Assembly: GCA_964385285.1 (NCBI GenBank)
Contig: CAYLOJ010000007.1
Coordinates: 1 to 61,462 of the forward strand
Direction: 5' to 3'
From: an uncultured Gammaproteobacteria bacterium
GTDB taxonomy: Bacteria > Patescibacteriota > Patescibacteriia > UBA9570
DNA: 61,462 nucleotides
A program made the position numbers and the translations under genes. Positions 1-61,462 of this stretch are shown in pieces. The notes under the pieces are model-generated. The model was not told the DNA's origin. It did no database searches and was given only the letters and a program-made list of their open reading frames with translations. Positions within the stretch are counted from its first letter, which is position 1, and each line of letters starts with the position of its first letter.

Positions 1-47
1 GCGTGGAGGATTCAGAGTCCTCTGCCTTACCGCTTGGCTACTCCCCA
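1..47 (-). tRNA. tRNA-Gln(CUG), 5' portion only; gene is cut by the window start
   Basis: Minus strand reads UGGGGAGUAGCCAAGCGGUAAGGCA-GAGGA-CUCUGAA-UCCUC. This gives the acceptor 5' strand, D-arm and anticodon arm with anticodon CUG. The T-arm lies outside the window. Confidence 0.7.
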
Positions 48-109
48 AGGTACTATGTTTAAGCTGCCCTAATATATCGTGTCTGTTTGGCGTTGTAAAG
101 TGATCTGCA

Positions 110-1702
110 CTAGACCTCTTTGCCGCCAATACTTTGTAGTGCTAAATCCCAAACATTTCCAACATCATCTGGATTCACACCAGCGATGTTATCTGAAGGT
201 AACGTATTCAATACCGAGACATCAATATCATATTGCTCACCCACCACGCACTCAACAACCACGGCCTGCCCTAAGATTTGATTCAATATTCCCGTAATGG
301 CGTGCAGATAATCGATTTGGCAAACTTTAGCTTTATGAAAATCATAACGAAACCCTAACTGTATTCGATTCGGTGCAAACGCATTGGCGACATGGGCAAC
401 GGATAATGCCATGGCCAAAGCATGATTTACCTCTTTCGTTTTAGCGATGACCGTTGTCCAATGTTGCTTCACGATTGCCAATAATTCTGGGTCTGGCGTG
501 CCTTGCCCGGCCGGCGCGAGCTGAACGGTTGCTGCTGCACTGGGTGTAGTAGATTTAGGCGCGGCACTAGCGATCGGTTTGAGAGATGGTTTAGCGGGCG
601 CAGGAACGGTTGTTGCTGGAGTAGCCACCACCGGCGCAACCGGTGTACGCGTGCACCACTGCAACCCAGGCACCTCGATTAACAACTGAGTGATTGGACT
701 TTTTTGGTAGAGTTCTCCCGCAGAGATAAACAGATCTAACAGCTGCAAATAATCCTGACTCGTCAGTAAAGACAAGGTTGCTAATAATTGTTCATGCGTA
801 TTAGCGTGAACGTCTAAATCTTCCAGGTGTGTTAAGGAATGATCCACGCTATATAATAAACCCCGCCGGAAGAGCTCCAAGAGCAATTGCCAGAGCTCTT
901 TCATTTGTGCACCAGATTGCACAGCCTCGGAGACGGCTTTGGCATAGGCTTGCGGTTGTTGCTTAGCTAAGTGCGTGAATAGCTCAACCGCTACAGCCAT
1001 ATCTACCCGCGGTAATACGACGTCCGCCATGGCACTGGTAATCTCCTTCTCGCCTACTGCTAACACCTGACCTAATAGACTTTCGGCATCACGCGCAGCC
1101 CCTTGGGCTTTGCGGGCAATGCGTTCCAAAACAATGGGCTCGACTACCACGCCTTCCTGCACACACAGCCACTCCAAACGTTTGATGAGGTCAGGCAAAC
1201 GAATCGCATGAAAATCAAACCGCTGGCAACGTGATACTACCGTAGCCGGTAACTTGTGTACTTCCGTTGTGGCCAGAATGAATACAACATGGGCGGGTGG
1301 CTCTTCCAGGATCTTCAACAAAGCATTGAAGGCCGATACCGATAACATATGTACTTCATCAATGATGAAGACCTTATACTGTACCTGCGACGGCGCAACG
1401 TAGGCATTCTGAATAATATTTTCACGAACATTATCCACTCCGGTATGACTAGCAGCATCAATCTCAATGATATCAATCAATGTTTCCGTACTAGCCGTTT
1501 TACCGTTGATCGCTTTTGCAAAAATACGAGCCAGTGTCGTTTTACCGACACCACGCGGACCAGCAAATAAATAAGCGTGTGCAATGCGACCAGAGCTAAT
1601 TTGGTTCTGCAGGGTTAACTTAATATGCTCCTGATTAATCACCCCAGCAAAGTCTTGTGGACGATATTTTCGGTAGAGTGCAGTCGCTGAAGATGTGGAC
1701 AT
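110..1702 (-). CDS. dnaX: DNA polymerase III subunit gamma/tau
   Basis: ORF track 110..1825. Clamp-loader motifs present (YRPQDF, GPRGVGKTT Walker A, DEVHML, SRCQ). Start moved to the in-frame ATG at 1702 (MSTSSATALYRKYRP) because the 41 upstream codons run through a terminator and GC-rich hairpins. Confidence 0.9.
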   Translation of the reverse strand: MSTSSATALYRKYRPQDFAGVINQEHIKLTLQNQISSGRIAHAYLFAGPRGVGKTTLARIFAKAINGKTASTETLIDIIEIDAASHTGVDNVRENIIQNAYVAPSQVQYKVFIIDEVHMLSVSAFNALLKILEEPPAHVVFILATTEVHKLPATVVSRCQRFDFHAIRLPDLIKRLEWLCVQEGVVVEPIVLERIARKAQGAARDAESLLGQVLAVGEKEITSAMADVVLPRVDMAVAVELFTHLAKQQPQAYAKAVSEAVQSGAQMKELWQLLLELFRRGLLYSVDHSLTHLEDLDVHANTHEQLLATLSLLTSQDYLQLLDLFISAGELYQKSPITQLLIEVPGLQWCTRTPVAPVVATPATTVPAPAKPSLKPIASAAPKSTTPSAAATVQLAPAGQGTPDPELLAIVKQHWTTVIAKTKEVNHALAMALSVAHVANAFAPNRIQLGFRYDFHKAKVCQIDYLHAITGILNQILGQAVVVECVVGEQYDIDVSVLNTLPSDNIAGVNPDDVGNVWDLALQSIGGKEV

Positions 1703-1720
1703 AGGAGGCTTAGTATACGG

Positions 1721-1744
1721 AAAAAAAATCGGCTTGGCAAGCCG
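1721..1744 (-). terminator. Rho-independent terminator ending the cassette-A transcript
   Basis: Minus strand CGGCUU-GCC-AAGCCG hairpin followed by U8, about 18 nt upstream of the dnaX ATG. Confidence 0.6.
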
Positions 1745-1772
1745 CGTATTTGAACGAAAAATCCTAGATTGT

Positions 1773-1840
1773 GAGTAGCCCGCCGCATCGAATCGCATCG
1801 ACGCGGCAGGCACTCCTCCTACCATTGACGCCGAAGCGTC
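1773..1840 (-). other. Cassette-A 3' module: UUCG-tetraloop hairpin, then UAGGAGGA, then a 13-bp GC hairpin
   Basis: Minus strand GACGC-UUCG-GCGUC (1827-1840), then GGAGGA (about 1814-1822), then the GAGUGCCUGCCGC...GCGGCGGGCUACUC stem (1773-1815). Confidence 0.5.
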
Positions 1841-1843
1841 TTC

Positions 1844-2242
1844 CTACTCCAGCGGGCGCAGCGCCGCAAACAACTTCTGGAGCAACTGCTCCACGATGGT
1901 CGGGCGCTCCCGCGTCCAGAGCGACCAGATGGTCTTCGCGTCGCCCATCAGCATCTCCTCCGCTCCAGCCACGGTCAGGATGCCATTCAGGCGCGCGGCC
2001 TTGTAGGCATTCGCGACCAGCGTCTGAACGCAGTAGTCGTTCTGGCTCGGGTCGAGCAGGATCAGCGTCTGCAGCCAGATGGCTGAGTCGCCGAGCTGCT
2101 TGATCGGGACACGCTGGTGGCGGCTGAAGTCCGTCTCCGGGTAGTCGCCCTTGAGTTCGTCGTAGTCCGCCTCGGAGAAGCGGACCAGCGGCGACTGCAG
2201 GCCGTCATCGCCACCAACCGGGAAGATGATCATCAGTAACAT
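1844..2242 (-). CDS. GC-rich cassette A: hypothetical 132-aa cytosolic protein
   Basis: ORF track. Third-codon positions are almost all G/C, unlike neighbours. Weak SD (AGAGG) lies 6 nt before the ATG. The antisense ORF 1771..2103 is Arg/Ser/Pro/Ala-rich and judged spurious. Confidence 0.7.
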   Translation of the reverse strand: MLLMIIFPVGGDDGLQSPLVRFSEADYDELKGDYPETDFSRHQRVPIKQLGDSAIWLQTLILLDPSQNDYCVQTLVANAYKAARLNGILTVAGAEEMLMGDAKTIWSLWTRERPTIVEQLLQKLFAALRPLE

Positions 2243-2289
2243 CAGAACCTCTGTGTGGCACAGTGAGCATCAGGCTCAATGGCGCGATT

Positions 2290-2333
2290 TTTTTATCACA
2301 AAAAAACAGCTCTGTCAATGCAACAGGGCTGTT
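2290..2333 (-). promoter_or_regulatory. Terminator hairpin of the upstream gene with an embedded sigma70-type promoter for cassette A
   Basis: Minus strand AACAGC...GCUGUU hairpin plus U-run. TTGACA (2313-2318) lies in the loop, followed by a 17-nt spacer and TAAAAA (2290-2295). Confidence 0.5.
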
Positions 2334-2351
2334 TTATGGATTTTTTTAACA

Positions 2352-3050
2352 CTAGCTGAGCTGTGCCGCGTCTCCTGCAGATAACTGAGCGGCATCACCA
2401 GATGGTAATTCAGCGGCTTCACCGGAAGGCAACTCAGCTGACTCGCCACTGGGTAGCTCTGCAGCGTAACCCGATGGTAGCTCGGCAGTATCCCCTAGTG
2501 GCAATAATGACTCCTCACCATGTTTGATCAAATTTTCAACCGCTGCCCAGACAGACTCACCATCTTCAGGAGTTAAGATTACTACTTCATCTCCGGCGGC
2601 TCCTTTGAAATAGGTAATGGCTGCTAAAATCACCCGATAGGCTCGACCACTCACTAAGACAGTATAATCACCAGTGGTTTGATCGATCACCAACGTACCA
2701 ACCATGCGCTTCCGTTCGACTGGTCCGATCTGTTTATAGATAAAGGTACCGTCTGGTTTAATCGTTAGTTTCAAGATATCGCCTTCCACTAATTTGGATT
2801 TGGAAGCGTAATTCGCCGGAACGGTATAGACCTTACCGTCGGCCCCGACCATATTCTGTCCATTAAAGACTCCTTCAATGATTTGGTTATTCCCTTGAAA
2901 GCTCGGTTCAGACAATACCGCAGCGCGTTGCTCCACAGCTGGTAAACTGGAACTATCCAGGCTATCCATGATTTGTTGCGCCAAATGCAATTGCGCCGAG
3001 GCATTTGCTAACGCCTGACGCAACTCTTGCAAAGTAGTATCGGTATCCAT
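2352..3050 (-). CDS. Hypothetical protein with a C-terminal AELPSG[DE] heptad tandem repeat
   Basis: ORF track. Five to six imperfect 21-nt repeats at about 2352-2480. Confidence 0.7.
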   Translation of the reverse strand: MDTDTTLQELRQALANASAQLHLAQQIMDSLDSSSLPAVEQRAAVLSEPSFQGNNQIIEGVFNGQNMVGADGKVYTVPANYASKSKLVEGDILKLTIKPDGTFIYKQIGPVERKRMVGTLVIDQTTGDYTVLVSGRAYRVILAAITYFKGAAGDEVVILTPEDGESVWAAVENLIKHGEESLLPLGDTAELPSGYAAELPSGESAELPSGEAAELPSGDAAQLSAGDAAQLS

Positions 3051-3107
3051 ATTGTTTTTGTTTTAACGACTGAAGATGTTTGAGGGGCTTACTATAGCAA
3101 ATTTTTT

Positions 3108-3896
3108 TTAGGCTGCCAATGAACCACCTTGGCCTAAGTGACTCTGATTGTTACTTTGTTGAGCGGCAAGTTGTGCCGTATCATCTTGGCTGGCATCCAC
3201 CATTGCTTCATCCGGCTTAGCTTCTTCTAATTTCTTGGGGCTGCCATCAGCATTCAACCGTTCTTGATAGATAAACATGACTTTAAAACCCAGTTCAACA
3301 TTCTCTACCACGAAGCCAAATTCATTTTTACGTACTAAGCGAAAATCAGCATCCTGTTTTTGTAAGGATTCGTAGAGTGCTTCGCCTTGGCCTGGTGCCA
3401 CAATAAAATTGGCATCCCCTTTTTCCCGTAAACGACTAGTGGTGCGGCCACTGATCGTTTCTGGTTTAATTGCAGCAATGGATTCACGGCAATTCTCCAA
3501 CGCATCATAAATATCCTCCGCCAACGCATGCATCAATTTTTTTAACTGAGAATCTTGATCGGCCGTATCTGTAACCTCTTCACTCACTGTGCTGGGAGAC
3601 AACTCGCTACTCACCGTTACACCTAAAGATTTTTGTAGTTCACCTAAGGCAGCTTGGCGGCCAGCTTCATCTTTTTTAGCAAAGTTTTGTTCAATCACCT
3701 TATAGATACTGTAAACACTATTGAACCGAACCGGATCCACTTCAACTTGTTCTCCAGTTGATGTATCGGCTACATGCTCAATTTCTCCAGTAGGAACAGC
3801 GTCGCGACTTTCTGTTCGCATGTTTAAACGTTTTTCAAACTCTGCTTCTTGGCTAGGTAATTTGCCTTTCTGTGGAAATTGGACAACTTGAGACAT
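3108..3896 (-). CDS. Hypothetical acidic protein
   Basis: ORF track. Host-like composition. No recognisable motif. Confidence 0.6.
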   Translation of the reverse strand: MSQVVQFPQKGKLPSQEAEFEKRLNMRTESRDAVPTGEIEHVADTSTGEQVEVDPVRFNSVYSIYKVIEQNFAKKDEAGRQAALGELQKSLGVTVSSELSPSTVSEEVTDTADQDSQLKKLMHALAEDIYDALENCRESIAAIKPETISGRTTSRLREKGDANFIVAPGQGEALYESLQKQDADFRLVRKNEFGFVVENVELGFKVMFIYQERLNADGSPKKLEEAKPDEAMVDASQDDTAQLAAQQSNNQSHLGQGGSLAA

Positions 3897-3925
3897 AGGT
3901 TGAATTTTTATTTTAATAATTTTTT

Positions 3926-6478
3926 TTAGAAAAAGGAATCTGGAGCCGTGAGATCAGAACCACCGCCTAACTGATCTAACTTACCACGTTCAATAATTTC
4001 CGCTTCGACGATGGCGCGATCGCGGCCGTATTTGAGACGTGATAGTTGTTTCAACTGTTCAGCTAACGGCACATTGCCTGGTGGCGGCATGATCGTTTTC
4101 ATATTGAATGGCCGACAGGTGGTGTTATCAATCAAGAGTTTAATATTCGCCGTATATTTTTCGACGTTGATTACATCGTTTTCGTTAAAGACCGGCGCAA
4201 ATTCTTTGGCGATCATCTCGGCATCTTCCACGCCGATGCGGAACGCTACTTTGGTACCGACGTTACCAAACACAGCATCGCGTACTTGGGAATCATTATT
4301 CTTCACCAATTGTGAAACATACTGGTGAGCCAAGATCATATTCAAACGATATTTACGAGCCTCAGACAAGATGATCGCAATCGAATCGGTCGTATAGTTT
4401 TGGAACTCATCAATATAGCAGTAGAAATCTTTGCGTTGCTCCTTCGGCAAATTGGCACGTGACATCGCCGCCATCTGAATTTTCGAGACCATGATCAACC
4501 CTAACAAACTACTATTCACTTCTCCGATCTGCCCTTTCGACAAATTCACCAACAAAATTTTACGATTATCCATGATCTCGCGCACGTTGAAACCAGATTT
4601 ATTTTGACCAACGATATTGCGCATCATATCGTTGGTTAAGAAACGACCAATCTTGGAAATGACATACGACAACATGTCAGCGGCTTGTTGGCCGGCTTGC
4701 GACTGTTCGTATTCTTGTTCCCAGAAGTTTTTGACAATCAAGTTCTTCACATGTTTCAGTTTTTCTTTGCGGAACTTGGCATCAGTGAACATGCGTGGAA
4801 TTTCAATCAAACTCGCGCCGGCTTCTTTGTCGTCCATCATCGCCAACATCGCATTACGCATATAATGTTCAAACATTGGACCGATCATCTCCTGACCGAA
4901 CAACTTGTAGAAGATAGCGACCATTTCCTGCACAGCAAAATCTTTCTGCTCATCGGTATCGTATTCCAACATGTTCAACCCGACTGGGCGATCCACATCC
5001 CCTGGTTGAAAGACGACCACATCATCAGCACGTTCTTTCGGAATATGCTCTAAAACGTCTTGGACTAAATCACCATGCGGATCAATCACGCACACGCCCT
5101 CGCCATTTTCAATATCCTGGATTGCCAAGTTGGATAACATCACCGATTTACCTGAACCCGTCTGACCAATGACATACATATGACGCTGACGATCTGGTCG
5201 TTTAATCCGCACAGGCGTGACAATACCGCGGTATTCAACACTGCCTAAAATCACACCTTCTTTAGGCATATTAAAGGGCGGTGCGGCTTTTTTCGATAAC
5301 AACCAACGAATATTTGGGGTCTCGGTCGTTGGCAAAGGCATGTGATAGAGCGTGCAGATCTCCTTAGTATTTAAGACAAACGATTTGTGCTCATCAAATG
5401 TCCGGTAGATAAAATGTTCAATCTCCTTCTGATTGATACTAGGTTTGGAGCTCTTGAACTCATTGGCATACAACGTACCTGAATACTGCGCAAAGGCGCC
5501 AAGAATGGTGTGTGTTTTATATTCTGCAATTTCTTTGGTGGCGGCGGAAACGATAACACGAATGTTCACATCAAATCCAGGATTTCCCGCTTTCTCTTCA
5601 AAGCCCTTCACCATCTCTTCTTCCATCGGCGATAATTTATATTCACGCTCTGTGCGCAAGTCGATCCCCTGTTCACGTTTCGCATGATCTTTGAAGAAGA
5701 TATATTTCAAAGCAATCCACTCACGATAAAAAAAGTTACCAGCGACTTCCGCGTGAGCTTGTTCATATTTTTTACCCTGGTGCATCGTGGCGGCAATATG
5801 TGCTGGGACCCTTGCCCAATGTTTGCGAGATGGACGAATCACAAACTGCACGGCTGCTCCTTCATGTTTCTCGAATTTTGACAGCACGTTTGTCAATGCA
5901 CTCATCGGATCTACCTCCAACTTATTGTAGATCAAAATGGGAAACTCGTTGGCTTTTTTTAAGGTGACCCGTGATGCCACGACTACGCCGTTGGGTTCAA
6001 AGACATTGTAATCCTCTACTTCATCGATGACGGCTGCATCGTACTGGGCTTGAAACTGCTGTTCAAAATAGGTGCGCAAATTATGTGGTACGACGGCAAA
6101 ATAGGTAATCAATTGATCTTTATCCGCGACAATCTCAAAACTAAAATGATCGTTACGACCAAACCAAAACTCCTCCCACCGAGAACCATGCGGAATTTGA
6201 TGAATTGCAGTATAGAAAGCTTCCGCAATACTAATACGCTGCTCTTCCGATTGTTTACGATACGATGGATTATCGCCAGACTGCTTCTCTTGCATGTCCT
6301 CTTTGGGCACACGAATCATCAACACGGCTCGCTTCATGCTATCAGAACGATGCACTAACTTGCGCGTATAATTGCGTAACAACATGATGGTTAGATAAAC
6401 CACCAGCAAAGCTACCAGGATATACAAGATGAACGGAACGATAGGATAAAGCAGGAAAAAGTCCAAGATCTGATCCAT
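3926..6478 (-). CDS. Membrane-anchored HerA/VirD4/TraD-like P-loop ATPase
   Basis: N-terminal TM helix. Walker A GQTGSGKS, VIDPHGDL, Walker B-like YIDEFQNY, and ARKYRLNMILAHQ typical of DUF87 / TraD-TraG C-terminal ATPases. Confidence 0.65.
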   Translation of the reverse strand: MDQILDFFLLYPIVPFILYILVALLVVYLTIMLLRNYTRKLVHRSDSMKRAVLMIRVPKEDMQEKQSGDNPSYRKQSEEQRISIAEAFYTAIHQIPHGSRWEEFWFGRNDHFSFEIVADKDQLITYFAVVPHNLRTYFEQQFQAQYDAAVIDEVEDYNVFEPNGVVVASRVTLKKANEFPILIYNKLEVDPMSALTNVLSKFEKHEGAAVQFVIRPSRKHWARVPAHIAATMHQGKKYEQAHAEVAGNFFYREWIALKYIFFKDHAKREQGIDLRTEREYKLSPMEEEMVKGFEEKAGNPGFDVNIRVIVSAATKEIAEYKTHTILGAFAQYSGTLYANEFKSSKPSINQKEIEHFIYRTFDEHKSFVLNTKEICTLYHMPLPTTETPNIRWLLSKKAAPPFNMPKEGVILGSVEYRGIVTPVRIKRPDRQRHMYVIGQTGSGKSVMLSNLAIQDIENGEGVCVIDPHGDLVQDVLEHIPKERADDVVVFQPGDVDRPVGLNMLEYDTDEQKDFAVQEMVAIFYKLFGQEMIGPMFEHYMRNAMLAMMDDKEAGASLIEIPRMFTDAKFRKEKLKHVKNLIVKNFWEQEYEQSQAGQQAADMLSYVISKIGRFLTNDMMRNIVGQNKSGFNVREIMDNRKILLVNLSKGQIGEVNSSLLGLIMVSKIQMAAMSRANLPKEQRKDFYCYIDEFQNYTTDSIAIILSEARKYRLNMILAHQYVSQLVKNNDSQVRDAVFGNVGTKVAFRIGVEDAEMIAKEFAPVFNENDVINVEKYTANIKLLIDNTTCRPFNMKTIMPPPGNVPLAEQLKQLSRLKYGRDRAIVEAEIIERGKLDQLGGGSDLTAPDSFF

Positions 6479-6479
6479 A

Positions 6480-7028
6480 CTATTGTCCTAATCGACGCCT
6501 TAACATCTCCTCTTGCGCCACCTTAATAATCTCATCCGCTTTTAATTTTGCTTCTTGCTCCAAGAAAAATTTGTTCACTCCTGGAATCAATTTCAACCAA
6601 GCGCGGATTAAATGCAACACTTTGCGCGCAGTCAGTTTCAAATGAATCGTCAAATCTTCGATCGCTTTGGCGACTTCCTCCCCTTTCTTACGAAACTTCT
6701 CTTGCTGAGCTGGAGTCATGGTCACATAAGCTGTTTCTAAACCATCAGCCATCAACTCTTCATATTTCATCTGCAACGGTGTCTTCCCCGTATCGTCGGT
6801 CATGACGTTGTCTGTCTTCGGACGACTAGCCTGCCGAATCACATAGGGTGATTCATCTGGTTTCTCCTCATTCACCTGTTTGTACTGCTCAAAAGCCTGC
6901 TCCGTTACTGGAGCCTGCTCAACCGGCTTCGTCATTTCTACGACAGGAGCGACTTGTTCAATTTTGGTCGCAACCGACGGTTGCTCATGCTGATCGTGAT
7001 GTTCAGCTAGGTGTTCAGGCTTAGGCAT
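6480..7028 (-). CDS. Hypothetical protein
   Basis: ORF track. Stop lies 1 nt from the ATPase start, so the two are probably co-transcribed. Confidence 0.55.
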   Translation of the reverse strand: MPKPEHLAEHHDQHEQPSVATKIEQVAPVVEMTKPVEQAPVTEQAFEQYKQVNEEKPDESPYVIRQASRPKTDNVMTDDTGKTPLQMKYEELMADGLETAYVTMTPAQQEKFRKKGEEVAKAIEDLTIHLKLTARKVLHLIRAWLKLIPGVNKFFLEQEAKLKADEIIKVAQEEMLRRRLGQ

Positions 7029-7088
7029 GGACTTACTATACCATAAATTAGGCTTTACAGCAAGGATTTTTTCTGGTAATCTATTGCC

Positions 7089-8054
7089 ATGTCAGAAACC
7101 GTTTTAACTGCCCTACCGAACAATGTTGAAATCTTGGAACACAACGGGATTCGTTGGATTAATATTGAACAACCAACCAAAGAAGCGCTGCACTACTTAA
7201 AGAGCCACTTCCCGTTTCACGTCTTAGATTACGAAGACATTGTTAGCTCGACGCATCGCTCCAAGGTCGATAAATATCCAGACTACATCTTCTTAACACT
7301 ATTCTTTCCATTGCTAGATCGTAAAAGCCGATCGATCAAAGCTGGTGAGATTGATTTCTTTTTAGGGAAAGATTATCTCGTGACCGTGCAACGCGCTGAT
7401 ATTCCCACCTTTGTAGATATGTATCAGCTCTGTGAAGCATCGGAACAAGCCCGCGCTAACTACATGGTGCAATCCCCTCAATATCTGCTCTATAAAATTT
7501 TGCAGCGCTTATTTCAATACTGCTATCCTATTTTGGATCATATTGATTCTGAAATTGATATTATTGAAGGTCGCGTCTTTGAAAGCGGTCAGCAAAACCT
7601 ACTGCAGGAGATCTTGGAAGCCCGCCATAACATTGCCGATGTGCGCCGCATCATTCAACCCCATCGCCAAACCTTGTTACGCTTGAACAAACCGATTTTA
7701 ACAAGTCATGAACCCGATTTTGAATTGGATAAGAAGTATGAAGATTATTTCGATGACCTGCTCGATTACACGCAAGAGATTTGGAATCAATTGGAATCGT
7801 TTAAAGAGTCAATGGAAGCGCTACATGAAACCAACCAATCGCTGATCTCCTACCGGATTAATGAGGCGACGAAAACGTTAACGATCTTCTCGGCATTAAT
7901 GCTTCCCGCCGGCGTGATCGCTGGCCTATTCGGAATGAATGCGCACAACATCCCCTTTGCTGGTGATGCTAGCGACTTCTATATTTTCACGGCGTTAACG
8001 GTTTTAGGTATCTTGGCTACTTTGCTCTACGTGCGTCGTAAAAAAATCTTATAG
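7089..8054 (+). CDS. corA: Magnesium/cobalt transporter CorA
   Basis: Two C-terminal TM helices and the GMN motif (GLFGMNAHNIPF). Confidence 0.85.
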   Translation: MSETVLTALPNNVEILEHNGIRWINIEQPTKEALHYLKSHFPFHVLDYEDIVSSTHRSKVDKYPDYIFLTLFFPLLDRKSRSIKAGEIDFFLGKDYLVTVQRADIPTFVDMYQLCEASEQARANYMVQSPQYLLYKILQRLFQYCYPILDHIDSEIDIIEGRVFESGQQNLLQEILEARHNIADVRRIIQPHRQTLLRLNKPILTSHEPDFELDKKYEDYFDDLLDYTQEIWNQLESFKESMEALHETNQSLISYRINEATKTLTIFSALMLPAGVIAGLFGMNAHNIPFAGDASDFYIFTALTVLGILATLLYVRRKKIL

Positions 8055-8069
8055 TGTTATACTTCATGC

Positions 8070-9431
8070 ATGTTGCAGTTCTATAACACATTGAGTCGAA
8101 CCATCGAGCCATTCACTCCCCTGCATGCTGGGAAGGTAGGTTTGTATACCTGTGGGCCAACCGTATATAACTATGCGCACATTGGAAATTTGCGCACTTA
8201 TATTTTCGAAGATATTTTGCGCCGAGTGTTACAAAACAATGGCTATGCTGTGAACCATGTCATGAACATCACTGATGTCGGCCATTTAACCGATGATGCC
8301 GACAGCGGTGAAGATAAGATGGAAAAAGGTGCCGCCCGTGAACAGAAATCCGTTTGGGATATTGCTGAATTCTATACTCAAGCGTTCAGACAAGATGCTA
8401 AAGATCTAAATTTATTGGATCCCAAAATCATCTGCAAAGCCACTGATCATATTCAAGAACAGATTGATCTTGTACTCAAACTCACTGAACGTGGTTTCAC
8501 CTATCAAACTAGTGACGGCATTTATTTTGATACCAGTAAGTTATCGGATTACGGTAAATTAGCCCGTTTGGATATTGCTGGATTATCTGCCGGTAATCGT
8601 GTCGAGATGGGTGATAAAAAACATCCAACCGATTTTGCCTTATGGAAGTTCAGCCCAGCAGATAGTAAACGCCAGATGGAATGGAACTCGCCGTGGGGCG
8701 TGGGTTTCCCTGGCTGGCATATTGAATGCTCGGCCATGAGTTTAAAATATCTCGGCGATCACTTCGATATCCATTGTGGCGGGATTGATCATATTCCTGT
8801 GCATCACACCAATGAGATTGCGCAGAATGAAGGAGCGCTCGGCCACAGTACGGTGAACTATTGGTTACATGGCGAATTCTTGCTAACGAACGATGAACGG
8901 ATGGGTAAATCCAAAGGGAATTTTTTGACGCTACAATTGTTAAAAGATAAAGGATACGATCCCCTCGCCTACCGCTATTTCTGTTTCTCGGCTCATTATC
9001 GTTCGAAATTGAATTTTAGTTTTGAAGCGTTAGATGGAGCGCAAACCACACTGCAGAATTTACGTCGCTTGATTCAAGGTTGGGATAAACCAACAGAGAT
9101 CGATACCGTGATGATGGAACAATTTACCGCTGCGGTTAATACGGATTTAGATATGCCGAAAGCGTTGGCAGTACTCTGGACAATGGTCCGCTCCAACATG
9201 GCTAGTGCCATTAAACATGCCACCGTGTTAGAGATGGATCTGGTGTTAGGATTGCAGTTGAATCAAGCCCCGGCTGAAATTCCACCCGAGGTGATGGAAC
9301 TAGTAATAGCGCGGGAAGGCGTCCGTCAGGCCAAACAATGGGCAGAATCGGATCGCTTACGTGATGAGATTAAACGTCAGGGATATATTGTCGAAGATAG
9401 TAAAACTGGTCCACGTGTGTATCCACTATGA
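8070..9431 (+). CDS. cysS: Cysteine--tRNA ligase
   Basis: Class I HIGN motif ([10 protein letters not shown]) and KMSKS-like KMGKSKGN. Confidence 0.9.
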
Positions 9432-10210
9432 GAGAGGTCCGAAAAATGCCTTACGAACCAAGTCGTACTAAACGGTTTGAGATTTCCGCAGACGCTATTT
9501 CACGTGAGCGACTTAAAACGCTACATGGAGCCTATCAAGATTGGAAGCAAAAATTACCAGAGGTTGGTATAGGATTTACGCTATACGGTTCACTCAGTAA
9601 AGGCAAAGTATTAGATGCCGAGTCTGCTAAACATAGTGATGTAGATGTGAGATTATTTATTGATCAGCAGGATATCGAACGATCACTTGCAACGTTACCC
9701 GAAGAGATTATGCAGCACTATTACGATATCGCCACTGCCGAAGCTAAAGTGCAGATGAATCCGGAAACAGCTTGGCGAGCAGTAGCCGACTTAATGCGTC
9801 GTGATATCACTCAGCGCTTTGCAGAACTTGCCACACCAACCGATTGCTCAGTGAGTGCTCAACCCATTGCGATGCATGGCGATCATTCCATTGCACAACA
9901 TATGGAACACTACCTCTACCCTGCTATCGATCAAGATCCATCCGACCCCAGTAACTTTGCAGATGGTTATACCATTGCCTCGTATTGGCATTTAGATGTT
10001 GGTGGTGGGATGCGGCCTTATCGTAAAGCATTTTTGGAAGAGCTGAAGCGGCACGAAACGCCTGAGGAGCAAGAACGTATTTGGTCGACGATTCATGATG
10101 CCATCATCAGTGTTGAACGCGCCGCAAATATTCCAGAACAGATCGCCAAACAATTTCCAGCAACCTTTGCGGATGCGTGCCAATATTATGGTGTCACCCC
10201 ATCTCTATGA
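9428..10210 (+). CDS. Hypothetical protein, possible nucleotidyltransferase fold
   Basis: YGSLSKGK...SDVDVRLF resembles the hG[GS]-x(n)-DhD NTase motif. ATGA overlap with the cysS stop. Confidence 0.4.
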
Positions 10211-11172
10211 AGAACCCTTGGTTAGATTTACCAAAACCGTTGATCTATTTAGCGCCAATGAGCGGGGTGACAAATTTGGCCTATCGCCAGATTGTAAAAT
10301 CATTCGCCTCGGATATTTTGTTTCCGGAATTTGTATCGATTGATGCCATGCACTATGGTTCCGACAAATCTGATCTACTACTGAAATATGAGGAATCAGA
10401 ACGCCCGATCATCGCTCAGTTGTTTGGTTCTGAACCCGAGCTGTTCCATGAAGCGGCTTTGAAAATTAAAGCCCAAGGCTTTGATGGTGTCGATATTAAC
10501 TTTGGATGTCCGGCTCCTAAAGTTGCCAAGAATGGCGGCGGCTGTGCCCTCTTAGGAGATCTCGGTCGTTGTCGGGCCATTATTGAGGCCGTCATCGCTG
10601 CGGTGGGTAACGATTTACCGGTGTCGGTCAAAACCCGCATTAGTTATAAGCAAGTCCATGTGCGCGATTTTTGTAAAACGATTGCTGACCTTCCCCTCTC
10701 TAACTTAACGGTCCACGGCCGTCCATTTGAGCGCCCGTATGAAGGGGCGGCAGATTTAGATTGCGTGAAAGAAGCCAAACAATCTGTTCCATTCTTAGTC
10801 TGTGCCTCCGGACACGGACACACCCCGGAAGCGGCTAAAGAAACGTTGGATTATACGGGTTGTGATGGTGTGGCTGTTGCCCGCGGTACTTTTGGCAAGC
10901 CCTGGTTAATTAAACAGATCAAAGAGTATTTAACGACTGGTAGTTACTGGCAGCCAAGCCAAGCCGAAATTTTGGATATCATGTTGCAGCATGCCCGGTT
11001 AACGACCAAATTAAACTCGGAGCGACCATTTGTAGAGATCCGTAAAGTGATGGGTTGGTATGTGCGCGCTATCCCGTATGCGGCTCAATACCGTGCTCGT
11101 TTAGTGCGCGTCAACAGTTTGGAAGATATTGAAGTCATTGTACAAGAAATAAAACAAGGCCTGCCGGCCTAG
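10207..11172 (+). CDS. dus: tRNA-dihydrouridine synthase
   Basis: LAPMSGVTN, DINFGCP and HGR motifs. Start placed at the ATG at 10207, giving an ATGA overlap with the previous stop. Confidence 0.85.
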   Translation: MKNPWLDLPKPLIYLAPMSGVTNLAYRQIVKSFASDILFPEFVSIDAMHYGSDKSDLLLKYEESERPIIAQLFGSEPELFHEAALKIKAQGFDGVDINFGCPAPKVAKNGGGCALLGDLGRCRAIIEAVIAAVGNDLPVSVKTRISYKQVHVRDFCKTIADLPLSNLTVHGRPFERPYEGAADLDCVKEAKQSVPFLVCASGHGHTPEAAKETLDYTGCDGVAVARGTFGKPWLIKQIKEYLTTGSYWQPSQAEILDIMLQHARLTTKLNSERPFVEIRKVMGWYVRAIPYAAQYRARLVRVNSLEDIEVIVQEIKQGLPA

Positions 11173-11187
11173 TGTTGGAGTTCAATT

Positions 11188-11246
11188 GTGGTGCGTACAG
11201 GCCGGGCGGGAATGTGATTCCCCGCGCCGGCTGTACGTTCCCCCTA
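11188..11246 (-). other. Cassette-B 3' module: UAGGGGGAA, long GC hairpin, CACCAC
   Basis: Minus strand GGGGGAA (11238-11245), hairpin CGUACAGCCGGCGCGGGG-AAUCACAUU-CCCGCCCGGCCUGUACG (11194-11237), CACCAC (11188-11193). Confidence 0.55.
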
Positions 11247-11249
11247 CTG

Positions 11250-11594
11250 CTACGGACAGAGCACGTCGGCGTAAAGGACTCCGCCCTTGGAGATGTCCTT
11301 TGAATTGATGATGTGCATCATCCGGCGCCCCTGGTAGGTCGTCCGAGCCGGCGCGATGCCACGGTTTTCGATCCACGCGAGCAAATCACCGCTGAAGTGC
11401 TCCATCACGCTGTCGGCGAAGGAGATGCGCGGGTAGATCGTGTAGCCGTTCGGCAACGCGATGGGATTGAACCCAGTACGTGGGTCACGCGTCCGAAGGT
11501 CACCCTCGTACGCGTCGGTCTCCTCGTACCAGGTGATGGTGGCGAACTTCTCCGCCAGGTAGACACCCACCTCGTCCAGTCGTCTCAATTGCAT
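11250..11594 (-). CDS. GC-rich cassette B: hypothetical 114-aa protein
   Basis: ORF track. High GC3. SD UAGGAG lies 7 nt upstream of the ATG. Confidence 0.7.
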   Translation of the reverse strand: MQLRRLDEVGVYLAEKFATITWYEETDAYEGDLRTRDPRTGFNPIALPNGYTIYPRISFADSVMEHFSGDLLAWIENRGIAPARTTYQGRRMMHIINSKDISKGGVLYADVLCP

Positions 11595-11639
11595 CGAGAA
11601 CTCCTATACATTAATGCTCTGCGAGACAGAGCCGGTGCA

Positions 11640-11671
11640 TTTAATCACAAAAAACGGATTTGTCAATCCGT
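11640..11671 (-). promoter_or_regulatory. Terminator hairpin with embedded promoter for cassette B
   Basis: Minus strand AACGGAUU-GACA-AAUCCGUU plus U6. TTGACA (11661-11666), 17-nt spacer, TAAAT (about 11640-11645). Confidence 0.5.
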
Positions 11672-11714
11672 TCCATTCGATTTGATATATAATTTGCAGT
11701 GTTCGGAGATGTGC

Positions 11715-11774
11715 GTGGTGCGTACGGGCCGGGCGGGAATGTGATTTCCCGCGCCGACCTCGTACCTTCCTCCT
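11715..11774 (-). other. Cassette-B2 3' module: GAGGAGGAA, long GC hairpin, CACCAC
   Basis: The hairpin at 11721-11765 is a sequence paralog of the 11194-11237 hairpin (same AAUCACAU loop) with altered stem bases. GGAGGAAG lies at 11766-11774 and CACCAC at 11715-11720. Confidence 0.55.
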
Positions 11775-11792
11775 CTGTCTGGTGCACTGGTA

Positions 11793-11954
11793 CTACACCA
11801 GCTTCCAGAACAGCCAGCCAAAGAACTTCCAGAACAGCCAGCCTTCACCGGCCAGGATCGCAAGGGATACGATACAGAACACCACGACCGAGATCGGGGT
11901 GCGCTGCTCGCCACTTTGGTCGTCGCCGGCGAAGCCATCCACGTCATTCTGCAT
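11793..11954 (-). CDS. GC-rich cassette B2: 53-aa single-TM micro-protein (MQNDVDGFAGDDQSGEQRTPISVVVFCIVSLAILAGEGWLFWKFFGWLFWKLV)
   Basis: Hand-translated; it is below the ORF-track size cutoff. SD CGGAGGG lies 4 nt before the ATG. High GC3 and one clear hydrophobic helix. Preferred over the 119-aa alternative frame 11663..12022, which runs into AT-rich promoter DNA. Confidence 0.5.
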   Translation of the reverse strand: MQNDVDGFAGDDQSGEQRTPISVVVFCIVSLAILAGEGWLFWKFFGWLFWKLV

Positions 11955-11980
11955 GTGCCCTCCGTGTAGTAGGCGCGAGC

Positions 11981-12015
11981 AGTAAACACAAAAAACTCGG
12001 ATTGGTCAATCCGGT
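11981..12015 (-). promoter_or_regulatory. Terminator hairpin with embedded promoter for cassette B2
   Basis: Minus strand CCGGAUU-GACC-AAUCCGAG plus U6. TTGACC (12004-12009), 17-nt spacer, TTTACT (11981-11986). Confidence 0.45.
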
Positions 12016-12025
12016 TGGTCATACG

Positions 12026-12093
12026 GGTGGTGATGGACTCTACGGGTCAGTGATGTGCGTTGCCGCGACAGCACTGACTCGTAGCTTCCCCCT
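12026..12093 (-). other. Cassette-C 3' module: UAGGGGGAA, 13-bp hairpin, UCACCACC
   Basis: GGGGGAAG at 12085-12093. CUACGAGUCAGUG...CACUGACCCGUAG stem at 12040-12084. CACCACC at 12026-12033. Confidence 0.55.
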
Positions 12094-12096
12094 AGC

Positions 12097-12402
12097 TCAG
12101 GTTGCGGGGTCTTCGAAGATCGTCATGATCTGCTTGCGGTTCCCGTCCAGCAGGGTGATGACGCGGCCGTCATTCACCTTGGTGGGGTGGGGCGTCAGGC
12201 CGATGGTGGCATGGACGAATCCAGCCAGCGTGTCGTGCCAGACCCGCTCCGACTCGATGACGAAGCGCCCAACCCGAACTGCCTTCGGGCCGAAGACGAC
12301 CTGGGTGGGACTACGTGACGTCACGAAGACCTTCGAGAAGTCGACCATGTTGAACGCCAGCGCCAGCGCCAGCTCGAGATCCTTCAGAGACAAAGTACGC
12401 AA
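12097..12402 (-). CDS. GC-rich cassette C: hypothetical 101-aa protein (TTG start)
   Basis: ORF track. High GC3. GGAG lies 7 nt upstream of the TTG. Confidence 0.6.
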   Translation of the reverse strand: MRTLSLKDLELALALAFNMVDFSKVFVTSRSPTQVVFGPKAVRVGRFVIESERVWHDTLAGFVHATIGLTPHPTKVNDGRVITLLDGNRKQIMTIFEDPAT

Positions 12403-12423
12403 AATAGCTCCGTGAGCCCCAGC

Positions 12424-12452
12424 AGGCTAATGGAGATTACTGTTTATGTCAA
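12424..12452 (-). promoter_or_regulatory. Sigma70-type promoter for cassette C
   Basis: TTGACA (12447-12452), 17 nt, TAGCCT (12424-12429), immediately after the stop of the upstream membrane-protein gene. Confidence 0.45.
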
Positions 12453-12460
12453 ACTAGACC

Positions 12461-13150
12461 CTATTCCCGATTGCGGCCGATCAAGATCATCGCCACAATG
12501 GGCGCAGCAATCCATCCAAAATTGGTCCACTCATTGGTGAACACATACTGTGTTAATGCGGAAAACTTATGAAGTACATTATCCGGCATGAAGGATAAAG
12601 TGACGGATACTAATAACCCAACATGCAACACACTAAACACCAAGGTTTGCCACCACTTCCCTTCTCCATTTGGAGCCAAGGCATTCAACACCGCTTGGCG
12701 TGACAATAAGAAAAATAAAATAATGAATACGGAGATAAAGGCAGTGATCTGTACAGTGTAACTATCGTTCACTTTGATGTTCAGCACAAACTCTGGCAAT
12801 GCCGCTACCACCGCCAACGCCATATAGATACTGACCATGATGGCGATGATACGATCCTTCCCTAAGGACAAACCATAGAGCAGAGCACCGACAACAAAGA
12901 AGCCCACTAAAAACAGATCCCATGATGGATTGCCCATGTTCAGGCTTTTAAGAGTTTGGTCGATATTCAACTGGCTAGTACTACTATTGGTATTACTCGC
13001 AGCTTCTTCAACTGCGGTAACGACTCCGGTTGATTCTGTGCTCGCCGTTACGGTACCAGAATCTGCATTCGTATTGGTATCCGAATTCGTATTACTATTC
13101 TCTGTATCCGAGACTACCGTTTTATTTTTTTGCTCAGTATTTTTTGGCAT
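12461..13150 (-). CDS. Multi-pass membrane protein with a low-complexity Thr/Ser/Asn N-terminus
   Basis: ORF track. Several hydrophobic helices. Confidence 0.65.
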   Translation of the reverse strand: MPKNTEQKNKTVVSDTENSNTNSDTNTNADSGTVTASTESTGVVTAVEEAASNTNSSTSQLNIDQTLKSLNMGNPSWDLFLVGFFVVGALLYGLSLGKDRIIAIMVSIYMALAVVAALPEFVLNIKVNDSYTVQITAFISVFIILFFLLSRQAVLNALAPNGEGKWWQTLVFSVLHVGLLVSVTLSFMPDNVLHKFSALTQYVFTNEWTNFGWIAAPIVAMILIGRNRE

Positions 13151-13211
13151 GATGGGCAGAATTATAGCATAACTGTGAACGCAATGCTACATGCGATCAA
13201 TTCATCTAATA

Positions 13212-13595
13212 TTAGATCCAGGTAGTGAGTCCCCCAACTAAGATGTAACTAAACAAAATATAAACTACTAATATTGCCATTCCTGAAAATAATTTGCTCT
13301 CAATACCTATTAGACGTTTTTTTGAAAAACTCACTTGCTGCCCAATAAATACTCTACTACCCACCCATTCAGCTAATAATAATCCACCAATCACATAGAT
13401 CATTAGTAATCCATAAATAACCACAGACGTTAAATGATTATCCATGCTGGCAATTTTGTAAAAGCCAGCAATACTAATGATGAATGCGACTAGGAACTGA
13501 TACGAGCGCCGATAGGCTTGACTATACAACTCATATTCACGTTCGTCAGCTGGTTGATAACGCCTCCAATTTAGACGAGTATCGGATGATTTCAT
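13212..13595 (-). CDS. Small 3-TM membrane protein (paralog of 13810..14178)
   Basis: Start moved to MKSSDTRLNWRRYQPADERE. It shares the WxxYQPADEREx(2)L(F/Y)xQAYRRS motif with the paralog. Confidence 0.6.
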   Translation of the reverse strand: MKSSDTRLNWRRYQPADEREYELYSQAYRRSYQFLVAFIISIAGFYKIASMDNHLTSVVIYGLLMIYVIGGLLLAEWVGSRVFIGQQVSFSKKRLIGIESKLFSGMAILVVYILFSYILVGGLTTWI

Positions 13596-13602
13596 AATGC
13601 TA

Positions 13603-13806
13603 TTAGACTTTAAATTTAAATAAATCTTCAATACTAACTTTAAATAATCTTGCACATTGCCAAGCGAGATAAAGAGTAGGTTGATACTTTCCTTGCTCAA
13701 TAGCATTGATCGTTTGACGGGTGACACCCAGCTTATTGGCTAATTCTTCTTGAGTGTAGCCGGCTTTAGTGCGGTAATCTTTTAAATTACTATTAATAAT
13801 AGGCAT
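13603..13806 (-). CDS. XRE-family helix-turn-helix transcriptional regulator
   Basis: The 67-aa sequence [27 protein letters not shown] is a classic Cro/C1 HTH. Confidence 0.85.
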
Positions 13807-13809
13807 AAC

Positions 13810-14178
13810 TTAGGAGCAAAATACGCCACAATCAAAAATAGTCCCCCAAACAAATAGGATCCCTCCCAACACAATAACGATCGACACTAACAATAGAGCC
13901 ATGCTAATTAACTTAGTATAAAGATTGCGCTTAAAGGTGACTGGTTCACCTAAAAAGATAGTGGCACTGATCAGTGTAGAAACCACTCCCATTGTGAGAA
14001 TGGCTAAAATAATTTTGCCTGTAGTCATAATTTCACTGGGTTGAGTAATGAACAGGAAGTAGACTACGATTAATAATTGGAAAGCTAGCCAACTACGCCG
14101 ATAGGCTTGATAAAAAAGCTGTTGTTCCCGTTCATCGGCTGGTTGATAATGCCACCAAAGTAATTTTTTGATTTGCAT
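13810..14178 (-). CDS. Small 3-TM membrane protein (paralog of 13212..13595)
   Basis: ORF track. Shares the N-terminal motif with the paralog. Confidence 0.6.
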   Translation of the reverse strand: MQIKKLLWWHYQPADEREQQLFYQAYRRSWLAFQLLIVVYFLFITQPSEIMTTGKIILAILTMGVVSTLISATIFLGEPVTFKRNLYTKLISMALLLVSIVIVLGGILFVWGTIFDCGVFCS

Positions 14179-14193
14179 AAGTGTTGAATAAAT

Positions 14194-14236
14194 TGTAAAA
14201 TACTTTTTACATAGACAATGTAAAAGATGTTTTACA
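14194..14236. promoter_or_regulatory. Two 18-bp palindromic operators TGTAAAA-N4-TTTTACA
   Basis: Sites at 14194-14211 and 14219-14236, in the divergent intergenic region upstream of the XRE operon. Confidence 0.6.
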
Positions 14237-14279
14237 TTTAGTCAACCCCCAGGCGAAGCACTTGTGGATAAGTTTAAAA

Positions 14280-14684
14280 ATGCTAGGATGTCTAGCACTT
14301 ATGATAAACCAAGGATTCACTATTCAAGATCAAGGTGCCGGCGTGATTGCATTTAGTTTCACGCGCAGTTCAAGTAACGATGAGGATAGTACGCAGGTAG
14401 CGCACCAGGCCACTGAGCAACTCGACGCTGCACTCCGTAATTATGACGAACGTGAAGCGTTGGTGTTAGTTGAATTTAATGATGACGATGGCGTCGTCAG
14501 TAAAGAGGCCTTAGGAATCTATTCTGAACTGCTGAAGCATCCAAAAATCATGCGCATGGCAATTTATGGCGGCCTAGCAAAATACCGTCAGTTTGCAAAA
14601 CTAGCACTCCCTTTCACTAATCTACATATGATTAAGATTTTTGATACGAAATCAGAAGCCATGCATTGGCTGATCAACTCGTAA
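14280..14684 (+). CDS. Hypothetical protein (possibly STAS/SpoIIAA-like)
   Basis: ORF track 14262..14684. First ATG is at 14280. The fold guess is weak. Confidence 0.45.
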   Translation: MLGCLALMINQGFTIQDQGAGVIAFSFTRSSSNDEDSTQVAHQATEQLDAALRNYDEREALVLVEFNDDDGVVSKEALGIYSELLKHPKIMRMAIYGGLAKYRQFAKLALPFTNLHMIKIFDTKSEAMHWLINS

Positions 14685-14688
14685 TCGG

Positions 14689-15132
14689 TTAGTTGGAGCG
14701 TTGCCGTCGTTTCAGCGCAATATGAAAAATGATCGCCAATAGCGTATTGGCCAAAGCAGCCAGAGCCAGGAGCATGGGTCCAAGCCATAAGGAAGCAAAA
14801 CTATTCACTTTGGAATGCGCAGGACGCGCAGCATCAAAATAGACGCTCACTTGATCCCCAATCGCATAGGTCGTCGGGCTTTGTGTACTGTGTGGTTTAA
14901 AGCGAAATTGTTCACCAGCGGTATTATCAAAACGAATGAGTGGGCTATACCCCTTACCCTGCTGTATGACATCAATGACAGTACCCGTCACCGGAACGGC
15001 TGTTTGAATGAACAAGGCAGTGCGCCCATACCAAGTGGCAGCAGCTAACCATAATCCGAGACTCACGAGGAACAATACCAACACCGAGTGAGTCTTTAAG
15101 CGATAACGAGTGTGATGAGCGACAACAATCAT
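14689..15132 (-). CDS. DUF3592-like membrane protein
   Basis: TM - beta-rich domain - TM layout. Paralog of 17418..17867 (GTV(I/V)D..., AIGD.V.VY(F/Y)D). Start placed at the ATG at 15132. Confidence 0.6.
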   Translation of the reverse strand: MIVVAHHTRYRLKTHSVLVLFLVSLGLWLAAATWYGRTALFIQTAVPVTGTVIDVIQQGKGYSPLIRFDNTAGEQFRFKPHSTQSPTTYAIGDQVSVYFDAARPAHSKVNSFASLWLGPMLLALAALANTLLAIIFHIALKRRQRSN

Positions 15133-15159
15133 AGAATAAGTATAACACAACTACGATAG

Positions 15160-15213
15160 GGGTTGGTGATGGTCCGCGGCGGCAATAGATATAGCCGCGG
15201 ACCATCTCCTCCA
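15160..15213 (-). other. Cassette-D 3' module: UGGAGGA, perfect 13-bp hairpin, ACCAAC
   Basis: GGAGGA at 15207-15213. GAUGGUCCGCGGC / GCCGCGGACCAUC stem at 15168-15206. Confidence 0.55.
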
Positions 15214-15591
15214 TCAGCCCTGAGGCTTGGTCTGCTCTCGCTCGTAGGCGTGAACACCGGCGTAATTGCTGGTACCCGGACCGTGGCTGAACGACACGAT
15301 CCGACCACGCGCGGTACCGTCACTGCCGAGGTGAACGTACGGGGTCAGCGTCACCACCAGCGTCTGCAGCCACCCGACCACCACGTGGTTGCGCTGGGCC
15401 AATCCGGAGTAGTCGTAGTGATCATCGAACACGATGACGTACGGCCCGATCTCCAGGTAGGGCTGCAGGACACCGGACAGATCGACGCGGACATTGATGC
15501 CGCCGGTCGACTTCGGGAAGTCCACACGGGTGAACAGCTCGGTCAGGAACGTTTCGACGCCATCCATCTTCAACAATTTCACATCCAACAT
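15214..15591 (-). CDS. GC-rich cassette D: hypothetical 125-aa protein
   Basis: ORF track. High GC3 after an AT-rich first ~10 codons. Confidence 0.65.
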   Translation of the reverse strand: MLDVKLLKMDGVETFLTELFTRVDFPKSTGGINVRVDLSGVLQPYLEIGPYVIVFDDHYDYSGLAQRNHVVVGWLQTLVVTLTPYVHLGSDGTARGRIVSFSHGPGTSNYAGVHAYEREQTKPQG

Positions 15592-15640
15592 GTGTCACCA
15601 GGGTAAAGTCCGCTGTACAAGGCAGTTAGCAGACCGGTCA

Positions 15641-15669
15641 GATGTATACTAAAAATGCTGATTTGTCAA
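15641..15669 (-). promoter_or_regulatory. Sigma70-type promoter for cassette D
   Basis: TTGACA (15664-15669), 17 nt, TACATC (15641-15646). Confidence 0.45.
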
Positions 15670-15691
15670 GCCCGAATACGCACTCTGTCTG

Positions 15692-15720
15692 TTGAAATTA
15701 GCCAAAAAAAATGATAGAAT
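15692..15720 (+). promoter_or_regulatory. Sigma70-type promoter for the 15730 gene
   Basis: TTGAAA, 17 nt, TAGAAT, located 9 nt upstream of the ATG. Confidence 0.5.
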
Positions 15721-15729
15721 TAGAAAATT

Positions 15730-17421
15730 ATGCATCCCTCAGAGCGTACACATCAGCCTGAACAGTTCGACCTAAAACGGGTTGATCCGCGCATCGCGGA
15801 GACCTTAGATGTGTCGTTAGCGCGGGAAGCGGCAACGATGCCGGATCAATGGATGTTGTCGTATCATCCGGAACGCGCCAGCAAGGAACAGCTAGCCGCC
15901 GCGGAATGGGATCCAAAATTAATCACCTACTCTGAAACATTGTTAGCGATGGCTGCGCAAGCTGAAGCGTTGCAAGCCACTGTACCACCGACAGCAGAAA
16001 ATCGGGCGGCGATTTACAGTGCGCGGTCTGCTTTGCTAAGCGAGGCTAATGCTTACTACAACCCCGTTCGTCAACGGATGGGTGCAGGCTACGGTGCTAC
16101 TCTACATTGGGAGACGCAAACCAAAAAAGCGCTCGAGGCGGCAACGGCTCGGGGATTTTCACCGGAAGATCAGCGCTTTATATTGGCCGGGCGTTTACAA
16201 GCGATCACCACGGAATTGGAAACGATCTTAACCATGGTACGTACTGGTGGCTGGAATAATCCACAAGAAAAAAATCGTTACTGTGGATTATTAGATGGAA
16301 CCCGCAGTGCAGCCGTTCGGCAGAGTACGTTAGATCTATGGTCAGCCAGTGGTGGTGAAACGGCAGAGTTTGATACGTTGTGGTCTGAATTTGATACCGC
16401 CATCACTAATTACTTAGAGCAGTTTCAAGCAGAGCCAGCACCGGATGGCGCTACCATTCTGGGAGAGGCCCGCTTAGCACAGTATTTCCAAGAACTAGGT
16501 TTAACCGAATCCCCCGCTGAATTAGTTGCCCGCTGTGAAACGGAACGCCTTGCGGTCAGCGCCGAACTTGATCGTCTCGTCGCATTACATCCCGAGGTTA
16601 CACAGGAGGATCAAAGTTATCCAGAGAGTGATCAAGCCATCATTCAAGCTGCGCAGGATACTACCCGCTGGTTTCAAGAGCACCTGATTGATCAGAGTGA
16701 TCTCATTCCACGTGGCACGGATGTCACTGATATGCGCCCAGTCATTCGTACGAATAGTAAAGTTAGCGATATTAATTTTGCTGCACTGGATCCTGGGAAT
16801 ACCTCTGTCTATTATCAGCCAGCGGCAAACCAAGAAATTTGGAAACCAAATTGGAAAATGATGAGTGTGTTAACAACCCACGAATTGGCGCATATCGTGC
16901 AGCGCAAAGTAGATGTGGTGCCCACGGGTTGGAAAAGCATGACCGCCTCAGAAGGCGCAGCGGTTGCGATGGAATGGTTAAAATTGGGGTTAGAAAAGCC
17001 GACTCCACAGGCGATGTATCAATATTTACAATTGCAGTTACGCCGCAGCGTCCGCATGAAAACTGCTTTAGAATTTCATCAGGGTACCCTCCCGGCTACT
17101 GAGTTAAAACAGCGCGGTCAACAAGAAGCGCGTTTAACGACAGAACAGCAGAGCGAAGACTTTATTGAATCGACACAAGGCGCAATTGGTACAACCACGG
17201 CCTACTGGTTAGGACCACAGCTGATCTTAGCCTTAGCCAATGCTGAACATCATGGTGATTTTAAAGCCGCTTTACGCCAAGTGGCCCACAGCAGTGGATT
17301 GCGATTGCCAGGGCATGTGTTTATGCAGGGTGATCCGAATCATTTTAGTTTAACCACTCACGTAGACGCGGAACCACTACCAGTCAAAATGTCGAAGCAG
17401 TATTTTCCGGATCATCCTTAA
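15730..17421 (+). CDS. HExxH-motif protein, putative metallopeptidase
   Basis: ORF track. THELAHIVQ plus a downstream Glu. Family not recognised. Confidence 0.5.
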   Translation: MHPSERTHQPEQFDLKRVDPRIAETLDVSLAREAATMPDQWMLSYHPERASKEQLAAAEWDPKLITYSETLLAMAAQAEALQATVPPTAENRAAIYSARSALLSEANAYYNPVRQRMGAGYGATLHWETQTKKALEAATARGFSPEDQRFILAGRLQAITTELETILTMVRTGGWNNPQEKNRYCGLLDGTRSAAVRQSTLDLWSASGGETAEFDTLWSEFDTAITNYLEQFQAEPAPDGATILGEARLAQYFQELGLTESPAELVARCETERLAVSAELDRLVALHPEVTQEDQSYPESDQAIIQAAQDTTRWFQEHLIDQSDLIPRGTDVTDMRPVIRTNSKVSDINFAALDPGNTSVYYQPAANQEIWKPNWKMMSVLTTHELAHIVQRKVDVVPTGWKSMTASEGAAVAMEWLKLGLEKPTPQAMYQYLQLQLRRSVRMKTALEFHQGTLPATELKQRGQQEARLTTEQQSEDFIESTQGAIGTTTAYWLGPQLILALANAEHHGDFKAALRQVAHSSGLRLPGHVFMQGDPNHFSLTTHVDAEPLPVKMSKQYFPDHP

Positions 17422-17867
17422 GCATGCAGCTGTTTGGCACGTTGTTGTCGATACCAAATAATCGCAAAGATCAGACTCAATAATCCATTCACTCCCCCAG
17501 CCACAGCTAACATGAGCGGTCCAAACCACAAATTTAGGAACCAATCTAATTTGGCATGTTGCGGATGTTGCGGATCATAATAGACCGTCACTGCGTCACC
17601 AATTGCAAAGGGAGCAGGCCGAGCAGAGCTCAGCGGCTGATAGGTAATGTGTTCGCCGGCTAAGGTGGTGAACGCCACTTTGACATGGTATCCCCGAGTA
17701 CCTCGCCCGACGGGAATCAGATCAACCACTGTGCCTGGCACCGTGGTTGCCTGACGAATAAAATTTGCATTGTAGCCACCCCAAATTGCTGCAGCTAACA
17801 ACAAAGCTGCCGCGACCCCAACTAAAATAATGCTGGGAATTTTAAAGTTGTGTGAACGTCGTCTCAT
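17418..17867 (-). CDS. DUF3592-like membrane protein
   Basis: Paralog of 14689..15132. Confidence 0.6.
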   Translation of the reverse strand: MRRRSHNFKIPSIILVGVAAALLLAAAIWGGYNANFIRQATTVPGTVVDLIPVGRGTRGYHVKVAFTTLAGEHITYQPLSSARPAPFAIGDAVTVYYDPQHPQHAKLDWFLNLWFGPLMLAVAGGVNGLLSLIFAIIWYRQQRAKQLHA

Positions 17868-17878
17868 TCGGTGGGATA

Positions 17879-19015
17879 CTAACTAAATAATCCGCCGCCG
17901 CTATCTACCGATTCATCATGCAAATTGGCGAGTTCTCTGTAGAGTTTCTTTTCCTGTTTGGATAATTTGGCCGGAGTTTTTACCACGACAGTCACTAACT
18001 GATCACCCCGTTCACTGCGGCCTAAGTGAGGAATACCACGTTCTTTCATGCGGAAGACTTTACCAGATTGCGTACCAGCTGGAATTTTAAGCTCCACTTT
18101 TCCATCTAAGGTTTCCACATCCAAATGTGTACCAAGCGCCGCTTGCGCGAATGAGATCTCTACATCCATAGCCACATCAAACTGTTGACGTTTAAAGATC
18201 TTACTGGGTTTGACGCGCACTCGCACATATAAGTCTCCAGCACTGCCGCCGTAGGGAGCTGTCTCCCCTTCACCATCTAAACGAATCATCTGGTTATCAT
18301 CAATGCCAGCTGGGATTTTGATCTCAAATTTCTTGTTCTGTTTCTTCACGCCAGTGCCAGTGCATTCAGTACATTTCTTTTCTGGAATGGTACCAGCACC
18401 ACGACACTCAGGGCAGACAGCGCGCGTGCGCATCGAACCCAAAATGGTGCGTTGAATTTGTTCAACCGCGCCTTGACCCTTACAGGTAGCACACTGTTTG
18501 GTGGCACTGCCCGGTTCTGCGCCTTCACCTGCACAGTGCGCGCAGGGAGAAGTTTTATAGACTTCAATGTCGCGCTCTACACCAAACACCGCTTCTTTAA
18601 ATTCCAGATCCACTTTCACTTCAATATCCGCTCCGGTCTGACGACGCGGCCGACCCCGACCACCACCGCCGAACAGATCTGAAAACATATCACCAATATC
18701 ACCGAAATCGAAATTGACTCCGCCAAAGCCACCTTGGCCTTGTTGTTGGCGAGCTTGGCGCATCATATCATCCCAATTCATGCCGCCACCGAAGCCACCT
18801 TGTTGGTCAAAATCGGAACCGTATTGATCAAACTGTTTTCGTTTCTCTTCGTTACCCAACACTTGGTATGCCTCATTGATCTCTTTAAACTTGGCTTCAT
18901 TACCTGAAGACTTATCCGGATGGTGCTGGTGCGCTAATTTTCGGAACGCTTTTTTGATCTCATCCTGAGATGCGCCCTTCTCTACTCCTAGTACTTTGTA
19001 ATAATCTTTGGACAT
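17879..19015 (-). CDS. dnaJ: Molecular chaperone DnaJ
   Basis: J domain with HPD, G/F region, and four CxxCxGxG zinc-finger repeats. Confidence 0.95.
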
Positions 19016-19037
19016 GTTGGATTAGTATACATTATCT

Positions 19038-19631
19038 TCAATTTTTGTCTCCATTTACCTTAAGTTTGTTCTCAACGCTCAGTAACTGTTCAATCCTCAT
19101 TTTACTTTCTGTGGAAAGCACAACGCTGACCTTTTCTAATAGTTCTTTCGCCTGAATTAATTGTAGATCAGCAAATTGCTTTAATGAATATAAAATATTT
19201 TTCTTTTTTTCTAAATTATGTAAAGAGTAAACTTTTGATGTGTCATTGCTAAAGGCAGAATAAAATCCACGAAATGAATAGTAGTCTGAGATATCAAGAA
19301 TGAGCGATTTGTGCTTCATCTTCATTGCATCAGCATTTTGAAGAAAGGTACCGTATACCAGTAAAGATAAATTTTTCAGATCATTCAGAACACTGCTAAA
19401 GTAGAGATCTATATGTTCGGGTATAACTCTATCAGTTTCTTGATGAGTAAAATGCTCGAGTATATTCTTATGATTATATATTTCTAGGCACAATGCAAAA
19501 AGAATGTGATCAAAGTTATTATTTGCATCGCGCTTATAACTTTGATACTGAGAGATGGCATAGACTAATGCGATAACCCCAGCTAGTGCACCGACTATAC
19601 CTGCGATTTGATTGGTTAATTCCATGAACAT
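19038..19631 (-). CDS. AT-rich hypothetical membrane-anchored protein inserted between dnaK and dnaJ
   Basis: ORF track. One N-terminal TM helix. Visibly lower GC than dnaK/dnaJ (22/60 in a hand-counted sample near 19.08 kb). Confidence 0.55.
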   Translation of the reverse strand: MFMELTNQIAGIVGALAGVIALVYAISQYQSYKRDANNNFDHILFALCLEIYNHKNILEHFTHQETDRVIPEHIDLYFSSVLNDLKNLSLLVYGTFLQNADAMKMKHKSLILDISDYYSFRGFYSAFSNDTSKVYSLHNLEKKKNILYSLKQFADLQLIQAKELLEKVSVVLSTESKMRIEQLLSVENKLKVNGDKN

Positions 19632-19636
19632 CTTAC

Positions 19637-19659
19637 CCTCCCCGGGAATTACCCGGGGA
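19637..19659 (-). other. 9-bp GC stem-loop whose 3' arm supplies the SD (GGGGAGGG) of the 19631 ORF
   Basis: CUCCCCGGG-UAAUU-CCCGGGGAG. There is no U-tract, so it is not called a terminator. Confidence 0.5.
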
Positions 19660-19676
19660 GAGATTATTCAATTCAG

Positions 19677-21605
19677 TTAGGCTTTCTTCTCGTCAGCTGG
19701 TTTCTCTTTGAAGTCAGCGTCGACGACATCGCCGTCTTTCTTTTCGGCATCACCGGCTGGTTGAGCACCAGCAGCTCCGGCTTTGGCCTTCTCGGCTTCA
19801 GCAGCCGCTTTGTACGCTAACTCACCAATCTTCTGAGCAGCAGTGGCTAGCTCATCAGAAGCCTTCTTGATCTTCTCGATATCATCACCACCCAAACTGG
19901 CTTTGACATCTTCCATCTTATCCTGAATCGCTTTCAATTCTTCTGGAGGTAATTTATCACCATGTTCCTTCACAGCCTTCTCGGTGGTATAGACCATCGT
20001 CTCTGCTAAGTTCTTGGTTTCGATCACCTCTTTTTTCTTGCGATCTTGTTCAGCATACAGTTCAGCTTCCTTAGCCATCTTCTCAACCTCTTCTTTGGAT
20101 AAACCAGTAGACGCAGTGATGCGAATCGATTGCTCTTTGTTAGTCGCTTTGTCTGTCGCTTTGACATTCAAGATACCATTGGCATCGATATCAAAAGTAA
20201 CTTCTACTTGAGGCATACCGCGTGGGGCTGGTGGTAAACCCGTTAACACGAACTTACCGAGGGATTTATTATCGGCCGCCATTTCACGCTCCCCTTGCAA
20301 CACGTGAATCTCTACTGAAGTTTGGTTGTCTGCAGCCGTACTGAAGATCTGGCTCTTCGAGGTAGGAATGGTGGTGTTGCGAGGAATTAATGGAGTGCGC
20401 ACGCCGCCTAAGGTTTCTAAACCAAGGGTTAATGGAGTAACGTCGAGCAAGAGCACATCTTTCACCTCACCTTGTAACACACCAGCCTGAATCGCAGCAC
20501 CGATGGCTACTACTTCATCTGGGTTCACACCAGCATGAGGTTCTTTACCAAAGAACTCCTTTACTTTCTTGATCACCAATGGCATACGTGTCATTCCACC
20601 CACTAACACGACTTCATGAATATCACCGACAGATAACTTAGCATCCTTTAAAGCCGCTTTCACTGGCTCCATGGATTTGTCGACTAATTCAGCAACGAGC
20701 TCTTCCAATTTGGCACGAGTCATGCGAATGACCAAATGCTTAGGACCAGAGTTCGGATCATTAGCAATGAACGGTTGATTGATCTCGGTTTCCTGAGCGG
20801 AAGACAATTCAATCTTGGCACGTTCTGCAGATTCTTTCAGACGTTGTAACGCAAGCTTATCTCCGGAAAGATCAATTCCTTCTTGTTTGCGGAACTCATC
20901 GATCAACCATTGAATAATACGTTGATCAAAGTCATCACCACCAAGATGCGTATCACCATTGGTTGATTTCACTTCCACGGTATCACTATTCACTTCCAAA
21001 ATTGAGATATCGAAAGTACCACCACCAAGATCATACACCGCAATTTTCTCATCGGCTTTCTTATCAAAACCATAGGCCAAAGCAGCAGCGGTTGGTTCAT
21101 TGATAATCCGTTTCACTTCGAGGCCAGCAATTTTACCAGCATCTTTAGTGGCCTGACGTTGGGCATCATCAAAGTAAGCTGGCACCGTAATCACTGCTTC
21201 GGTAACCGGTTCACCTAATTTAGCTTCCGCATCAGCCTTTAACTTGGCCAGCACCATCGCGGAAATTTCTTGAGGAGTAAATTCTTTACCTCCCATCGCA
21301 ACGCCGACACCTTCACCTTGCGCTTTCACACCGTAAGGCAACATTTTAATATCGCGCTGAACTTGTGCATCCGTAAACCGACGGCCAATTAAACGTTTCA
21401 CCGAGAAAATCGTGTTGTCTGGATTGGTCACCGCTTGGCGCTTAGCAACCTGGCCAATTAAACGATCTCCACTTTTGGATAACGCAATCACCGATGGCGT
21501 AGTGCGATGACCTTCTGCATTTTCTAAGACCTTAGGCTGGCCACCTTCAATGACTGCAACGCAGGAGTTGGTGGTGCCGAGATCAATTCCGATAATTCTT
21601 CCCAT
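19677..21605 (-). CDS. dnaK: Molecular chaperone DnaK (Hsp70)
   Basis: [18 protein letters not shown] and other canonical Hsp70 signatures. Confidence 0.97.
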
Positions 21606-21632
21606 ATATGTATTTGTACTTATTGTCTAGAG

Positions 21633-22058
21633 TTATTTAGTAGAAACCTTGATAGTTTTCTTGGTGGCGGCAGCGGCTTTGGGAATACTCACTGTGAGCA
21701 GACCATTCTGATATTGTGCATCGGCTTTATCACCATCCACAGCACAAGGCAATGGGACAGCGCGGTGAAAGGAGCCGTAGCGTACCTCTTTGCGGTAATA
21801 GTTCTTCTCATCGACTTCCGATGTTTTTTCACTGGAGCCTTCGATCGAGAGCACATCATTCTCGATGGCGATCTTCAGATTTTCTGGGTTAATCCCTGGT
21901 AAGGGAGTTTCGACCACCACTTGGTTGCCTTTTTCATAGACATCAACCGCTGGAGAAAAATTACCAGCCATTAATTTGTTACCCGCAAAGTCCTCAAACA
22001 TATCATTAAAATCTTGGAACATTGGGGGCATCATTGGAGACCATTTTACTAGACGCAT
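21633..22058 (-). CDS. Hsp20/alpha-crystallin small heat-shock protein
   Basis: Alpha-crystallin domain (...YRKEVRYGSFHRAVPLP...NGLLTVSIPK). Confidence 0.9.
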   Translation of the reverse strand: MRLVKWSPMMPPMFQDFNDMFEDFAGNKLMAGNFSPAVDVYEKGNQVVVETPLPGINPENLKIAIENDVLSIEGSSEKTSEVDEKNYYRKEVRYGSFHRAVPLPCAVDGDKADAQYQNGLLTVSIPKAAAATKKTIKVSTK

Positions 22059-22079
22059 ATGTGTATGGATTAATTAATA

Positions 22080-22640
22080 TTATTGTTTAGGTTTAGAGAC
22101 GATCACTTTGGCATGGCGGATCACTTTGCCATGAAGAGTGAAGCCGGCTTGAGATTCTTTCACCACCAGTTGTTCGGCACCTTCGGACTCTTCTTCCCCT
22201 ACTGCTTCATGGAGATGTGGGTCAAACGGTTTCCCTACTACTTCCATCCGGTCAACATCATTCTGTTTCAGAATCTGCATGAGATAACTTTGAATATGCT
22301 TTACGCCTTGAATCCACGGCTGAGCTTGTTGCTCGGCAGGGATGGCTTTGAAGGCGCTATCGAAATAATCGACTAATGGACAAAGATCTTGCAGTAACTG
22401 TTCAGTGGCGTATTTGCGCATGTCGGAGATTCTTTGTTCTGACTCTTTCTGCAAGTTCCGATAGTCAGCCGTGGCACGCACAGCAAGATTCTTATACTCG
22501 ACAATTTTTTCTAAAAGAGCGGTCTCGGTTTCTGGAGTTTCTGGATTTACGGCATCGTCTGATCCTTGTTCATCCGTAGCCATCTCATCCAGATTCGGGG
22601 GTTGTTTTGGTGGTTCGTCGTTATGCATATTATTGTTCAT
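22080..22640 (-). CDS. grpE: Nucleotide exchange factor GrpE
   Basis: GrpE C-terminal signature (FDPHLHEAV...VIRHAKV) and position in the operon. Confidence 0.9.
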   Translation of the reverse strand: MNNNMHNDEPPKQPPNLDEMATDEQGSDDAVNPETPETETALLEKIVEYKNLAVRATADYRNLQKESEQRISDMRKYATEQLLQDLCPLVDYFDSAFKAIPAEQQAQPWIQGVKHIQSYLMQILKQNDVDRMEVVGKPFDPHLHEAVGEEESEGAEQLVVKESQAGFTLHGKVIRHAKVIVSKPKQ

Positions 22641-23355
22641 AGCTATTAAATAGAGATTTTGTATATTTGAGCAGCTCGTAGTTGTACTGATAGTTCATCC
22701 GCATCGGACCGAGTAGCGCGACCGTTCCGCCCACCTCTTTACCGATTCGGTATGGGGTGACGAGCGTACTACAGTAGCCGCTCACCGGATTATCACTCCC
22801 CACTAGGAAGGTGACATCATCATCGGGTTCAGCGCTGTGTAACTTCATCATCACCTCATCGAGTTGATCAAACAATTTCGAAAACCCGACTAGCTCATTA
22901 ATATTCTGAAATTCCGGTTTGCTAAATAAATTAGAGACACCGGTATAAAAGAAACTATGGCTATTCAGGCTTAATAAAATTGCCTCGTTCGATTTTGCCG
23001 CTACACCTTTCATGACATTCTTCACAATTCCCTCAGCACCTTGATCGGTGACGATTTGAGTTAACTGGAAGAGATCATCTTGGCTAGTGGCGTCGAGCTC
23101 AGCTTTTGGGTTTAAAAAGTGCTCTAGAAAATAGCGATAGCCTAATTCCGTTGGAATACGTCCAGCCGAGGTATGGGGCTGGGCAATATAACCATCGTCT
23201 TCAAGCTCTTTCATCTCATTGCGAATGGTGGCAGACGAGAGGTCTAACCCCAACTGTTCTACCAAAAATTTCGATCCTACGGGCTTGGCCTGAGCCACGT
23301 ATTCATCGATAATTCCCCGTAAAAGGGCTTGTTTTCGGTCAGACAGGTGTTCCAT
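22630..23355 (-). CDS. hrcA: Heat-inducible transcription repressor HrcA (short form)
   Basis: N-terminal winged helix (SSATIRNEMKELEDDGYI). Sits directly downstream of CIRCE. One of the few native genes with a strong SD (AAGGAGG). Confidence 0.85.
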   Translation of the reverse strand: MEHLSDRKQALLRGIIDEYVAQAKPVGSKFLVEQLGLDLSSATIRNEMKELEDDGYIAQPHTSAGRIPTELGYRYFLEHFLNPKAELDATSQDDLFQLTQIVTDQGAEGIVKNVMKGVAAKSNEAILLSLNSHSFFYTGVSNLFSKPEFQNINELVGFSKLFDQLDEVMMKLHSAEPDDDVTFLVGSDNPVSGYCSTLVTPYRIGKEVGGTVALLGPMRMNYQYNYELLKYTKSLFNSYEQ

Positions 23356-23374
23356 GCCTCCTTATCTTAGAAAA

Positions 23375-23401
23375 TTAGCACTCTCGTGTCAAGAGTGCTA
23401 A
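23375..23401. promoter_or_regulatory. CIRCE operator (HrcA binding site)
   Basis: Perfect TTAGCACTC-N9-GAGTGCTAA inverted repeat. Confidence 0.95.
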
Positions 23402-23437
23402 ATCCGGCAATCCTGAATCATGCTATACTGTAGCCCT

Positions 23438-24505
23438 ATGATCAATAAAACCCTCTTCTCTACCCTGGCCGCTAGCTCTGCTGTGTGGCTAGCCTTAACC
23501 AGCAGTGCTTTAGCAGCACCCATTACCACCGATGCCGTTGTGGTTGGCAATGCCGCCCGCGAATTCGATGGTCGTAGCGTGAATCGCTACAGTAAAGGTA
23601 CAGTCACCGTCTATTCCGATGATCGGGAAAATCCTGAAGTATTATTGAGCTTCGTGGCCTATGAAAAGAAGATCGGCGTACAAGTTGCGACCGGTGACGT
23701 GGATGGTGATGGCGAACTAGATATCGTTACTCTCCCCTTTAAATCTCAAGATGCTCCTAAAGTGAAGGTATTTGATCTAGAAGGTCAGTTAAAATATAGC
23801 TTCACTATCCCATCGGGTGCGAATCGATTATCGCGTTACACGTTAAGTGTCGGCGAAATGACCGGTGACGACCAAGATGAGATCGTGCTGGCTAATGCTT
23901 CCCGTCGCGGTATGTTAATGGATGTCTTAGCATTGGATGCTGAAGGTAACGTTTCTCGTTTAGCACATTACGATGATCCTGATTACAATGATTACAGTCG
24001 TGGTGTTTGGGTAGATGTTGCCAATGTGAACCGTTATGATGAACAGCAAGAAATTATCACCGCCCCAATTATTGGCCAACCGATCGTTGATCTATGGTCG
24101 TTAAATGATGGCGAGATTAGCCATGTAGTCCAATTTGATGAACTGGTGGATACTACATCAGATTATAATGGTGGTTTACATATCTCTGGCTATAAAGGCT
24201 ATGTGGCAGCCGCAGAACATTCAGATACTGGCACAGGTTACTTATTGAAGTGGGTGGAAGCAAAAGGCAATTTGAATGAAGTCTCGAATGTGAATTGGGA
24301 GTTAGGTAAAATTGGTGATATTGCTTACAATGGCCAAGGCTACGTAGCTTCTGATTTCACAAGTGATACTGTACGTCACTATAATGGACAGTACGAAGAA
24401 AACTACACCATTACTGGTAATCGTCCTGGAACGTTCGTTGACTTCCTCTACTTCCCTACGGAGGAGACTGATGAAGATAACGGTTATGTCGGTTCAAATT
24501 ACTAA
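23438..24505 (+). CDS. Secreted FG-GAP/VCBS-repeat protein
   Basis: Signal peptide MINKTLFSTLAASSAVWLALTSSALA. GDVDGDGELD-type repeats. Start placed after the TATACT -10 box at 23424-23429. Confidence 0.7.
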   Translation: MINKTLFSTLAASSAVWLALTSSALAAPITTDAVVVGNAAREFDGRSVNRYSKGTVTVYSDDRENPEVLLSFVAYEKKIGVQVATGDVDGDGELDIVTLPFKSQDAPKVKVFDLEGQLKYSFTIPSGANRLSRYTLSVGEMTGDDQDEIVLANASRRGMLMDVLALDAEGNVSRLAHYDDPDYNDYSRGVWVDVANVNRYDEQQEIITAPIIGQPIVDLWSLNDGEISHVVQFDELVDTTSDYNGGLHISGYKGYVAAAEHSDTGTGYLLKWVEAKGNLNEVSNVNWELGKIGDIAYNGQGYVASDFTSDTVRHYNGQYEENYTITGNRPGTFVDFLYFPTEETDEDNGYVGSNY

Positions 24506-24518
24506 ATAACAACAAGAC

Positions 24519-24550
24519 AAAAAAATCCCCGCACGTGCGGGGATTTTTTA
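24519..24550. terminator. Bidirectional rho-independent terminator
   Basis: AUCCCCGCACGUGCGGGGAU hairpin flanked by A- and T-runs between convergent genes. Confidence 0.85.
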
Positions 24551-24564
24551 AATACAAACACTTG

Positions 24565-25068
24565 TTAATCTGCCGCCGCAACCACAGTCACCTTAATCGG
24601 AGTGGATTTTACCGGTGTGGCCAGATCAGAGTGATCATTATTTTGCAACGATACCATCACTTCATGTTCGCCGACTGCTAAATCGGTAACACGTACATTG
24701 TCTTCTGTACCGGCGGCATAGTACTCTCCATCAATCCAGAGATGGTAATGACCGTGTCCTGCGACGTTGGCTCCTTCCACTTCATCTGGAGCTAATTCTA
24801 ATCCAGCAATTTCTACCGCTACATCAAATTGTGGCTCAACCGTTTCCCCATCATCAGGTGAGACGATCGTAATACTAGCAGCCGTGTTGGTAGCGACCGC
24901 ATTCGTATTCGTCACCGTATTACTATTATCGACAGGAACTGTAGTGGTATTCAGATTGGCGGTCGCAGTATCGGCATTTGTAGACATGCAACCAGCGCCA
25001 GTGACTAATAAAGTCGTCACTGCCAAGCTGGCTAAGCCCATCCATGGTTTACTGAAATAATGATGCAT
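24565..25068 (-). CDS. Lipoprotein, DUF4399-like
   Basis: Lipobox VTGAGC. The GHGHYHLWIDG motif is typical of DUF4399. Confidence 0.6.
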   Translation of the reverse strand: MHHYFSKPWMGLASLAVTTLLVTGAGCMSTNADTATANLNTTTVPVDNSNTVTNTNAVATNTAASITIVSPDDGETVEPQFDVAVEIAGLELAPDEVEGANVAGHGHYHLWIDGEYYAAGTEDNVRVTDLAVGEHEVMVSLQNNDHSDLATPVKSTPIKVTVVAAAD

Positions 25069-25158
25069 AATTGATGTACGTTAATGTTGAACATCCATCA
25101 GTATAGCAAGCTTTCGCACTTCTAGGGACTAACAATCGGTTAATCCGTACAAGGACGT

Positions 25159-25205
25159 GGGAGAGGATGCAGCCGAAGCTACTTCCTCATCCCTGGTTCC
25201 TCCAG
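25159..25205 (-). other. Radical-SAM cassette 3' module: UGGAGGAA plus a UUCG-tetraloop hairpin
   Basis: GGAGGAA at about 25197-25204. GGGAUGAGGAAGUAGC-UUCG-GCUGCAUCCUCUCCC at 25159-25193. Confidence 0.5.
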
Positions 25206-25230
25206 CTCTACTGGTTTGTCTGGTTCATCA

Positions 25231-26358
25231 TCAGCGGGTCAGGATCTTGGCCTGAACATCGCGATCAACGACGAACCCACGTTCGTCACCGTCGCAACCG
25301 ATGCCACCCCAACAGGCATACACCTGCTCGCGGAGCACCGCCAGACGGAACTCTTCGATCTTCTCGAAGTCCCACTCGATGTGGTAATCGTTGCCGACCT
25401 TGATCACCCGACCGAGCGGCGGATCCCATCGATCGACGCAGCCGACGATCCGCAACTCCTCCCCCACCTTGATGAGGGCGAATAGACGAAAGCCGGCCCG
25501 ACACCACTGCGTGCGGTTCGGCACGTGCCACTCCGGAGAGAGCCACGGGAGGACCTGTTCGATCCCCGCGTCCCCGACATCCTCGGACATTCCGAAATAC
25601 AGCGGGGTATGCTGGAAGCTCGCACAGAGCTCCGCGAGGTAGCCGTAGAAGCGGACGATGTCGTCACGCTCCAGCTCGTAGCTGGTCAGCTTCGGATCGC
25701 GCCGGAAATTGGCCAACGCGTTGAAGCGGCACACATCTACACCGTTGTTGAGGCAAAACTCAGCCATCTTCTGCAGGTTTTCACGCGTCAGGTTCCGCTT
25801 GTGGAACGTGAAGGTGAGAATGATCTGCAGTTGATGTCCGGTCCGTGCCCGCCAGGCGCAGATGTTCTCAACGGCCGTGCGAATGACACGACCCGGGGTG
25901 ACGCCACGGAACACGATCGGCGTGTCCGCGGCGTCGTGCGCCGTGATCGTGATCGCACGGTAGCCGAGCTGCCAGCCACGATCGAGACGATCCTCCCAGC
26001 CGGGCTGAGTGAGGATGCGACCCGCGGACCAGGCCGCAAAGCCGTTCTCCTCCACCCGGAAGGCGGAGCCACCCTCATCCGCCAGCAACGCTTCATCGGC
26101 GAAGCTATCGGCGAGGATGTACGAGATGTCGTACCCCTGCCGGTGCAGCGAGTGAACAATCTGCATCGCCTCTTTCCGCGGCACCTCGTACGGCGCCTCG
26201 TTGAAGAAGTAACAGTGCTCACAAGCGGCCTGACAGGTCTTCTTCCCCACCGTGTTCGCGGCGTGGAAGTAGATGGTGATGTCCTGCGGGCGCAACTGCC
26301 CGAACGGGACGTTAAAGTCGACCGGCGGGAAGCAGCGCAGAGTCTTTAGAGCCATCAT
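25231..26358 (-). CDS. GC-rich radical SAM enzyme (subfamily unassigned)
   Basis: CQAACEHCY is the CX3CX2C motif followed by an aromatic residue. About 63% GC in a hand-counted sample. SD CUGGAGG. Antisense and alternative-frame ORFs are judged spurious. Confidence 0.75.
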   Translation of the reverse strand: MMALKTLRCFPPVDFNVPFGQLRPQDITIYFHAANTVGKKTCQAACEHCYFFNEAPYEVPRKEAMQIVHSLHRQGYDISYILADSFADEALLADEGGSAFRVEENGFAAWSAGRILTQPGWEDRLDRGWQLGYRAITITAHDAADTPIVFRGVTPGRVIRTAVENICAWRARTGHQLQIILTFTFHKRNLTRENLQKMAEFCLNNGVDVCRFNALANFRRDPKLTSYELERDDIVRFYGYLAELCASFQHTPLYFGMSEDVGDAGIEQVLPWLSPEWHVPNRTQWCRAGFRLFALIKVGEELRIVGCVDRWDPPLGRVIKVGNDYHIEWDFEKIEEFRLAVLREQVYACWGGIGCDGDERGFVVDRDVQAKILTR

Positions 26359-26507
26359 GTGGCCTCCAGATCTAGAGTTTCGAGATGAAAAGAGCTGACA
26401 GTAGAGACCTCCGGTGAAGCGAACTTCACCAGAGATTACTACTAACGTATTAGCACGTTAATACTCCGAAGAACGCACAATAAACCATTCTTGTTCGATG
26501 TTGTCAA
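26359..26507 (-). promoter_or_regulatory. Promoter plus ~115-nt structured 5' leader of the radical SAM gene
   Basis: TTGACA (26502-26507), 17 nt, TTTATT (26479-26484). The leader holds GGUGAAG-UUCG-CUUCACC (26413-26430) and a UAACGU/ACGUUA hairpin. Confidence 0.45.
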
Positions 26508-26559
26508 TAGTTGGAGATTTGGACATAAGAGTTGGAAGATAGATTTGAAATTAAGCTGC

Positions 26560-26700
26560 AAAAAATCCGCCAAGCGGCGGACGAAACGGGTAATGCTATT
26601 TGAGCTCGACTCAAACACCATCACCCACCCTATGGTGGTGACTATTCATATAGTTAGTGGAGAGATAGCGGGAATTCATATTCAAGTGTTTTAACGTATT
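26560..26700 (-). ncRNA. Candidate ~140-nt small transcript S1 (or mRNA for a 22-aa micro-ORF)
   Basis: Own promoter: TTGACA at 26730-26735, 17 nt, TATCTT. Terminator CCGCC-GCUU-GGCGG plus U6 at about 26560-26581. Contains ORF 26611..26679, MNSRYLSTNYMNSHHHRVGDGV, with no SD. Confidence 0.35.
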
Positions 26701-26802
26701 AAAACAAAGATACATCGGTTCCACTCCCCTGTCAATCTAGTTTTCCACAAGAACTGCTGGAAATAGAAGTGCCCCGATACAATGCGTCGGGGCAGCGCTG
26801 CA

Positions 26803-27042
26803 TCAGCAGGGATCGCGGAACTGCGTCCGTTCCACCGCGGGATAAGCCGCGATGTCCTGGTCGTAGTTCTGCATGAGGCGGAGAGCCAGGCCGCGAGCGT
26901 TCTGCTCGAGCCTGGCCAACCGCTTCGCCTTGCTGGTAGCCTTGATCTGCCGAAGCAGCTCAAGGTATTCACGCCACAGATCCGCAGGCGGCGGGGGCGG
27001 GGGCGGGGGCTTCCAACTCGCTACTGGACCGGTGCTAGGCAT
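26803..27042 (-). CDS. GC-rich 79-aa protein with a Pro8 tract and helical C-terminus
   Basis: ORF track. Strong SD AGGAGGAACCG before the ATG. Followed by a GCCCCGA/UCGGGGC hairpin. Confidence 0.55.
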   Translation of the reverse strand: MPSTGPVASWKPPPPPPPPADLWREYLELLRQIKATSKAKRLARLEQNARGLALRLMQNYDQDIAAYPAVERTQFRDPC

Positions 27043-27079
27043 CGGTTCCTCCTAAGAAAACGGGTGAAATCGCGACACC

Positions 27080-27121
27080 ACGCTAGCGCTACTTGACGCT
27101 TTTGTCAAGGCATATTAGAGT
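27080..27121. promoter_or_regulatory. Overlapping divergent promoters built on the palindrome CTTGAC-N6-GTCAAG
   Basis: Minus strand: TTGACA (27103-27108), 17 nt, TAGCGT. Plus strand: TTGACG (27093-27098), 17 nt, TAGAGT (27116-27121). Confidence 0.4.
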
Positions 27122-27198
27122 GTTCGCATGATTTTTGCAGGACTACTCTTAACCACTACCATTACCACAACACGGACATAACGTGGGTAGTTTGTTTA

Positions 27199-27235
27199 TA
27201 AAAAAACGATCGCCCACACAGGGCGATATTTTTTT
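27199..27235. terminator. Bidirectional rho-independent terminator
   Basis: AUCGCCC-ACACA-GGGCGAU hairpin (27209-27227) flanked by A8 and T7. Confidence 0.75.
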
Positions 27236-27347
27236 GCAGACTTCGTATCACCTACTAAAGACTCACATCAACTGCGCTGATTGTCCTGCGGGAGGGATTC
27301 CACTCTCCCCCAGAACCTGTCACGCGTAGTGACTGGAGGACGAGACA

Positions 27348-27539
27348 ATGTCTACGTATTACGGACAACTGATGGAAGCAGAGTTGGCGGTGCGTGGCCT
27401 GGGCCCTGATGGCAAGCCACTGCAGGGTGACCCAGACATGCATGGCGGCCACCCGGACGCAAGCCCGGACCCCGTGAAGCCGGCGGAAGGCTCGCCTCTG
27501 CCGGCGACGAACGAAGAAGAGGGCTACCACATGCCGTAG
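27348..27539 (+). CDS. GC-rich 63-aa acidic Pro/Gly-rich protein
   Basis: ORF track. SD UGGAGGA lies 7 nt upstream of the ATG. Preferred over the two antisense ORFs. Confidence 0.5.
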   Translation: MSTYYGQLMEAELAVRGLGPDGKPLQGDPDMHGGHPDASPDPVKPAEGSPLPATNEEEGYHMP

Positions 27540-27559
27540 TGAAGGACGCGGCGAGGAGC

Positions 27560-27602
27560 AGGAGGAATTGAGCGCCGCTAGATTTCAGATCTGGCCGCGC
27601 TC
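27560..27602 (+). other. 3' module of the 27348 gene: AGGAGGAA plus a long hairpin (same orientation as its plus-strand ORF)
   Basis: AGGAGGAA at 27560-27567. GAGCGCCGCUAGAU-UUC-AGAUCUGGCCGCGCUC at 27570-27602. Confidence 0.5.
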
Positions 27603-27642
27603 TTTCCATTTCTGAACAGTGTTCAGGATGCGTAACTTTGTC

Positions 27643-27671
27643 TTGACAATGGAGCTTTCTTTCAATAGTCT
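27643..27671 (+). promoter_or_regulatory. Sigma70-type promoter of Y1 RNA
   Basis: TTGACA, 17 nt, TAGTCT. Confidence 0.5.
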
Positions 27672-27676
27672 GGAGA

Positions 27677-27868
27677 TGTTACTTTTTCATTCCCGTGTGT
27701 TTAAAAAGGTACGCACCTTCAAGCAACGACTCGAGATCAGCCCTCTAGCGGGTTTGGCCACATTCCCCATGGAAATGCGGCACTGCACGTGTAGTCGTGC
27801 CTGACAGCTGTCAGATTATTTTACGATTTTATTTAGTTTTAATGCGACAGGTCACCAGCCTGTTTTTT
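27677..27868 (+). ncRNA. Y-family structured leader/sRNA, copy Y1 (terminated ~75 nt before the FG-GAP gene)
   Basis: Homologous to Y2 and Y3 (GCACCUUCAAG, GGGUUUGG, UUCCCCAUGG blocks). Ends in ACAGG-UCACCAG-CCUGU plus U6. Confidence 0.5.
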
Positions 27869-27944
27869 GTTTGTAGTATCACAAGTCCTAACGATGCGAC
27901 TTATGCGTTGGACCATAATCTGATTAACGATTAAACTGAATTAT

Positions 27945-30098
27945 ATGTATAAAAAAATCCTCTTAACAGTTAGCGTTGCCCTACTAACGGGCTTAGCAAT
28001 TCCTCACCAGGGTAAGGCAACCAGTGCCTATGACCTACCAGAAATTTCAGGTGCCATCAACTCTGATGCTGCCGGTGATACTGTCGCCAGTGGAGATATC
28101 AATGGAGATGGCTATGATGATTTGCTCATTGGAGCCAGTGGTTACCATGAATTTGGGGGTGCCGTTTATCTGTTTTATGGCAGTGAGACTTTGATCACCG
28201 ATACTAGTGTGACAACAGCGGACGCGACCTTCGATGCCACTGATGCCCAATATGCTGGTTCAAATTTAACGACTGGGGATTTTAATGATGATGGTTATGA
28301 TGATATTGTCATTAACGCTAGAAATTATGCTGTCGACGGAAGTACGGTAGGGGCTGTATATATCATCTATGGTCAAGCCGATGCACTCACCTCTTTTCAG
28401 CTGAGCACAAAAAATACCACCCGTATTCGCGGTGATCAAGCCAATGACGCCTTAGATGCTGTTGGAGCAGCTGATTTAAACGGTGACGGTGTGGATGATT
28501 TAATCATTGGCTGCCCCCAGTATGGCAGCACGAATTACGGTGCCATTTATGTAATCTATGGCACAACTGGAGCTGAATTAGATGATGCTACATTATCCAG
28601 CAGCAACATTATTTTAGTAGGACAAAATACATCCGATTACTTTGGTGCTCAGGTCAGTAATGCTGGCGATGTCAATGGAGATGGTTTTGAAGATGTGGTC
28701 ATTGCCGCTCCACGTGATGAAGAAGGATTAAGTCGGATTTGGTTGTTGTATGGGCAATCGGCTGAGTTCTCTGCTGGTACCACCAATATCAGTACGATTG
28801 GCGTGCGCTTTAACAATGAGCACGACGATGATCAGTTGGGAACCGTTGCTTATGGTGGTGATATAAATAATGATGGTTACGATGATCTGTTGGCTGCGGC
28901 TACACAGTACTCCGACACGCTCGCTACCAATGGTGCTGTCTACACTTTACTCGGAAAATCCAGCCACTATACCAACCAATCCATTGCTACTGGTCAGCAG
29001 TATCTTGGTATCGCAGCTCACGATCAAGTGGGCACCGCCCTCACTAGCGGCCAGACTAACGATGATCGCTATAGCGACATAGTGATGTCAGCACAAGTTA
29101 GCAACACAGCTCAACCCGGAATCATCTACCTGATCTATGGAGAGGCTAACCCAATTTCGCAAGCTCTGAGTTTACAGCTGAGTATTGAAGGTAGGTCAGA
29201 TTACGATGAGTTTGGGAATAGTTTGGCGAGTGGTGATTTAAACCATGATGGCTATGACGAAATCATCATCGGCGCTCCAGGTCGCAATTCCTTTTCTGGT
29301 AGTGTCTATATCCTCTACAGCACGGTCGATACGGATGGTGATGGCATTGCCGGAACTGATGGTGTCATCTTCGATGGCGTAGATACCAATGATAATGACT
29401 TTGACAATGACGGCATTACCGATGACTTAGATACCGGAGTTGATACTACCTACGAAATTGCTGATGATGGTTATGACAATGATGGCGATGGCGTTGTGGA
29501 TGAAACTACCAATACTGTAGAGGAAAATGGTACCCACACCGGTTATGACAGCCTGGATCCAAACGATTCGGATACAGCCGCTGCTAATCTCTCGACGGTA
29601 CATGGTCGTAAGAACGGTAAAATTAAAGTTACCTATTCTGACGATTCCTCATATGTCTATACGATCTTCAACCACACTATTTCTCGAAAAACTAAGGTGA
29701 AACAATATAGCGACTTAGGTTACTACGTTGTTTACCAAGCCAATGGTAAAAAAGTGGCTCTAGTTAATGCCTACACGGGCGAGGTCTACAATCGTAAGAC
29801 AGTCAATCGCAAAGCTCGCCGCTATGTGGGATTGCTAGTCACTGATGTTCGTGGCGATGGTCATACTGAAGCGGTGGTTACGAATCGCAAAGGGACGGCG
29901 GTGCAGGTGGCGATCTTCAAAGTGAATACCAGTCGCCAAACCTTAAAAAAACGCTCCAGTCTCAAGCTGACTGATGCCAACATTGCCGTAACTAAGACAA
30001 AGAAAAAAGGCAAAAAAGTATTACTGCGTAATCGAAGCAGTCGGATCCTTTATCGATTAAATACCAACTCACATTACGTATTAAGCTCGGCGGAATAA
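27945..30098 (+). CDS. Secreted FG-GAP repeat protein (717 aa)
   Basis: Signal peptide. More than 7 repeats of the GD(I/V)NGDGYDD type. Host-like GC. Confidence 0.8.
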   Translation: MYKKILLTVSVALLTGLAIPHQGKATSAYDLPEISGAINSDAAGDTVASGDINGDGYDDLLIGASGYHEFGGAVYLFYGSETLITDTSVTTADATFDATDAQYAGSNLTTGDFNDDGYDDIVINARNYAVDGSTVGAVYIIYGQADALTSFQLSTKNTTRIRGDQANDALDAVGAADLNGDGVDDLIIGCPQYGSTNYGAIYVIYGTTGAELDDATLSSSNIILVGQNTSDYFGAQVSNAGDVNGDGFEDVVIAAPRDEEGLSRIWLLYGQSAEFSAGTTNISTIGVRFNNEHDDDQLGTVAYGGDINNDGYDDLLAAATQYSDTLATNGAVYTLLGKSSHYTNQSIATGQQYLGIAAHDQVGTALTSGQTNDDRYSDIVMSAQVSNTAQPGIIYLIYGEANPISQALSLQLSIEGRSDYDEFGNSLASGDLNHDGYDEIIIGAPGRNSFSGSVYILYSTVDTDGDGIAGTDGVIFDGVDTNDNDFDNDGITDDLDTGVDTTYEIADDGYDNDGDGVVDETTNTVEENGTHTGYDSLDPNDSDTAAANLSTVHGRKNGKIKVTYSDDSSYVYTIFNHTISRKTKVKQYSDLGYYVVYQANGKKVALVNAYTGEVYNRKTVNRKARRYVGLLVTDVRGDGHTEAVVTNRKGTAVQVAIFKVNTSRQTLKKRSSLKLTDANIAVTKTKKKGKKVLLRNRSSRILYRLNTNSHYVLSSAE

Positions 30099-30130
30099 TC
30101 CGCTACGTTTTACCTTGCGATACTTCGCCC

Positions 30131-31057
30131 ATGACGGTTCTTACCTTCACACGCACCCTAGGCTTGGCTGGCCTTTTAGTTACCTGCATTGGTTGCAAAA
30201 CCACCGAGCCAGAAAAGCCAATCAGCGCTTCTTCTACTGCTGAAACCGCATTGTGTCAATCTGCAATTACCAGCCCTCGCCTACCCCCGGGAGATGTCTT
30301 AGCATTAGCAAAACAAGCTGATCCTATCTCCTATCAATTCACTCAAGATCACAGCGCGGAAATCATTCCTGTTGATGACAACAAAAGTTTTGCAGTGTGG
30401 TGGCAACCCGAGGGGTTTGATCCGGCCACAGATACTGTCTTAGTGAATTTACATGGCCATGGTGAGTGGGCCACCAGGGGTTTTACGGTTTGGCATGATC
30501 AACTCATGGAACACTCCTATGCTCACCTCGGTCTACAATGGTGGTTTGGACGCAGTTTAGAATCGAATGGCTATTATGATCCAGACCAAATTTATCGTTT
30601 GATCACAGAACAACTGGCGGCACATCACATTCCTCCAGGGCATGTGATCTTTGAAGGCTTTAGCATGGGCAGCGCACGATCGTATGCAGTTACCTTACGT
30701 GATGCATTGTGTGGGGAACATTACTTTGGTGTCACTATCGCCAATGCTGGACCGTGGGAAGATGACTATGACACAAATGCTGAAGTGCTAGCTGGTAATT
30801 ATGGCGCCACCCCGTACGCAGGCACAGACTGGATTTTGTTTTGTGGCGAACAAGATGAGAATGCCTATGCACATAGTACATATCCACATGTCTGCGATGG
30901 AATGGATCATACCAAAACTGTGTTGGAAGCGTACGGTGCCACAGTAGATCTTTTGTTAAAGGATCCAACCGGTAACCATGGCAGTATGATGCTACACCCC
31001 GAAAATACCAATACTGTACTGTATGCGGCCGAAAAAATTTTGGTTGGCCAGAACTAG
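30131..31057 (+). CDS. Lipoprotein alpha/beta-hydrolase (esterase / PHB-depolymerase-like)
   Basis: Lipobox LVTCIGC. Nucleophile elbow GFSMGS. Confidence 0.6.
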   Translation: MTVLTFTRTLGLAGLLVTCIGCKTTEPEKPISASSTAETALCQSAITSPRLPPGDVLALAKQADPISYQFTQDHSAEIIPVDDNKSFAVWWQPEGFDPATDTVLVNLHGHGEWATRGFTVWHDQLMEHSYAHLGLQWWFGRSLESNGYYDPDQIYRLITEQLAAHHIPPGHVIFEGFSMGSARSYAVTLRDALCGEHYFGVTIANAGPWEDDYDTNAEVLAGNYGATPYAGTDWILFCGEQDENAYAHSTYPHVCDGMDHTKTVLEAYGATVDLLLKDPTGNHGSMMLHPENTNTVLYAAEKILVGQN

Positions 31058-31383
31058 TGACGTGTAGATCGCTTCTGTAGAATGCCCCGTACTGATGGGC
31101 TAATCGCTTTGTCTTTACGATGAATGCAACCGATCCAACAGCATGGACGGCGCATCCCCTCTTTCAATTCACTGACGACACGTTTTACATGCTCGGCTCG
31201 AGTGTCGGCTTTTTTTGGAAAGGTTGTCCAACAGATCCATTCATTACGCGCTAACGGTGTTAAACTCTCCCACAACTTGAGAGCGGTTTTATCTTTAGTC
31301 AGTGCAGTTCCTAAATCGGTTGGTAGTTGGTGAACGGTACCACTAGCAATGTGTTGGGTGGTTGTCATAGACTTTATCAACAA
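31054..31383 (-). CDS. YdeI/OmpD-associated family protein
   Basis: LPTDL...LWESLTPLARNEWICW...RAEHVKRVVSELKEG matches the YdeI-type C-terminal domain. Confidence 0.6.
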   Translation of the reverse strand: MLIKSMTTTQHIASGTVHQLPTDLGTALTKDKTALKLWESLTPLARNEWICWTTFPKKADTRAEHVKRVVSELKEGMRRPCCWIGCIHRKDKAISPSVRGILQKRSTRH

Positions 31384-31395
31384 TGGATTAGTAAA

Positions 31396-32175
31396 CTATT
31401 GCCCTGAAAACAGACGTCCGTAGACATTTAGTTCCGTATACAAATCATCGGCATTTTTCATGGCATCGGAAAATGTCTCCTCTTTAATATCCACCCTACC
31501 TTGATCGTGCAGATCTTCGATGATATCGGGTATATAATCTGCCACGGGATGAGACGCGTTCATAAAGACTAAAATATCTTCTGCGTCCGTAGCCTGATCT
31601 TTAGTCAGTACTTGCTCAAAATAATCCAAGATTCCTGGATCATCATAGTAAATCGTGGATAGAAAACCATTCATCGGACCAGACGGAGTATCCAGTAAAC
31701 CCGATGCTGAAACGCTGATCCCATCCGTCCCGGTTACTTTATAAGTGTACAGATCAAAAAAATCGCCAACTAATTTTTTTTCTGCCTCTACTCGCTCTGT
31801 GGCAGGCAAATTACCAATGGTTTGACTAAGACGAACATAGTCCTGTTGCATGCGCTTTTGCAGGGCACTTAATTGATCGCGATCGTACTGCAATTGATCC
31901 AGGTAAGACTTAAGAGCGTTACTGGTGGTATCAAAATCACGTTTTGCCTGCTCGTATGCGGCTACCGGCGATTGTTCTGCACGGTGTTCAGCCTCTGGCA
32001 TAGTACGTCGCGGAAGATCTGCCTCTACTTCGGCAGGAGCGTGTTGCACAACAGGCTCGAGTGGATGCGGCGCCTGATCCAAATGCGCATCTGATGATAA
32101 TCCAGCAAATACTAATGGGATCAAACGTTTAAGCCTGTCTGGTCCTTGTCGCTTCGGCATTCCACCTTCACGCAT
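31396..32175 (-). CDS. Hypothetical protein
   Basis: ORF track. Host-like GC. Candidate promoter TTGACG at about 32235-32240. Confidence 0.55.
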   Translation of the reverse strand: MREGGMPKRQGPDRLKRLIPLVFAGLSSDAHLDQAPHPLEPVVQHAPAEVEADLPRRTMPEAEHRAEQSPVAAYEQAKRDFDTTSNALKSYLDQLQYDRDQLSALQKRMQQDYVRLSQTIGNLPATERVEAEKKLVGDFFDLYTYKVTGTDGISVSASGLLDTPSGPMNGFLSTIYYDDPGILDYFEQVLTKDQATDAEDILVFMNASHPVADYIPDIIEDLHDQGRVDIKEETFSDAMKNADDLYTELNVYGRLFSGQ

Positions 32176-32254
32176 ATAATATGTATTTAAGTACTCAATC
32201 GATGATGAAATACTATCCTTAGATAGTCATGAACGTCAACTGAAATTTACTTTA

Positions 32255-32320
32255 CACCTCCTGTATGAATCATACATGACCCTTACGGGAGGTGGGGCGA
32301 CGGCTTGAAAGCAGTCACCC
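32255..32320 (-). other. Structured 3' region of cassette H
   Basis: CACCUCC...GGAGGUG 7-bp stem (32255-32294) enclosing a UGUAUGA/UCAUACA palindrome and a CC-GUAA-GG hairpin. GGGGUGAC/GUCGCCCC hairpin at 32294-32320. Confidence 0.4.
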
Positions 32321-32354
32321 CGACAACACGATGGCAGCGACTGCTACTTGAACC

Positions 32355-32993
32355 CTACTGAGCGCTCATCATCCGGATGTACGCCACCTGCGCACCTTCG
32401 GCCGTCGGGTCAAAGGAGTAGGTGGCGGCGGTCGGAGCAACACTGCGCGTGGCAGAGATGCTCTTGGTTCGCATCGTGGACGAAGAAGCCGAGACGAGCT
32501 GGACGTGGTTGCGTCCCAACTGCTGCGACTCCCGCGCGACGATGTAGTTGAGCGCGAGGGTGTCGAGCGGAGTCCGGGAGTAGACCAGGTAGAGGTCCTC
32601 CTGGCCAAAGGGCGGGTTGATCTGCAGCGGGGAAGCTTCGGTACCGAACGGCACGGTACCTCCAGCGATAACGTAGTTGGACTCTCCGTCGTATGGAAAG
32701 ACCAGTGCCACGTTTGAAGCAGAGTCAACGTTGACGAGGTACACGTACCCCGTCTGCTGGATGGTCGCCACCATCCAGAGCTTCTCACCGTTGTGGAAGA
32801 TCCGCTCCGGATCCACAGCGCCGGACATCGTCTGGTAAGTGACAGTGGCAAGGTTGGTGGGTGCCTGGATCACACCGAGGCACTTCGCGCCGGGCGGACA
32901 CGCGTAAGCGGGCGTGACTGTGACAAGGGCGAGGAAGAAGACGACAAGGAGCAACCACTGGGGCAGTGTCTTGAAGTCATTGAAGGTAGACAT
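32355..32993 (-). CDS. GC-rich secreted protein, DUF4384-like
   Basis: Signal peptide ...LLLVVFFLALVTVTPAYA. GYVYLVNVDSASNVALVFPYDG resembles the DUF4384 core. Start set at the ATG at 32993; the track TTG is at 33011. Confidence 0.6.
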   Translation of the reverse strand: MSTFNDFKTLPQWLLLVVFFLALVTVTPAYACPPGAKCLGVIQAPTNLATVTYQTMSGAVDPERIFHNGEKLWMVATIQQTGYVYLVNVDSASNVALVFPYDGESNYVIAGGTVPFGTEASPLQINPPFGQEDLYLVYSRTPLDTLALNYIVARESQQLGRNHVQLVSASSSTMRTKSISATRSVAPTAATYSFDPTAEGAQVAYIRMMSAQ

Positions 32994-33040
32994 GGAATCT
33001 CGATTTGCCAACGCGCGTTGATGGCATCTAGGGTAGGGGT

Positions 33041-33200
33041 AAAAAAGGAATGGTCGCGCGCCAACAGTTAAGCATTGCTATGCCAGTCTGATGCAGCGCG
33101 GCCATTCATTTAGTAGCAGTCAGTTGTTAATGATCGTGTCTAAGCGTCGTTTCGGGAATTACTGTCTTCTGGAAGAAGATAAAATCACCAGCAAAAACGA
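33041..33200 (-). ncRNA. Terminated structured leader upstream of cassette H
   Basis: Starts after promoter P_H. CGUCGUUU/AAACGACG helix. Long GAAUGGCCGCGC / GCGCGCGACCAUUC stem followed by U6 (33041-33107), about 50 nt before the ATG. Confidence 0.4.
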
Positions 33201-33206
33201 CGTCAG

Positions 33207-33235
33207 ATGGTACCATGATTTTTCCACTTTGTCAA
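33207..33235 (-). promoter_or_regulatory. Sigma70-type promoter P_H
   Basis: TTGACA (33230-33235), 17 nt, TACCAT (33207-33212). Confidence 0.5.
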
Positions 33236-33255
33236 TGGCTAAGATAAACTAGTTT

Positions 33256-33320
33256 GTAGACTACTGTCTTCAGAATTTGAACCCTATTGTGCAGGCGTTG
33301 CGGCAGTGGCAACAAGTTTT
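33256..33320 (-). repeat. R repeat copy R1 (resembles a tRNA 3' half)
   Basis: Minus strand AAAACUUGUUGCCACUGCCGCAACGCCUGCACAAUAGGGUUCAAAUUCUGAAGACAGUAGUCUAC, followed by the palindrome AAACTAGTTT and the promoter. Confidence 0.7.
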
Positions 33321-33365
33321 AACTTCTTTAAGCTTACCCTTTAGTACTTTTCGTTATATGAATAT

Positions 33366-33863
33366 TCAGTATGTTAGGGCTTCAACAAGGGCCTTGCAAA
33401 AACGCTCTTGCCGCAACACAACACCCTTAGTATTGTGCCATGAACCGTCTCCAGGAATATATAACACGTGTTGACCATGCGCATCCCGATAGATCAGCTT
33501 TACTGCAACAGCGCTGCCATACGCAGTGATGATATGTTGAACGCTAGCAGAGACCACATCTGATTTATTGATACTAATGTTATCCATCGGCTGAAGAGCT
33601 GTGAACGTATAAACGCCCTTCATACAGGTAATACGTATATACCAGGGTGCAATAATTTTACGTCTAGTCGCGTACACAAAAAAAATGCCTAGCACAAACA
33701 TAACACCAACCCCTAACACACTGAGGGGCTCATCGCTACTAACAGGAATTTCTCCCTGAGCCCACAGCCAAATAAAACTACCAAATAATAGACTCATGAT
33801 AACAGGAAAAAATAAAATAATGCCTAGCCGGTCACGAGTTGAATGTCTCCTTTCAAATTGCAT
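33366..33863 (-). CDS. Hypothetical membrane protein (2 N-terminal TM helices)
   Basis: ORF track. Host-like GC. The ATG lies 9 nt after R2 with no promoter in between. Confidence 0.6.
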   Translation of the reverse strand: MQFERRHSTRDRLGIILFFPVIMSLLFGSFIWLWAQGEIPVSSDEPLSVLGVGVMFVLGIFFVYATRRKIIAPWYIRITCMKGVYTFTALQPMDNISINKSDVVSASVQHIITAYGSAVAVKLIYRDAHGQHVLYIPGDGSWHNTKGVVLRQERFCKALVEALTY

Positions 33864-33871
33864 ATAGTAAT

Positions 33872-33936
33872 GTAGATTCCTGTCTTCAGAATTTAAACCC
33901 TATTGTACAGGCATTGCGGCAGTGGCAGCAAGTTTT
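33872..33936 (-). repeat. R repeat copy R2
   Basis: About 85% identical to R1. Lies between hammerhead 1 and the 33863 ORF. Confidence 0.7.
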
Positions 33937-33950
33937 AGCCGGTTCAATTA

Positions 33951-34016
33951 TCCCCTTTCGTCCTTAATCTTGCGATCTAGACTCGTCAGTTTAGGCATTA
34001 CCTAAAGAGGGTGATG
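33951..34016 (-). ncRNA. Type III hammerhead ribozyme, copy 1
   Basis: Minus strand CCCUC^UUUAGG-UAAUG-CCUAAA-CUGACGA-GUCUAGAUC-GCAA-GAUUAAGGAC-GAAA-GGGG. All core nucleotides are present (CUGANGA, G10.1-C11.1, GAAA, A15.1-U16.1, C17). Stems I and II are loop-closed and stem III is open. Predicted cleavage between 34007 and 34006. Confidence 0.8.
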
Positions 34017-34101
34017 AGTGGGGCCTTGGGTTGCAGGAGACGTTGGAACGTTCGCCGCAACACACGTAGGTCCCACCCGCCCTCATACACCATCTGTCCT
34101 C
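34017..34101 (-). other. Conserved structured domain between the cassette-I stop and hammerhead 1
   Basis: Homologous to 36536-36610. Helix GUGGGACC/GGCCCCAC and inner ACGU-UCCA-ACGU hairpin. Confidence 0.5.
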
Positions 34102-34482
34102 TTACTGGCAGCTCACCTCCCAGCCACCGAACGGCTCAGCGGCTCCGATGATGAATGACGGTTCGGCCTCTGGTGCCTGCGGGCATTGCACCCGCCACTC
34201 GTCCGCGAGCGCCTTGGCCCGCTTGATACTGAGCGGCGGGTCCTGGAACGCCTCTTCACTCATCTGGGTGCCGAGTGAAGTGACATGACAGCGCTTGTCA
34301 CTGTGCTGCTTCCAGAACGCGCAGGCAGACCCCAGGTCGTACTTGACGGCCTTTCCATCAGGGCCGAGAGTCGACGAATTCTTCTGATAGAGTACGAATC
34401 CGCGGACTGCGTTATCGGCAGGCATAGCAGCCATGATGCTGAGAACGATGAGAAGAGTGAAGGCAGTCTTGAAAGTTCGCAT
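34102..34482 (-). CDS. GC-rich secreted 126-aa Cys-containing protein (cassette I)
   Basis: ORF track. N-terminal signal-like helix MRTFKTAFTLLIVLSIMAAMPA. Confidence 0.6.
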   Translation of the reverse strand: MRTFKTAFTLLIVLSIMAAMPADNAVRGFVLYQKNSSTLGPDGKAVKYDLGSACAFWKQHSDKRCHVTSLGTQMSEEAFQDPPLSIKRAKALADEWRVQCPQAPEAEPSFIIGAAEPFGGWEVSCQ

Positions 34483-34513
34483 GGGCGCCTTATCCAGGTG
34501 GTGAGAGATACCG

Positions 34514-34564
34514 TTCCACCTGCTTACAGCTGACTTCTAAAAAATCAGATCTAAGCAAGTGGAA
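34514..34564 (-). promoter_or_regulatory. Conserved 13-bp leader hairpin followed by CUCACCACCUGG, upstream of cassette I
   Basis: UUCCACUUGCUUA...UAAGCAGGUGGAA. Homologous to 37137-37186. Confidence 0.45.
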
Positions 34565-34591
34565 CGAGTAATGTATGAGGGTTGTAAAGAA

Positions 34592-34774
34592 CAAAAAACA
34601 GGCGGTTAGCCTGCGTTGTGGAATAGAGAATGAATGGTTGTTTGGCTCGTACGATTACCTCGTACAGTGTCACATTACCATAGGGAACGTGACCAAACCC
34701 ACTTCATAACTTTTCCATTCAGTTATGCTAGTAGTTACTTGAAGGTGCATGTTTTGAGGCATGTCCTCAAAAAC
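34592..34774 (-). ncRNA. Y-family structured leader/sRNA, copy Y2
   Basis: Promoter TTGACA (34804-34809), 17 nt, TATAGT (34781-34786). Four hairpins. Terminator CAGGC-UAACC-GCCUG plus U6 at about 34593-34613. Confidence 0.55.
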
Positions 34775-34817
34775 AGTGGCACTATACTCATGCATATGAG
34801 TTATGTCAAGAATTGCT

Positions 34818-34883
34818 GTAAACCACTGTATTCAGAATTTGAACCCCATTGTACAGGCGTTGCGGCAGTGGCAACAGGTTTTA
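34818..34883 (-). repeat. R repeat copy R3
   Basis: Lies directly upstream of the Y2 promoter. A 12-nt R-end fragment (AGAGUCUACAUA) also overlaps the stop codon at about 34929-34940. Confidence 0.7.
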
Positions 34884-34939
34884 CGGCCTGTATTGGCTTG
34901 ATTTAATAGCCACAGCATTTTTGGAGAATTATGTAGACT

Positions 34940-36250
34940 CTATGACTGCATTGGATACTTAGCCATGAACGCTTCTAACTCGGCAGATAATTTAGCTTGT
35001 TCGGCCTGTAAACGTGTGTGTTCAGCCTGAGCTTGATCTAGCTCGTCGCCATATTGGTTTAAGTGGGGATCAATTGCTTTTTGAAAATCTGCATGTCTAG
35101 CCGCTTGATCGTGTGCCTGGTACTGGCCACGTGGCAAGTTATGTTGCCAAATGTTTTTCTCTACCCGCGATACTTGAAACCAACCAATGGCAGCACCTGC
35201 CGCTGCCCCTAACGCAGCCATTGGAATGTTTGGTTCACCAGTCTGCCCCACGTTGTACATGACACCCGCCATGCCCATAATGCCAGCAGTACCTAAAGTG
35301 ATATGCGCTACCTTTAACATTTCCCAAATTTGATGAGCAGTTACCCGTAATTGAATAGAGGCATCTCTTGCATCATAGGCATGTTGGCGAGCTGCTAAAT
35401 ACTGCTCAGCATCTTCTGCATCTACCGCTAATTCAAAATATTGTGCCAGCAATTCATTCAAGCGTTGGCCAGCCGTACGTATCTGTTCAATTAAGTTGGT
35501 CACTGCTGGTTCGGGTTCGTTGACTGCAGGTTGGCGCGGATCTTTGAATTTCACGTTACCATCACTCCCCAACCGATCAATTTCTAACTCTATCTCATGA
35601 ATTTCTTCTCGCAAAGATCGTAACTCTTCAGTCAGAGTAGTAATTTGTAGATTGCGATTTTCTGGAGTACCAGCGCGTTGTTCCGCCCGGCGTTGTTTGG
35701 CAGCTCGATAGCGTTCTAATTCTGGGTACTGAGCAAACCAACGCTCAGAATAATCGTGAGATTCCTCCATACGCGACAAACCAAATTCCACCGCTGAACC
35801 AGCCATGGCCCCACCAGCTGTGGCCAACGCTGTCATGGCAGGATCCTTAGTGAGCATATACGCTCCAGCACCAACACCAGTGCCTATAATTGAACTAGAA
35901 GTAACGTAACGTGTTACTGCCCAAGCCAGTTTAGCTGCTTTAGCTTTTATCTCGGCAAAACGTTGAGAATTTTGATTAAGTTGTTCAAGTGCTTGAATAC
36001 TGCGTTCTGCTCCTTCCTGAGCTTGCAACAATTTATAGTAGTGACTTAAGGCACTATCAAATTTTCGACCTGATTCTGCTAAATAGTCCAAATAGGCCTT
36101 TAAGGTTTCTGGAGTGGCTTCACCTTGGAATTCTAAAAGATTTTTAGCATGCTCTTCAGGTTGATGGTTAGGCAACGCAACCTTTGGTTCCAAATGGACT
36201 ATCGGTTCCGGTGGACGACGAAAGGGTTGACGAGTACGTTCAATACTCAT
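34940..36250 (-). CDS. Hypothetical coiled-coil protein with two glycine-zipper membrane segments
   Basis: ORF track. GTGVGAGAY...GGAMAGSAV and GTAGIMGMAGV...LGAAAGAAIGW. Confidence 0.6.
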   Translation of the reverse strand: MSIERTRQPFRRPPEPIVHLEPKVALPNHQPEEHAKNLLEFQGEATPETLKAYLDYLAESGRKFDSALSHYYKLLQAQEGAERSIQALEQLNQNSQRFAEIKAKAAKLAWAVTRYVTSSSIIGTGVGAGAYMLTKDPAMTALATAGGAMAGSAVEFGLSRMEESHDYSERWFAQYPELERYRAAKQRRAEQRAGTPENRNLQITTLTEELRSLREEIHEIELEIDRLGSDGNVKFKDPRQPAVNEPEPAVTNLIEQIRTAGQRLNELLAQYFELAVDAEDAEQYLAARQHAYDARDASIQLRVTAHQIWEMLKVAHITLGTAGIMGMAGVMYNVGQTGEPNIPMAALGAAAGAAIGWFQVSRVEKNIWQHNLPRGQYQAHDQAARHADFQKAIDPHLNQYGDELDQAQAEHTRLQAEQAKLSAELEAFMAKYPMQS

Positions 36251-36251
36251 A

Positions 36252-36416
36252 TTAGGATTGTGTGGATCTTAGTTGAGCTTGGATATCATCAGAAAAAGAT
36301 TCGATGTCCTGGTTCAGTTGTTGAAAGGCTAATTTCACTTCTGCAGGAGAAGCTTTACCCTGAGCGATTTTCTCGCACAAGTCATCAAAGTTTAATGGAG
36401 TATTATCATTCGCCAT
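36252..36416 (-). CDS. 54-aa hypothetical protein, translationally coupled to the 36250 ORF
   Basis: Hand-translated MANDNTPLNFDDLCEKIAQGKASPAEVKLAFQQLNQDIESFSDDIQAQLRSTQS. Its TAA stop lies 1 nt before the next ATG. Confidence 0.45.
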   Translation of the reverse strand: MANDNTPLNFDDLCEKIAQGKASPAEVKLAFQQLNQDIESFSDDIQAQLRSTQS

Positions 36417-36431
36417 AAATAGATATAGACA

Positions 36432-36459
36432 ATTTTAGCAGATTTTAGGAAAAAATCAA
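36432..36459 (-). promoter_or_regulatory. Candidate promoter for the 36416 operon
   Basis: TTGATT, 16 nt, TAAAAT, immediately downstream of hammerhead 2. Confidence 0.4.
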
Positions 36460-36470
36460 GCGCAAATGAT

Positions 36471-36535
36471 TCCCTTTCGTCCTTGATCTTGCGATCTAGA
36501 CTCGTCAGTTTAGGCATTACCTAAAGAGGGTGATT
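36471..36535 (-). ncRNA. Type III hammerhead ribozyme, copy 2
   Basis: Same core as copy 1. The single stem II difference (GAUUAAGGAC to GAUCAAGGAC) converts a G-U pair to G-C. Predicted cleavage between 36526 and 36525. Confidence 0.8.
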
Positions 36536-36610
36536 GAGTGAAACCTTGGGTTGAAGCTGACGTTGGAACGTCACCAGCAACACACTTAGGTTCCACTCGC
36601 CCCTCATACA
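36536..36610 (-). other. Conserved structured domain between the cassette-J stop and hammerhead 2
   Basis: GUGGAACC/GGUUUCAC replaces GUGGGACC/GGCCCCAC of copy 1 (compensatory). GCUG/CAGC replaces GCGG/CCUGC. Confidence 0.5.
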
Positions 36611-37108
36611 CTAGTACCGCATGCACACCTGCGCCGTCAGCTCTTCACAGTTCGCAACGTGTGAATCTGGAGTACTCGCGAGACACTGTTCGTACAGGTA
36701 TCGAGTAGCGACGGGGGTGCACAGAGTGGTTGGATCGAACTGTTCGTAGTCCGACCACGGAGCCATGATCGGCCACTCATCCCACTTCGTTGGCATTCGA
36801 CCCAACTGCAGCGCGCGCCAGTTGCAGTTCGACTCGAGTGCGAGAAGTTTGATACTGGCACCCTGGGTATTCATCAGAATGACCTGCATCTGCTCCTCGT
36901 CACACAAAGGCGGCGGGTGCAATGTAGCGTCCATTTCCGTGAGCATGTACCGGAAGAGATCGGACATCGCCCGCTCTCTATCAAGTGACAACTCGAGCTT
37001 GTGAATCTTCTTGGCCTGCTCGATGAGCGCGTCCTGCTTTCGATGAGCGCACCCGCTGCTCAGGAGGATGATGAGGAGGACGACGATGGTCTTCAGCTGT
37101 GTGTACAT
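36611..37108 (-). CDS. GC-rich lipoprotein, 165 aa (cassette J)
   Basis: Lipobox LLSSGC. Seven further Cys. SD GGGAGAG. Confidence 0.65.
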   Translation of the reverse strand: MYTQLKTIVVLLIILLSSGCAHRKQDALIEQAKKIHKLELSLDRERAMSDLFRYMLTEMDATLHPPPLCDEEQMQVILMNTQGASIKLLALESNCNWRALQLGRMPTKWDEWPIMAPWSDYEQFDPTTLCTPVATRYLYEQCLASTPDSHVANCEELTAQVCMRY

Positions 37109-37136
37109 TTGTCTCTCCCAGGTGGTGAGATTAGGG

Positions 37137-37186
37137 TTCCACCTGCTTACAACTGACTTCGTAAAATCAGCTCAAAGCAGATGGAA
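37137..37186 (-). promoter_or_regulatory. Conserved leader hairpin followed by CUCACCACCUGG, upstream of cassette J
   Basis: Homolog of 34514-34564. The downstream UCUCACC...GGGAGAGA could sequester the SD. Confidence 0.45.
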
Positions 37187-37212
37187 CAGATAGTGTATGA
37201 AGGTTGTAAAGA

Positions 37213-37401
37213 ACAAAACAGCAGGTGTTTCACCTGCTTTCACATTACGATTGATTGTACTCATCTAGACCTCTTTACAGGCAACGCGATTAACTCGCGC
37301 GGTACTACGCCACCATAGGGGGTGTAGTCGAACCCACTTGAACCTGTGTTCAAGTTGTTTCTAGAAAGTGCATGTTTTTACAGATGTGTATTCTGTAAAA
37401 A
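37213..37401 (-). ncRNA. Y-family structured leader/sRNA, copy Y3
   Basis: Promoter TTGACA (37431-37436), 17 nt, TACCAT (37408-37413). Terminator GCAGGUG-AAA-CACCUGC plus U-run at about 37214-37237. Confidence 0.55.
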
Positions 37402-37460
37402 CGCGCCATGGTACACCAAAATACATGTTTTGTCAAGACCTAATAGACACTGCTTTGTAT

Positions 37461-37525
37461 GTAGACTCTGTCTTCAGAATTTGAACCCTATGGTACAGAC
37501 GTTGAGGAAATGGCGGCAGGTATTA
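37461..37525 (-). repeat. R repeat copy R4 (most diverged)
   Basis: ...ACGUCUGUACCAUAGGGUUCAAAUUCUGAAGACAGAGUCUAC, upstream of the Y3 promoter. Confidence 0.6.
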
Positions 37526-37573
37526 GTATTCACTAGCTCTATTCACCTCTATTGAGATGAACACAGTATGCGT

Positions 37574-37602
37574 GAGAAGGGGGTAGCTCTTCTCGTCCTC
37601 CA
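37574..37602 (-). other. Cassette-L 3' module: UGGAGGA plus hairpin
   Basis: GGAGGA at 37596-37602. GAGAAG/CUUCUC stem at 37574-37594. Preceded by the CGCACAU/AUGUGCG hairpin. Confidence 0.45.
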
Positions 37603-37660
37603 ATGTGATTTGCGCACATCTACCCCTGGATCATGGAATGATCAATGTGCGACTAGATCT

Positions 37661-38203
37661 CTACTTCCGCCGGCGGAATCCAAACAGCGGGAAGAGCAGC
37701 GTTGCTGCGAAAGTAATACCTTGATTACATCCTCCGCACTCGACAGAATCCTTGTCGTCTCCCGTATCGCTCTCCCCAGAATCGATCTCGACCGACTGGG
37801 TGTAGAGGTTCACGCTGGTGCCGTCGACGAAAACCGCGAGGGTCGAATCCCGGTTTCCCTCCAACCAGGCCTCGTAGAGGCTCTCGGGGATGTACGCCGT
37901 GAACTCGTCACCGGTCAGGTCATAGTCGAAGTCCTCCCGCCCGTTGGGGAAGAGATCCGACTCACTGGCCCACGTGGACAGCCATTCGTAGTTGCAGACC
38001 TCATCGCCGTCGTCGAGCAGGAAGTTGTACACGACCTGGATTGAGTCGTAGCCGCTTGGGCTCTCGACGCCCGGGGTGAACGAGTTGGCATCGACCACGA
38101 TGGCGGTCGCCGACTCGCAGAATGCGTCGTTTGAGCCGTCGGCTCCCATGGTGTAGTCAGCGTCATCGGCGAGTGCTGCCGACAGGAACAATGAAAACAA
38201 CAT
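37661..38203 (-). CDS. GC-rich secreted acidic protein with a MYXO-CTERM/GlyGly-CTERM-like sorting tail (cassette L)
   Basis: Start moved to the ATG at 38203 (MLFSLFLSAALA signal peptide, SD UAGGAGAG). C-terminus ECGGCNQG-ITFAATLLFPLFGF-RRRK. Confidence 0.6.
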   Translation of the reverse strand: MLFSLFLSAALADDADYTMGADGSNDAFCESATAIVVDANSFTPGVESPSGYDSIQVVYNFLLDDGDEVCNYEWLSTWASESDLFPNGREDFDYDLTGDEFTAYIPESLYEAWLEGNRDSTLAVFVDGTSVNLYTQSVEIDSGESDTGDDKDSVECGGCNQGITFAATLLFPLFGFRRRK

Positions 38204-38316
38204 CACTACTCTCCTACTACTTCTGCTGGAACATTCCAGCAGCCAAGCAACTTTTCGAGTTACGAGGACTAAATAGACTATCGCGTAATCTATTCCATCC
38301 CAGTAATTCGACAAAC

Positions 38317-38460
38317 AAAAAAGACCCTTACTGGGTCATTTCCTAAAAACCTCTTCATCAGAGGGAACAACGACCGGATGGTCTTTTGTTTTGAGTGTTG
38401 TTAACGGAGTGCAGCCTAGCTCCGTCTCGTTACGTAACGAGATTAAATTTTCAATGAGGC
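38317..38460 (-). ncRNA. W-family structured leader/sRNA, copy W2
   Basis: Hairpins UCUCGUUAC/GUAACGAGA, CGGAG/CUCCG, AACAAC...GACC-AUCC-GGUC...GUUGUU and CCUCU-GAUGA-AGAGG. Terminator GACCC-AGUAA-GGGUC plus U6. Confidence 0.5.
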
Positions 38461-38464
38461 CAAC

Positions 38465-38493
38465 AGGTTAAGGCAAAATGTGATTTTTGTCAA
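38465..38493 (-). promoter_or_regulatory. Sigma70-type promoter of W2
   Basis: TTGACA (38488-38493), 17 nt, TAACCT (38465-38470). Confidence 0.45.
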
Positions 38494-38513
38494 TAGGTAA
38501 CGTAAACTAGTTT

Positions 38514-38578
38514 GTAGACTACTGTATTCAGAATTTGAACCCTATTGTGCAGGCATTAAGGCAGTGGCAGCAAGTTTT
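38514..38578 (-). repeat. R repeat copy R5
   Basis: It occupies exactly the position that the tRNA-Glu 3' fragment occupies in the W1 unit. Confidence 0.7.
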
Positions 38579-38602
38579 ACAGTTCGTAAACTGAATATAA
38601 AA

Positions 38603-38630
38603 ACAAAAAACACCAGCGAATGACTGATGT
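38603..38630 (-). terminator. Rho-independent terminator of cassette K
   Basis: CAUCAG-UCAUUCG-CUGGUG plus U6. Confidence 0.6.
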
Positions 38631-38673
38631 TTTTTGGGGTGGGTATCTTCTTTCTGCTCGATATGAATCGGCA

Positions 38674-38716
38674 GTGGTGAGATACCAGCGACCCTTACGG
38701 ATCTAACCTATCCTCC
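38674..38716 (-). other. Cassette-K 3' module: CGGAGGAUA, GUAA-tetraloop hairpin, CACCAC
   Basis: GGAGGA at 38711-38716. GAUCC-GUAA-GGGUC at 38690-38703. CACCAC at 38674-38679. Confidence 0.45.
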
Positions 38717-38732
38717 GAATCCTAACATGAAG

Positions 38733-39266
38733 CTATGGGCAGGTATGTCCATCATCGACGTTACCGTCGCAGTCATCATCGATGCCGTCGCAGTTCTCGT
38801 CGGGGGCACCAGGGTGAATTGCTGCGTTGGTGTCATCGCAGTCACTGGAACCAAGCGCGTAGCCCTCGGGGGGCTCGGCCGCACAAAAGTAGTCCCCTGT
38901 CCCTGCTCCGTAACCATCTTCATCCAGGTCCGGATAATAGATGGTCTGGCCGGTCAGCGTTCCCGGCCCCTCGTCTTCGTCGATGGCCCCGTCACAATCG
39001 TTGTCGATGCCATCGCAGGCCTCGGAATCTTCGGGACTCCTTCCACCATAGACGTCATCACGATCATCATCGCAGTCATCGTCATTGGTGACGTATCCTG
39101 CCGGGACGGGGTCACCACCACAGGCCTCCCAGATTTCCCGGGGATCACCACGACCATCGCCATCGAGATCGGCATACCAGGTTTTTGTAGGGTCGCCGCA
39201 ACCCGTATCGTTTTTTACAACGTTGACTGTGCATGCAAGAAGACCGAGGAGTAGAACGAGCAACAT
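38733..39266 (-). CDS. GC-rich lipoprotein with MopE-type putative metal-binding Cys/Asp repeats (cassette K)
   Basis: Lipobox LGLLAC. Two repeats of the form DCDD...PGAPE.CDGIDNDCDG preceded by DLDGDG(Y/R)G. Confidence 0.75.
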   Translation of the reverse strand: MLLVLLLGLLACTVNVVKNDTGCGDPTKTWYADLDGDGRGDPREIWEACGGDPVPAGYVTNDDDCDDDRDDVYGGRSPEDSEACDGIDNDCDGAIDEDEGPGTLTGQTIYYPDLDEDGYGAGTGDYFCAAEPPEGYALGSSDCDDTNAAIHPGAPDENCDGIDDDCDGNVDDGHTCP

Positions 39267-39437
39267 GTACTTCTCACAAAGACGTCCTAAACCGTCCCCT
39301 ATTTTTCAAGCGTTGTGGACTAGCTGTTCAGGCAGCTATTTTTAGCACTACTGGTTGCTACTAAAACTAAAGTCCTGACTGTATCCCTAAACATACAGAG
39401 ATAAAGTTAGAACGTTACTTTAAGAAACTAGGCAATA

Positions 39438-39581
39438 AAAAAAGACCCTTACTGGGTCATTTCCTAAAAACCTCTTCATCAGAGGGAACAACGACCGGAT
39501 GGTCTTTTGTTTTGAGTGTTGTTAACGGAGTGCAGCCTAGCTCCGTCTCGTTACGTAACGAGATTAAATTTTCAATGAGGC
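39438..39581 (-). ncRNA. W-family structured leader/sRNA, copy W1
   Basis: Part of a ~203-bp direct repeat (39438-39640 versus 38317-38519) with only 3 mismatches, all in the promoter spacer. Confidence 0.5.
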
Positions 39582-39585
39582 CAAC

Positions 39586-39614
39586 AGGTTAATCCAAAAT
39601 GTGGTTTTTGTCAA
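39586..39614 (-). promoter_or_regulatory. Sigma70-type promoter of W1
   Basis: TTGACA (39609-39614), 17 nt, TAACCT. Confidence 0.45.
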
Positions 39615-39634
39615 TAGGTAACGTAAACTAGTTT

Positions 39635-39654
39635 GTAGCCCCACAGGGAATCGA
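39635..39654 (-). repeat. 20-nt duplicate of the tRNA-Glu 3' end (att-like direct repeat)
   Basis: gtagccccacagggaatcga is identical to 39793-39812. It cannot fold as a tRNA on its own. Confidence 0.8.
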
Positions 39655-39750
39655 CCACTCCGCCCAATTCAGAAATTGGGCTCCGGGCCGGGGCTTGTGC
39701 TCGTCTGTCACTGACAGCCGTGCTCGCCCGTTCGATTCCTCCACGAACCA
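39655..39750 (-). other. Orphan GC-rich fragment without an ORF, carrying a GGAGGAA + hairpin module
   Basis: Minus strand GUGGAGGAAUCGAACGGGCGAGCACGGCUGUCA-G-UGACAGACGAGCAC... It lies between the two copies of the tRNA 3' end. Confidence 0.4.
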
Positions 39751-39751
39751 C

Positions 39752-39792
39752 AAAAAAATAAAAACCCCACGGATGTGGGATTTTTATTTTTC
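39752..39792. terminator. Bidirectional terminator after tRNA-Glu
   Basis: CCCAC-GGAU-GUGGG hairpin (39766-39779) flanked by A- and T-runs. Confidence 0.7.
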
Positions 39793-39793
39793 G

Positions 39794-39865
39794 TAGCCCC
39801 ACAGGGAATCGAACCCTGGTTTGAGCGCTGAGAACGCTCCGTCCTAACCGTTAGACGATGAGGCC
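39794..39865 (-). tRNA. tRNA-Glu(CUC)
   Basis: 72-nt cloverleaf folded by hand: GGCCUCA/UGGGGCU acceptor, GUCU/GGAC D stem, GAGCG-UUCUCAG-CGCUC anticodon arm, 4-nt variable loop, CAGGG-UUCGAUU-CCCUG T arm. CCA is not encoded. Confidence 0.85.
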
Positions 39866-39964
39866 AAAAAATGCTTCGCTATTGTATCCGACTTTACAAT
39901 ACAATTCAAGATCAACTGTTCCATCGCAATGACAAATGGCAAAAAATGTGAGATAATTCTGCAT

Positions 39965-41332
39965 ATGAATATACATGAACGCCCAGCTACACGTCATCAT
40001 AACGATAGCGAAGAAGTCAAAGTGCTTAATCAGGTGGAAGGCCAACCCTCTGATGATACCGGAGAAGTTGCCCCTGATCTGAACGATACAGAAACAGCTC
40101 CGGACCATGCCGAAACACTGGCTCAAATCGAACAAATCCAATCCTTGCTGGAACGACAAAAACAACAAGTCAGTAAAGAACGTGGCGCGTTTGGTCGTCT
40201 AGTTTCGCTATTTAAAGAGAAGATCATGCGGACGGATTCTGAAGAAAAGAAACTGTCTAGCAAGATCTCTGCCTTAGAGCAATGGCGTAATAAGTTACTC
40301 GCCGATCCATCCGACACTGGTTCTGCTCGTGAATTCCTCAAACTCAATCATAGTAATGAACTGCTTGCTACAAGTGATCATGATCGCCGGTCAGATCGTC
40401 TGGCTACTACTCTATTAGAACGAGCAGCTACCGCTGGCAATGTGCTCGATGAAGGTGAGGCAAACCGTGCTGCCGAACTCATAGCCAAAGAAGAAGATGA
40501 AATTGCTGCCCGTTTTTTTGATGAAGGTGATGAGCTGAATAAACAGGCTGAATTGGAACAGACTCTACAAGAACGTACAACGAGTGCCTATAAAGAAAAA
40601 TTAGCCTCTATCCAACCATCCGTTGAGGCCAAGATTGCCGCACTACAACAAGCTGCTGAAGATGACCGTGAGATTAATTCTGAATTAGCTGAATTGTCAC
40701 GCTCTAAAGATGGTAGGCTGATCCATAGAGATCGTGTGGTTGAGACATGGTTTAACCTAGGCACCGCGATGAATTTAGACAGTGAAATTGAACAAGCCAA
40801 AAAACCACTGACCAAGTTATACCAAGAACAACTGCACAAAGGTGCTAAATCTATGCGTGCTCAAATGAAAGCCTTTGAAGGCTTATTAAGCGGACGCTTT
40901 AGTATCAGCAAGTTTTCTGGAATTATCGAACAGGTGCGACGCGAATTAGGACCAGGTTTAGTCATCGATAAATCGATGCGTGATAGTGCCGATGCTGATC
41001 TGGCTGGTATGCGCATTAAAGATCGCTTAGAACGCATGCAAAAAACCTTACCGACAGAGATTAAAAGTTTGCTACAACATAAAGATACCGTTGAATTATA
41101 CAGCCTAGGTGGTGGAGATATTGGCGCGATCGACGGACAGACGGTCGTAACCATTCCAAGTGAACTACTAGCAAAATGCGCTATTGATGCCGGTGAAGTA
41201 GATCGACTACTCCCCTCTTCATTGGAAGATTTACAAAACTACGCTCGTCAGCCAGACAAGGATGTGCTTGCTGAACTAGCAGCTGCAAATCAGCAGGATC
41301 TATCCGGCTATCAAGATAAAGAAGTGGCATAG
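39965..41332 (+). CDS. Hypothetical coiled-coil protein
   Basis: ORF track 39929..41332. Start tentatively placed at MNIHERP. Confidence 0.55.
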   Translation: MNIHERPATRHHNDSEEVKVLNQVEGQPSDDTGEVAPDLNDTETAPDHAETLAQIEQIQSLLERQKQQVSKERGAFGRLVSLFKEKIMRTDSEEKKLSSKISALEQWRNKLLADPSDTGSAREFLKLNHSNELLATSDHDRRSDRLATTLLERAATAGNVLDEGEANRAAELIAKEEDEIAARFFDEGDELNKQAELEQTLQERTTSAYKEKLASIQPSVEAKIAALQQAAEDDREINSELAELSRSKDGRLIHRDRVVETWFNLGTAMNLDSEIEQAKKPLTKLYQEQLHKGAKSMRAQMKAFEGLLSGRFSISKFSGIIEQVRRELGPGLVIDKSMRDSADADLAGMRIKDRLERMQKTLPTEIKSLLQHKDTVELYSLGGGDIGAIDGQTVVTIPSELLAKCAIDAGEVDRLLPSSLEDLQNYARQPDKDVLAELAAANQQDLSGYQDKEVA

Positions 41333-41351
41333 CTTGAAGACTTATTAACCA

Positions 41352-41384
41352 TAAAAAAATAGCCCCTTCCGGGGCTATTTTTTG
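41352..41384. terminator. Bidirectional rho-independent terminator
   Basis: AUAGCCCC-UUCC-GGGGCUAU hairpin flanked by A7 and T6. Confidence 0.85.
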
Positions 41385-41406
41385 GCTTGAAATATTACTG
41401 AACTCT

Positions 41407-42426
41407 TTATTTGGCTAGCTTCTTGCCGGCTTGCACAGCCATATCAATCAAGCGATTGGCATAGCCGAATTCGTTATCGTACCAACTGACGACTTTGACT
41501 AAATTACCACCTACAACCATCGTTAACTCTAAATCCACAATGGATGATTCAGGACGACCAACAATATCACGCGATACTACTGGCTCATTGGTCACAGCTA
41601 AGATTCCTTTATAATTGGCAGAGTTAGCTGCATCAGTTAAGGCTTGGTTCACCTCTTCAACGGTGACATCCTTTTTCAAAATCATGGTCATATCAGAAAC
41701 TGATCCAGCTGGAGTAGGCACGCGTAAAGCAAAACCATCAAAGATACCTTGATAACTAGGCATCGTTTTACCAAATGCTTTGGCCGCGCCAGTCGAGGTA
41801 GGAATGATATTGAGGGCAGCTCCACGTGCACGTCGGAGGTCTCCCCCGCGATGTGTGCCATCGACTAGATTTTGATCAGCTGTATAGGAGTGGATGGTAG
41901 TCATCATGGCCTTCTCTACTCCGAAGGAATCCATCATCACTTTCATGACTGGACCGATGCAGTTCGTGGTGCAAGAAGCATTGGAGGAGATGGTATCGTT
42001 ACCGATCTCTTCCTGATTCACCGACATCACGTAAGTACCAATATCTTTATCTTTCGCAGGCGCAGAGATAATCACATGTTTAGCACCGGCCTTCAAATGT
42101 TGACTCGCTAATTCACGAGTTAAGAACATGCCAGTGCATTCGAGTACGATATCGGCCCCAACTTCACCCCATGGAATTTTGGTCGGATCCTTTTCAGAAA
42201 AACGACGATATTTTTTTCCGTCTACCACTAAGTAATCTTCCCCTTCTGTAGTGACGACGTGAGGATATTTTCCGTAGACACTATCGTATTGTAAAAGATG
42301 AGCAGCCATGGCTAAACTTCCCAAACCATTGATGGCCACAACTTCTAATTCAGGGTTGGCTAAAGCGATACGGAAAGCGGCAGCCCCGATGCGACCGAAA
42401 CCATTAATAGCAATACGTGTAGGCAT
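41407..42426 (-). CDS. gap: Glyceraldehyde-3-phosphate dehydrogenase
   Basis: INGFGRIG and SNASCTTNC active-site motifs. Confidence 0.95.
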   Translation of the reverse strand: MPTRIAINGFGRIGAAAFRIALANPELEVVAINGLGSLAMAAHLLQYDSVYGKYPHVVTTEGEDYLVVDGKKYRRFSEKDPTKIPWGEVGADIVLECTGMFLTRELASQHLKAGAKHVIISAPAKDKDIGTYVMSVNQEEIGNDTISSNASCTTNCIGPVMKVMMDSFGVEKAMMTTIHSYTADQNLVDGTHRGGDLRRARGAALNIIPTSTGAAKAFGKTMPSYQGIFDGFALRVPTPAGSVSDMTMILKKDVTVEEVNQALTDAANSANYKGILAVTNEPVVSRDIVGRPESSIVDLELTMVVGGNLVKVVSWYDNEFGYANRLIDMAVQAGKKLAK

Positions 42427-42514
42427 ACGAACTAAGCAATAATTAATGCTAAAAGACCCGATCAGGTTAGCATAGAAACCGGGAAGCGTAAATAACCCTG
42501 ATGGGTTGTTGTGT

Positions 42515-43444
42515 CTAGTAAACGGGTGTCACCCAATGTTTATACTGCGGAATTTTCCCGTAGACAATCTGCCCATAGAGCTGCTGTAGCTGTGTAGCGA
42601 TTGGACCAACTTTGCCATCACCAATCGTAAACTGGTCCACCTGGGTGACCGGGCTGACTCGCGCGCCGGTACCTGTTAATATTACCTCATCTGCAAAGAC
42701 TAATTCAGAGCGATCAATTGAGCGCTCCAACGTTGGAATGCCTTGATCTCGCGCTACTTCTAACAACGTTTTGCGCGTCACTCCTTCCAGAATGTTATCC
42801 GTCACTGGCGGAGTAATTAGTACACCATCACGCACCATAAAAAAGTTTTCCGCACTCCCCTCTACCACGTGCCCATTATGATCCATCACCAAAGCCTCAT
42901 CATAACCGGCCAATAACGCTTCGGTTTTCGCAAATGCCGTATTCACATACGCTCCGTTTAATTTTCCACGCGCTGGAATCGCATTGTCATCCACCCGTCG
43001 CCAACTACTAATTTTACATTTCATTCCGGTGGTGGGAATGTAATCGCCCAATGGGAAAGCAAAGATGGCTAATGCATCGGTGTACCCATTCCATTGCACA
43101 CCAATACTCTCCGCATCGACAAATGCTGAAACGCGTAAGTAAGCATCTTGTTTGATCTGATTCACTTTGAGTAGATCTACTAAGATCTGTGTAAACTTGT
43201 CGGCTGTATAGTTTTGGACAAAATGATTAAACATGCATAATTGGCAAGCATGGCGAAAACGATGGTAGTGTTCCTGTGGTCTGAATAGATACAACTGCTG
43301 CTCATCAGCATTATAATGAGCGCGAATGCCAGTAAAGGCGCCCATGCCATACAAAAAACTGACGTTGGCGATACTAACATTCGCCTGGTTAAAATCGACG
43401 AACTGGTCGCGGAAATAGACTTTGCATGCTTTGAAATCGAACAT
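42515..43444 (-). CDS. ilvE: Branched-chain amino acid aminotransferase
   Basis: Fold-type IV aminotransferase features and operon context. Confidence 0.85.
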   Translation of the reverse strand: MFDFKACKVYFRDQFVDFNQANVSIANVSFLYGMGAFTGIRAHYNADEQQLYLFRPQEHYHRFRHACQLCMFNHFVQNYTADKFTQILVDLLKVNQIKQDAYLRVSAFVDAESIGVQWNGYTDALAIFAFPLGDYIPTTGMKCKISSWRRVDDNAIPARGKLNGAYVNTAFAKTEALLAGYDEALVMDHNGHVVEGSAENFFMVRDGVLITPPVTDNILEGVTRKTLLEVARDQGIPTLERSIDRSELVFADEVILTGTGARVSPVTQVDQFTIGDGKVGPIATQLQQLYGQIVYGKIPQYKHWVTPVY

Positions 43445-43455
43445 AGGATTATAAT

Positions 43456-44529
43456 TTAGCGTGAATGATAATTTAAGATTTGTTCCGTAAACTGCTCCGT
43501 GGATACTAACTTCACCCCTGAGTTTTCTCGATAGAGATCAGCCGTACGATACCCATTAGCGAGAGTTGCTTGAATGGCTTCGCGAATCCAGCTGGCCTCC
43601 GCCGTTAATCCAAACTGCTCACAGAGCAAAGCAGCAGATAAAATAGCAGCGATCGGGTTTGCTAGATGCTTACCAGCAATATCGGGTGCCGAACCATGGA
43701 TTGGTTCAAAGATGCCAATGCCATCCCCTACACTGGCCGAGGCTAACAACCCTAAACTACCACTCAACTGAGCGGCCTCATCGGTGAGGATGTCACCAAA
43801 CATATTTTCTGTCACCACCACATCAAACTGTTTGGGTTGGCGAATGAGTTGCATGGCGGCATTATCGACAAACATATGCGTTACTGTGACATCGGGAAAC
43901 TGCGCAGCTTCGGCCTGTACCACTTCGCGCCATAAGCGCGAACATTCCAACACATTGGCCTTATCAACTGAACACAGTTGTTTACGTCGCCGCTGAGCTG
44001 CTTGGAATGCCATACGCACAATGCGCCGCACTTGAAATTTTGAATAGCGCATTGTATCGATCGCTTCTTCTCCATCTTCGCTCCGGTGGCGAGGTTCACC
44101 AAAATAGATACCACTGATTAATTCACGAAAAAATAAGATATCGACCCCCATTAGTAACTCTGGTTTCAAAGAAGACGCAGCCACTAACTCGGGGTAAATA
44201 CTCACTGGACGGACATTTGCATAGACATCCAACAGTTTGCGTAACTGTAATAATCCTTGCTCCGGGCGGACCTTAGCACTGGGATTTTGATCATATTCTG
44301 GTAAGCCCACTGCACCTAACAATACCGCATCCACCTCGCGGAGTTGCTGCTGAGTGCGTTCTGGTAAGGCGCTGCCAGTGGCTTGAATTGCAGCCGCACC
44401 GATTAAGCCCTGACTAAACTCAAAGGTATGTTGAAATTGTTGGGCGATCAACTCTAACACACGCACTGCTTGTGCGGTCACCTCTGGCCCGATGCCGTCA
44501 CCGGGCAGAACGAGGATGCGCTTGTTCAT
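43456..44529 (-). CDS. leuB: 3-isopropylmalate dehydrogenase
   Basis: [13 protein letters not shown] and NMFGDILTDEA motifs. Start placed at MNKRILVL; it overlaps the leuD 3' end. Confidence 0.9.
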   Translation of the reverse strand: MNKRILVLPGDGIGPEVTAQAVRVLELIAQQFQHTFEFSQGLIGAAAIQATGSALPERTQQQLREVDAVLLGAVGLPEYDQNPSAKVRPEQGLLQLRKLLDVYANVRPVSIYPELVAASSLKPELLMGVDILFFRELISGIYFGEPRHRSEDGEEAIDTMRYSKFQVRRIVRMAFQAAQRRRKQLCSVDKANVLECSRLWREVVQAEAAQFPDVTVTHMFVDNAAMQLIRQPKQFDVVVTENMFGDILTDEAAQLSGSLGLLASASVGDGIGIFEPIHGSAPDIAGKHLANPIAAILSAALLCEQFGLTAEASWIREAIQATLANGYRTADLYRENSGVKLVSTEQFTEQILNYHSR

Positions 44530-45055
44530 ACTGTGTAATGAAATCATTAAATTGCATCGTATAGCCCAGATCGTCTAAACCTGTAACTAACCGCAGTTTA
44601 TTAAATGGGTCGATGTCGAAATGTATTTGTTGATCCGCCCACTGAATGGTTTGTGCAACCAAATCAACGGTAACTGTAGCATCGGCTAGTTGTTCTAGAA
44701 TAGCGGGTGGTAATGCGATCGGCAAGAGATCGTTTTTCATCGCATTATTTTTGAAAATATCGGCAAATGATTCGGCAATAATCACGCGAAACCCGTAATC
44801 GTGCAAGGCCCAAGGCGCATGTTCACGTGAAGATCCACAGCCGAAATTGACTCCGGCTAATAAGATTTGCGCCCCTTGATAGCGCGGTTGATTCAACACA
44901 AAATCTGGTTCTTGTCTCCAATTACTAAAGACGTGCGCACCTAAACCACTTTTGGTTGTCACCTTTAAATATTCCGCAGGAATGATCTGATCCGTATCGA
45001 CATGATCACGCCGTAACGGAACTACGAGTGAAGTAATAGGTTGGTAGGTATTCAT
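44498..45055 (-). CDS. leuD: 3-isopropylmalate dehydratase small subunit
   Basis: [17 protein letters not shown] motif. Confidence 0.9.
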
Positions 45056-46395
45056 AGATAGTTACGTACATCAACGATCGTACCGGTAATCGCTGCCGCC
45101 GCTGCCATAGCAGGAGACATTAACAGGGTACGGGAACCCTTCCCTTGTCGACCAATAAAATTGCGATTAGAGGTGGAAGCACAGTACTGTCCGGCGGAGA
45201 CTTGGTCGCCATTCATGGCAATGCACATACTACAACCCGGCTCACGCCACTCACAACCCGCATCCTCAAATAGGTCTCTTAGCCCTTCAGCTTCTGCCTG
45301 ATCTTTTACTTGGTACGATCCAGGCACAACTAGAGTTCTAACTGCTACCGTACGCCCTTTCAGGATCTGAGCTGCCACGCGTAAATCCTCGATACGTGAA
45401 TTTGTGCAACTACCAATAAATACTACCTGAATCGGTTGCCCTTGTAGTGATTGACCGGGTTGCAAACCCATGTAGTCATAGGCGGCGGTCTCATCAGCAT
45501 CTTGCGGTACAGGTAACACCTCATCAATAGCAATAGACATCGCTGGATTCGTGCCCCACGTCACCATCGGTTTCATACTAGCTCCATCGAGGATCACCTC
45601 GGCATCAAATACGGCATCGGCATCGCTCTGCCATCGAGTCCAATCCTGCACCACTCCCCGTTCAGCGAGGTAAGCTGCCGTTGTAGCATCGGCCGCAACC
45701 AAACCGGCCCGCGCACCAGCCTCAATGCTCATATTGCAAATACTCATGCGCCCTTCCATCGACAACGCCTGAATCGCTTCGCCACGATACTCTAAGGTAT
45801 AACCGGTTCCACCACTGACTCCAATCCGGCGAATAATCGCTAAGATTAAATCTTTGGCATAAACGCCCGCTGGGATGCGATGGTTCACGGTAATGGCCAT
45901 CGTTTTTGTTTTAGTCTGCAAGAGACACTGTGTGGCTAGCACATGCTCCACCTCGGAAGTTCCAATACCAAATGCCAGAGCACCAAATGCACCATGCGTA
46001 GAAGTGTGGCTATCCCCACAGACAATTGTCTTGCCGGGTTGCGTGTAACCCAGCTCTGGGCCAATCACATGCACAATGCCACGCTGCCGACTCTCTAAGC
46101 CATACAATTGAATGTGGTGTTGCTGACAATTGGCAATGAGTGTATCAACTTGTTTACGAGCTAAGGCATCTTTCCACGGCTGCTGAATGGATTGCGTGGG
46201 TACAGAGTGATCAATCGTACCGATGGTCAGATCTGGACGTCGCACCGCTAATCCCCGCTTTGCCAATCCGGCAAAGGCTTGGGGCGAAGTAACTTCATGA
46301 ATGAGATGTAAATCAATATACAGTAAAGTTGGAGCGGCTTCAGCTGCATGTACGACATGACTATCCCACAATTTTTCGTACAGTGTTTGTTTCAT
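45052..46395 (-). CDS. leuC: 3-isopropylmalate dehydratase large subunit
   Basis: Aconitase-family Cys ligands ([22 protein letters not shown]). Confidence 0.92.
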
Positions 46396-46396
46396 G

Positions 46397-47551
46397 CTAT
46401 GGTTTGACGATGTTTAATAGATCGGCGTCGTATACCTCTTTCTGTTGATCAGCTACTTGCAAGAATTTCTGATAGATCTGATCAATCTGTTCCGCCGATG
46501 TGACTGTTACACCTAGCTCTTTCAGACGATGACGTAAGGCGGCGCGTCCGGACCGGGCCGTCAGCACAATTTTGGAAGCATCTGCACCAACATCAGCCGG
46601 ATCAATGATCTCATAATTTTCTCTAAACTTCAAAACGCCATCTTGATGAATACCCGAGGAATGCGCAAAGGCATTAGCTCCAACAATGGCCTTATTGGCT
46701 TGAATGGGTAGCCCCATCGTTTCCGAGACGATCCGACTCACCGGAACTAATTCTTTCGTCTGAATGCCCATTGTATATGGATGATCACGGCGCGTCATCA
46801 ACGCCATCACCACCTCTTCCAGAGCTGCGTTACCAGCACGTTCCCCAATGCCATTAATGGTCACTTGGGCCTGGCGAGCACCGGCCCGAATACCAGCTAA
46901 GGTATTCGCGGTCGCTAAACCTAAATCGTTATGACAGTGCACGCTAATAATTACATTTTCAATCCCCCGGACATGATCGACCAAGTACTTAATTTTGTCA
47001 TAAAATTCTTCAGGAAAGCAGTATCCGGTAGTGTCGGGAATATTCACATGAGTGGCACCAGCCGCGATCACTGCTTCAATCATTTGCGCTAGGAATGCAT
47101 TGTCGGCACGCCCCGCATCTTCCGCATAGAATTCAATCTCCTCAATCGATCGTTTGGCATAAGTGACGGCAGCCACACCACGTGCCAAGACCTCTTCACG
47201 GGTAGACTTAAACTTGTATTGAATATGCATATCCGATGCACCAATGCCTGTATGAATACGTGGTCGTTTGGCAAAGCGCAATGCTTGTACAGCGGCATCA
47301 ATATCTTTATTCACAGCTCGCGTCAGCGCGCAGACACCGACATCCCCCACTACTTTTGATACCTCTTCGACTGCTGCAAAATCACCCGGACTTGAGATCG
47401 GAAAACCCGCTTCAATCACATCAACACCTAAGCGAGCAAGGTGCTGTGCTAACATCACCTTTTGTTGTGTCTGCAAGCTAGCGCCAGGCACCTGTTCGCC
47501 ATCGCGCATGGTAGTATCGAAGATATATAATTTGTTCGGCACTGAGGACAT
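46397..47551 (-). CDS. leuA: 2-isopropylmalate/citramalate synthase-like enzyme, short form lacking the C-terminal LeuA regulatory domain
   Basis: [10 protein letters not shown] and [13 protein letters not shown] catalytic motifs. Only 384 aa. Confidence 0.8.
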
Positions 47552-47565
47552 AAATCATTAATGAT

Positions 47566-47590
47566 ACAAAAACGCTCCCGAGCGGGAGCG
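47566..47590 (-). terminator. Attenuator terminator about 15 nt upstream of leuA
   Basis: CGCUCCC-GCUC-GGGAGCG plus U5. Confidence 0.6.
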
Positions 47591-47619
47591 TAGTTCTTGT
47601 TGTTTAACAATAACCTACA

Positions 47620-47679
47620 CTACCCGCGGTTGAGCGTAAGGAGGTTAAGGCCTAATTGGATTCGAATCGGCTGAATCAT
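47620..47679 (-). CDS. Candidate 19-aa Leu/Ile-rich leader peptide MIQPIRIQLGLNLLTLNRG
   Basis: Hand-translated. It has 5 Leu and 3 Ile codons and lies between ilvN and the terminator. The upstream GCGGG can pair with the CCCGC of the terminator arm. Confidence 0.35.
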   Translation of the reverse strand: MIQPIRIQLGLNLLTLNRG

Positions 47680-47710
47680 TGGCCTACTGTATACCTACCC
47701 TACTAGACTG

Positions 47711-47944
47711 TCAAGCTAGTTCTTCGAGTTGAATGACGGGAACGAGCCGTTCTAATTTGCGCATAGCCACTGCCAAATTGTCGCGTTGATTACGCACATG
47801 CAATGTCATCTGCTCGGTTCCATCCGTCTGATAACTCCGTTGTACCTGGTCAATTTCGATATCGTATTTTCGTAACAAGACGGTTACTCGCGCGAGTAAG
47901 ACGGGCTCTGTCACTGCAGTGATTTGTAACGTGTGTGCTTGCAT
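47711..47944 (-). CDS. ilvN: Acetolactate synthase small (regulatory, ACT) subunit, short form
   Basis: 77-aa ACT-like domain directly after ilvB. Confidence 0.7.
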   Translation of the reverse strand: MQAHTLQITAVTEPVLLARVTVLLRKYDIEIDQVQRSYQTDGTEQMTLHVRNQRDNLAVAMRKLERLVPVIQLEELA

Positions 47945-47955
47945 AAGGACTAAAG

Positions 47956-49665
47956 TTAGTTCTGTAAATCGGCAGCGGATAAGGCCTGATCTTTGAGTGC
48001 TGTATTGGGTGGCACCATTGGAAAGATATTCTGATGTGGGTCAACCTGGAATGCGATCAAGGTTGGTCCGTTCACAGCCCGCGCTGCAGCAATCGCCTCT
48101 TCCATTTCTGCAGGCGTATGGGCTCGCCATGCTGGAATACCAAAGGCGGCTGCTAATGCTACAAAATCCGGATTCTTCAAGTGCACACTCGAATAGTTTT
48201 GGTCATAGAGTAAAGCTTGCCATTGATGGACCATGCCTAAGACACCATCCTCCATAATAGCCATATGCACCGGCACATGGTGCTCTGCCAGGGTTGCTAA
48301 CTCTTGCACGTTCATCATAAAACCACCATCGCCTGAAATGGACCATACCTCACGCTTCGGATTACCAAATGCGGCGCCCATTGCAGCGGGCACACCATAA
48401 CCCATCGAACCTAACCCGCCCGAGGATAAATGGCTATGCGATTGCGCAAAACGATAATACCGAGCTATCCACATCTGATGACGACCCACATCACTGCCAA
48501 TAATTGCTTGCCCCTGCGTTGCGCGTGAGATTGCATCTACCACCTGTGCCTGACTTAAGAACGATCCTGTATATTCTGGTAGCTGCAGAAAATGATATTG
48601 CTCTTTCAAAGCGGTTAGGCGTTCCCACCAGGCAGCATAGTGATGTTCTCCTAAGATGCGGTTGGCCTGCATTAAGCTGACCTTGAGATCCCCTACAACT
48701 GGTACCGCTGTCGGCACAATTTTGCCAACTTCTGACGGATCAATCTCAAAATGTACAAAGGTAGTGTCTTGGATAAATTCTGCAACCCGCCCAGTGATAC
48801 GATCATCAAACCGAGAACCGATACTAATGACCACATTGGCTTCCGCTACTGCATAGTTGGTCGCTGCCTCACCGTGCATACCTAGCATCCCCATCCACAA
48901 GGGATGTGCTTGAGGAAAACAACCCATTCCCAAAATGGTATTCACCACCGGGATCTGATGACGCTCTGCAAAGGCTAATAATTCTGCCTCAGCACCGGCT
49001 AATTCTACTCCGTGCCCAGCAATGATAATTGGTTTGGCATCAGGTTGATCAAGCACTGACTGTATTTTTTCAATGGCGGCATCACTAGCGGCCACACTGA
49101 CACGTTCTGAATAGCCAGGTAACTGCGGCACCGCCGGTAATGTGATCTCTGGCGCCGTCTGCATCCAGACATCTTTTGCAAAATCAATATGCACGGGACC
49201 AGGCCGACCAGTCCGGGCAATGTAAAAGGCAGCCTGCATGACCACCTGCACATCACTAGCTCGATTGACGAAATAGCTATGTTTAACAGCCGGCAGTGTC
49301 ATACCAATCACATCGGTTTCTTGAAATGCATCCGTTCCAATTAAGGCGTCGGTTACTTGGCCAGTAATATAGACAACCGGGACAGAATCCATCATGGAAT
49401 TCTCCATGGCTGTCAATAAATTCGTCGCACCAGGACCAGAGGTACCCAGGGCTACTCCGACTTTACCGGTAGAGCGTGCATAACCGTCTGCAGCGAATCC
49501 ACCACCTTGTTCCTGCTTCGGTAAAATGTGTTTAAAGTGTTTAGCATATTCCGGGCGATTAATATAATCGTAGAGTGGCAATACTACACCACCCGGGATA
49601 CCAAACATGACGTCGACCCCTTCCCGAATTAGAGCTTCACAAAATAGTTCAGCACCAGTTTTCAT
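47956..49665 (-). CDS. ilvB: Acetolactate synthase large subunit
   Basis: ThDP enzyme motifs (GGLGSMGYGVPAA..., SGDGGFMMN). Start at the ATG at 49665, giving an ATGA overlap with the ridA stop. Confidence 0.92.
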   Translation of the reverse strand: MKTGAELFCEALIREGVDVMFGIPGGVVLPLYDYINRPEYAKHFKHILPKQEQGGGFAADGYARSTGKVGVALGTSGPGATNLLTAMENSMMDSVPVVYITGQVTDALIGTDAFQETDVIGMTLPAVKHSYFVNRASDVQVVMQAAFYIARTGRPGPVHIDFAKDVWMQTAPEITLPAVPQLPGYSERVSVAASDAAIEKIQSVLDQPDAKPIIIAGHGVELAGAEAELLAFAERHQIPVVNTILGMGCFPQAHPLWMGMLGMHGEAATNYAVAEANVVISIGSRFDDRITGRVAEFIQDTTFVHFEIDPSEVGKIVPTAVPVVGDLKVSLMQANRILGEHHYAAWWERLTALKEQYHFLQLPEYTGSFLSQAQVVDAISRATQGQAIIGSDVGRHQMWIARYYRFAQSHSHLSSGGLGSMGYGVPAAMGAAFGNPKREVWSISGDGGFMMNVQELATLAEHHVPVHMAIMEDGVLGMVHQWQALLYDQNYSSVHLKNPDFVALAAAFGIPAWRAHTPAEMEEAIAAARAVNGPTLIAFQVDPHQNIFPMVPPNTALKDQALSAADLQN

Positions 49666-50018
49666 AGGGTTGCAATGCATTCAATTTCTACTAAGGCACC
49701 TTTGGGCAGTGCAGCCACCTGAATGGTAGAGCGGGCCGGAAACGGTGCTGGCATCATGGTACTATACACCGCATTCATCGCTGCAAATTGACTAAGATCA
49801 ACCATAAAGACGGTCGTCTTCACTACTTGTTCTAAACTACTACCGGCTGCCTGCAATACCGCTTGCAGCTGCGTGAGTGCTTGCTGCGTTTGTGCCACTA
49901 CATCACTAGCTTCTGGCGCAATTTGGCCAGAACAATATACGGTGCGATCAACGGTGATGGCTTGGTTGTATGGCCCGGCAGCTTCTGGAGCCTCTTTGGT
50001 TGAAATCACTTGTTTCAT
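49662..50018 (-). CDS. ridA: RidA/YjgF family reactive-intermediate deaminase
   Basis: AAGPYNQA...GQI...ARSTIQVAALPKGALVEIE. Confidence 0.85.
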   Translation of the reverse strand: MKQVISTKEAPEAAGPYNQAITVDRTVYCSGQIAPEASDVVAQTQQALTQLQAVLQAAGSSLEQVVKTTVFMVDLSQFAAMNAVYSTMMPAPFPARSTIQVAALPKGALVEIECIATL

Positions 50019-50036
50019 AATCGATCAATCAGTCAT

Positions 50037-51080
50037 TTAGAGATTAGGGCGTAATGAACGTACTACTTTTCCCGCTTGCCACAATTCTGTGTTGGCCATG
50101 TCATCTAATTCTTTCTTCAAATTTGCTTTGTAGTTTGGATCACGATGTGCATCGATGACTCGTTTTACCTCGGTACCATCTAGGACACTCTGGTACAATC
50201 GTTCAAACACTGGCGCAACAGCCTCGCGGAACGCATGACGCCAATCGAGCGCACCACGCTGTGCGGTCATGGAACAATTAGCATACATGTAATCCATCCC
50301 TTTTTCATCCACCAGCGGAACCAAGCTCTGTGTCAGTTCTTCAACGGTTTCATTAAACGCCTCACTTGGACTGTGTCCTTTAGCACGCAACAGTTGATAT
50401 TGCGCTTCAATAATACCCGCCAACGCACCCATCAACACTCCCCGCTCGCCGACGTGATCACTATGTACCTCTTTGGCAAAAGTGGTCTCAAATAAGTAAC
50501 CGGAGCCGATCCCAATACCAAGTGCTAAGGCACGTTGTCGTGCATTGCCGGTAGCATCTTGATGTACCGCATAACTACTGTTAACGCCTGCTCCCTTTAA
50601 AAACAAGTCACGCACTTTTTTTCCTGGCCCCTTTGGTGCCACGAGAATGACATCAATATCTGTGGGCGGTACAACACCGGTTTGCTCGCTATAAATTACG
50701 GAGAAGCCATGTGAAAAATAGAGTGCTTTACCGGCAGTTAATTGTGGTTTAATCTCCGGCCATAAATCCATCTGACCCACATCTGTCAACAAATACATAA
50801 TCACCGTCGCCCGTTTTGCTGCTTCCACAGGGTCCAATAATGTCTCACCTTCTTTCCAGCCATCTTGCTGAGCGCGCTGATACGACGCTCCACCAACACG
50901 CTGCCCAACAATCACCCGCATGCCTTGATCACGTAGATTCATGGCCTGTGCTGCACCTTGAATGCCGTAACCAAGCACCGCGATCGTTTCATTAGCTAAT
51001 ACTGTCCGAGCTTGTTCCGGAGTAAATTCTTGCCGTGTCACGACTGCTTCCTCAATGTTGCCGAATCGATATGTTGCCAT
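50037..51080 (-). CDS. ilvC: Ketol-acid reductoisomerase
   Basis: GYGIQGAAQAMNLRD Rossmann motif and class I KARI length. Confidence 0.92.
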   Translation of the reverse strand: MATYRFGNIEEAVVTRQEFTPEQARTVLANETIAVLGYGIQGAAQAMNLRDQGMRVIVGQRVGGASYQRAQQDGWKEGETLLDPVEAAKRATVIMYLLTDVGQMDLWPEIKPQLTAGKALYFSHGFSVIYSEQTGVVPPTDIDVILVAPKGPGKKVRDLFLKGAGVNSSYAVHQDATGNARQRALALGIGIGSGYLFETTFAKEVHSDHVGERGVLMGALAGIIEAQYQLLRAKGHSPSEAFNETVEELTQSLVPLVDEKGMDYMYANCSMTAQRGALDWRHAFREAVAPVFERLYQSVLDGTEVKRVIDAHRDPNYKANLKKELDDMANTELWQAGKVVRSLRPNL

Positions 51081-51092
51081 AGTAAAGTAGAA

Positions 51093-52748
51093 TTAATTAT
51101 CAAATTGATCGGTGACCGCACCTACCCCTGCCGAGCTTACGGTTTGAATATATTTGCGTAAGACTCCAGCAGGATATTTCGGTTGAGGTTGTTTCCAGGC
51201 TGCGCGACGCGCTGCGAGTTCTGCAGCAGTCAGCTCCACAGATAACGTTTTGGTATCCGCATTAATCACGATCATATCACCATCCTTCAACAAACCAATT
51301 GGCCCACCTACATACGCTTCCGGAGCGACATGTCCAACAACTAATCCATGTGTACCGCCTGAAAAACGACCATCAGTAATTAGAGCGACGGTTTTGCCTA
51401 ACCCCTTCCCTACTAAGGCTGAGGTAACGGCTAACATTTCACGCATTCCCGGGCCACCTTTCGGACCCTCGTTGCGAATCACGATGGTATCACCAGCCAC
51501 AATTTGATCCTGTTCGAGTGCTGCAAATACATCTTCTTCACATTCAAAAACTTTTGCCGGACCACGATGGGAAAAATTGGCGATCCCTTTAATTTTAGCA
51601 ACGGCTCCTTCTGGGGCTAAATTACCATGTAAGATCACAATCGGACCTGCCTTTGTTAAAGGACGATCTAATGGACGCACTACGTCTTGATTCGTCGGAA
51701 GTTCACCAACGGACTGCAGGTTCTCAGCCACTGTTTTACCGGTCACCGTCAGACAATCTCCATGCAGCAAGCCCGCCTGTAACAGATGCTTCATCACCAT
51801 AGGCACGCCACCCACACGGTGCAAATCTACTGTGACATAGGTTCCACCTGGTTTCATATCCGCTAATTGCGGTACACGATCAGAGATACGATCAATATCC
51901 TCCATCGTAAAATCTACGCCAGCCGATTTGGCCATGGCTAACAGATGGAGTACCGCATTGGTTGAACCGCCCAGCGCCATCGCTACGGTCATCGCATTTT
52001 CAAAAGCGGGTTTCGTCATGATATCGCGTGGCCGAATCTGGCGTTCAATCAGATCTAATACCTGTTTACCCGCCGCCTCGCATTCCGCCTGTTTTTCAGC
52101 ACTATCGGCCGGCATCGTGGATCCGTACGGTAGGGCCATTCCCATTGCTTCAATCGCTGCAGACATGGTATTGGCAGTATACATTCCACCACACGATCCT
52201 GGACCAGGACACGCATTGCATTCGACAGCTTTCAGTTGATCATCATTAATTGCATTGGCTTGACGCTGGCCAACGGCTTCAAAAATACTGACAATATCCA
52301 CATCCTTGCCGGCAACTGTCCCTGGGCGAATCGTGCCTCCATAGACAAAAATACTCGGTACATTGGTTCGTGCCAGTGCCATTAAACAACCTGGCATGTT
52401 TTTGTCACAGCCACCAATCGTGACCAAGCCATCAAAACGAATCGCACCCGCTACGGTTTCAATGGAATCTGCGATCACCTCGCGACTGACTAAAGAATAT
52501 TTCATTCCTTCATGCCCCATGGCAATGCCATCACTCACGGTAATTGTTCCAAAAATTTTGCTTACCCCATGAGCAGCTTGCACTCCTGTGGCCACTTGCC
52601 TAGCTTCGACATCAATATGCATATTGCATGGAGTAAACTCACTCCATGTACTAGCAATTCCAACCATTGGTTTGGAAAAATCTGCATCTGTCATTCCGGT
52701 AGCGCGCAGCATCGCACGGTTTGGGGCGCGTTTGTTGCCCTGCGTCAT
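51093..52748 (-). CDS. ilvD: Dihydroxy-acid dehydratase
   Basis: IlvD/Edd motifs (CDKNMPG, SDGRFSGG). Start moved to [19 protein letters not shown], because the track's extension overlaps the upstream gene. Confidence 0.9.
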
Positions 52749-52782
52749 CTGGCTACTCCGCTCATTACAACATGCCATAAAT

Positions 52783-53994
52783 TTAATAATGTTTGTTAAT
52801 ATACTGTTTAAAGCGTTCCATTCCTTTGTGAATATCAGCCTCTGTGCTGCCAAAGCAGAAACGTAAATGCGATCGCCCGTGCGGACCAAAGGCACTTCCC
52901 GGTACAACAGTTACCTTGGCTTCGCGTAGGAGATCAACTGCAAAGGCCACGTCGTCTACCGGCTTCAGGAATTTTACAAATACATAATAACTACCCGCTG
53001 GCTGCACATAGCTCACGACATCCTTCAGTTCATCTAGGTGCTGACACATCAGATTACGTCGATGCTCTAACGTATCGCGTAGTTCAACGACACAGGATTG
53101 ATCACCCGTGAGCGCAGTCAGAGCCGCTAACTGCGACGGGCGTGGAGCCGATACAATCGTATTGTCATGCATCTTTAATAGTTGTCGAATCATGCCAGGC
53201 TCCGCCACGGTATAGCCGACACGATAACCGGTCATAACATATTCCTTCGAGAAGCTGAAACAAGCTACCCGTTGATAGCGCAGTCGCTCATCCGTAAATA
53301 GCGTCGGACAAGGTGCGCCGCCATAGGTAAGAAAATGATACGGCTCATCGGTGATTAATAGCAGATTATGCTGTAACACAATCTCTGCAACAGCATCTAA
53401 CTCGGCTTGGGTGAAAATCGTGCCTGTTGGATTATTTGGTGAACAGATGATAACAGCTTTCGTTTTTGCCGTCACTAATTTTGGAAGATCTGCGACGTTA
53501 AAATGCCAACCGTTCTCTTCCTGAAGTGGTAAAAACACGGGCACACCACCAGCCAAGCGGATTTGTTCAATGTACGAAGCAAACCCCGGATCGGTAATGA
53601 TTACCTCATCACCTGGGTTCACGACGGTTTGAATGGTCACCATCAACATCTCCATCGCACCCGCAGAGATTACAATTTCATTCGCAGGGTCAACGGTGAC
53701 CTGAAAATCACGCTGCAACTTTTCAGCGACAGCTTGGCGTAAAGATAACAAACCCAGCGAAGGTGCGTACTGACCAGAGGCGGGATCATGATCTAATGCC
53801 TCTTTTAAGCCTGCCCGAATATGTTCAGGTGTTGGGACATGTGGTATCCCCCAAGCAAACGAGACCACATCGTCCATCGTGGAAGCTAAATACGCCATCT
53901 CTTTAATCGGTGAGATAATCATCTGTCGCACACGATCGCTGATGTGATCTGTACGCTGGGCTAAACCGGCTTGCTCTAATGCAGAACGACTCAT
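52783..53994 (-). CDS. Class I/II pyridoxal-phosphate aminotransferase
   Basis: [18 protein letters not shown]-lysine motif. Confidence 0.8.
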
Positions 53995-55841
53995 AAGGAT
54001 TTCAAGCTAGCTTTATAGCAAAGAATATTATAAGCCGATTGGAAGGCTTGAATCGAAGCCACAATCACATCGGGTGAGGTGGAAGTACCGGTTACTTCCG
54101 TGCCATTAGCGTCTTTCAAGCTAAGCGCCACTCGCACTACGGCATCAGTTCCCCCAGTATCGATCTCCACTTTATAGTTGGAGAGCTCAGCCTGGAGTTG
54201 AGCATGTTGTTTCAATAATTTTTGTAGTGCTTGAATGATAGCATCCACTGGACCAACGCCTACCGCATGCTCTTCCATGATCTGTCCGGCAAAATTTAAT
54301 TTCACCCACGCCAACGGTTTTTTATGTTGCTGCGTATGGACTTCAAAATCCACTACTTCCAATATCGGTTTTTCGCCGTAATAGTCGTGTAGAACTGTCT
54401 CGATAATGCCTTGCAAATCCGCGACGTGCATCTTATCGGTTTTCTCGTGGAACAGTTGGATCTGTCGCATGACTTCATCTAAATAGCCCGCTTGCAGAGA
54501 GATATTAAATTGTTTTTGTACCATCTGCAGTACATCAGTAGCAGCCGGTACTGCGGTCCATAGGAGATCCGATTTCGCTTCCGTACTTGAGCGCACATTA
54601 TACATCTGCAGATCAAAATAACGACTCACTTCCAAGGCACTAGGTTCGAGTACTTGTGGTTTGGGCATGATGCTGATGATGCTGTTTGGATCTTTTAATC
54701 CGGCGCCGGTTAACACCACCACAACAGTGTCAGCACTGCTTATTAAGCCATCAGTCAACATCTGTGGTAATGCCGCTATCCCAAGAGCAGCTGAAGGCTC
54801 TACAAAGACACCTTCAGTATGGGATAGCAGGTATTGGTTTGGGATAATCGCTTGCTCAGAGACCGACACCCCAGCGCCCTGTGATTCATATAGGGCTGGC
54901 AAAGCTTTGGTATCATCCAATGGGCTACCAATGCCAACTGCAGAGGCAACGGATTTTACCTGATCCATGCGGTTGGCGGTTGTCTTCTTCTGCTCCCAAG
55001 CAGAGACGATGGTAGGTGCGGTATCGGGTTGGACACCAATCATGCGGGGCACTTTGTTCACGACGCCCAAGCGCAATAGATCTTTCCATCCTTTGTAGAT
55101 GGCAGCGATATTGGTTCCACAACCCATCGGCACCACCATCACATCGGGAACATCTCCGCCCAGCTGTTGATAAACTTCGTAGGCTAATGTTTTTTGACCC
55201 TCACCTCGAAATACGTAATCTCCAGCTACATAGAAACCTTGGCTTTTAGCAGCCGTATCACACATGACGACACAATCGGCATACGAACCACGCAACGTTA
55301 CCACATGCGCTCCATAGGCTAGCGATTGCGATAACTTCCCAATCGGCGTGCCTTCTGGTACAAACACAAAGCACGGTAAATTAGCGACGGCAGCATAAGC
55401 AGAAACCGAAGCGGCCATATTTCCGGTTGAAGCACAACAGATTGCCTTAGCTCCTAGTTCTTTTGCTTTGGTCACCTCTAAGAGTGAACCACGATCTTTA
55501 AATACACCCGTGGGGTTGGCACTTTCATTCTTAACATACAATTTGGGTAAGCCCAGTTGTTGACCCAATTTATGTAATTGTTGCAGTGGAGTGTGGCCTT
55601 CATTCAAACTAACGTAATCGATCTTTGTATCGCTGAATGGGTATAACGCTTGGTACTGCAATAAGGAAGTTAACGGTTGGTCAAAAATCTTTACATCAAC
55701 ACGTGCACGCAAAGCCTCATCTGTGTACGTCACATCCAATGCTCCATCGCAGGCTAAACAGCGCGTTGCCGTCTCTGTTTCTAAATACGTTGCTTGGCAA
55801 CTAACACATTCTAATCGGTACCAGGGTTGAGTCGTTGTCAT
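53991..55841 (-). CDS. Threonine-synthase-fold PLP enzyme fused to a C-terminal LeuA-type allosteric (LeuA_dimer) domain
   Basis: N-terminal Zn ribbon CxxC...CxxC. PLP-lysine motif GVFKDRGS. ASTGNMAAS. The C-terminal ~130 aa ends ...VEIDTGGTDAVVRVALSL...GTSTSPDVIVASIQAFQSAYN, typical of the LeuA regulatory domain. Confidence 0.7.
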   Translation of the reverse strand: MTTTQPWYRLECVSCQATYLETETATRCLACDGALDVTYTDEALRARVDVKIFDQPLTSLLQYQALYPFSDTKIDYVSLNEGHTPLQQLHKLGQQLGLPKLYVKNESANPTGVFKDRGSLLEVTKAKELGAKAICCASTGNMAASVSAYAAVANLPCFVFVPEGTPIGKLSQSLAYGAHVVTLRGSYADCVVMCDTAAKSQGFYVAGDYVFRGEGQKTLAYEVYQQLGGDVPDVMVVPMGCGTNIAAIYKGWKDLLRLGVVNKVPRMIGVQPDTAPTIVSAWEQKKTTANRMDQVKSVASAVGIGSPLDDTKALPALYESQGAGVSVSEQAIIPNQYLLSHTEGVFVEPSAALGIAALPQMLTDGLISSADTVVVVLTGAGLKDPNSIISIMPKPQVLEPSALEVSRYFDLQMYNVRSSTEAKSDLLWTAVPAATDVLQMVQKQFNISLQAGYLDEVMRQIQLFHEKTDKMHVADLQGIIETVLHDYYGEKPILEVVDFEVHTQQHKKPLAWVKLNFAGQIMEEHAVGVGPVDAIIQALQKLLKQHAQLQAELSNYKVEIDTGGTDAVVRVALSLKDANGTEVTGTSTSPDVIVASIQAFQSAYNILCYKASLKSL

Positions 55842-55845
55842 AGCA

Positions 55846-56160
55846 TTATGCGTTTATTGGTAAAACTCGTCCGCTCCACACGACAAGCAAATCGACACCA
55901 TCCGGGCCACTATGAGCAGTATGGACAGATTGCGCATCATTTTTGATGAAGTGTCCTGTGGCAAAGGTGCCGCGTTCATCAGTCATCTCCCCACGCAGTA
56001 CATAGGCCCATTCAAATTTGGGATGTAGATGCCGTTCCAGTTGAGTGTTGGGTTCAATCTGCATCAAATCACATTGCAAATCGAGATCCTCAATGCGATC
56101 TAAACGCTTATGTGTGACGTTGGCACGGAGCGGCTGCCAAGGGAGTTGCGTGGTGTCCAT
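55846..56160 (-). CDS. Cupin-domain protein
   Basis: HLHPKFEWAYVLRGE...H cupin metal motif. Confidence 0.6.
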   Translation of the reverse strand: MDTTQLPWQPLRANVTHKRLDRIEDLDLQCDLMQIEPNTQLERHLHPKFEWAYVLRGEMTDERGTFATGHFIKNDAQSVHTAHSGPDGVDLLVVWSGRVLPINA

Positions 56161-56192
56161 AGAGTGTTGGGTTGGAAAGTTATTGTATTAAT

Positions 56193-56322
56193 CAAAACGG
56201 CTGCTTAGTGAGCAGCCGGTGGGATTCAATGGAGTTGTGTGAAGTTTACGCCAATGCCGACTGCCTAATAGAGGAGCTAATAATGCCGATAATACTAATG
56301 TTGAGGCGTGCAGTAAACATTG
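56193..56322 (-). ncRNA. Candidate ~130-nt sRNA, or the long 3' UTR of the carboxypeptidase gene
   Basis: TTGACA (56352-56357), 17 nt, TACCAT (56329-56334), directly after the 56377 stop. Terminator CGGCUGC-UCACUAA-GCAGCCG plus U4 at 56194-56218. No ORF. Confidence 0.3.
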
Positions 56323-56376
56323 ATCCGAATGGTACAGGGCTAATAAAAAAATGTCAATTTCGCTTGTGAATAATCG

Positions 56377-57315
56377 TTACCACTGGTAATGGTCAAAAGC
56401 CCAATGCACTAACTCTGCGCTATCTTCAAAGCGACTATCTTCATCTGGAGCACCTAATAACACCACAAAAATTTGATTTCCAGCCTCATCTTCAGCAATC
56501 GTGGCCAAGCAATTCCCTGCCTCATAGGTAAAGCCGGTTTTTCCAGCAATCACATATTGCTCATGATTCTTAATCAGACGATTGGTTGTTTTTACTAACA
56601 CTTCATTCTGTGGATCGTTCTGTCTAGCCATGCGATGCTCCGTCGCACCCATCGGTTCCAACAAAAAATCGTCCGCGCTGATTGTCCGTAATAGTAGTGC
56701 TAATTCACGACTCGTGGAAACATTTTCTGCTGACAAACCGGTGGGCTCTGCATAGTGAGTATGCGTCATTCCCAGCAACTGCGCCTTGGCATTCATCGCT
56801 GCGACAAACTCTGCTTCGGGCAAGCCTGTGCTATGTGCGACCGCAGCCGCCGCCGCATTGATTGAGCCGACTAAGGTAGTTTTTAAGAGATCATGTTTAG
56901 TAAACGTATCCCCCACGCCACCAGCAAAGGCAGATCCACCCAAACTTATCTCTCCCCAGGTTAAGGTATATGGATCATCCCAGTTGGTAATATAATCTTC
57001 CGCAACGTATGCGGTCATCAATTTGGTAATACTCGCAATCGGTAACACGGTATCAGGTTCTTTTTCCCACAATACTACTCCAGAATCTGCGTCCATAATA
57101 ATCGCGGAAATAGCTGTAATACTGGGACCGGTATCTGCATCTATTTTTTCTGGAATGGTGCGAAATACTGGAGCAGGCAACACTTTGACATCCACCGGCT
57201 CAGCCAAATGATGGCTAGGAAAGACAATCCAATTTGGCTGTGATAACGCCTGTGGCAAACTCATTCCAGATAACGTACCAAAGACTGCAATAATCAGAAG
57301 GAGGTTGTCGAACAT
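56377..57315 (-). CDS. D-alanyl-D-alanine carboxypeptidase (S11 family)
   Basis: Signal peptide. SxxK motif ASITK. Confidence 0.8.
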   Translation of the reverse strand: MFDNLLLIIAVFGTLSGMSLPQALSQPNWIVFPSHHLAEPVDVKVLPAPVFRTIPEKIDADTGPSITAISAIIMDADSGVVLWEKEPDTVLPIASITKLMTAYVAEDYITNWDDPYTLTWGEISLGGSAFAGGVGDTFTKHDLLKTTLVGSINAAAAAVAHSTGLPEAEFVAAMNAKAQLLGMTHTHYAEPTGLSAENVSTSRELALLLRTISADDFLLEPMGATEHRMARQNDPQNEVLVKTTNRLIKNHEQYVIAGKTGFTYEAGNCLATIAEDEAGNQIFVVLLGAPDEDSRFEDSAELVHWAFDHYQW

Positions 57316-57320
57316 ATGAG

Positions 57321-58040
57321 CTAATCAACGATATCTTCACGCTTAATAATCTGCCACTTGCCTTCGGGTAAATTACCAAGCGTTAAATGGCCAACGCGCG
57401 TACGCAGTAACGCACGTACCCGATTATTGCGCAGTTCCACCATGCGGCGGATCTGGCGGTTCCAACCTTGCTTTAACACAATCTTAAATTGAAATTCATC
57501 AATCTGGTCCAAAGAATCATTACGCCCAGTGTTTCCCTCTTCTAGTTTTACCCCTTTACTCCAAGCAGTAAAATCCGATTGGCGTAATGGATATTTTACT
57601 CCCACCCAATATTCTTTTTCATGCTGGTAACTGGGATGTGTCAGCTGCTGAATCAGCTCACCATCGTCCGTAAATAACACTAGCCCTTCACTGTTTTTAT
57701 CTAGGCGACCAACCGGACGCACATGCTGTAAACTTTCTGGCAACAATTCCATCACCGATTGTTCATTCTCAAATTGGGCACGTGTGACTACGTATCCTTT
57801 TGGTTTATTCAGCATCACATAGGTGTAGTTGGCCGGCTTAGCATCAATCCGTTTTCCATTGACAATCACATCTGGGTTGCTATCCGGATCAACCTTATCC
57901 CCTAACTGAGCTAATTTACCATTCACCACCACATGACCACGACTAATCAGATCATCCGCCTGACGACGCGCAAACTTCGTTTGACTAGCAATGTATTTAT
58001 TGAGACGGACTAAATTCTTATTGGACTGACCCATCGACAT
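57321..58040 (-). CDS. rluB: 23S rRNA pseudouridine synthase, RluB/RsuA family
   Basis: S4 domain followed by the RLDKNSEGL catalytic Asp motif. Confidence 0.85.
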   Translation of the reverse strand: MSMGQSNKNLVRLNKYIASQTKFARRQADDLISRGHVVVNGKLAQLGDKVDPDSNPDVIVNGKRIDAKPANYTYVMLNKPKGYVVTRAQFENEQSVMELLPESLQHVRPVGRLDKNSEGLVLFTDDGELIQQLTHPSYQHEKEYWVGVKYPLRQSDFTAWSKGVKLEEGNTGRNDSLDQIDEFQFKIVLKQGWNRQIRRMVELRNNRVRALLRTRVGHLTLGNLPEGKWQIIKREDIVD

Positions 58041-58644
58041 GTGTGTTATCCTCGGTTGGATTTTGGTTGAAGAAATCTCCGGGTTTCTCTAATAAAGCGA
58101 GGCGTTCACCAATTTGAATATCACGATGCAACCGTTCGTAATCTGGTAATTCAGCCACAGTCTGAACTCCTAACAATTGTAAATATTCAGGTGTAATATC
58201 GTAGACTTCAACGGCCTTTAATTTATCCATGGTTTCCGTAATTAAACCACGAATCAACAGGTTGCGCAGAATGAGCGTGCAATTCACACCTCGGATCGCT
58301 TCCAATTCAGCTTTAGTAATTGGACTACGGTAAGCAATAATCGATAACGTTTCTAGCGAAGGTTTAGTGAGTTCACCAGAGCGCTCATCTTTAATAATTT
58401 GTGCAATCAAATCATGAACAACCGGGGCGGTGGTTAATTGTGCCTCACTACCGGTCATGCTCAAATATATCCCCCGGTCCGCGGTGGTTTGCGCATAGGC
58501 TTGGAGGGCGGCTTGCACAGCTTCACTGGAACTATTCGTCCATTTAGCCAACTTAGTGAAGCTGACTGGTTTAGCCATCACAAACAGAATGGCTTCAATT
58601 TGCTGGATTAACGTGGGTTCCATAGGTGTTTGATCTACTTGCAT
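58018..58644 (-). CDS. scpB: Segregation and condensation protein B
   Basis: Tandem winged-helix ScpB pattern (IEAILF..., ETLSIIAYRSPITKAELEAIRGV). Confidence 0.85.
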   Translation of the reverse strand: MQVDQTPMEPTLIQQIEAILFVMAKPVSFTKLAKWTNSSSEAVQAALQAYAQTTADRGIYLSMTGSEAQLTTAPVVHDLIAQIIKDERSGELTKPSLETLSIIAYRSPITKAELEAIRGVNCTLILRNLLIRGLITETMDKLKAVEVYDITPEYLQLLGVQTVAELPDYERLHRDIQIGERLALLEKPGDFFNQNPTEDNTHVDGSVQ

Positions 58645-59336
58645 ACGATGAGTATATCACTAAAACGCTGGGTCTGCTCTACAGAGACACTGTCTTGCTT
58701 CACCAGTTCTAAAATGGCTAAAAAAGTAAGCACAACGTTCATTTTATCTTGCGCATCAGGAATCAAATCAGAAAATTGTAGTTGCTTATGTTGTTGTAAG
58801 ACAGAATATAACGAGGTGATTTTCTCTTTGAGCGTAGCGGCTTTACGAATAGCCGCCTGCGGAATTTTAATCACTGTATCCAGCCGCGCAATCACTCCTT
58901 CATACCACTCTTGCAGATGATGTGCTTCCACGCCTTTGGGTGGATTAAATTCAACCGTTTCTAACCGCGCAGTAGTCACGGGACGAACCATGGCGTACTG
59001 CCCAGCAGTGATGCGTTCTTCTAACACAGTGGAAGCATCTCGAAACTCCTTGTACATTTTCAAATGCTCTGCCAAATTGGTTGCGGGCTCCTCCTCTTCG
59101 GTAATCAAGTATGGCAATAATTCGCGCGACTTCATGTAGAGCAACCGAGTGGCTACCACCAAAAAATCTGCCAGCTCTTCTGGATACATCTCTTCTACCT
59201 TATCTAAATACTGCAAAAAGGATTCCGCAATTTGTGCTAACGAAATGTCAGTAATCGATAACTGCTCCTGCTCGATGAGTTGCAACAGAACATCGAGCGG
59301 CCCTTGATATTGTTCTAATTTAATCTCGTAAGCCAT
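58635..59336 (-). CDS. scpA: Segregation and condensation protein A
   Basis: FEGPLDLLL-like YQGPLDVLLQLI start and position upstream of scpB. Confidence 0.85.
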   Translation of the reverse strand: MAYEIKLEQYQGPLDVLLQLIEQEQLSITDISLAQIAESFLQYLDKVEEMYPEELADFLVVATRLLYMKSRELLPYLITEEEEPATNLAEHLKMYKEFRDASTVLEERITAGQYAMVRPVTTARLETVEFNPPKGVEAHHLQEWYEGVIARLDTVIKIPQAAIRKAATLKEKITSLYSVLQQHKQLQFSDLIPDAQDKMNVVLTFLAILELVKQDSVSVEQTQRFSDILIVCK

Positions 59337-60717
59337 TAGAGAGTTTCAGTTCAGCTAATTGCGCGGCAGTAGCTGGGGACGGAGAATCCATCATCGGATC
59401 ACGCCCTTCTAAGGTTTTTGGGAAAGCGATCACATCTCGAATTCCTGTCTCCCCTGCTAATATCGCCACTAAACGATCTAAGCCAAAGGCGATACCACCG
59501 TGGGGTGGCGCACCAAAACTAAATGCCTCCATCATGTGACCAAAGTTCTGCATGATACTGGCTTCATCATAACCAAGAATTTCCAAGACACGTTTCAATA
59601 ACTCTGGTTGATGATTGCGAATACTACCACCGCCGATCTCAAAGCCATTCAATACTAAGTCGTACTGTGTGGTAAGAATCTCACCCAAGTGTTCTTTGTT
59701 ATTCAACCAAGCCTCGTGTTCAGGAATAGCGGCAGAGAATGGATTATGGGTAAAGGTCCAACCCCCTTGGTCAGTCTTTTCGAAGAATGGGAAGTTGATT
59801 ACCCAGGCTAAGGCTAATTCATTTTTATCGGTTTTATCTTTGCGTAAATCTGGACGATCAATGCCGTATTCTTTCATGACCGCAGCATAATCTAACCGAG
59901 GAATTTCAGTGAAGGTCAATGTCTTCTCTGGAGCCACAGTTTGAATAATCTTCATCACTAATTTCTCGATCAATTCCATCACCATTTCCCGATTTACAAA
60001 ACTCATTTCAGCATCAATTTGTGTAAACTCAACTTGACGATCACCACGAGCATCTTCATCGCGGAAACATTTAGCGATTTGGAAATAACGTTCCATACCC
60101 GCCAACATCAACAATTGTTTATATTGTTGTGGTGATTGTGGTAAGGCATAAAAATTGCCAGGATAATTGCGTGATGGCACCAAGAAATCGCGCGCTCCTT
60201 CCGGAGTAGATTTGGTTAACACGGGAGTTTCGATTTCTGTGAAATCGTGTTCGTAAAAAAACTCACGCGTAGTTTTAGCAATGGTATGGCGCAGTTTCAG
60301 ATTCTTCGCCATCCGTTCACTGCGTAGATCTAAGTAGCGATATTTCAACCGGAGTTCTTCCCCTACTTCGGAAGTATCTTTGTTCACTTCAAACGGAGTG
60401 ACCGCGGATTTATTGATGATCGTTAATTCTAACGCTTCAATTTCAATACTGCCACACACCTGATCAGCTTTAACTTGTTTTGGCGGACGCGCATTCACTT
60501 TACCTTTTAGGGTAATGACATCTTCATGGCCGAGATCACTAGCGACAGTTAACGCTTCCACATGATTAGGTAAAAAGACGACCTGACAGATACCGGTGGC
60601 ATCCCGTAGATCAATAAACACCATTTTGCCCATGTTGCGGCGACGATGCACCCAACCCTGTAATAAGACCTCTTCCCCTACCTGATTGACGCTATCTTTA
60701 ATAATAGTACGTTTCAT
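59320..60717 (-). CDS. aspS: Aspartate--tRNA ligase (short, archaeal/non-discriminating type)
   Basis: Class II motifs (FRDEDARGDRQVEFTQID, GGGSIR, GLDRLV). 465 aa. Confidence 0.85.
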   Translation of the reverse strand: MKRTIIKDSVNQVGEEVLLQGWVHRRRNMGKMVFIDLRDATGICQVVFLPNHVEALTVASDLGHEDVITLKGKVNARPPKQVKADQVCGSIEIEALELTIINKSAVTPFEVNKDTSEVGEELRLKYRYLDLRSERMAKNLKLRHTIAKTTREFFYEHDFTEIETPVLTKSTPEGARDFLVPSRNYPGNFYALPQSPQQYKQLLMLAGMERYFQIAKCFRDEDARGDRQVEFTQIDAEMSFVNREMVMELIEKLVMKIIQTVAPEKTLTFTEIPRLDYAAVMKEYGIDRPDLRKDKTDKNELALAWVINFPFFEKTDQGGWTFTHNPFSAAIPEHEAWLNNKEHLGEILTTQYDLVLNGFEIGGGSIRNHQPELLKRVLEILGYDEASIMQNFGHMMEAFSFGAPPHGGIAFGLDRLVAILAGETGIRDVIAFPKTLEGRDPMMDSPSPATAAQLAELKLSNGLRD

Positions 60718-60754
60718 CCCAGTACTATAGCGTTTTCACTAGATAAAGCAATGT

Positions 60755-61462
60755 TTATGGATAGATGCGATTGATCATGCGTGGGAACGGAATCGTCTCA
60801 CGAATGTGTTTAGTACCAGATAACCATCCGGTAATACGTTCTAAACCATAGCCGAAGCCAGAATGCGGCACAGAACCATAGCGGCGCAGATCCAAATACC
60901 ATTCGTATTCGGCGCGTGGCAAGTTATATTCTTCCAGTTTTTTGACTAACAAATCATAGTCATGAATACGTTCTGAACCACCGATAATTTCACCGTAACC
61001 TTCTGGGGCCAATAGATCAGAGCACAATACATGAGCAGGATCTGTAGGATCAGGTTGCATATAGAAGGCTTTCACCTTGGCTGGATATTTCATCACAAAC
61101 ACTGGCACATCATGTTGGCTAGTAATGAGCGTCTCATCATCAGCACCTAAATCATCATCTTCTTTAATATCACTACCTAACTTGTGCAACTCTTTGACCG
61201 CATCCATGTGCGTCATGCGAATGAATGGTTTATCTAACACGGCTTGCAATGGTTTAAGATCACGTTCTAAGATCGCTAATTCCGCTTGATTGTGCTCAAG
61301 TACATATTTCACAATCGCTTTGATCAACGCCTCTTGTACATCCATGTTACCAACATAATCCACAAAGGCCATTTCAGCATCCATCATCCAGAATTCAGTT
61401 AAATGACGACGAGTTTTGGATTTCTCAGCCCGGAAGACAGGACCAAAGTCAAACACCCGACC
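60755..61462 (-). CDS. asnS: Asparagine--tRNA ligase, C-terminal part (5' end lies beyond the window)
   Basis: [23 protein letters not shown] and GFGYGLER class IIb motifs. Confidence 0.85.

Follow-up and report, generated by a model that had tools for sequence, protein, structure and literature searches.

A repeated tRNA-Glu 3' end as a probable docking site for serine-recombinase elements beside an array of small genes in a wastewater Patescibacterium

The 3' end of the tRNA-Glu(CUC) gene recurs a short distance downstream in the window, that is, the whole 61,462-nt stretch of DNA analysed here, and an array of small gene units begins at the outer edge of the second copy. We consider it reasonably probable that the tRNA-Glu end is a docking site for large serine recombinases (LSRs), and that the 158-bp unit carrying the second copy provides another, conserved docking site, from which the array starts, rather than an insertion that is recent or in decay. 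On this explanation, the 20-mer would be repeated downstream because the tRNA end serves as the docking site of a serine-recombinase element family.

The 20-mer GTAGCCCCACAGGGAATCGA was found on the plus strand exactly twice, at 39635-39654 and 39793-39812. The pattern search gave 20 of 20 identical nucleotides, in agreement with the preliminary description, which had reported that the last 20 nt of tRNA-Glu recur identically and in direct orientation 158 bp away. The start-to-start distance is 158 bp, leaving 138 bp in between, and with its flanks the repeat extends to 28 nt at 89% identity (repeat family D18). Judging from the placement of the tRNA by ARAGORN and Rfam, the repeat covers the tRNA from T55 of the T-loop through the discriminator base, together with one further base. 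The search for the 20-mer elsewhere that had been proposed found no third copy in the window, even with three mismatches allowed, and the number of chance matches expected from shuffles was 0.00. A Logan contig of 261 nt from run X1 matches 39609-39869 with zero differences, and a contig from run X5, which belongs to another study, spans 39635-40095. Because the X1 and X5 contigs span both copies, the repeat is not an assembly artefact; its absence from raw reads had been named as an observation that would overturn it, and both independent contigs contain it.

The source of the window is a wastewater Patescibacterium near Kerfeldbacteria, and the metagenomes holding the window come from wastewater and sludge only. 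By GAPDH, the nearest GTDB species representative shows 61% identity; relatives at 98, 93, 92, and 88-85% identity were found in a large protein collection, the named ones being Kerfeldbacteria or Patescibacteria. An exact-protein look-up with three window proteins returned no record. The tRNA-Glu(CUC) gene lies downstream of the GAPDH gene, immediately after it in the closest relatives, and was present in 13 of the 14 relative contigs fetched, the remaining one (L094) stopping short of the tRNA. These 13 loci show eight distinct continuations after ...GGGGCTAC, with LSR elements in two of them (L091 and L092). As judged from the sequences, the locus appears tycheposon-like: one tRNA, differing cargo in close relatives, and recombinase-bearing elements in some. 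The tRNA gene and the 158-bp tRNA-proximal unit that contains the second 20-mer (unit 0) are made up of the following features.

39794-39865 (start 39793/4), minus strand: tRNA-Glu(CUC) gene (ARAGORN; Rfam tRNA, 55.7 bits)
39793-39812: repeat copy 1, the last 20 nt of the tRNA plus one base; putative chromosome-type (B) attachment arm, an LSR element being joined after ...GGGGCTAC in L091/L092
39752-39792: bidirectional intrinsic terminator directly after the tRNA, consisting of an A-tract, the stem CCCAC/GTGGG (39766-39779), and a T-tract (terminator scan)
39730-39751, plus strand: inverted degenerate copy of the tRNA 3'-end arm, GTTCGATTCCTCCACGAACCAC; left arm of a 115-nt imperfect palindrome
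39699-39723: extended hairpin GCACGG-CTGTC-AGT-GACAG-ACGAGC (minus strand), from folding, with two compensatory pairs in relatives
39662-39681: 8-bp hairpin GCCCAATT/AATTGGGC, from folding; L089 alters the loop only, and the stem is kept
39635-39654, minus strand: copy 2 of the 20-mer (J0), putative second B-type arm (pattern search; motif-to-junction spacing as in the tRNA arm)

The use of the tRNA end by mobile DNA is seen in two close relatives. Through the final base of the tRNA, L090 and L091 share 99.4% identity, and beyond it they part. In L091 and L092 an LSR element begins exactly behind ...GGGGCTAC of the tRNA, and no such element is present in L090; both the L091 and the L092 contig stop before the far end of the element. 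The LSR of L091/L092 is a 517-aa protein with Resolvase, Recombinase, and Zn_ribbon_recom domains, encoded on the strand opposite to the tRNA, and the final 12 codons of the gene fall, with its stop, within the tRNA (...SLVAPQGIEPWFER, then stop). The family has 982 homologs at E <= 1e-40, the named ones being from Patescibacteria, and the LSR 3' end overlaps tRNA-Glu in all seven contigs fetched for two further family members. Judging from these junctions, the tRNA-Glu 3' end is the chromosomal attachment arm for LSR elements in this clade.

Beyond the second copy, the array and the short repeats that close its units (J repeats) are arranged as follows.

32250-39634, minus strand: array of six recombinase-less units, 7.4 kb (sequence, repeats, Pfam, composition)
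39423-39634, minus strand: left end of array unit 1, with a TTGACA promoter-like site (39614-39609), a structured leader of ~150 nt, and a terminator (39458-39444)
38514-38580, minus strand: J1, putative P-arm relic ending unit 1 (families D1/D2), its motif 26 nt from the junction
37461-37526, minus strand: J2, putative degenerate P-arm relic ending unit 2 (family D2; junction table)
34818-34884, minus strand: J3, putative P-arm relic ending unit 3 (family D2)
33872-33938, minus strand: J4, putative P-arm relic ending unit 4 (family D2; translation)
33256-33322, minus strand: J5, putative P-arm relic ending unit 5 (family D2; translation)

The array units are 1121, 1053, 2643, 946, 616, and about 1000 bp long, and most of them hold a GC-rich ORF for a small secreted protein. 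The left end of unit 1 (39423-39634) is 96% identical to the start of unit 2 (38302-38513; repeat family D3). Its TTGACA hexamer was read by eye from the sequence and was not flagged by the consensus promoter scan; a metatranscriptome contig matches 39491-39641. No relationship was found between the 467-aa and the 436-aa protein.

The J repeats, ~65 nt in length, close units 1-5, and each ends in ...(C/T)TAC. Translated on the plus strand they give VDYC(L/I)QNLNPIVQALRQWQQVL, and the circular-form LSR of the L083 contig ends in ...SSLVDHCIQNLNPIIQDIQKWYEYLGQIKYSKI before its stop; the plus strand of J1 reads VDYCIQNLNPIVQALRQWQQVL, resembling this L083 tail. Because the J translations match the end of the attP-form LSR, the J repeats are relic LSR 3' tails, that is, element-side (P) arms. 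An interpretation of the J repeats as tRNA-like RNAs or attC-like hairpins was rejected, as they show no consistent stems and translate to an LSR tail. Over 40 nt, J3 shares 92% identity with the J-like arms of L081 and L083, and in a further run (X2) other J copies are joined to other flanks.

L081-L083 came from a metagenome scan with the core of the array repeat (J core); three of the seven metagenome matches to this core (L084-L086) were rejected as chance matches, and neither the J core nor the LSR gave any match when scanned against viral contigs. In L081, which belongs to another lineage, tRNA-Glu(UUC) is followed by an 11.3-kb element, a J-like repeat, and then the tRNA's own terminator; the element encodes the LSR, a tyrosine recombinase, a type III restriction-modification system, SocA, and AbiV. 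L083 is the element of L081 as a circular 11-kb contig with a 127-nt exact end overlap, and at its junction, J-like/CAAAGAGG, the J-like repeat meets the LSR end, which is the attP arrangement. L082 has the tRNA locus of L081 with a 0.8-kb one-ORF unit and a J-like repeat replacing the element. An attP/attL/attR trio is thus seen in the L081/L083 lineage. In the window itself, Pfam detected no recombinase or integrase domain in the ORFs of 22-41 kb of the 61 kb, and no integron integrase was found in the ORFs of this region; two runs holding the window organism, at 4-6x depth, gave no excision or empty-site joints. Since a recombinase gene in the window and such joints are both missing, there is no evidence of activity in this genome.

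The second copy is joined to mobile DNA as well. Over 39635-40095, the X5 contig shows 98% identity to the window, from which it departs exactly at 39635, the outer edge of the copy. Of 24 positions compared between its continuation, CATCGATTTCCGGGTCACTTTTTC, and the beginning of the L091 element, 21 agree, and the contig encodes EKVTRKSM/VAPQGID where L092 has EKVTRKSL/VAPQGIE. The X5 evidence is a single contig of 486 nt, of which 24 nt belong to the element. An LSR gene end is fused at both copies, to the tRNA copy in L091/L092 and to the second copy in X5. Run X2 has one J-type arm continuing into ATTCCAACTTCAACCCTAAACCC, which in L090 is the sequence behind the second copy, and another J continuing into tRNA-terminator-like sequence. 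The window, L089, and L090 all change from conserved to variable sequence at the outer edge of the second copy. The proximal boundary of the island had already been placed here in the preliminary description, and the variable array does start at this edge.

The two kinds of arm differ in spacing. In the tRNA arms, the distance between the junction and the start of a T-loop-like motif, TTCRAWTYC, is 21 nt, with J0 in register; in J1, J3-J5, and the L081/L083 arms it is 26 nt (25 nt in J2). For serine integrases, the established rule is that attB carries the distal motif 5 bp nearer the crossover than attP does (Rutherford et al., 2013, PMC3783163). Under this spacing rule for serine-integrase sites, the second copy would be a B-type arm, not a P-type scar. 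A B-type arm is not what an LSR insertion can leave behind at its far end, and the two copies do not fit an attL/attR pair produced by the LSR family, the second copy being a B arm where the far-end P arm would be expected. The two copies had been described as a classical attL/attR signature of integration; that an attachment repeat at the tRNA 3' end is used by mobile DNA is borne out by L091/L092 and X5, and the pairing as attL and attR does not agree with the B-type spacing.

Canonical serine integrases require both attB halves. At this locus the sequence to the right of ...CTAC differs at every junction, and a constant right half-site (B') was not found. Such a varying right half does not fit canonical serine-integrase sites, and the docking model leaves it unexplained. 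The in-register inverted arm lies ~43 nt from the crossover, behind the terminator, which separates it from the tRNA arm.

The DNA between the copies consists of the bidirectional terminator, a GC-rich stretch of ~95 nt, the plus-strand string GTTCGATTCC...ACGAACCA, and two hairpins; along the tRNA strand, the terminator is followed by the string GTGGTTCGTGGAGGAATCGAAC, then by the two hairpins, and then by the second 20-mer. Except for one 63-aa mechanical ORF, no ORF lies between the copies. The terminator scan substantiates the tRNA terminator that had been noted between the copies, finding it bidirectional with its stem at 39766-39779. It is the only terminator of the tRNA, and its stem is fully re-paired in relatives, to CTCACC..GGTGAG in L089 and CCCACG..CGTGGG in L090. 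The ~95-nt GC-rich piece without an ORF was also described correctly, and the GGAGGAA within it is present in the window. This heptamer, which had been taken for a signature common to the tails of the GC-rich ORFs, is not conserved as such: the orthologous units read TTGAGGAAT, TTGAAGAAT, and TTGAGAAAT in its place, and it forms part of the inverted arm. The plus-strand ...CCA string at 39730-39751 is likewise present, and what had looked like a fragment of a high-GC tRNA is best read as the inverted arm copy. Compared in register with the reverse complement of the 20-mer arm, the inverted arm matches at 14 of 25 positions, including GGAATCGAAC (hand count), and it is kept in L088, L089, and L090.

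In the predicted folds of the window, L089, and L090 units, the inverted arm pairs with the second 20-mer and encloses two hairpins, giving the same three-way fold though the interior of the L090 unit is largely different. In the hairpin at 39699-39723, L089 has changed one pair from G:C to A:T and another from T:A to C:G; the second pair is changed in the X5 strain also, T39708C occurring together with A39714G. At the position of the hairpin at 39662-39681, L090 has other hairpins. The z-scores of the folds are modest, -1.3 to -3.1, and the covariation rests on three or four sequences. Because the compensatory changes relative to L089 are non-synonymous in the only shared frame, selection appears to act on structure, not on coding, and a coding-region remnant was rejected as the identity of unit 0 on the same ground. 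A dispersed MITE was rejected too, there being no further copies in the window or in ~100 related loci.

Orthologous units are present in L089 and L090, where the 20-mer recurs at +156 (L089:11302) and +167 (L090:11465), respectively. In L088, whose GAPDH protein is the same as that of L089, ~100 nt including the second copy are gone between ACAGC microhomologies; L093 and more distant relatives have no 158-bp unit. In the unit interior, the window and L089 share 87.5% identity, as compared with 81% for GAPDH DNA. Judging from these alignments, the 158-bp unit is not decaying: it is present in two sister species, conserved above GAPDH DNA, and its hairpins are kept. The idea of a minimal or decayed cassette was abandoned in view of the orthologous units, their conservation, and the compensatory changes. 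The preliminary description had proposed a comparison of related loci as empty or occupied sites and had named island-free relatives with the duplication as the observation that would speak against an integration scar. The comparison gave a mixed picture, the unit being present in L089 and L090, truncated in L088, and absent from L093 and more distant relatives; the named observation is closely approached by L089 and L090, which carry the duplication of the 20-mer with quite different DNA behind it. Behind its unit, L090 has ordinary-looking genes and no J repeats.

We propose that the 3' end of tRNA-Glu(CUC), TCGATTCCCTGTGGGGCTAC, would serve as a B-type half-site for Patescibacteria-wide LSR integrative elements, with strand exchange at or beside the final ...CTAC. 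The 158-bp unit would be an old, vertically inherited module directly after the tRNA, made of the bidirectional terminator and the 115-nt imperfect palindrome, whose right arm would be a second, identical B-type arm and whose left arm would be its inverted, degenerate copy. Mobile DNA may enter at either B arm, at the tRNA as in L091/L092 or at the second copy as in the X5 strain and the window, and the window array would have been built outward from the second arm. Each element would leave its own P-type arm at the far end, the five relics J1-J5 punctuating the array in this way. The P arm would be the 3' tail of the LSR gene because that gene runs across attP, and since the LSR reading frame crosses the site, integration would swap the C-terminal tail of the LSR. 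The unit presumably goes back to a single event at ...CTAC, either of the integration type or a duplication, in the ancestor shared by the lineages of the window, L088/L089, and L090, and may have been kept because it works as a landing pad. As a speculation, an LSR inserted at the pad would gain a reading frame, a stop codon, and a terminator before the tRNA, and the terminator at the pad might spare the tRNA gene antisense transcription. The proposal draws on what can be read from the sequences, namely the X5 and L091/L092 junctions, the J repeats as LSR tails, the 5-bp offset between B and P arms, and the conservation and structure of the unit.

The second arm may derive from the scar of a tyrosine recombinase, from a tandem or convergent tRNA that decayed, or from a duplication, direct or inverted, about the terminator. 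The repeat and the unit as a whole could also be the classical scar of a tyrosine-integrase island that inserted in the T-loop and was then mostly deleted, 138 bp being left between attL and attR, which we consider unlikely. The block of identity does reach from within the T-loop to the tRNA end, like that of islands crossing over in the T-loop; ...CTAC bounds the unit on both sides, and L093 is without the unit at exactly that boundary. LSR elements of this family also bear a tyrosine recombinase gene, and remnants and partial tRNAs beside island tRNAs are a known pattern (10.1101/2020.12.28.424599). However, decaying filler would not be expected to be better conserved between species than GAPDH DNA and to show compensatory changes, and the unit holds the only terminator of the tRNA. 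Within the 138 bp, no integrase fragment and no similarity to any fetched element were detectable, and the recombinase that demonstrably uses the site belongs to the serine class, for which a long block of identity is unnecessary.

There is also a small probability that the unit is a decoy maintained by the host, diverting LSR elements from the tRNA and giving their att-spanning recombinase gene a tail, a stop codon, and a terminator, or that the palindrome is an attC-like folded site for cassette capture that is coupled to a tRNA end.

It is quite improbable that the second 20-mer is the remnant of a tandem tRNA, with the inverted GTTCGATTCC...ACGAACCA being that of a convergent tRNA sharing the terminator; on this reading, just as improbable, the fragments would survive by chance or through use by a recombinase. 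Both fragments start in the T-loop, and the inverted one is plausible as T-loop, T-stem, acceptor, and discriminator. The minus strand of 39637-39695 is weakly tRNA-like (mascRNA model, 21.5 bits, E = 0.07), and the AGCCCC near its 5' end can pair with the GGGGCT near its 3' end, as read by eye. Nevertheless, neither ARAGORN nor the Rfam tRNA model found a cloverleaf at the second copy, for which that mascRNA-like match was the best, or a second tRNA in the window or in 20 related loci; the acceptor-like pairing is lost in L090, and neither fragment has a T-stem partner.

We also think it very doubtful that the 115-nt palindrome is functional in itself, as a small RNA, a processing or anti-termination signal, or an attC-like single-stranded site, with the 20-mer being one strand of its stem. 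The three-way fold is common to three lineages despite the replaced interior in L090, with two compensatory pairs and a plus-strand fold z of -2.6, and a cassette-like array begins at the palindrome edge. In terms of the attC-type property of an imperfect palindrome that folds as a hairpin, unit 0 folds in this manner in three lineages and the J repeats do not. Against such a function, however, neither side has a conserved promoter, the minus-strand copy is preceded by a strong terminator, and the sole RNA contig ends at the unit edge. No Rfam family matched unit 0, the J repeats, or the leaders, integron core sites (RYYYAAC ... GTTRRRY) were found neither in unit 0 nor in the J repeats, and an integron integrase is missing. 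A chance repeat or an assembly artefact can be practically dismissed, with no matches expected from shuffles, independent contigs spanning the unit, and orthologous units in other assemblies.

The docking-site reading places the locus beside several known systems. In the tycheposons of Prochlorococcus, older material is displaced outward by newcomers, with a build-up of partial att repeats and of degenerate elements (Hackl et al., bioRxiv 10.1101/2020.12.28.424599); their content varies among close strains, and some elements use large serine recombinases (10.1101/2020.12.28.424599). The window locus shares with them the additive growth of a tRNA-anchored island, the partial att repeats, and the strain-variable content. 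Unlike in tycheposons, every recombinase found at sites of the window type is an LSR with a gene that extends across the att site; the array repeats are LSR-tail (P-arm) relics, not partial tRNAs; the units of the window are very small (0.6-2.6 kb) and carry no recombinase; and the tRNA-proximal unit with a true partial tRNA is conserved across species.

As in the integrase sites of phages A118/LI, Bxb1, and phiC31 (PMC3783163), the sites are short, show a 5-bp attB/attP offset and no long identity block, and adjoin the recombinase gene at attP. They differ from those sites in that the target is a tRNA 3' end, the chromosomal right half appears free to vary, the LSR frame crosses the site, and the family is known here from sequence alone. 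With classical tRNA-gene islands (Islander definition, PMC4383910), the locus has in common an intact tRNA and a direct copy of its 3' end that starts in the T-loop. In contrast to such islands, there is no integrase between the copies but just 138 bp that are conserved and structured, not foreign.

Cis-mobilizable elements (CIMEs), recombinase-less units flanked by att sites, adjoin ICESt1/ICESt3 in Streptococcus thermophilus. The window units resemble CIMEs in standing in tandem between att-type repeats without a recombinase of their own, in principle movable in trans, whereas the recombinase class and the target are different. Like integron cassette arrays, the window array consists of small, mostly one-ORF units in one orientation, each closing with a conserved repeat, and its proximal unit folds as an imperfect palindrome. 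Unlike integron arrays, it has neither RYYYAAC/GTTRRRY cores nor an integron integrase, its units carry their own promoters, and, unlike attC sites, its J repeats are coding relics, not hairpins.

Tracts that grow from a tRNA-proximal end, with partial att repeats and strain-variable content, are already known, for example from the Prochlorococcus tycheposons. What appears to be new is an LSR family targeting tRNA-Glu across Patescibacteria with a reading frame that crosses the att site, together with very small recombinase-less units and a conserved, structured second landing site. Our literature searches found no paper describing the LSR/tRNA-Glu system, an absence that is no proof of novelty.

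Patescibacteria (Candidate Phyla Radiation) have almost no genetic tools, and gene exchange among them is little understood. By sequence, this locus would define an integration system of these bacteria, with its LSR family (~1000 relatives), its tRNA-Glu target, and its element-side site. The system is directly testable in vitro and could become an integration tool. For annotation, a short tRNA-end repeat beside an island need not signal a recent insertion; here it would be an old part of a docking site. For the biology of these organisms, the locus illustrates how a hypervariable array of small secreted-protein genes may form beside one tRNA in a reduced genome.

In the elements that integrate at the 3' end of tRNA-Glu, the gene encoding the large serine recombinase (LSR) crosses the attachment site, as seen in the circular contig L083, in L081, which carries the same element integrated, and in the related contig L092. 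The tail of the gene is taken either from J, the element-side arm, or from the tRNA gene:

L083:6262-7872, (-), LSR gene, circular form, 536 aa, tail encoded by J
L081:83-1618, (-), LSR gene, integrated form, 511 aa, tail from the antisense strand of tRNA-Glu
L092:4083-5636, (-), LSR gene, integrated form, 517 aa, tail from the antisense strand of tRNA-Glu

Because the circular and integrated forms differ in this tail, the recombinase C-terminus is exchanged upon integration, a swap that could help to control LSR direction or stability. A tyrosine recombinase gene directly adjoins the LSR gene in such elements (L081, L102, and L103), the latter two products having Phage_int_SAM_1 and Phage_integrase domains:

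L081:1964-3088, (-), tyrosine recombinase, adjoining the LSR gene
L102:8546-9700, (+), tyrosine recombinase
L103:4696-5850, (+), tyrosine recombinase

Within the recombinase-less array, units 3 and 4 have in common a promoter and 5' leader, conserved until ~10 nt upstream of the start codon, and a conserved tail beginning no more than ~15 nt past the stop codon. The conserved blocks of the two units in the window are:

33946-34082 and 36465-36602
34513-34764 and 37136-37387

The ORFs between these blocks (165 and 126 aa) are unrelated to each other, both being GC-rich with lipoprotein or secretion signals, and this looks like precise ORF replacement within a constant frame. Units 1 and 2 start with a 216-nt repeat (39423-39638 and 38302-38517; 96% identical). 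Its elements all precede the ORF: a TTGACA promoter-like site comes first, followed by ~150 nt that contain four hairpins and a terminator. The predicted transcript start, GGCCUCAU, is tRNA-Glu-like. The repeat had no match in Rfam and was covered by one metatranscriptome contig; possible roles are those of a cis-regulatory leader and of a small RNA.

Patches of ORF size in the window reach 56-64% GC, compared with ~45% for the genome:

32355-33011, 34102-34482, 36611-37108, 37661-38314, and 38733-39266, in the array
1844-2242, 11313-12415, 15163-15606, and 25231-27530, further patches

Those of the array encode small secreted proteins (with a MopE-type metal-binding motif, DUF4384, or of unknown type). 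The GC excess could stem from DNA of foreign origin or from an unusual mutational process. A 42-nt GC-rich repeat, GTGGTGCGTACAGGCCGGGCGGGAATGTGATTCCCCGCGCCG, occurs at 11188-11229, 11715-11756, and 49116-49157; two copies are 95% identical and spaced 527 bp, and the third, elsewhere, is weak.

On the side of tRNA-Glu away from the array, between the tRNA gene and GAPDH, lies a further ORF:

39929-41332, (+), 467 aa, no Pfam match, coiled-coil in looks as judged by eye

The distance from GAPDH to tRNA-Glu is just 75-230 nt in the closest relatives (L088-L093). The ORF is a second insertion, located 5' of tRNA-Glu. Another strain of the organism, from a metagenome run, also has the beginning of this ORF.

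A recombinase-less unit of 3.7 kb was found in a Kerfeldbacteria MAG (GCA_016182495.1), flanked on one side by tRNA-Glu(CUC) and on the other by a J-type arm, VDYCMQNLNPIVQVLREW:

L095:11165-14885, with a small ORF adjoining an AbiEii toxin gene, a 567-aa ORF, and DUF5674

Defence cargo is thus also carried by such units.
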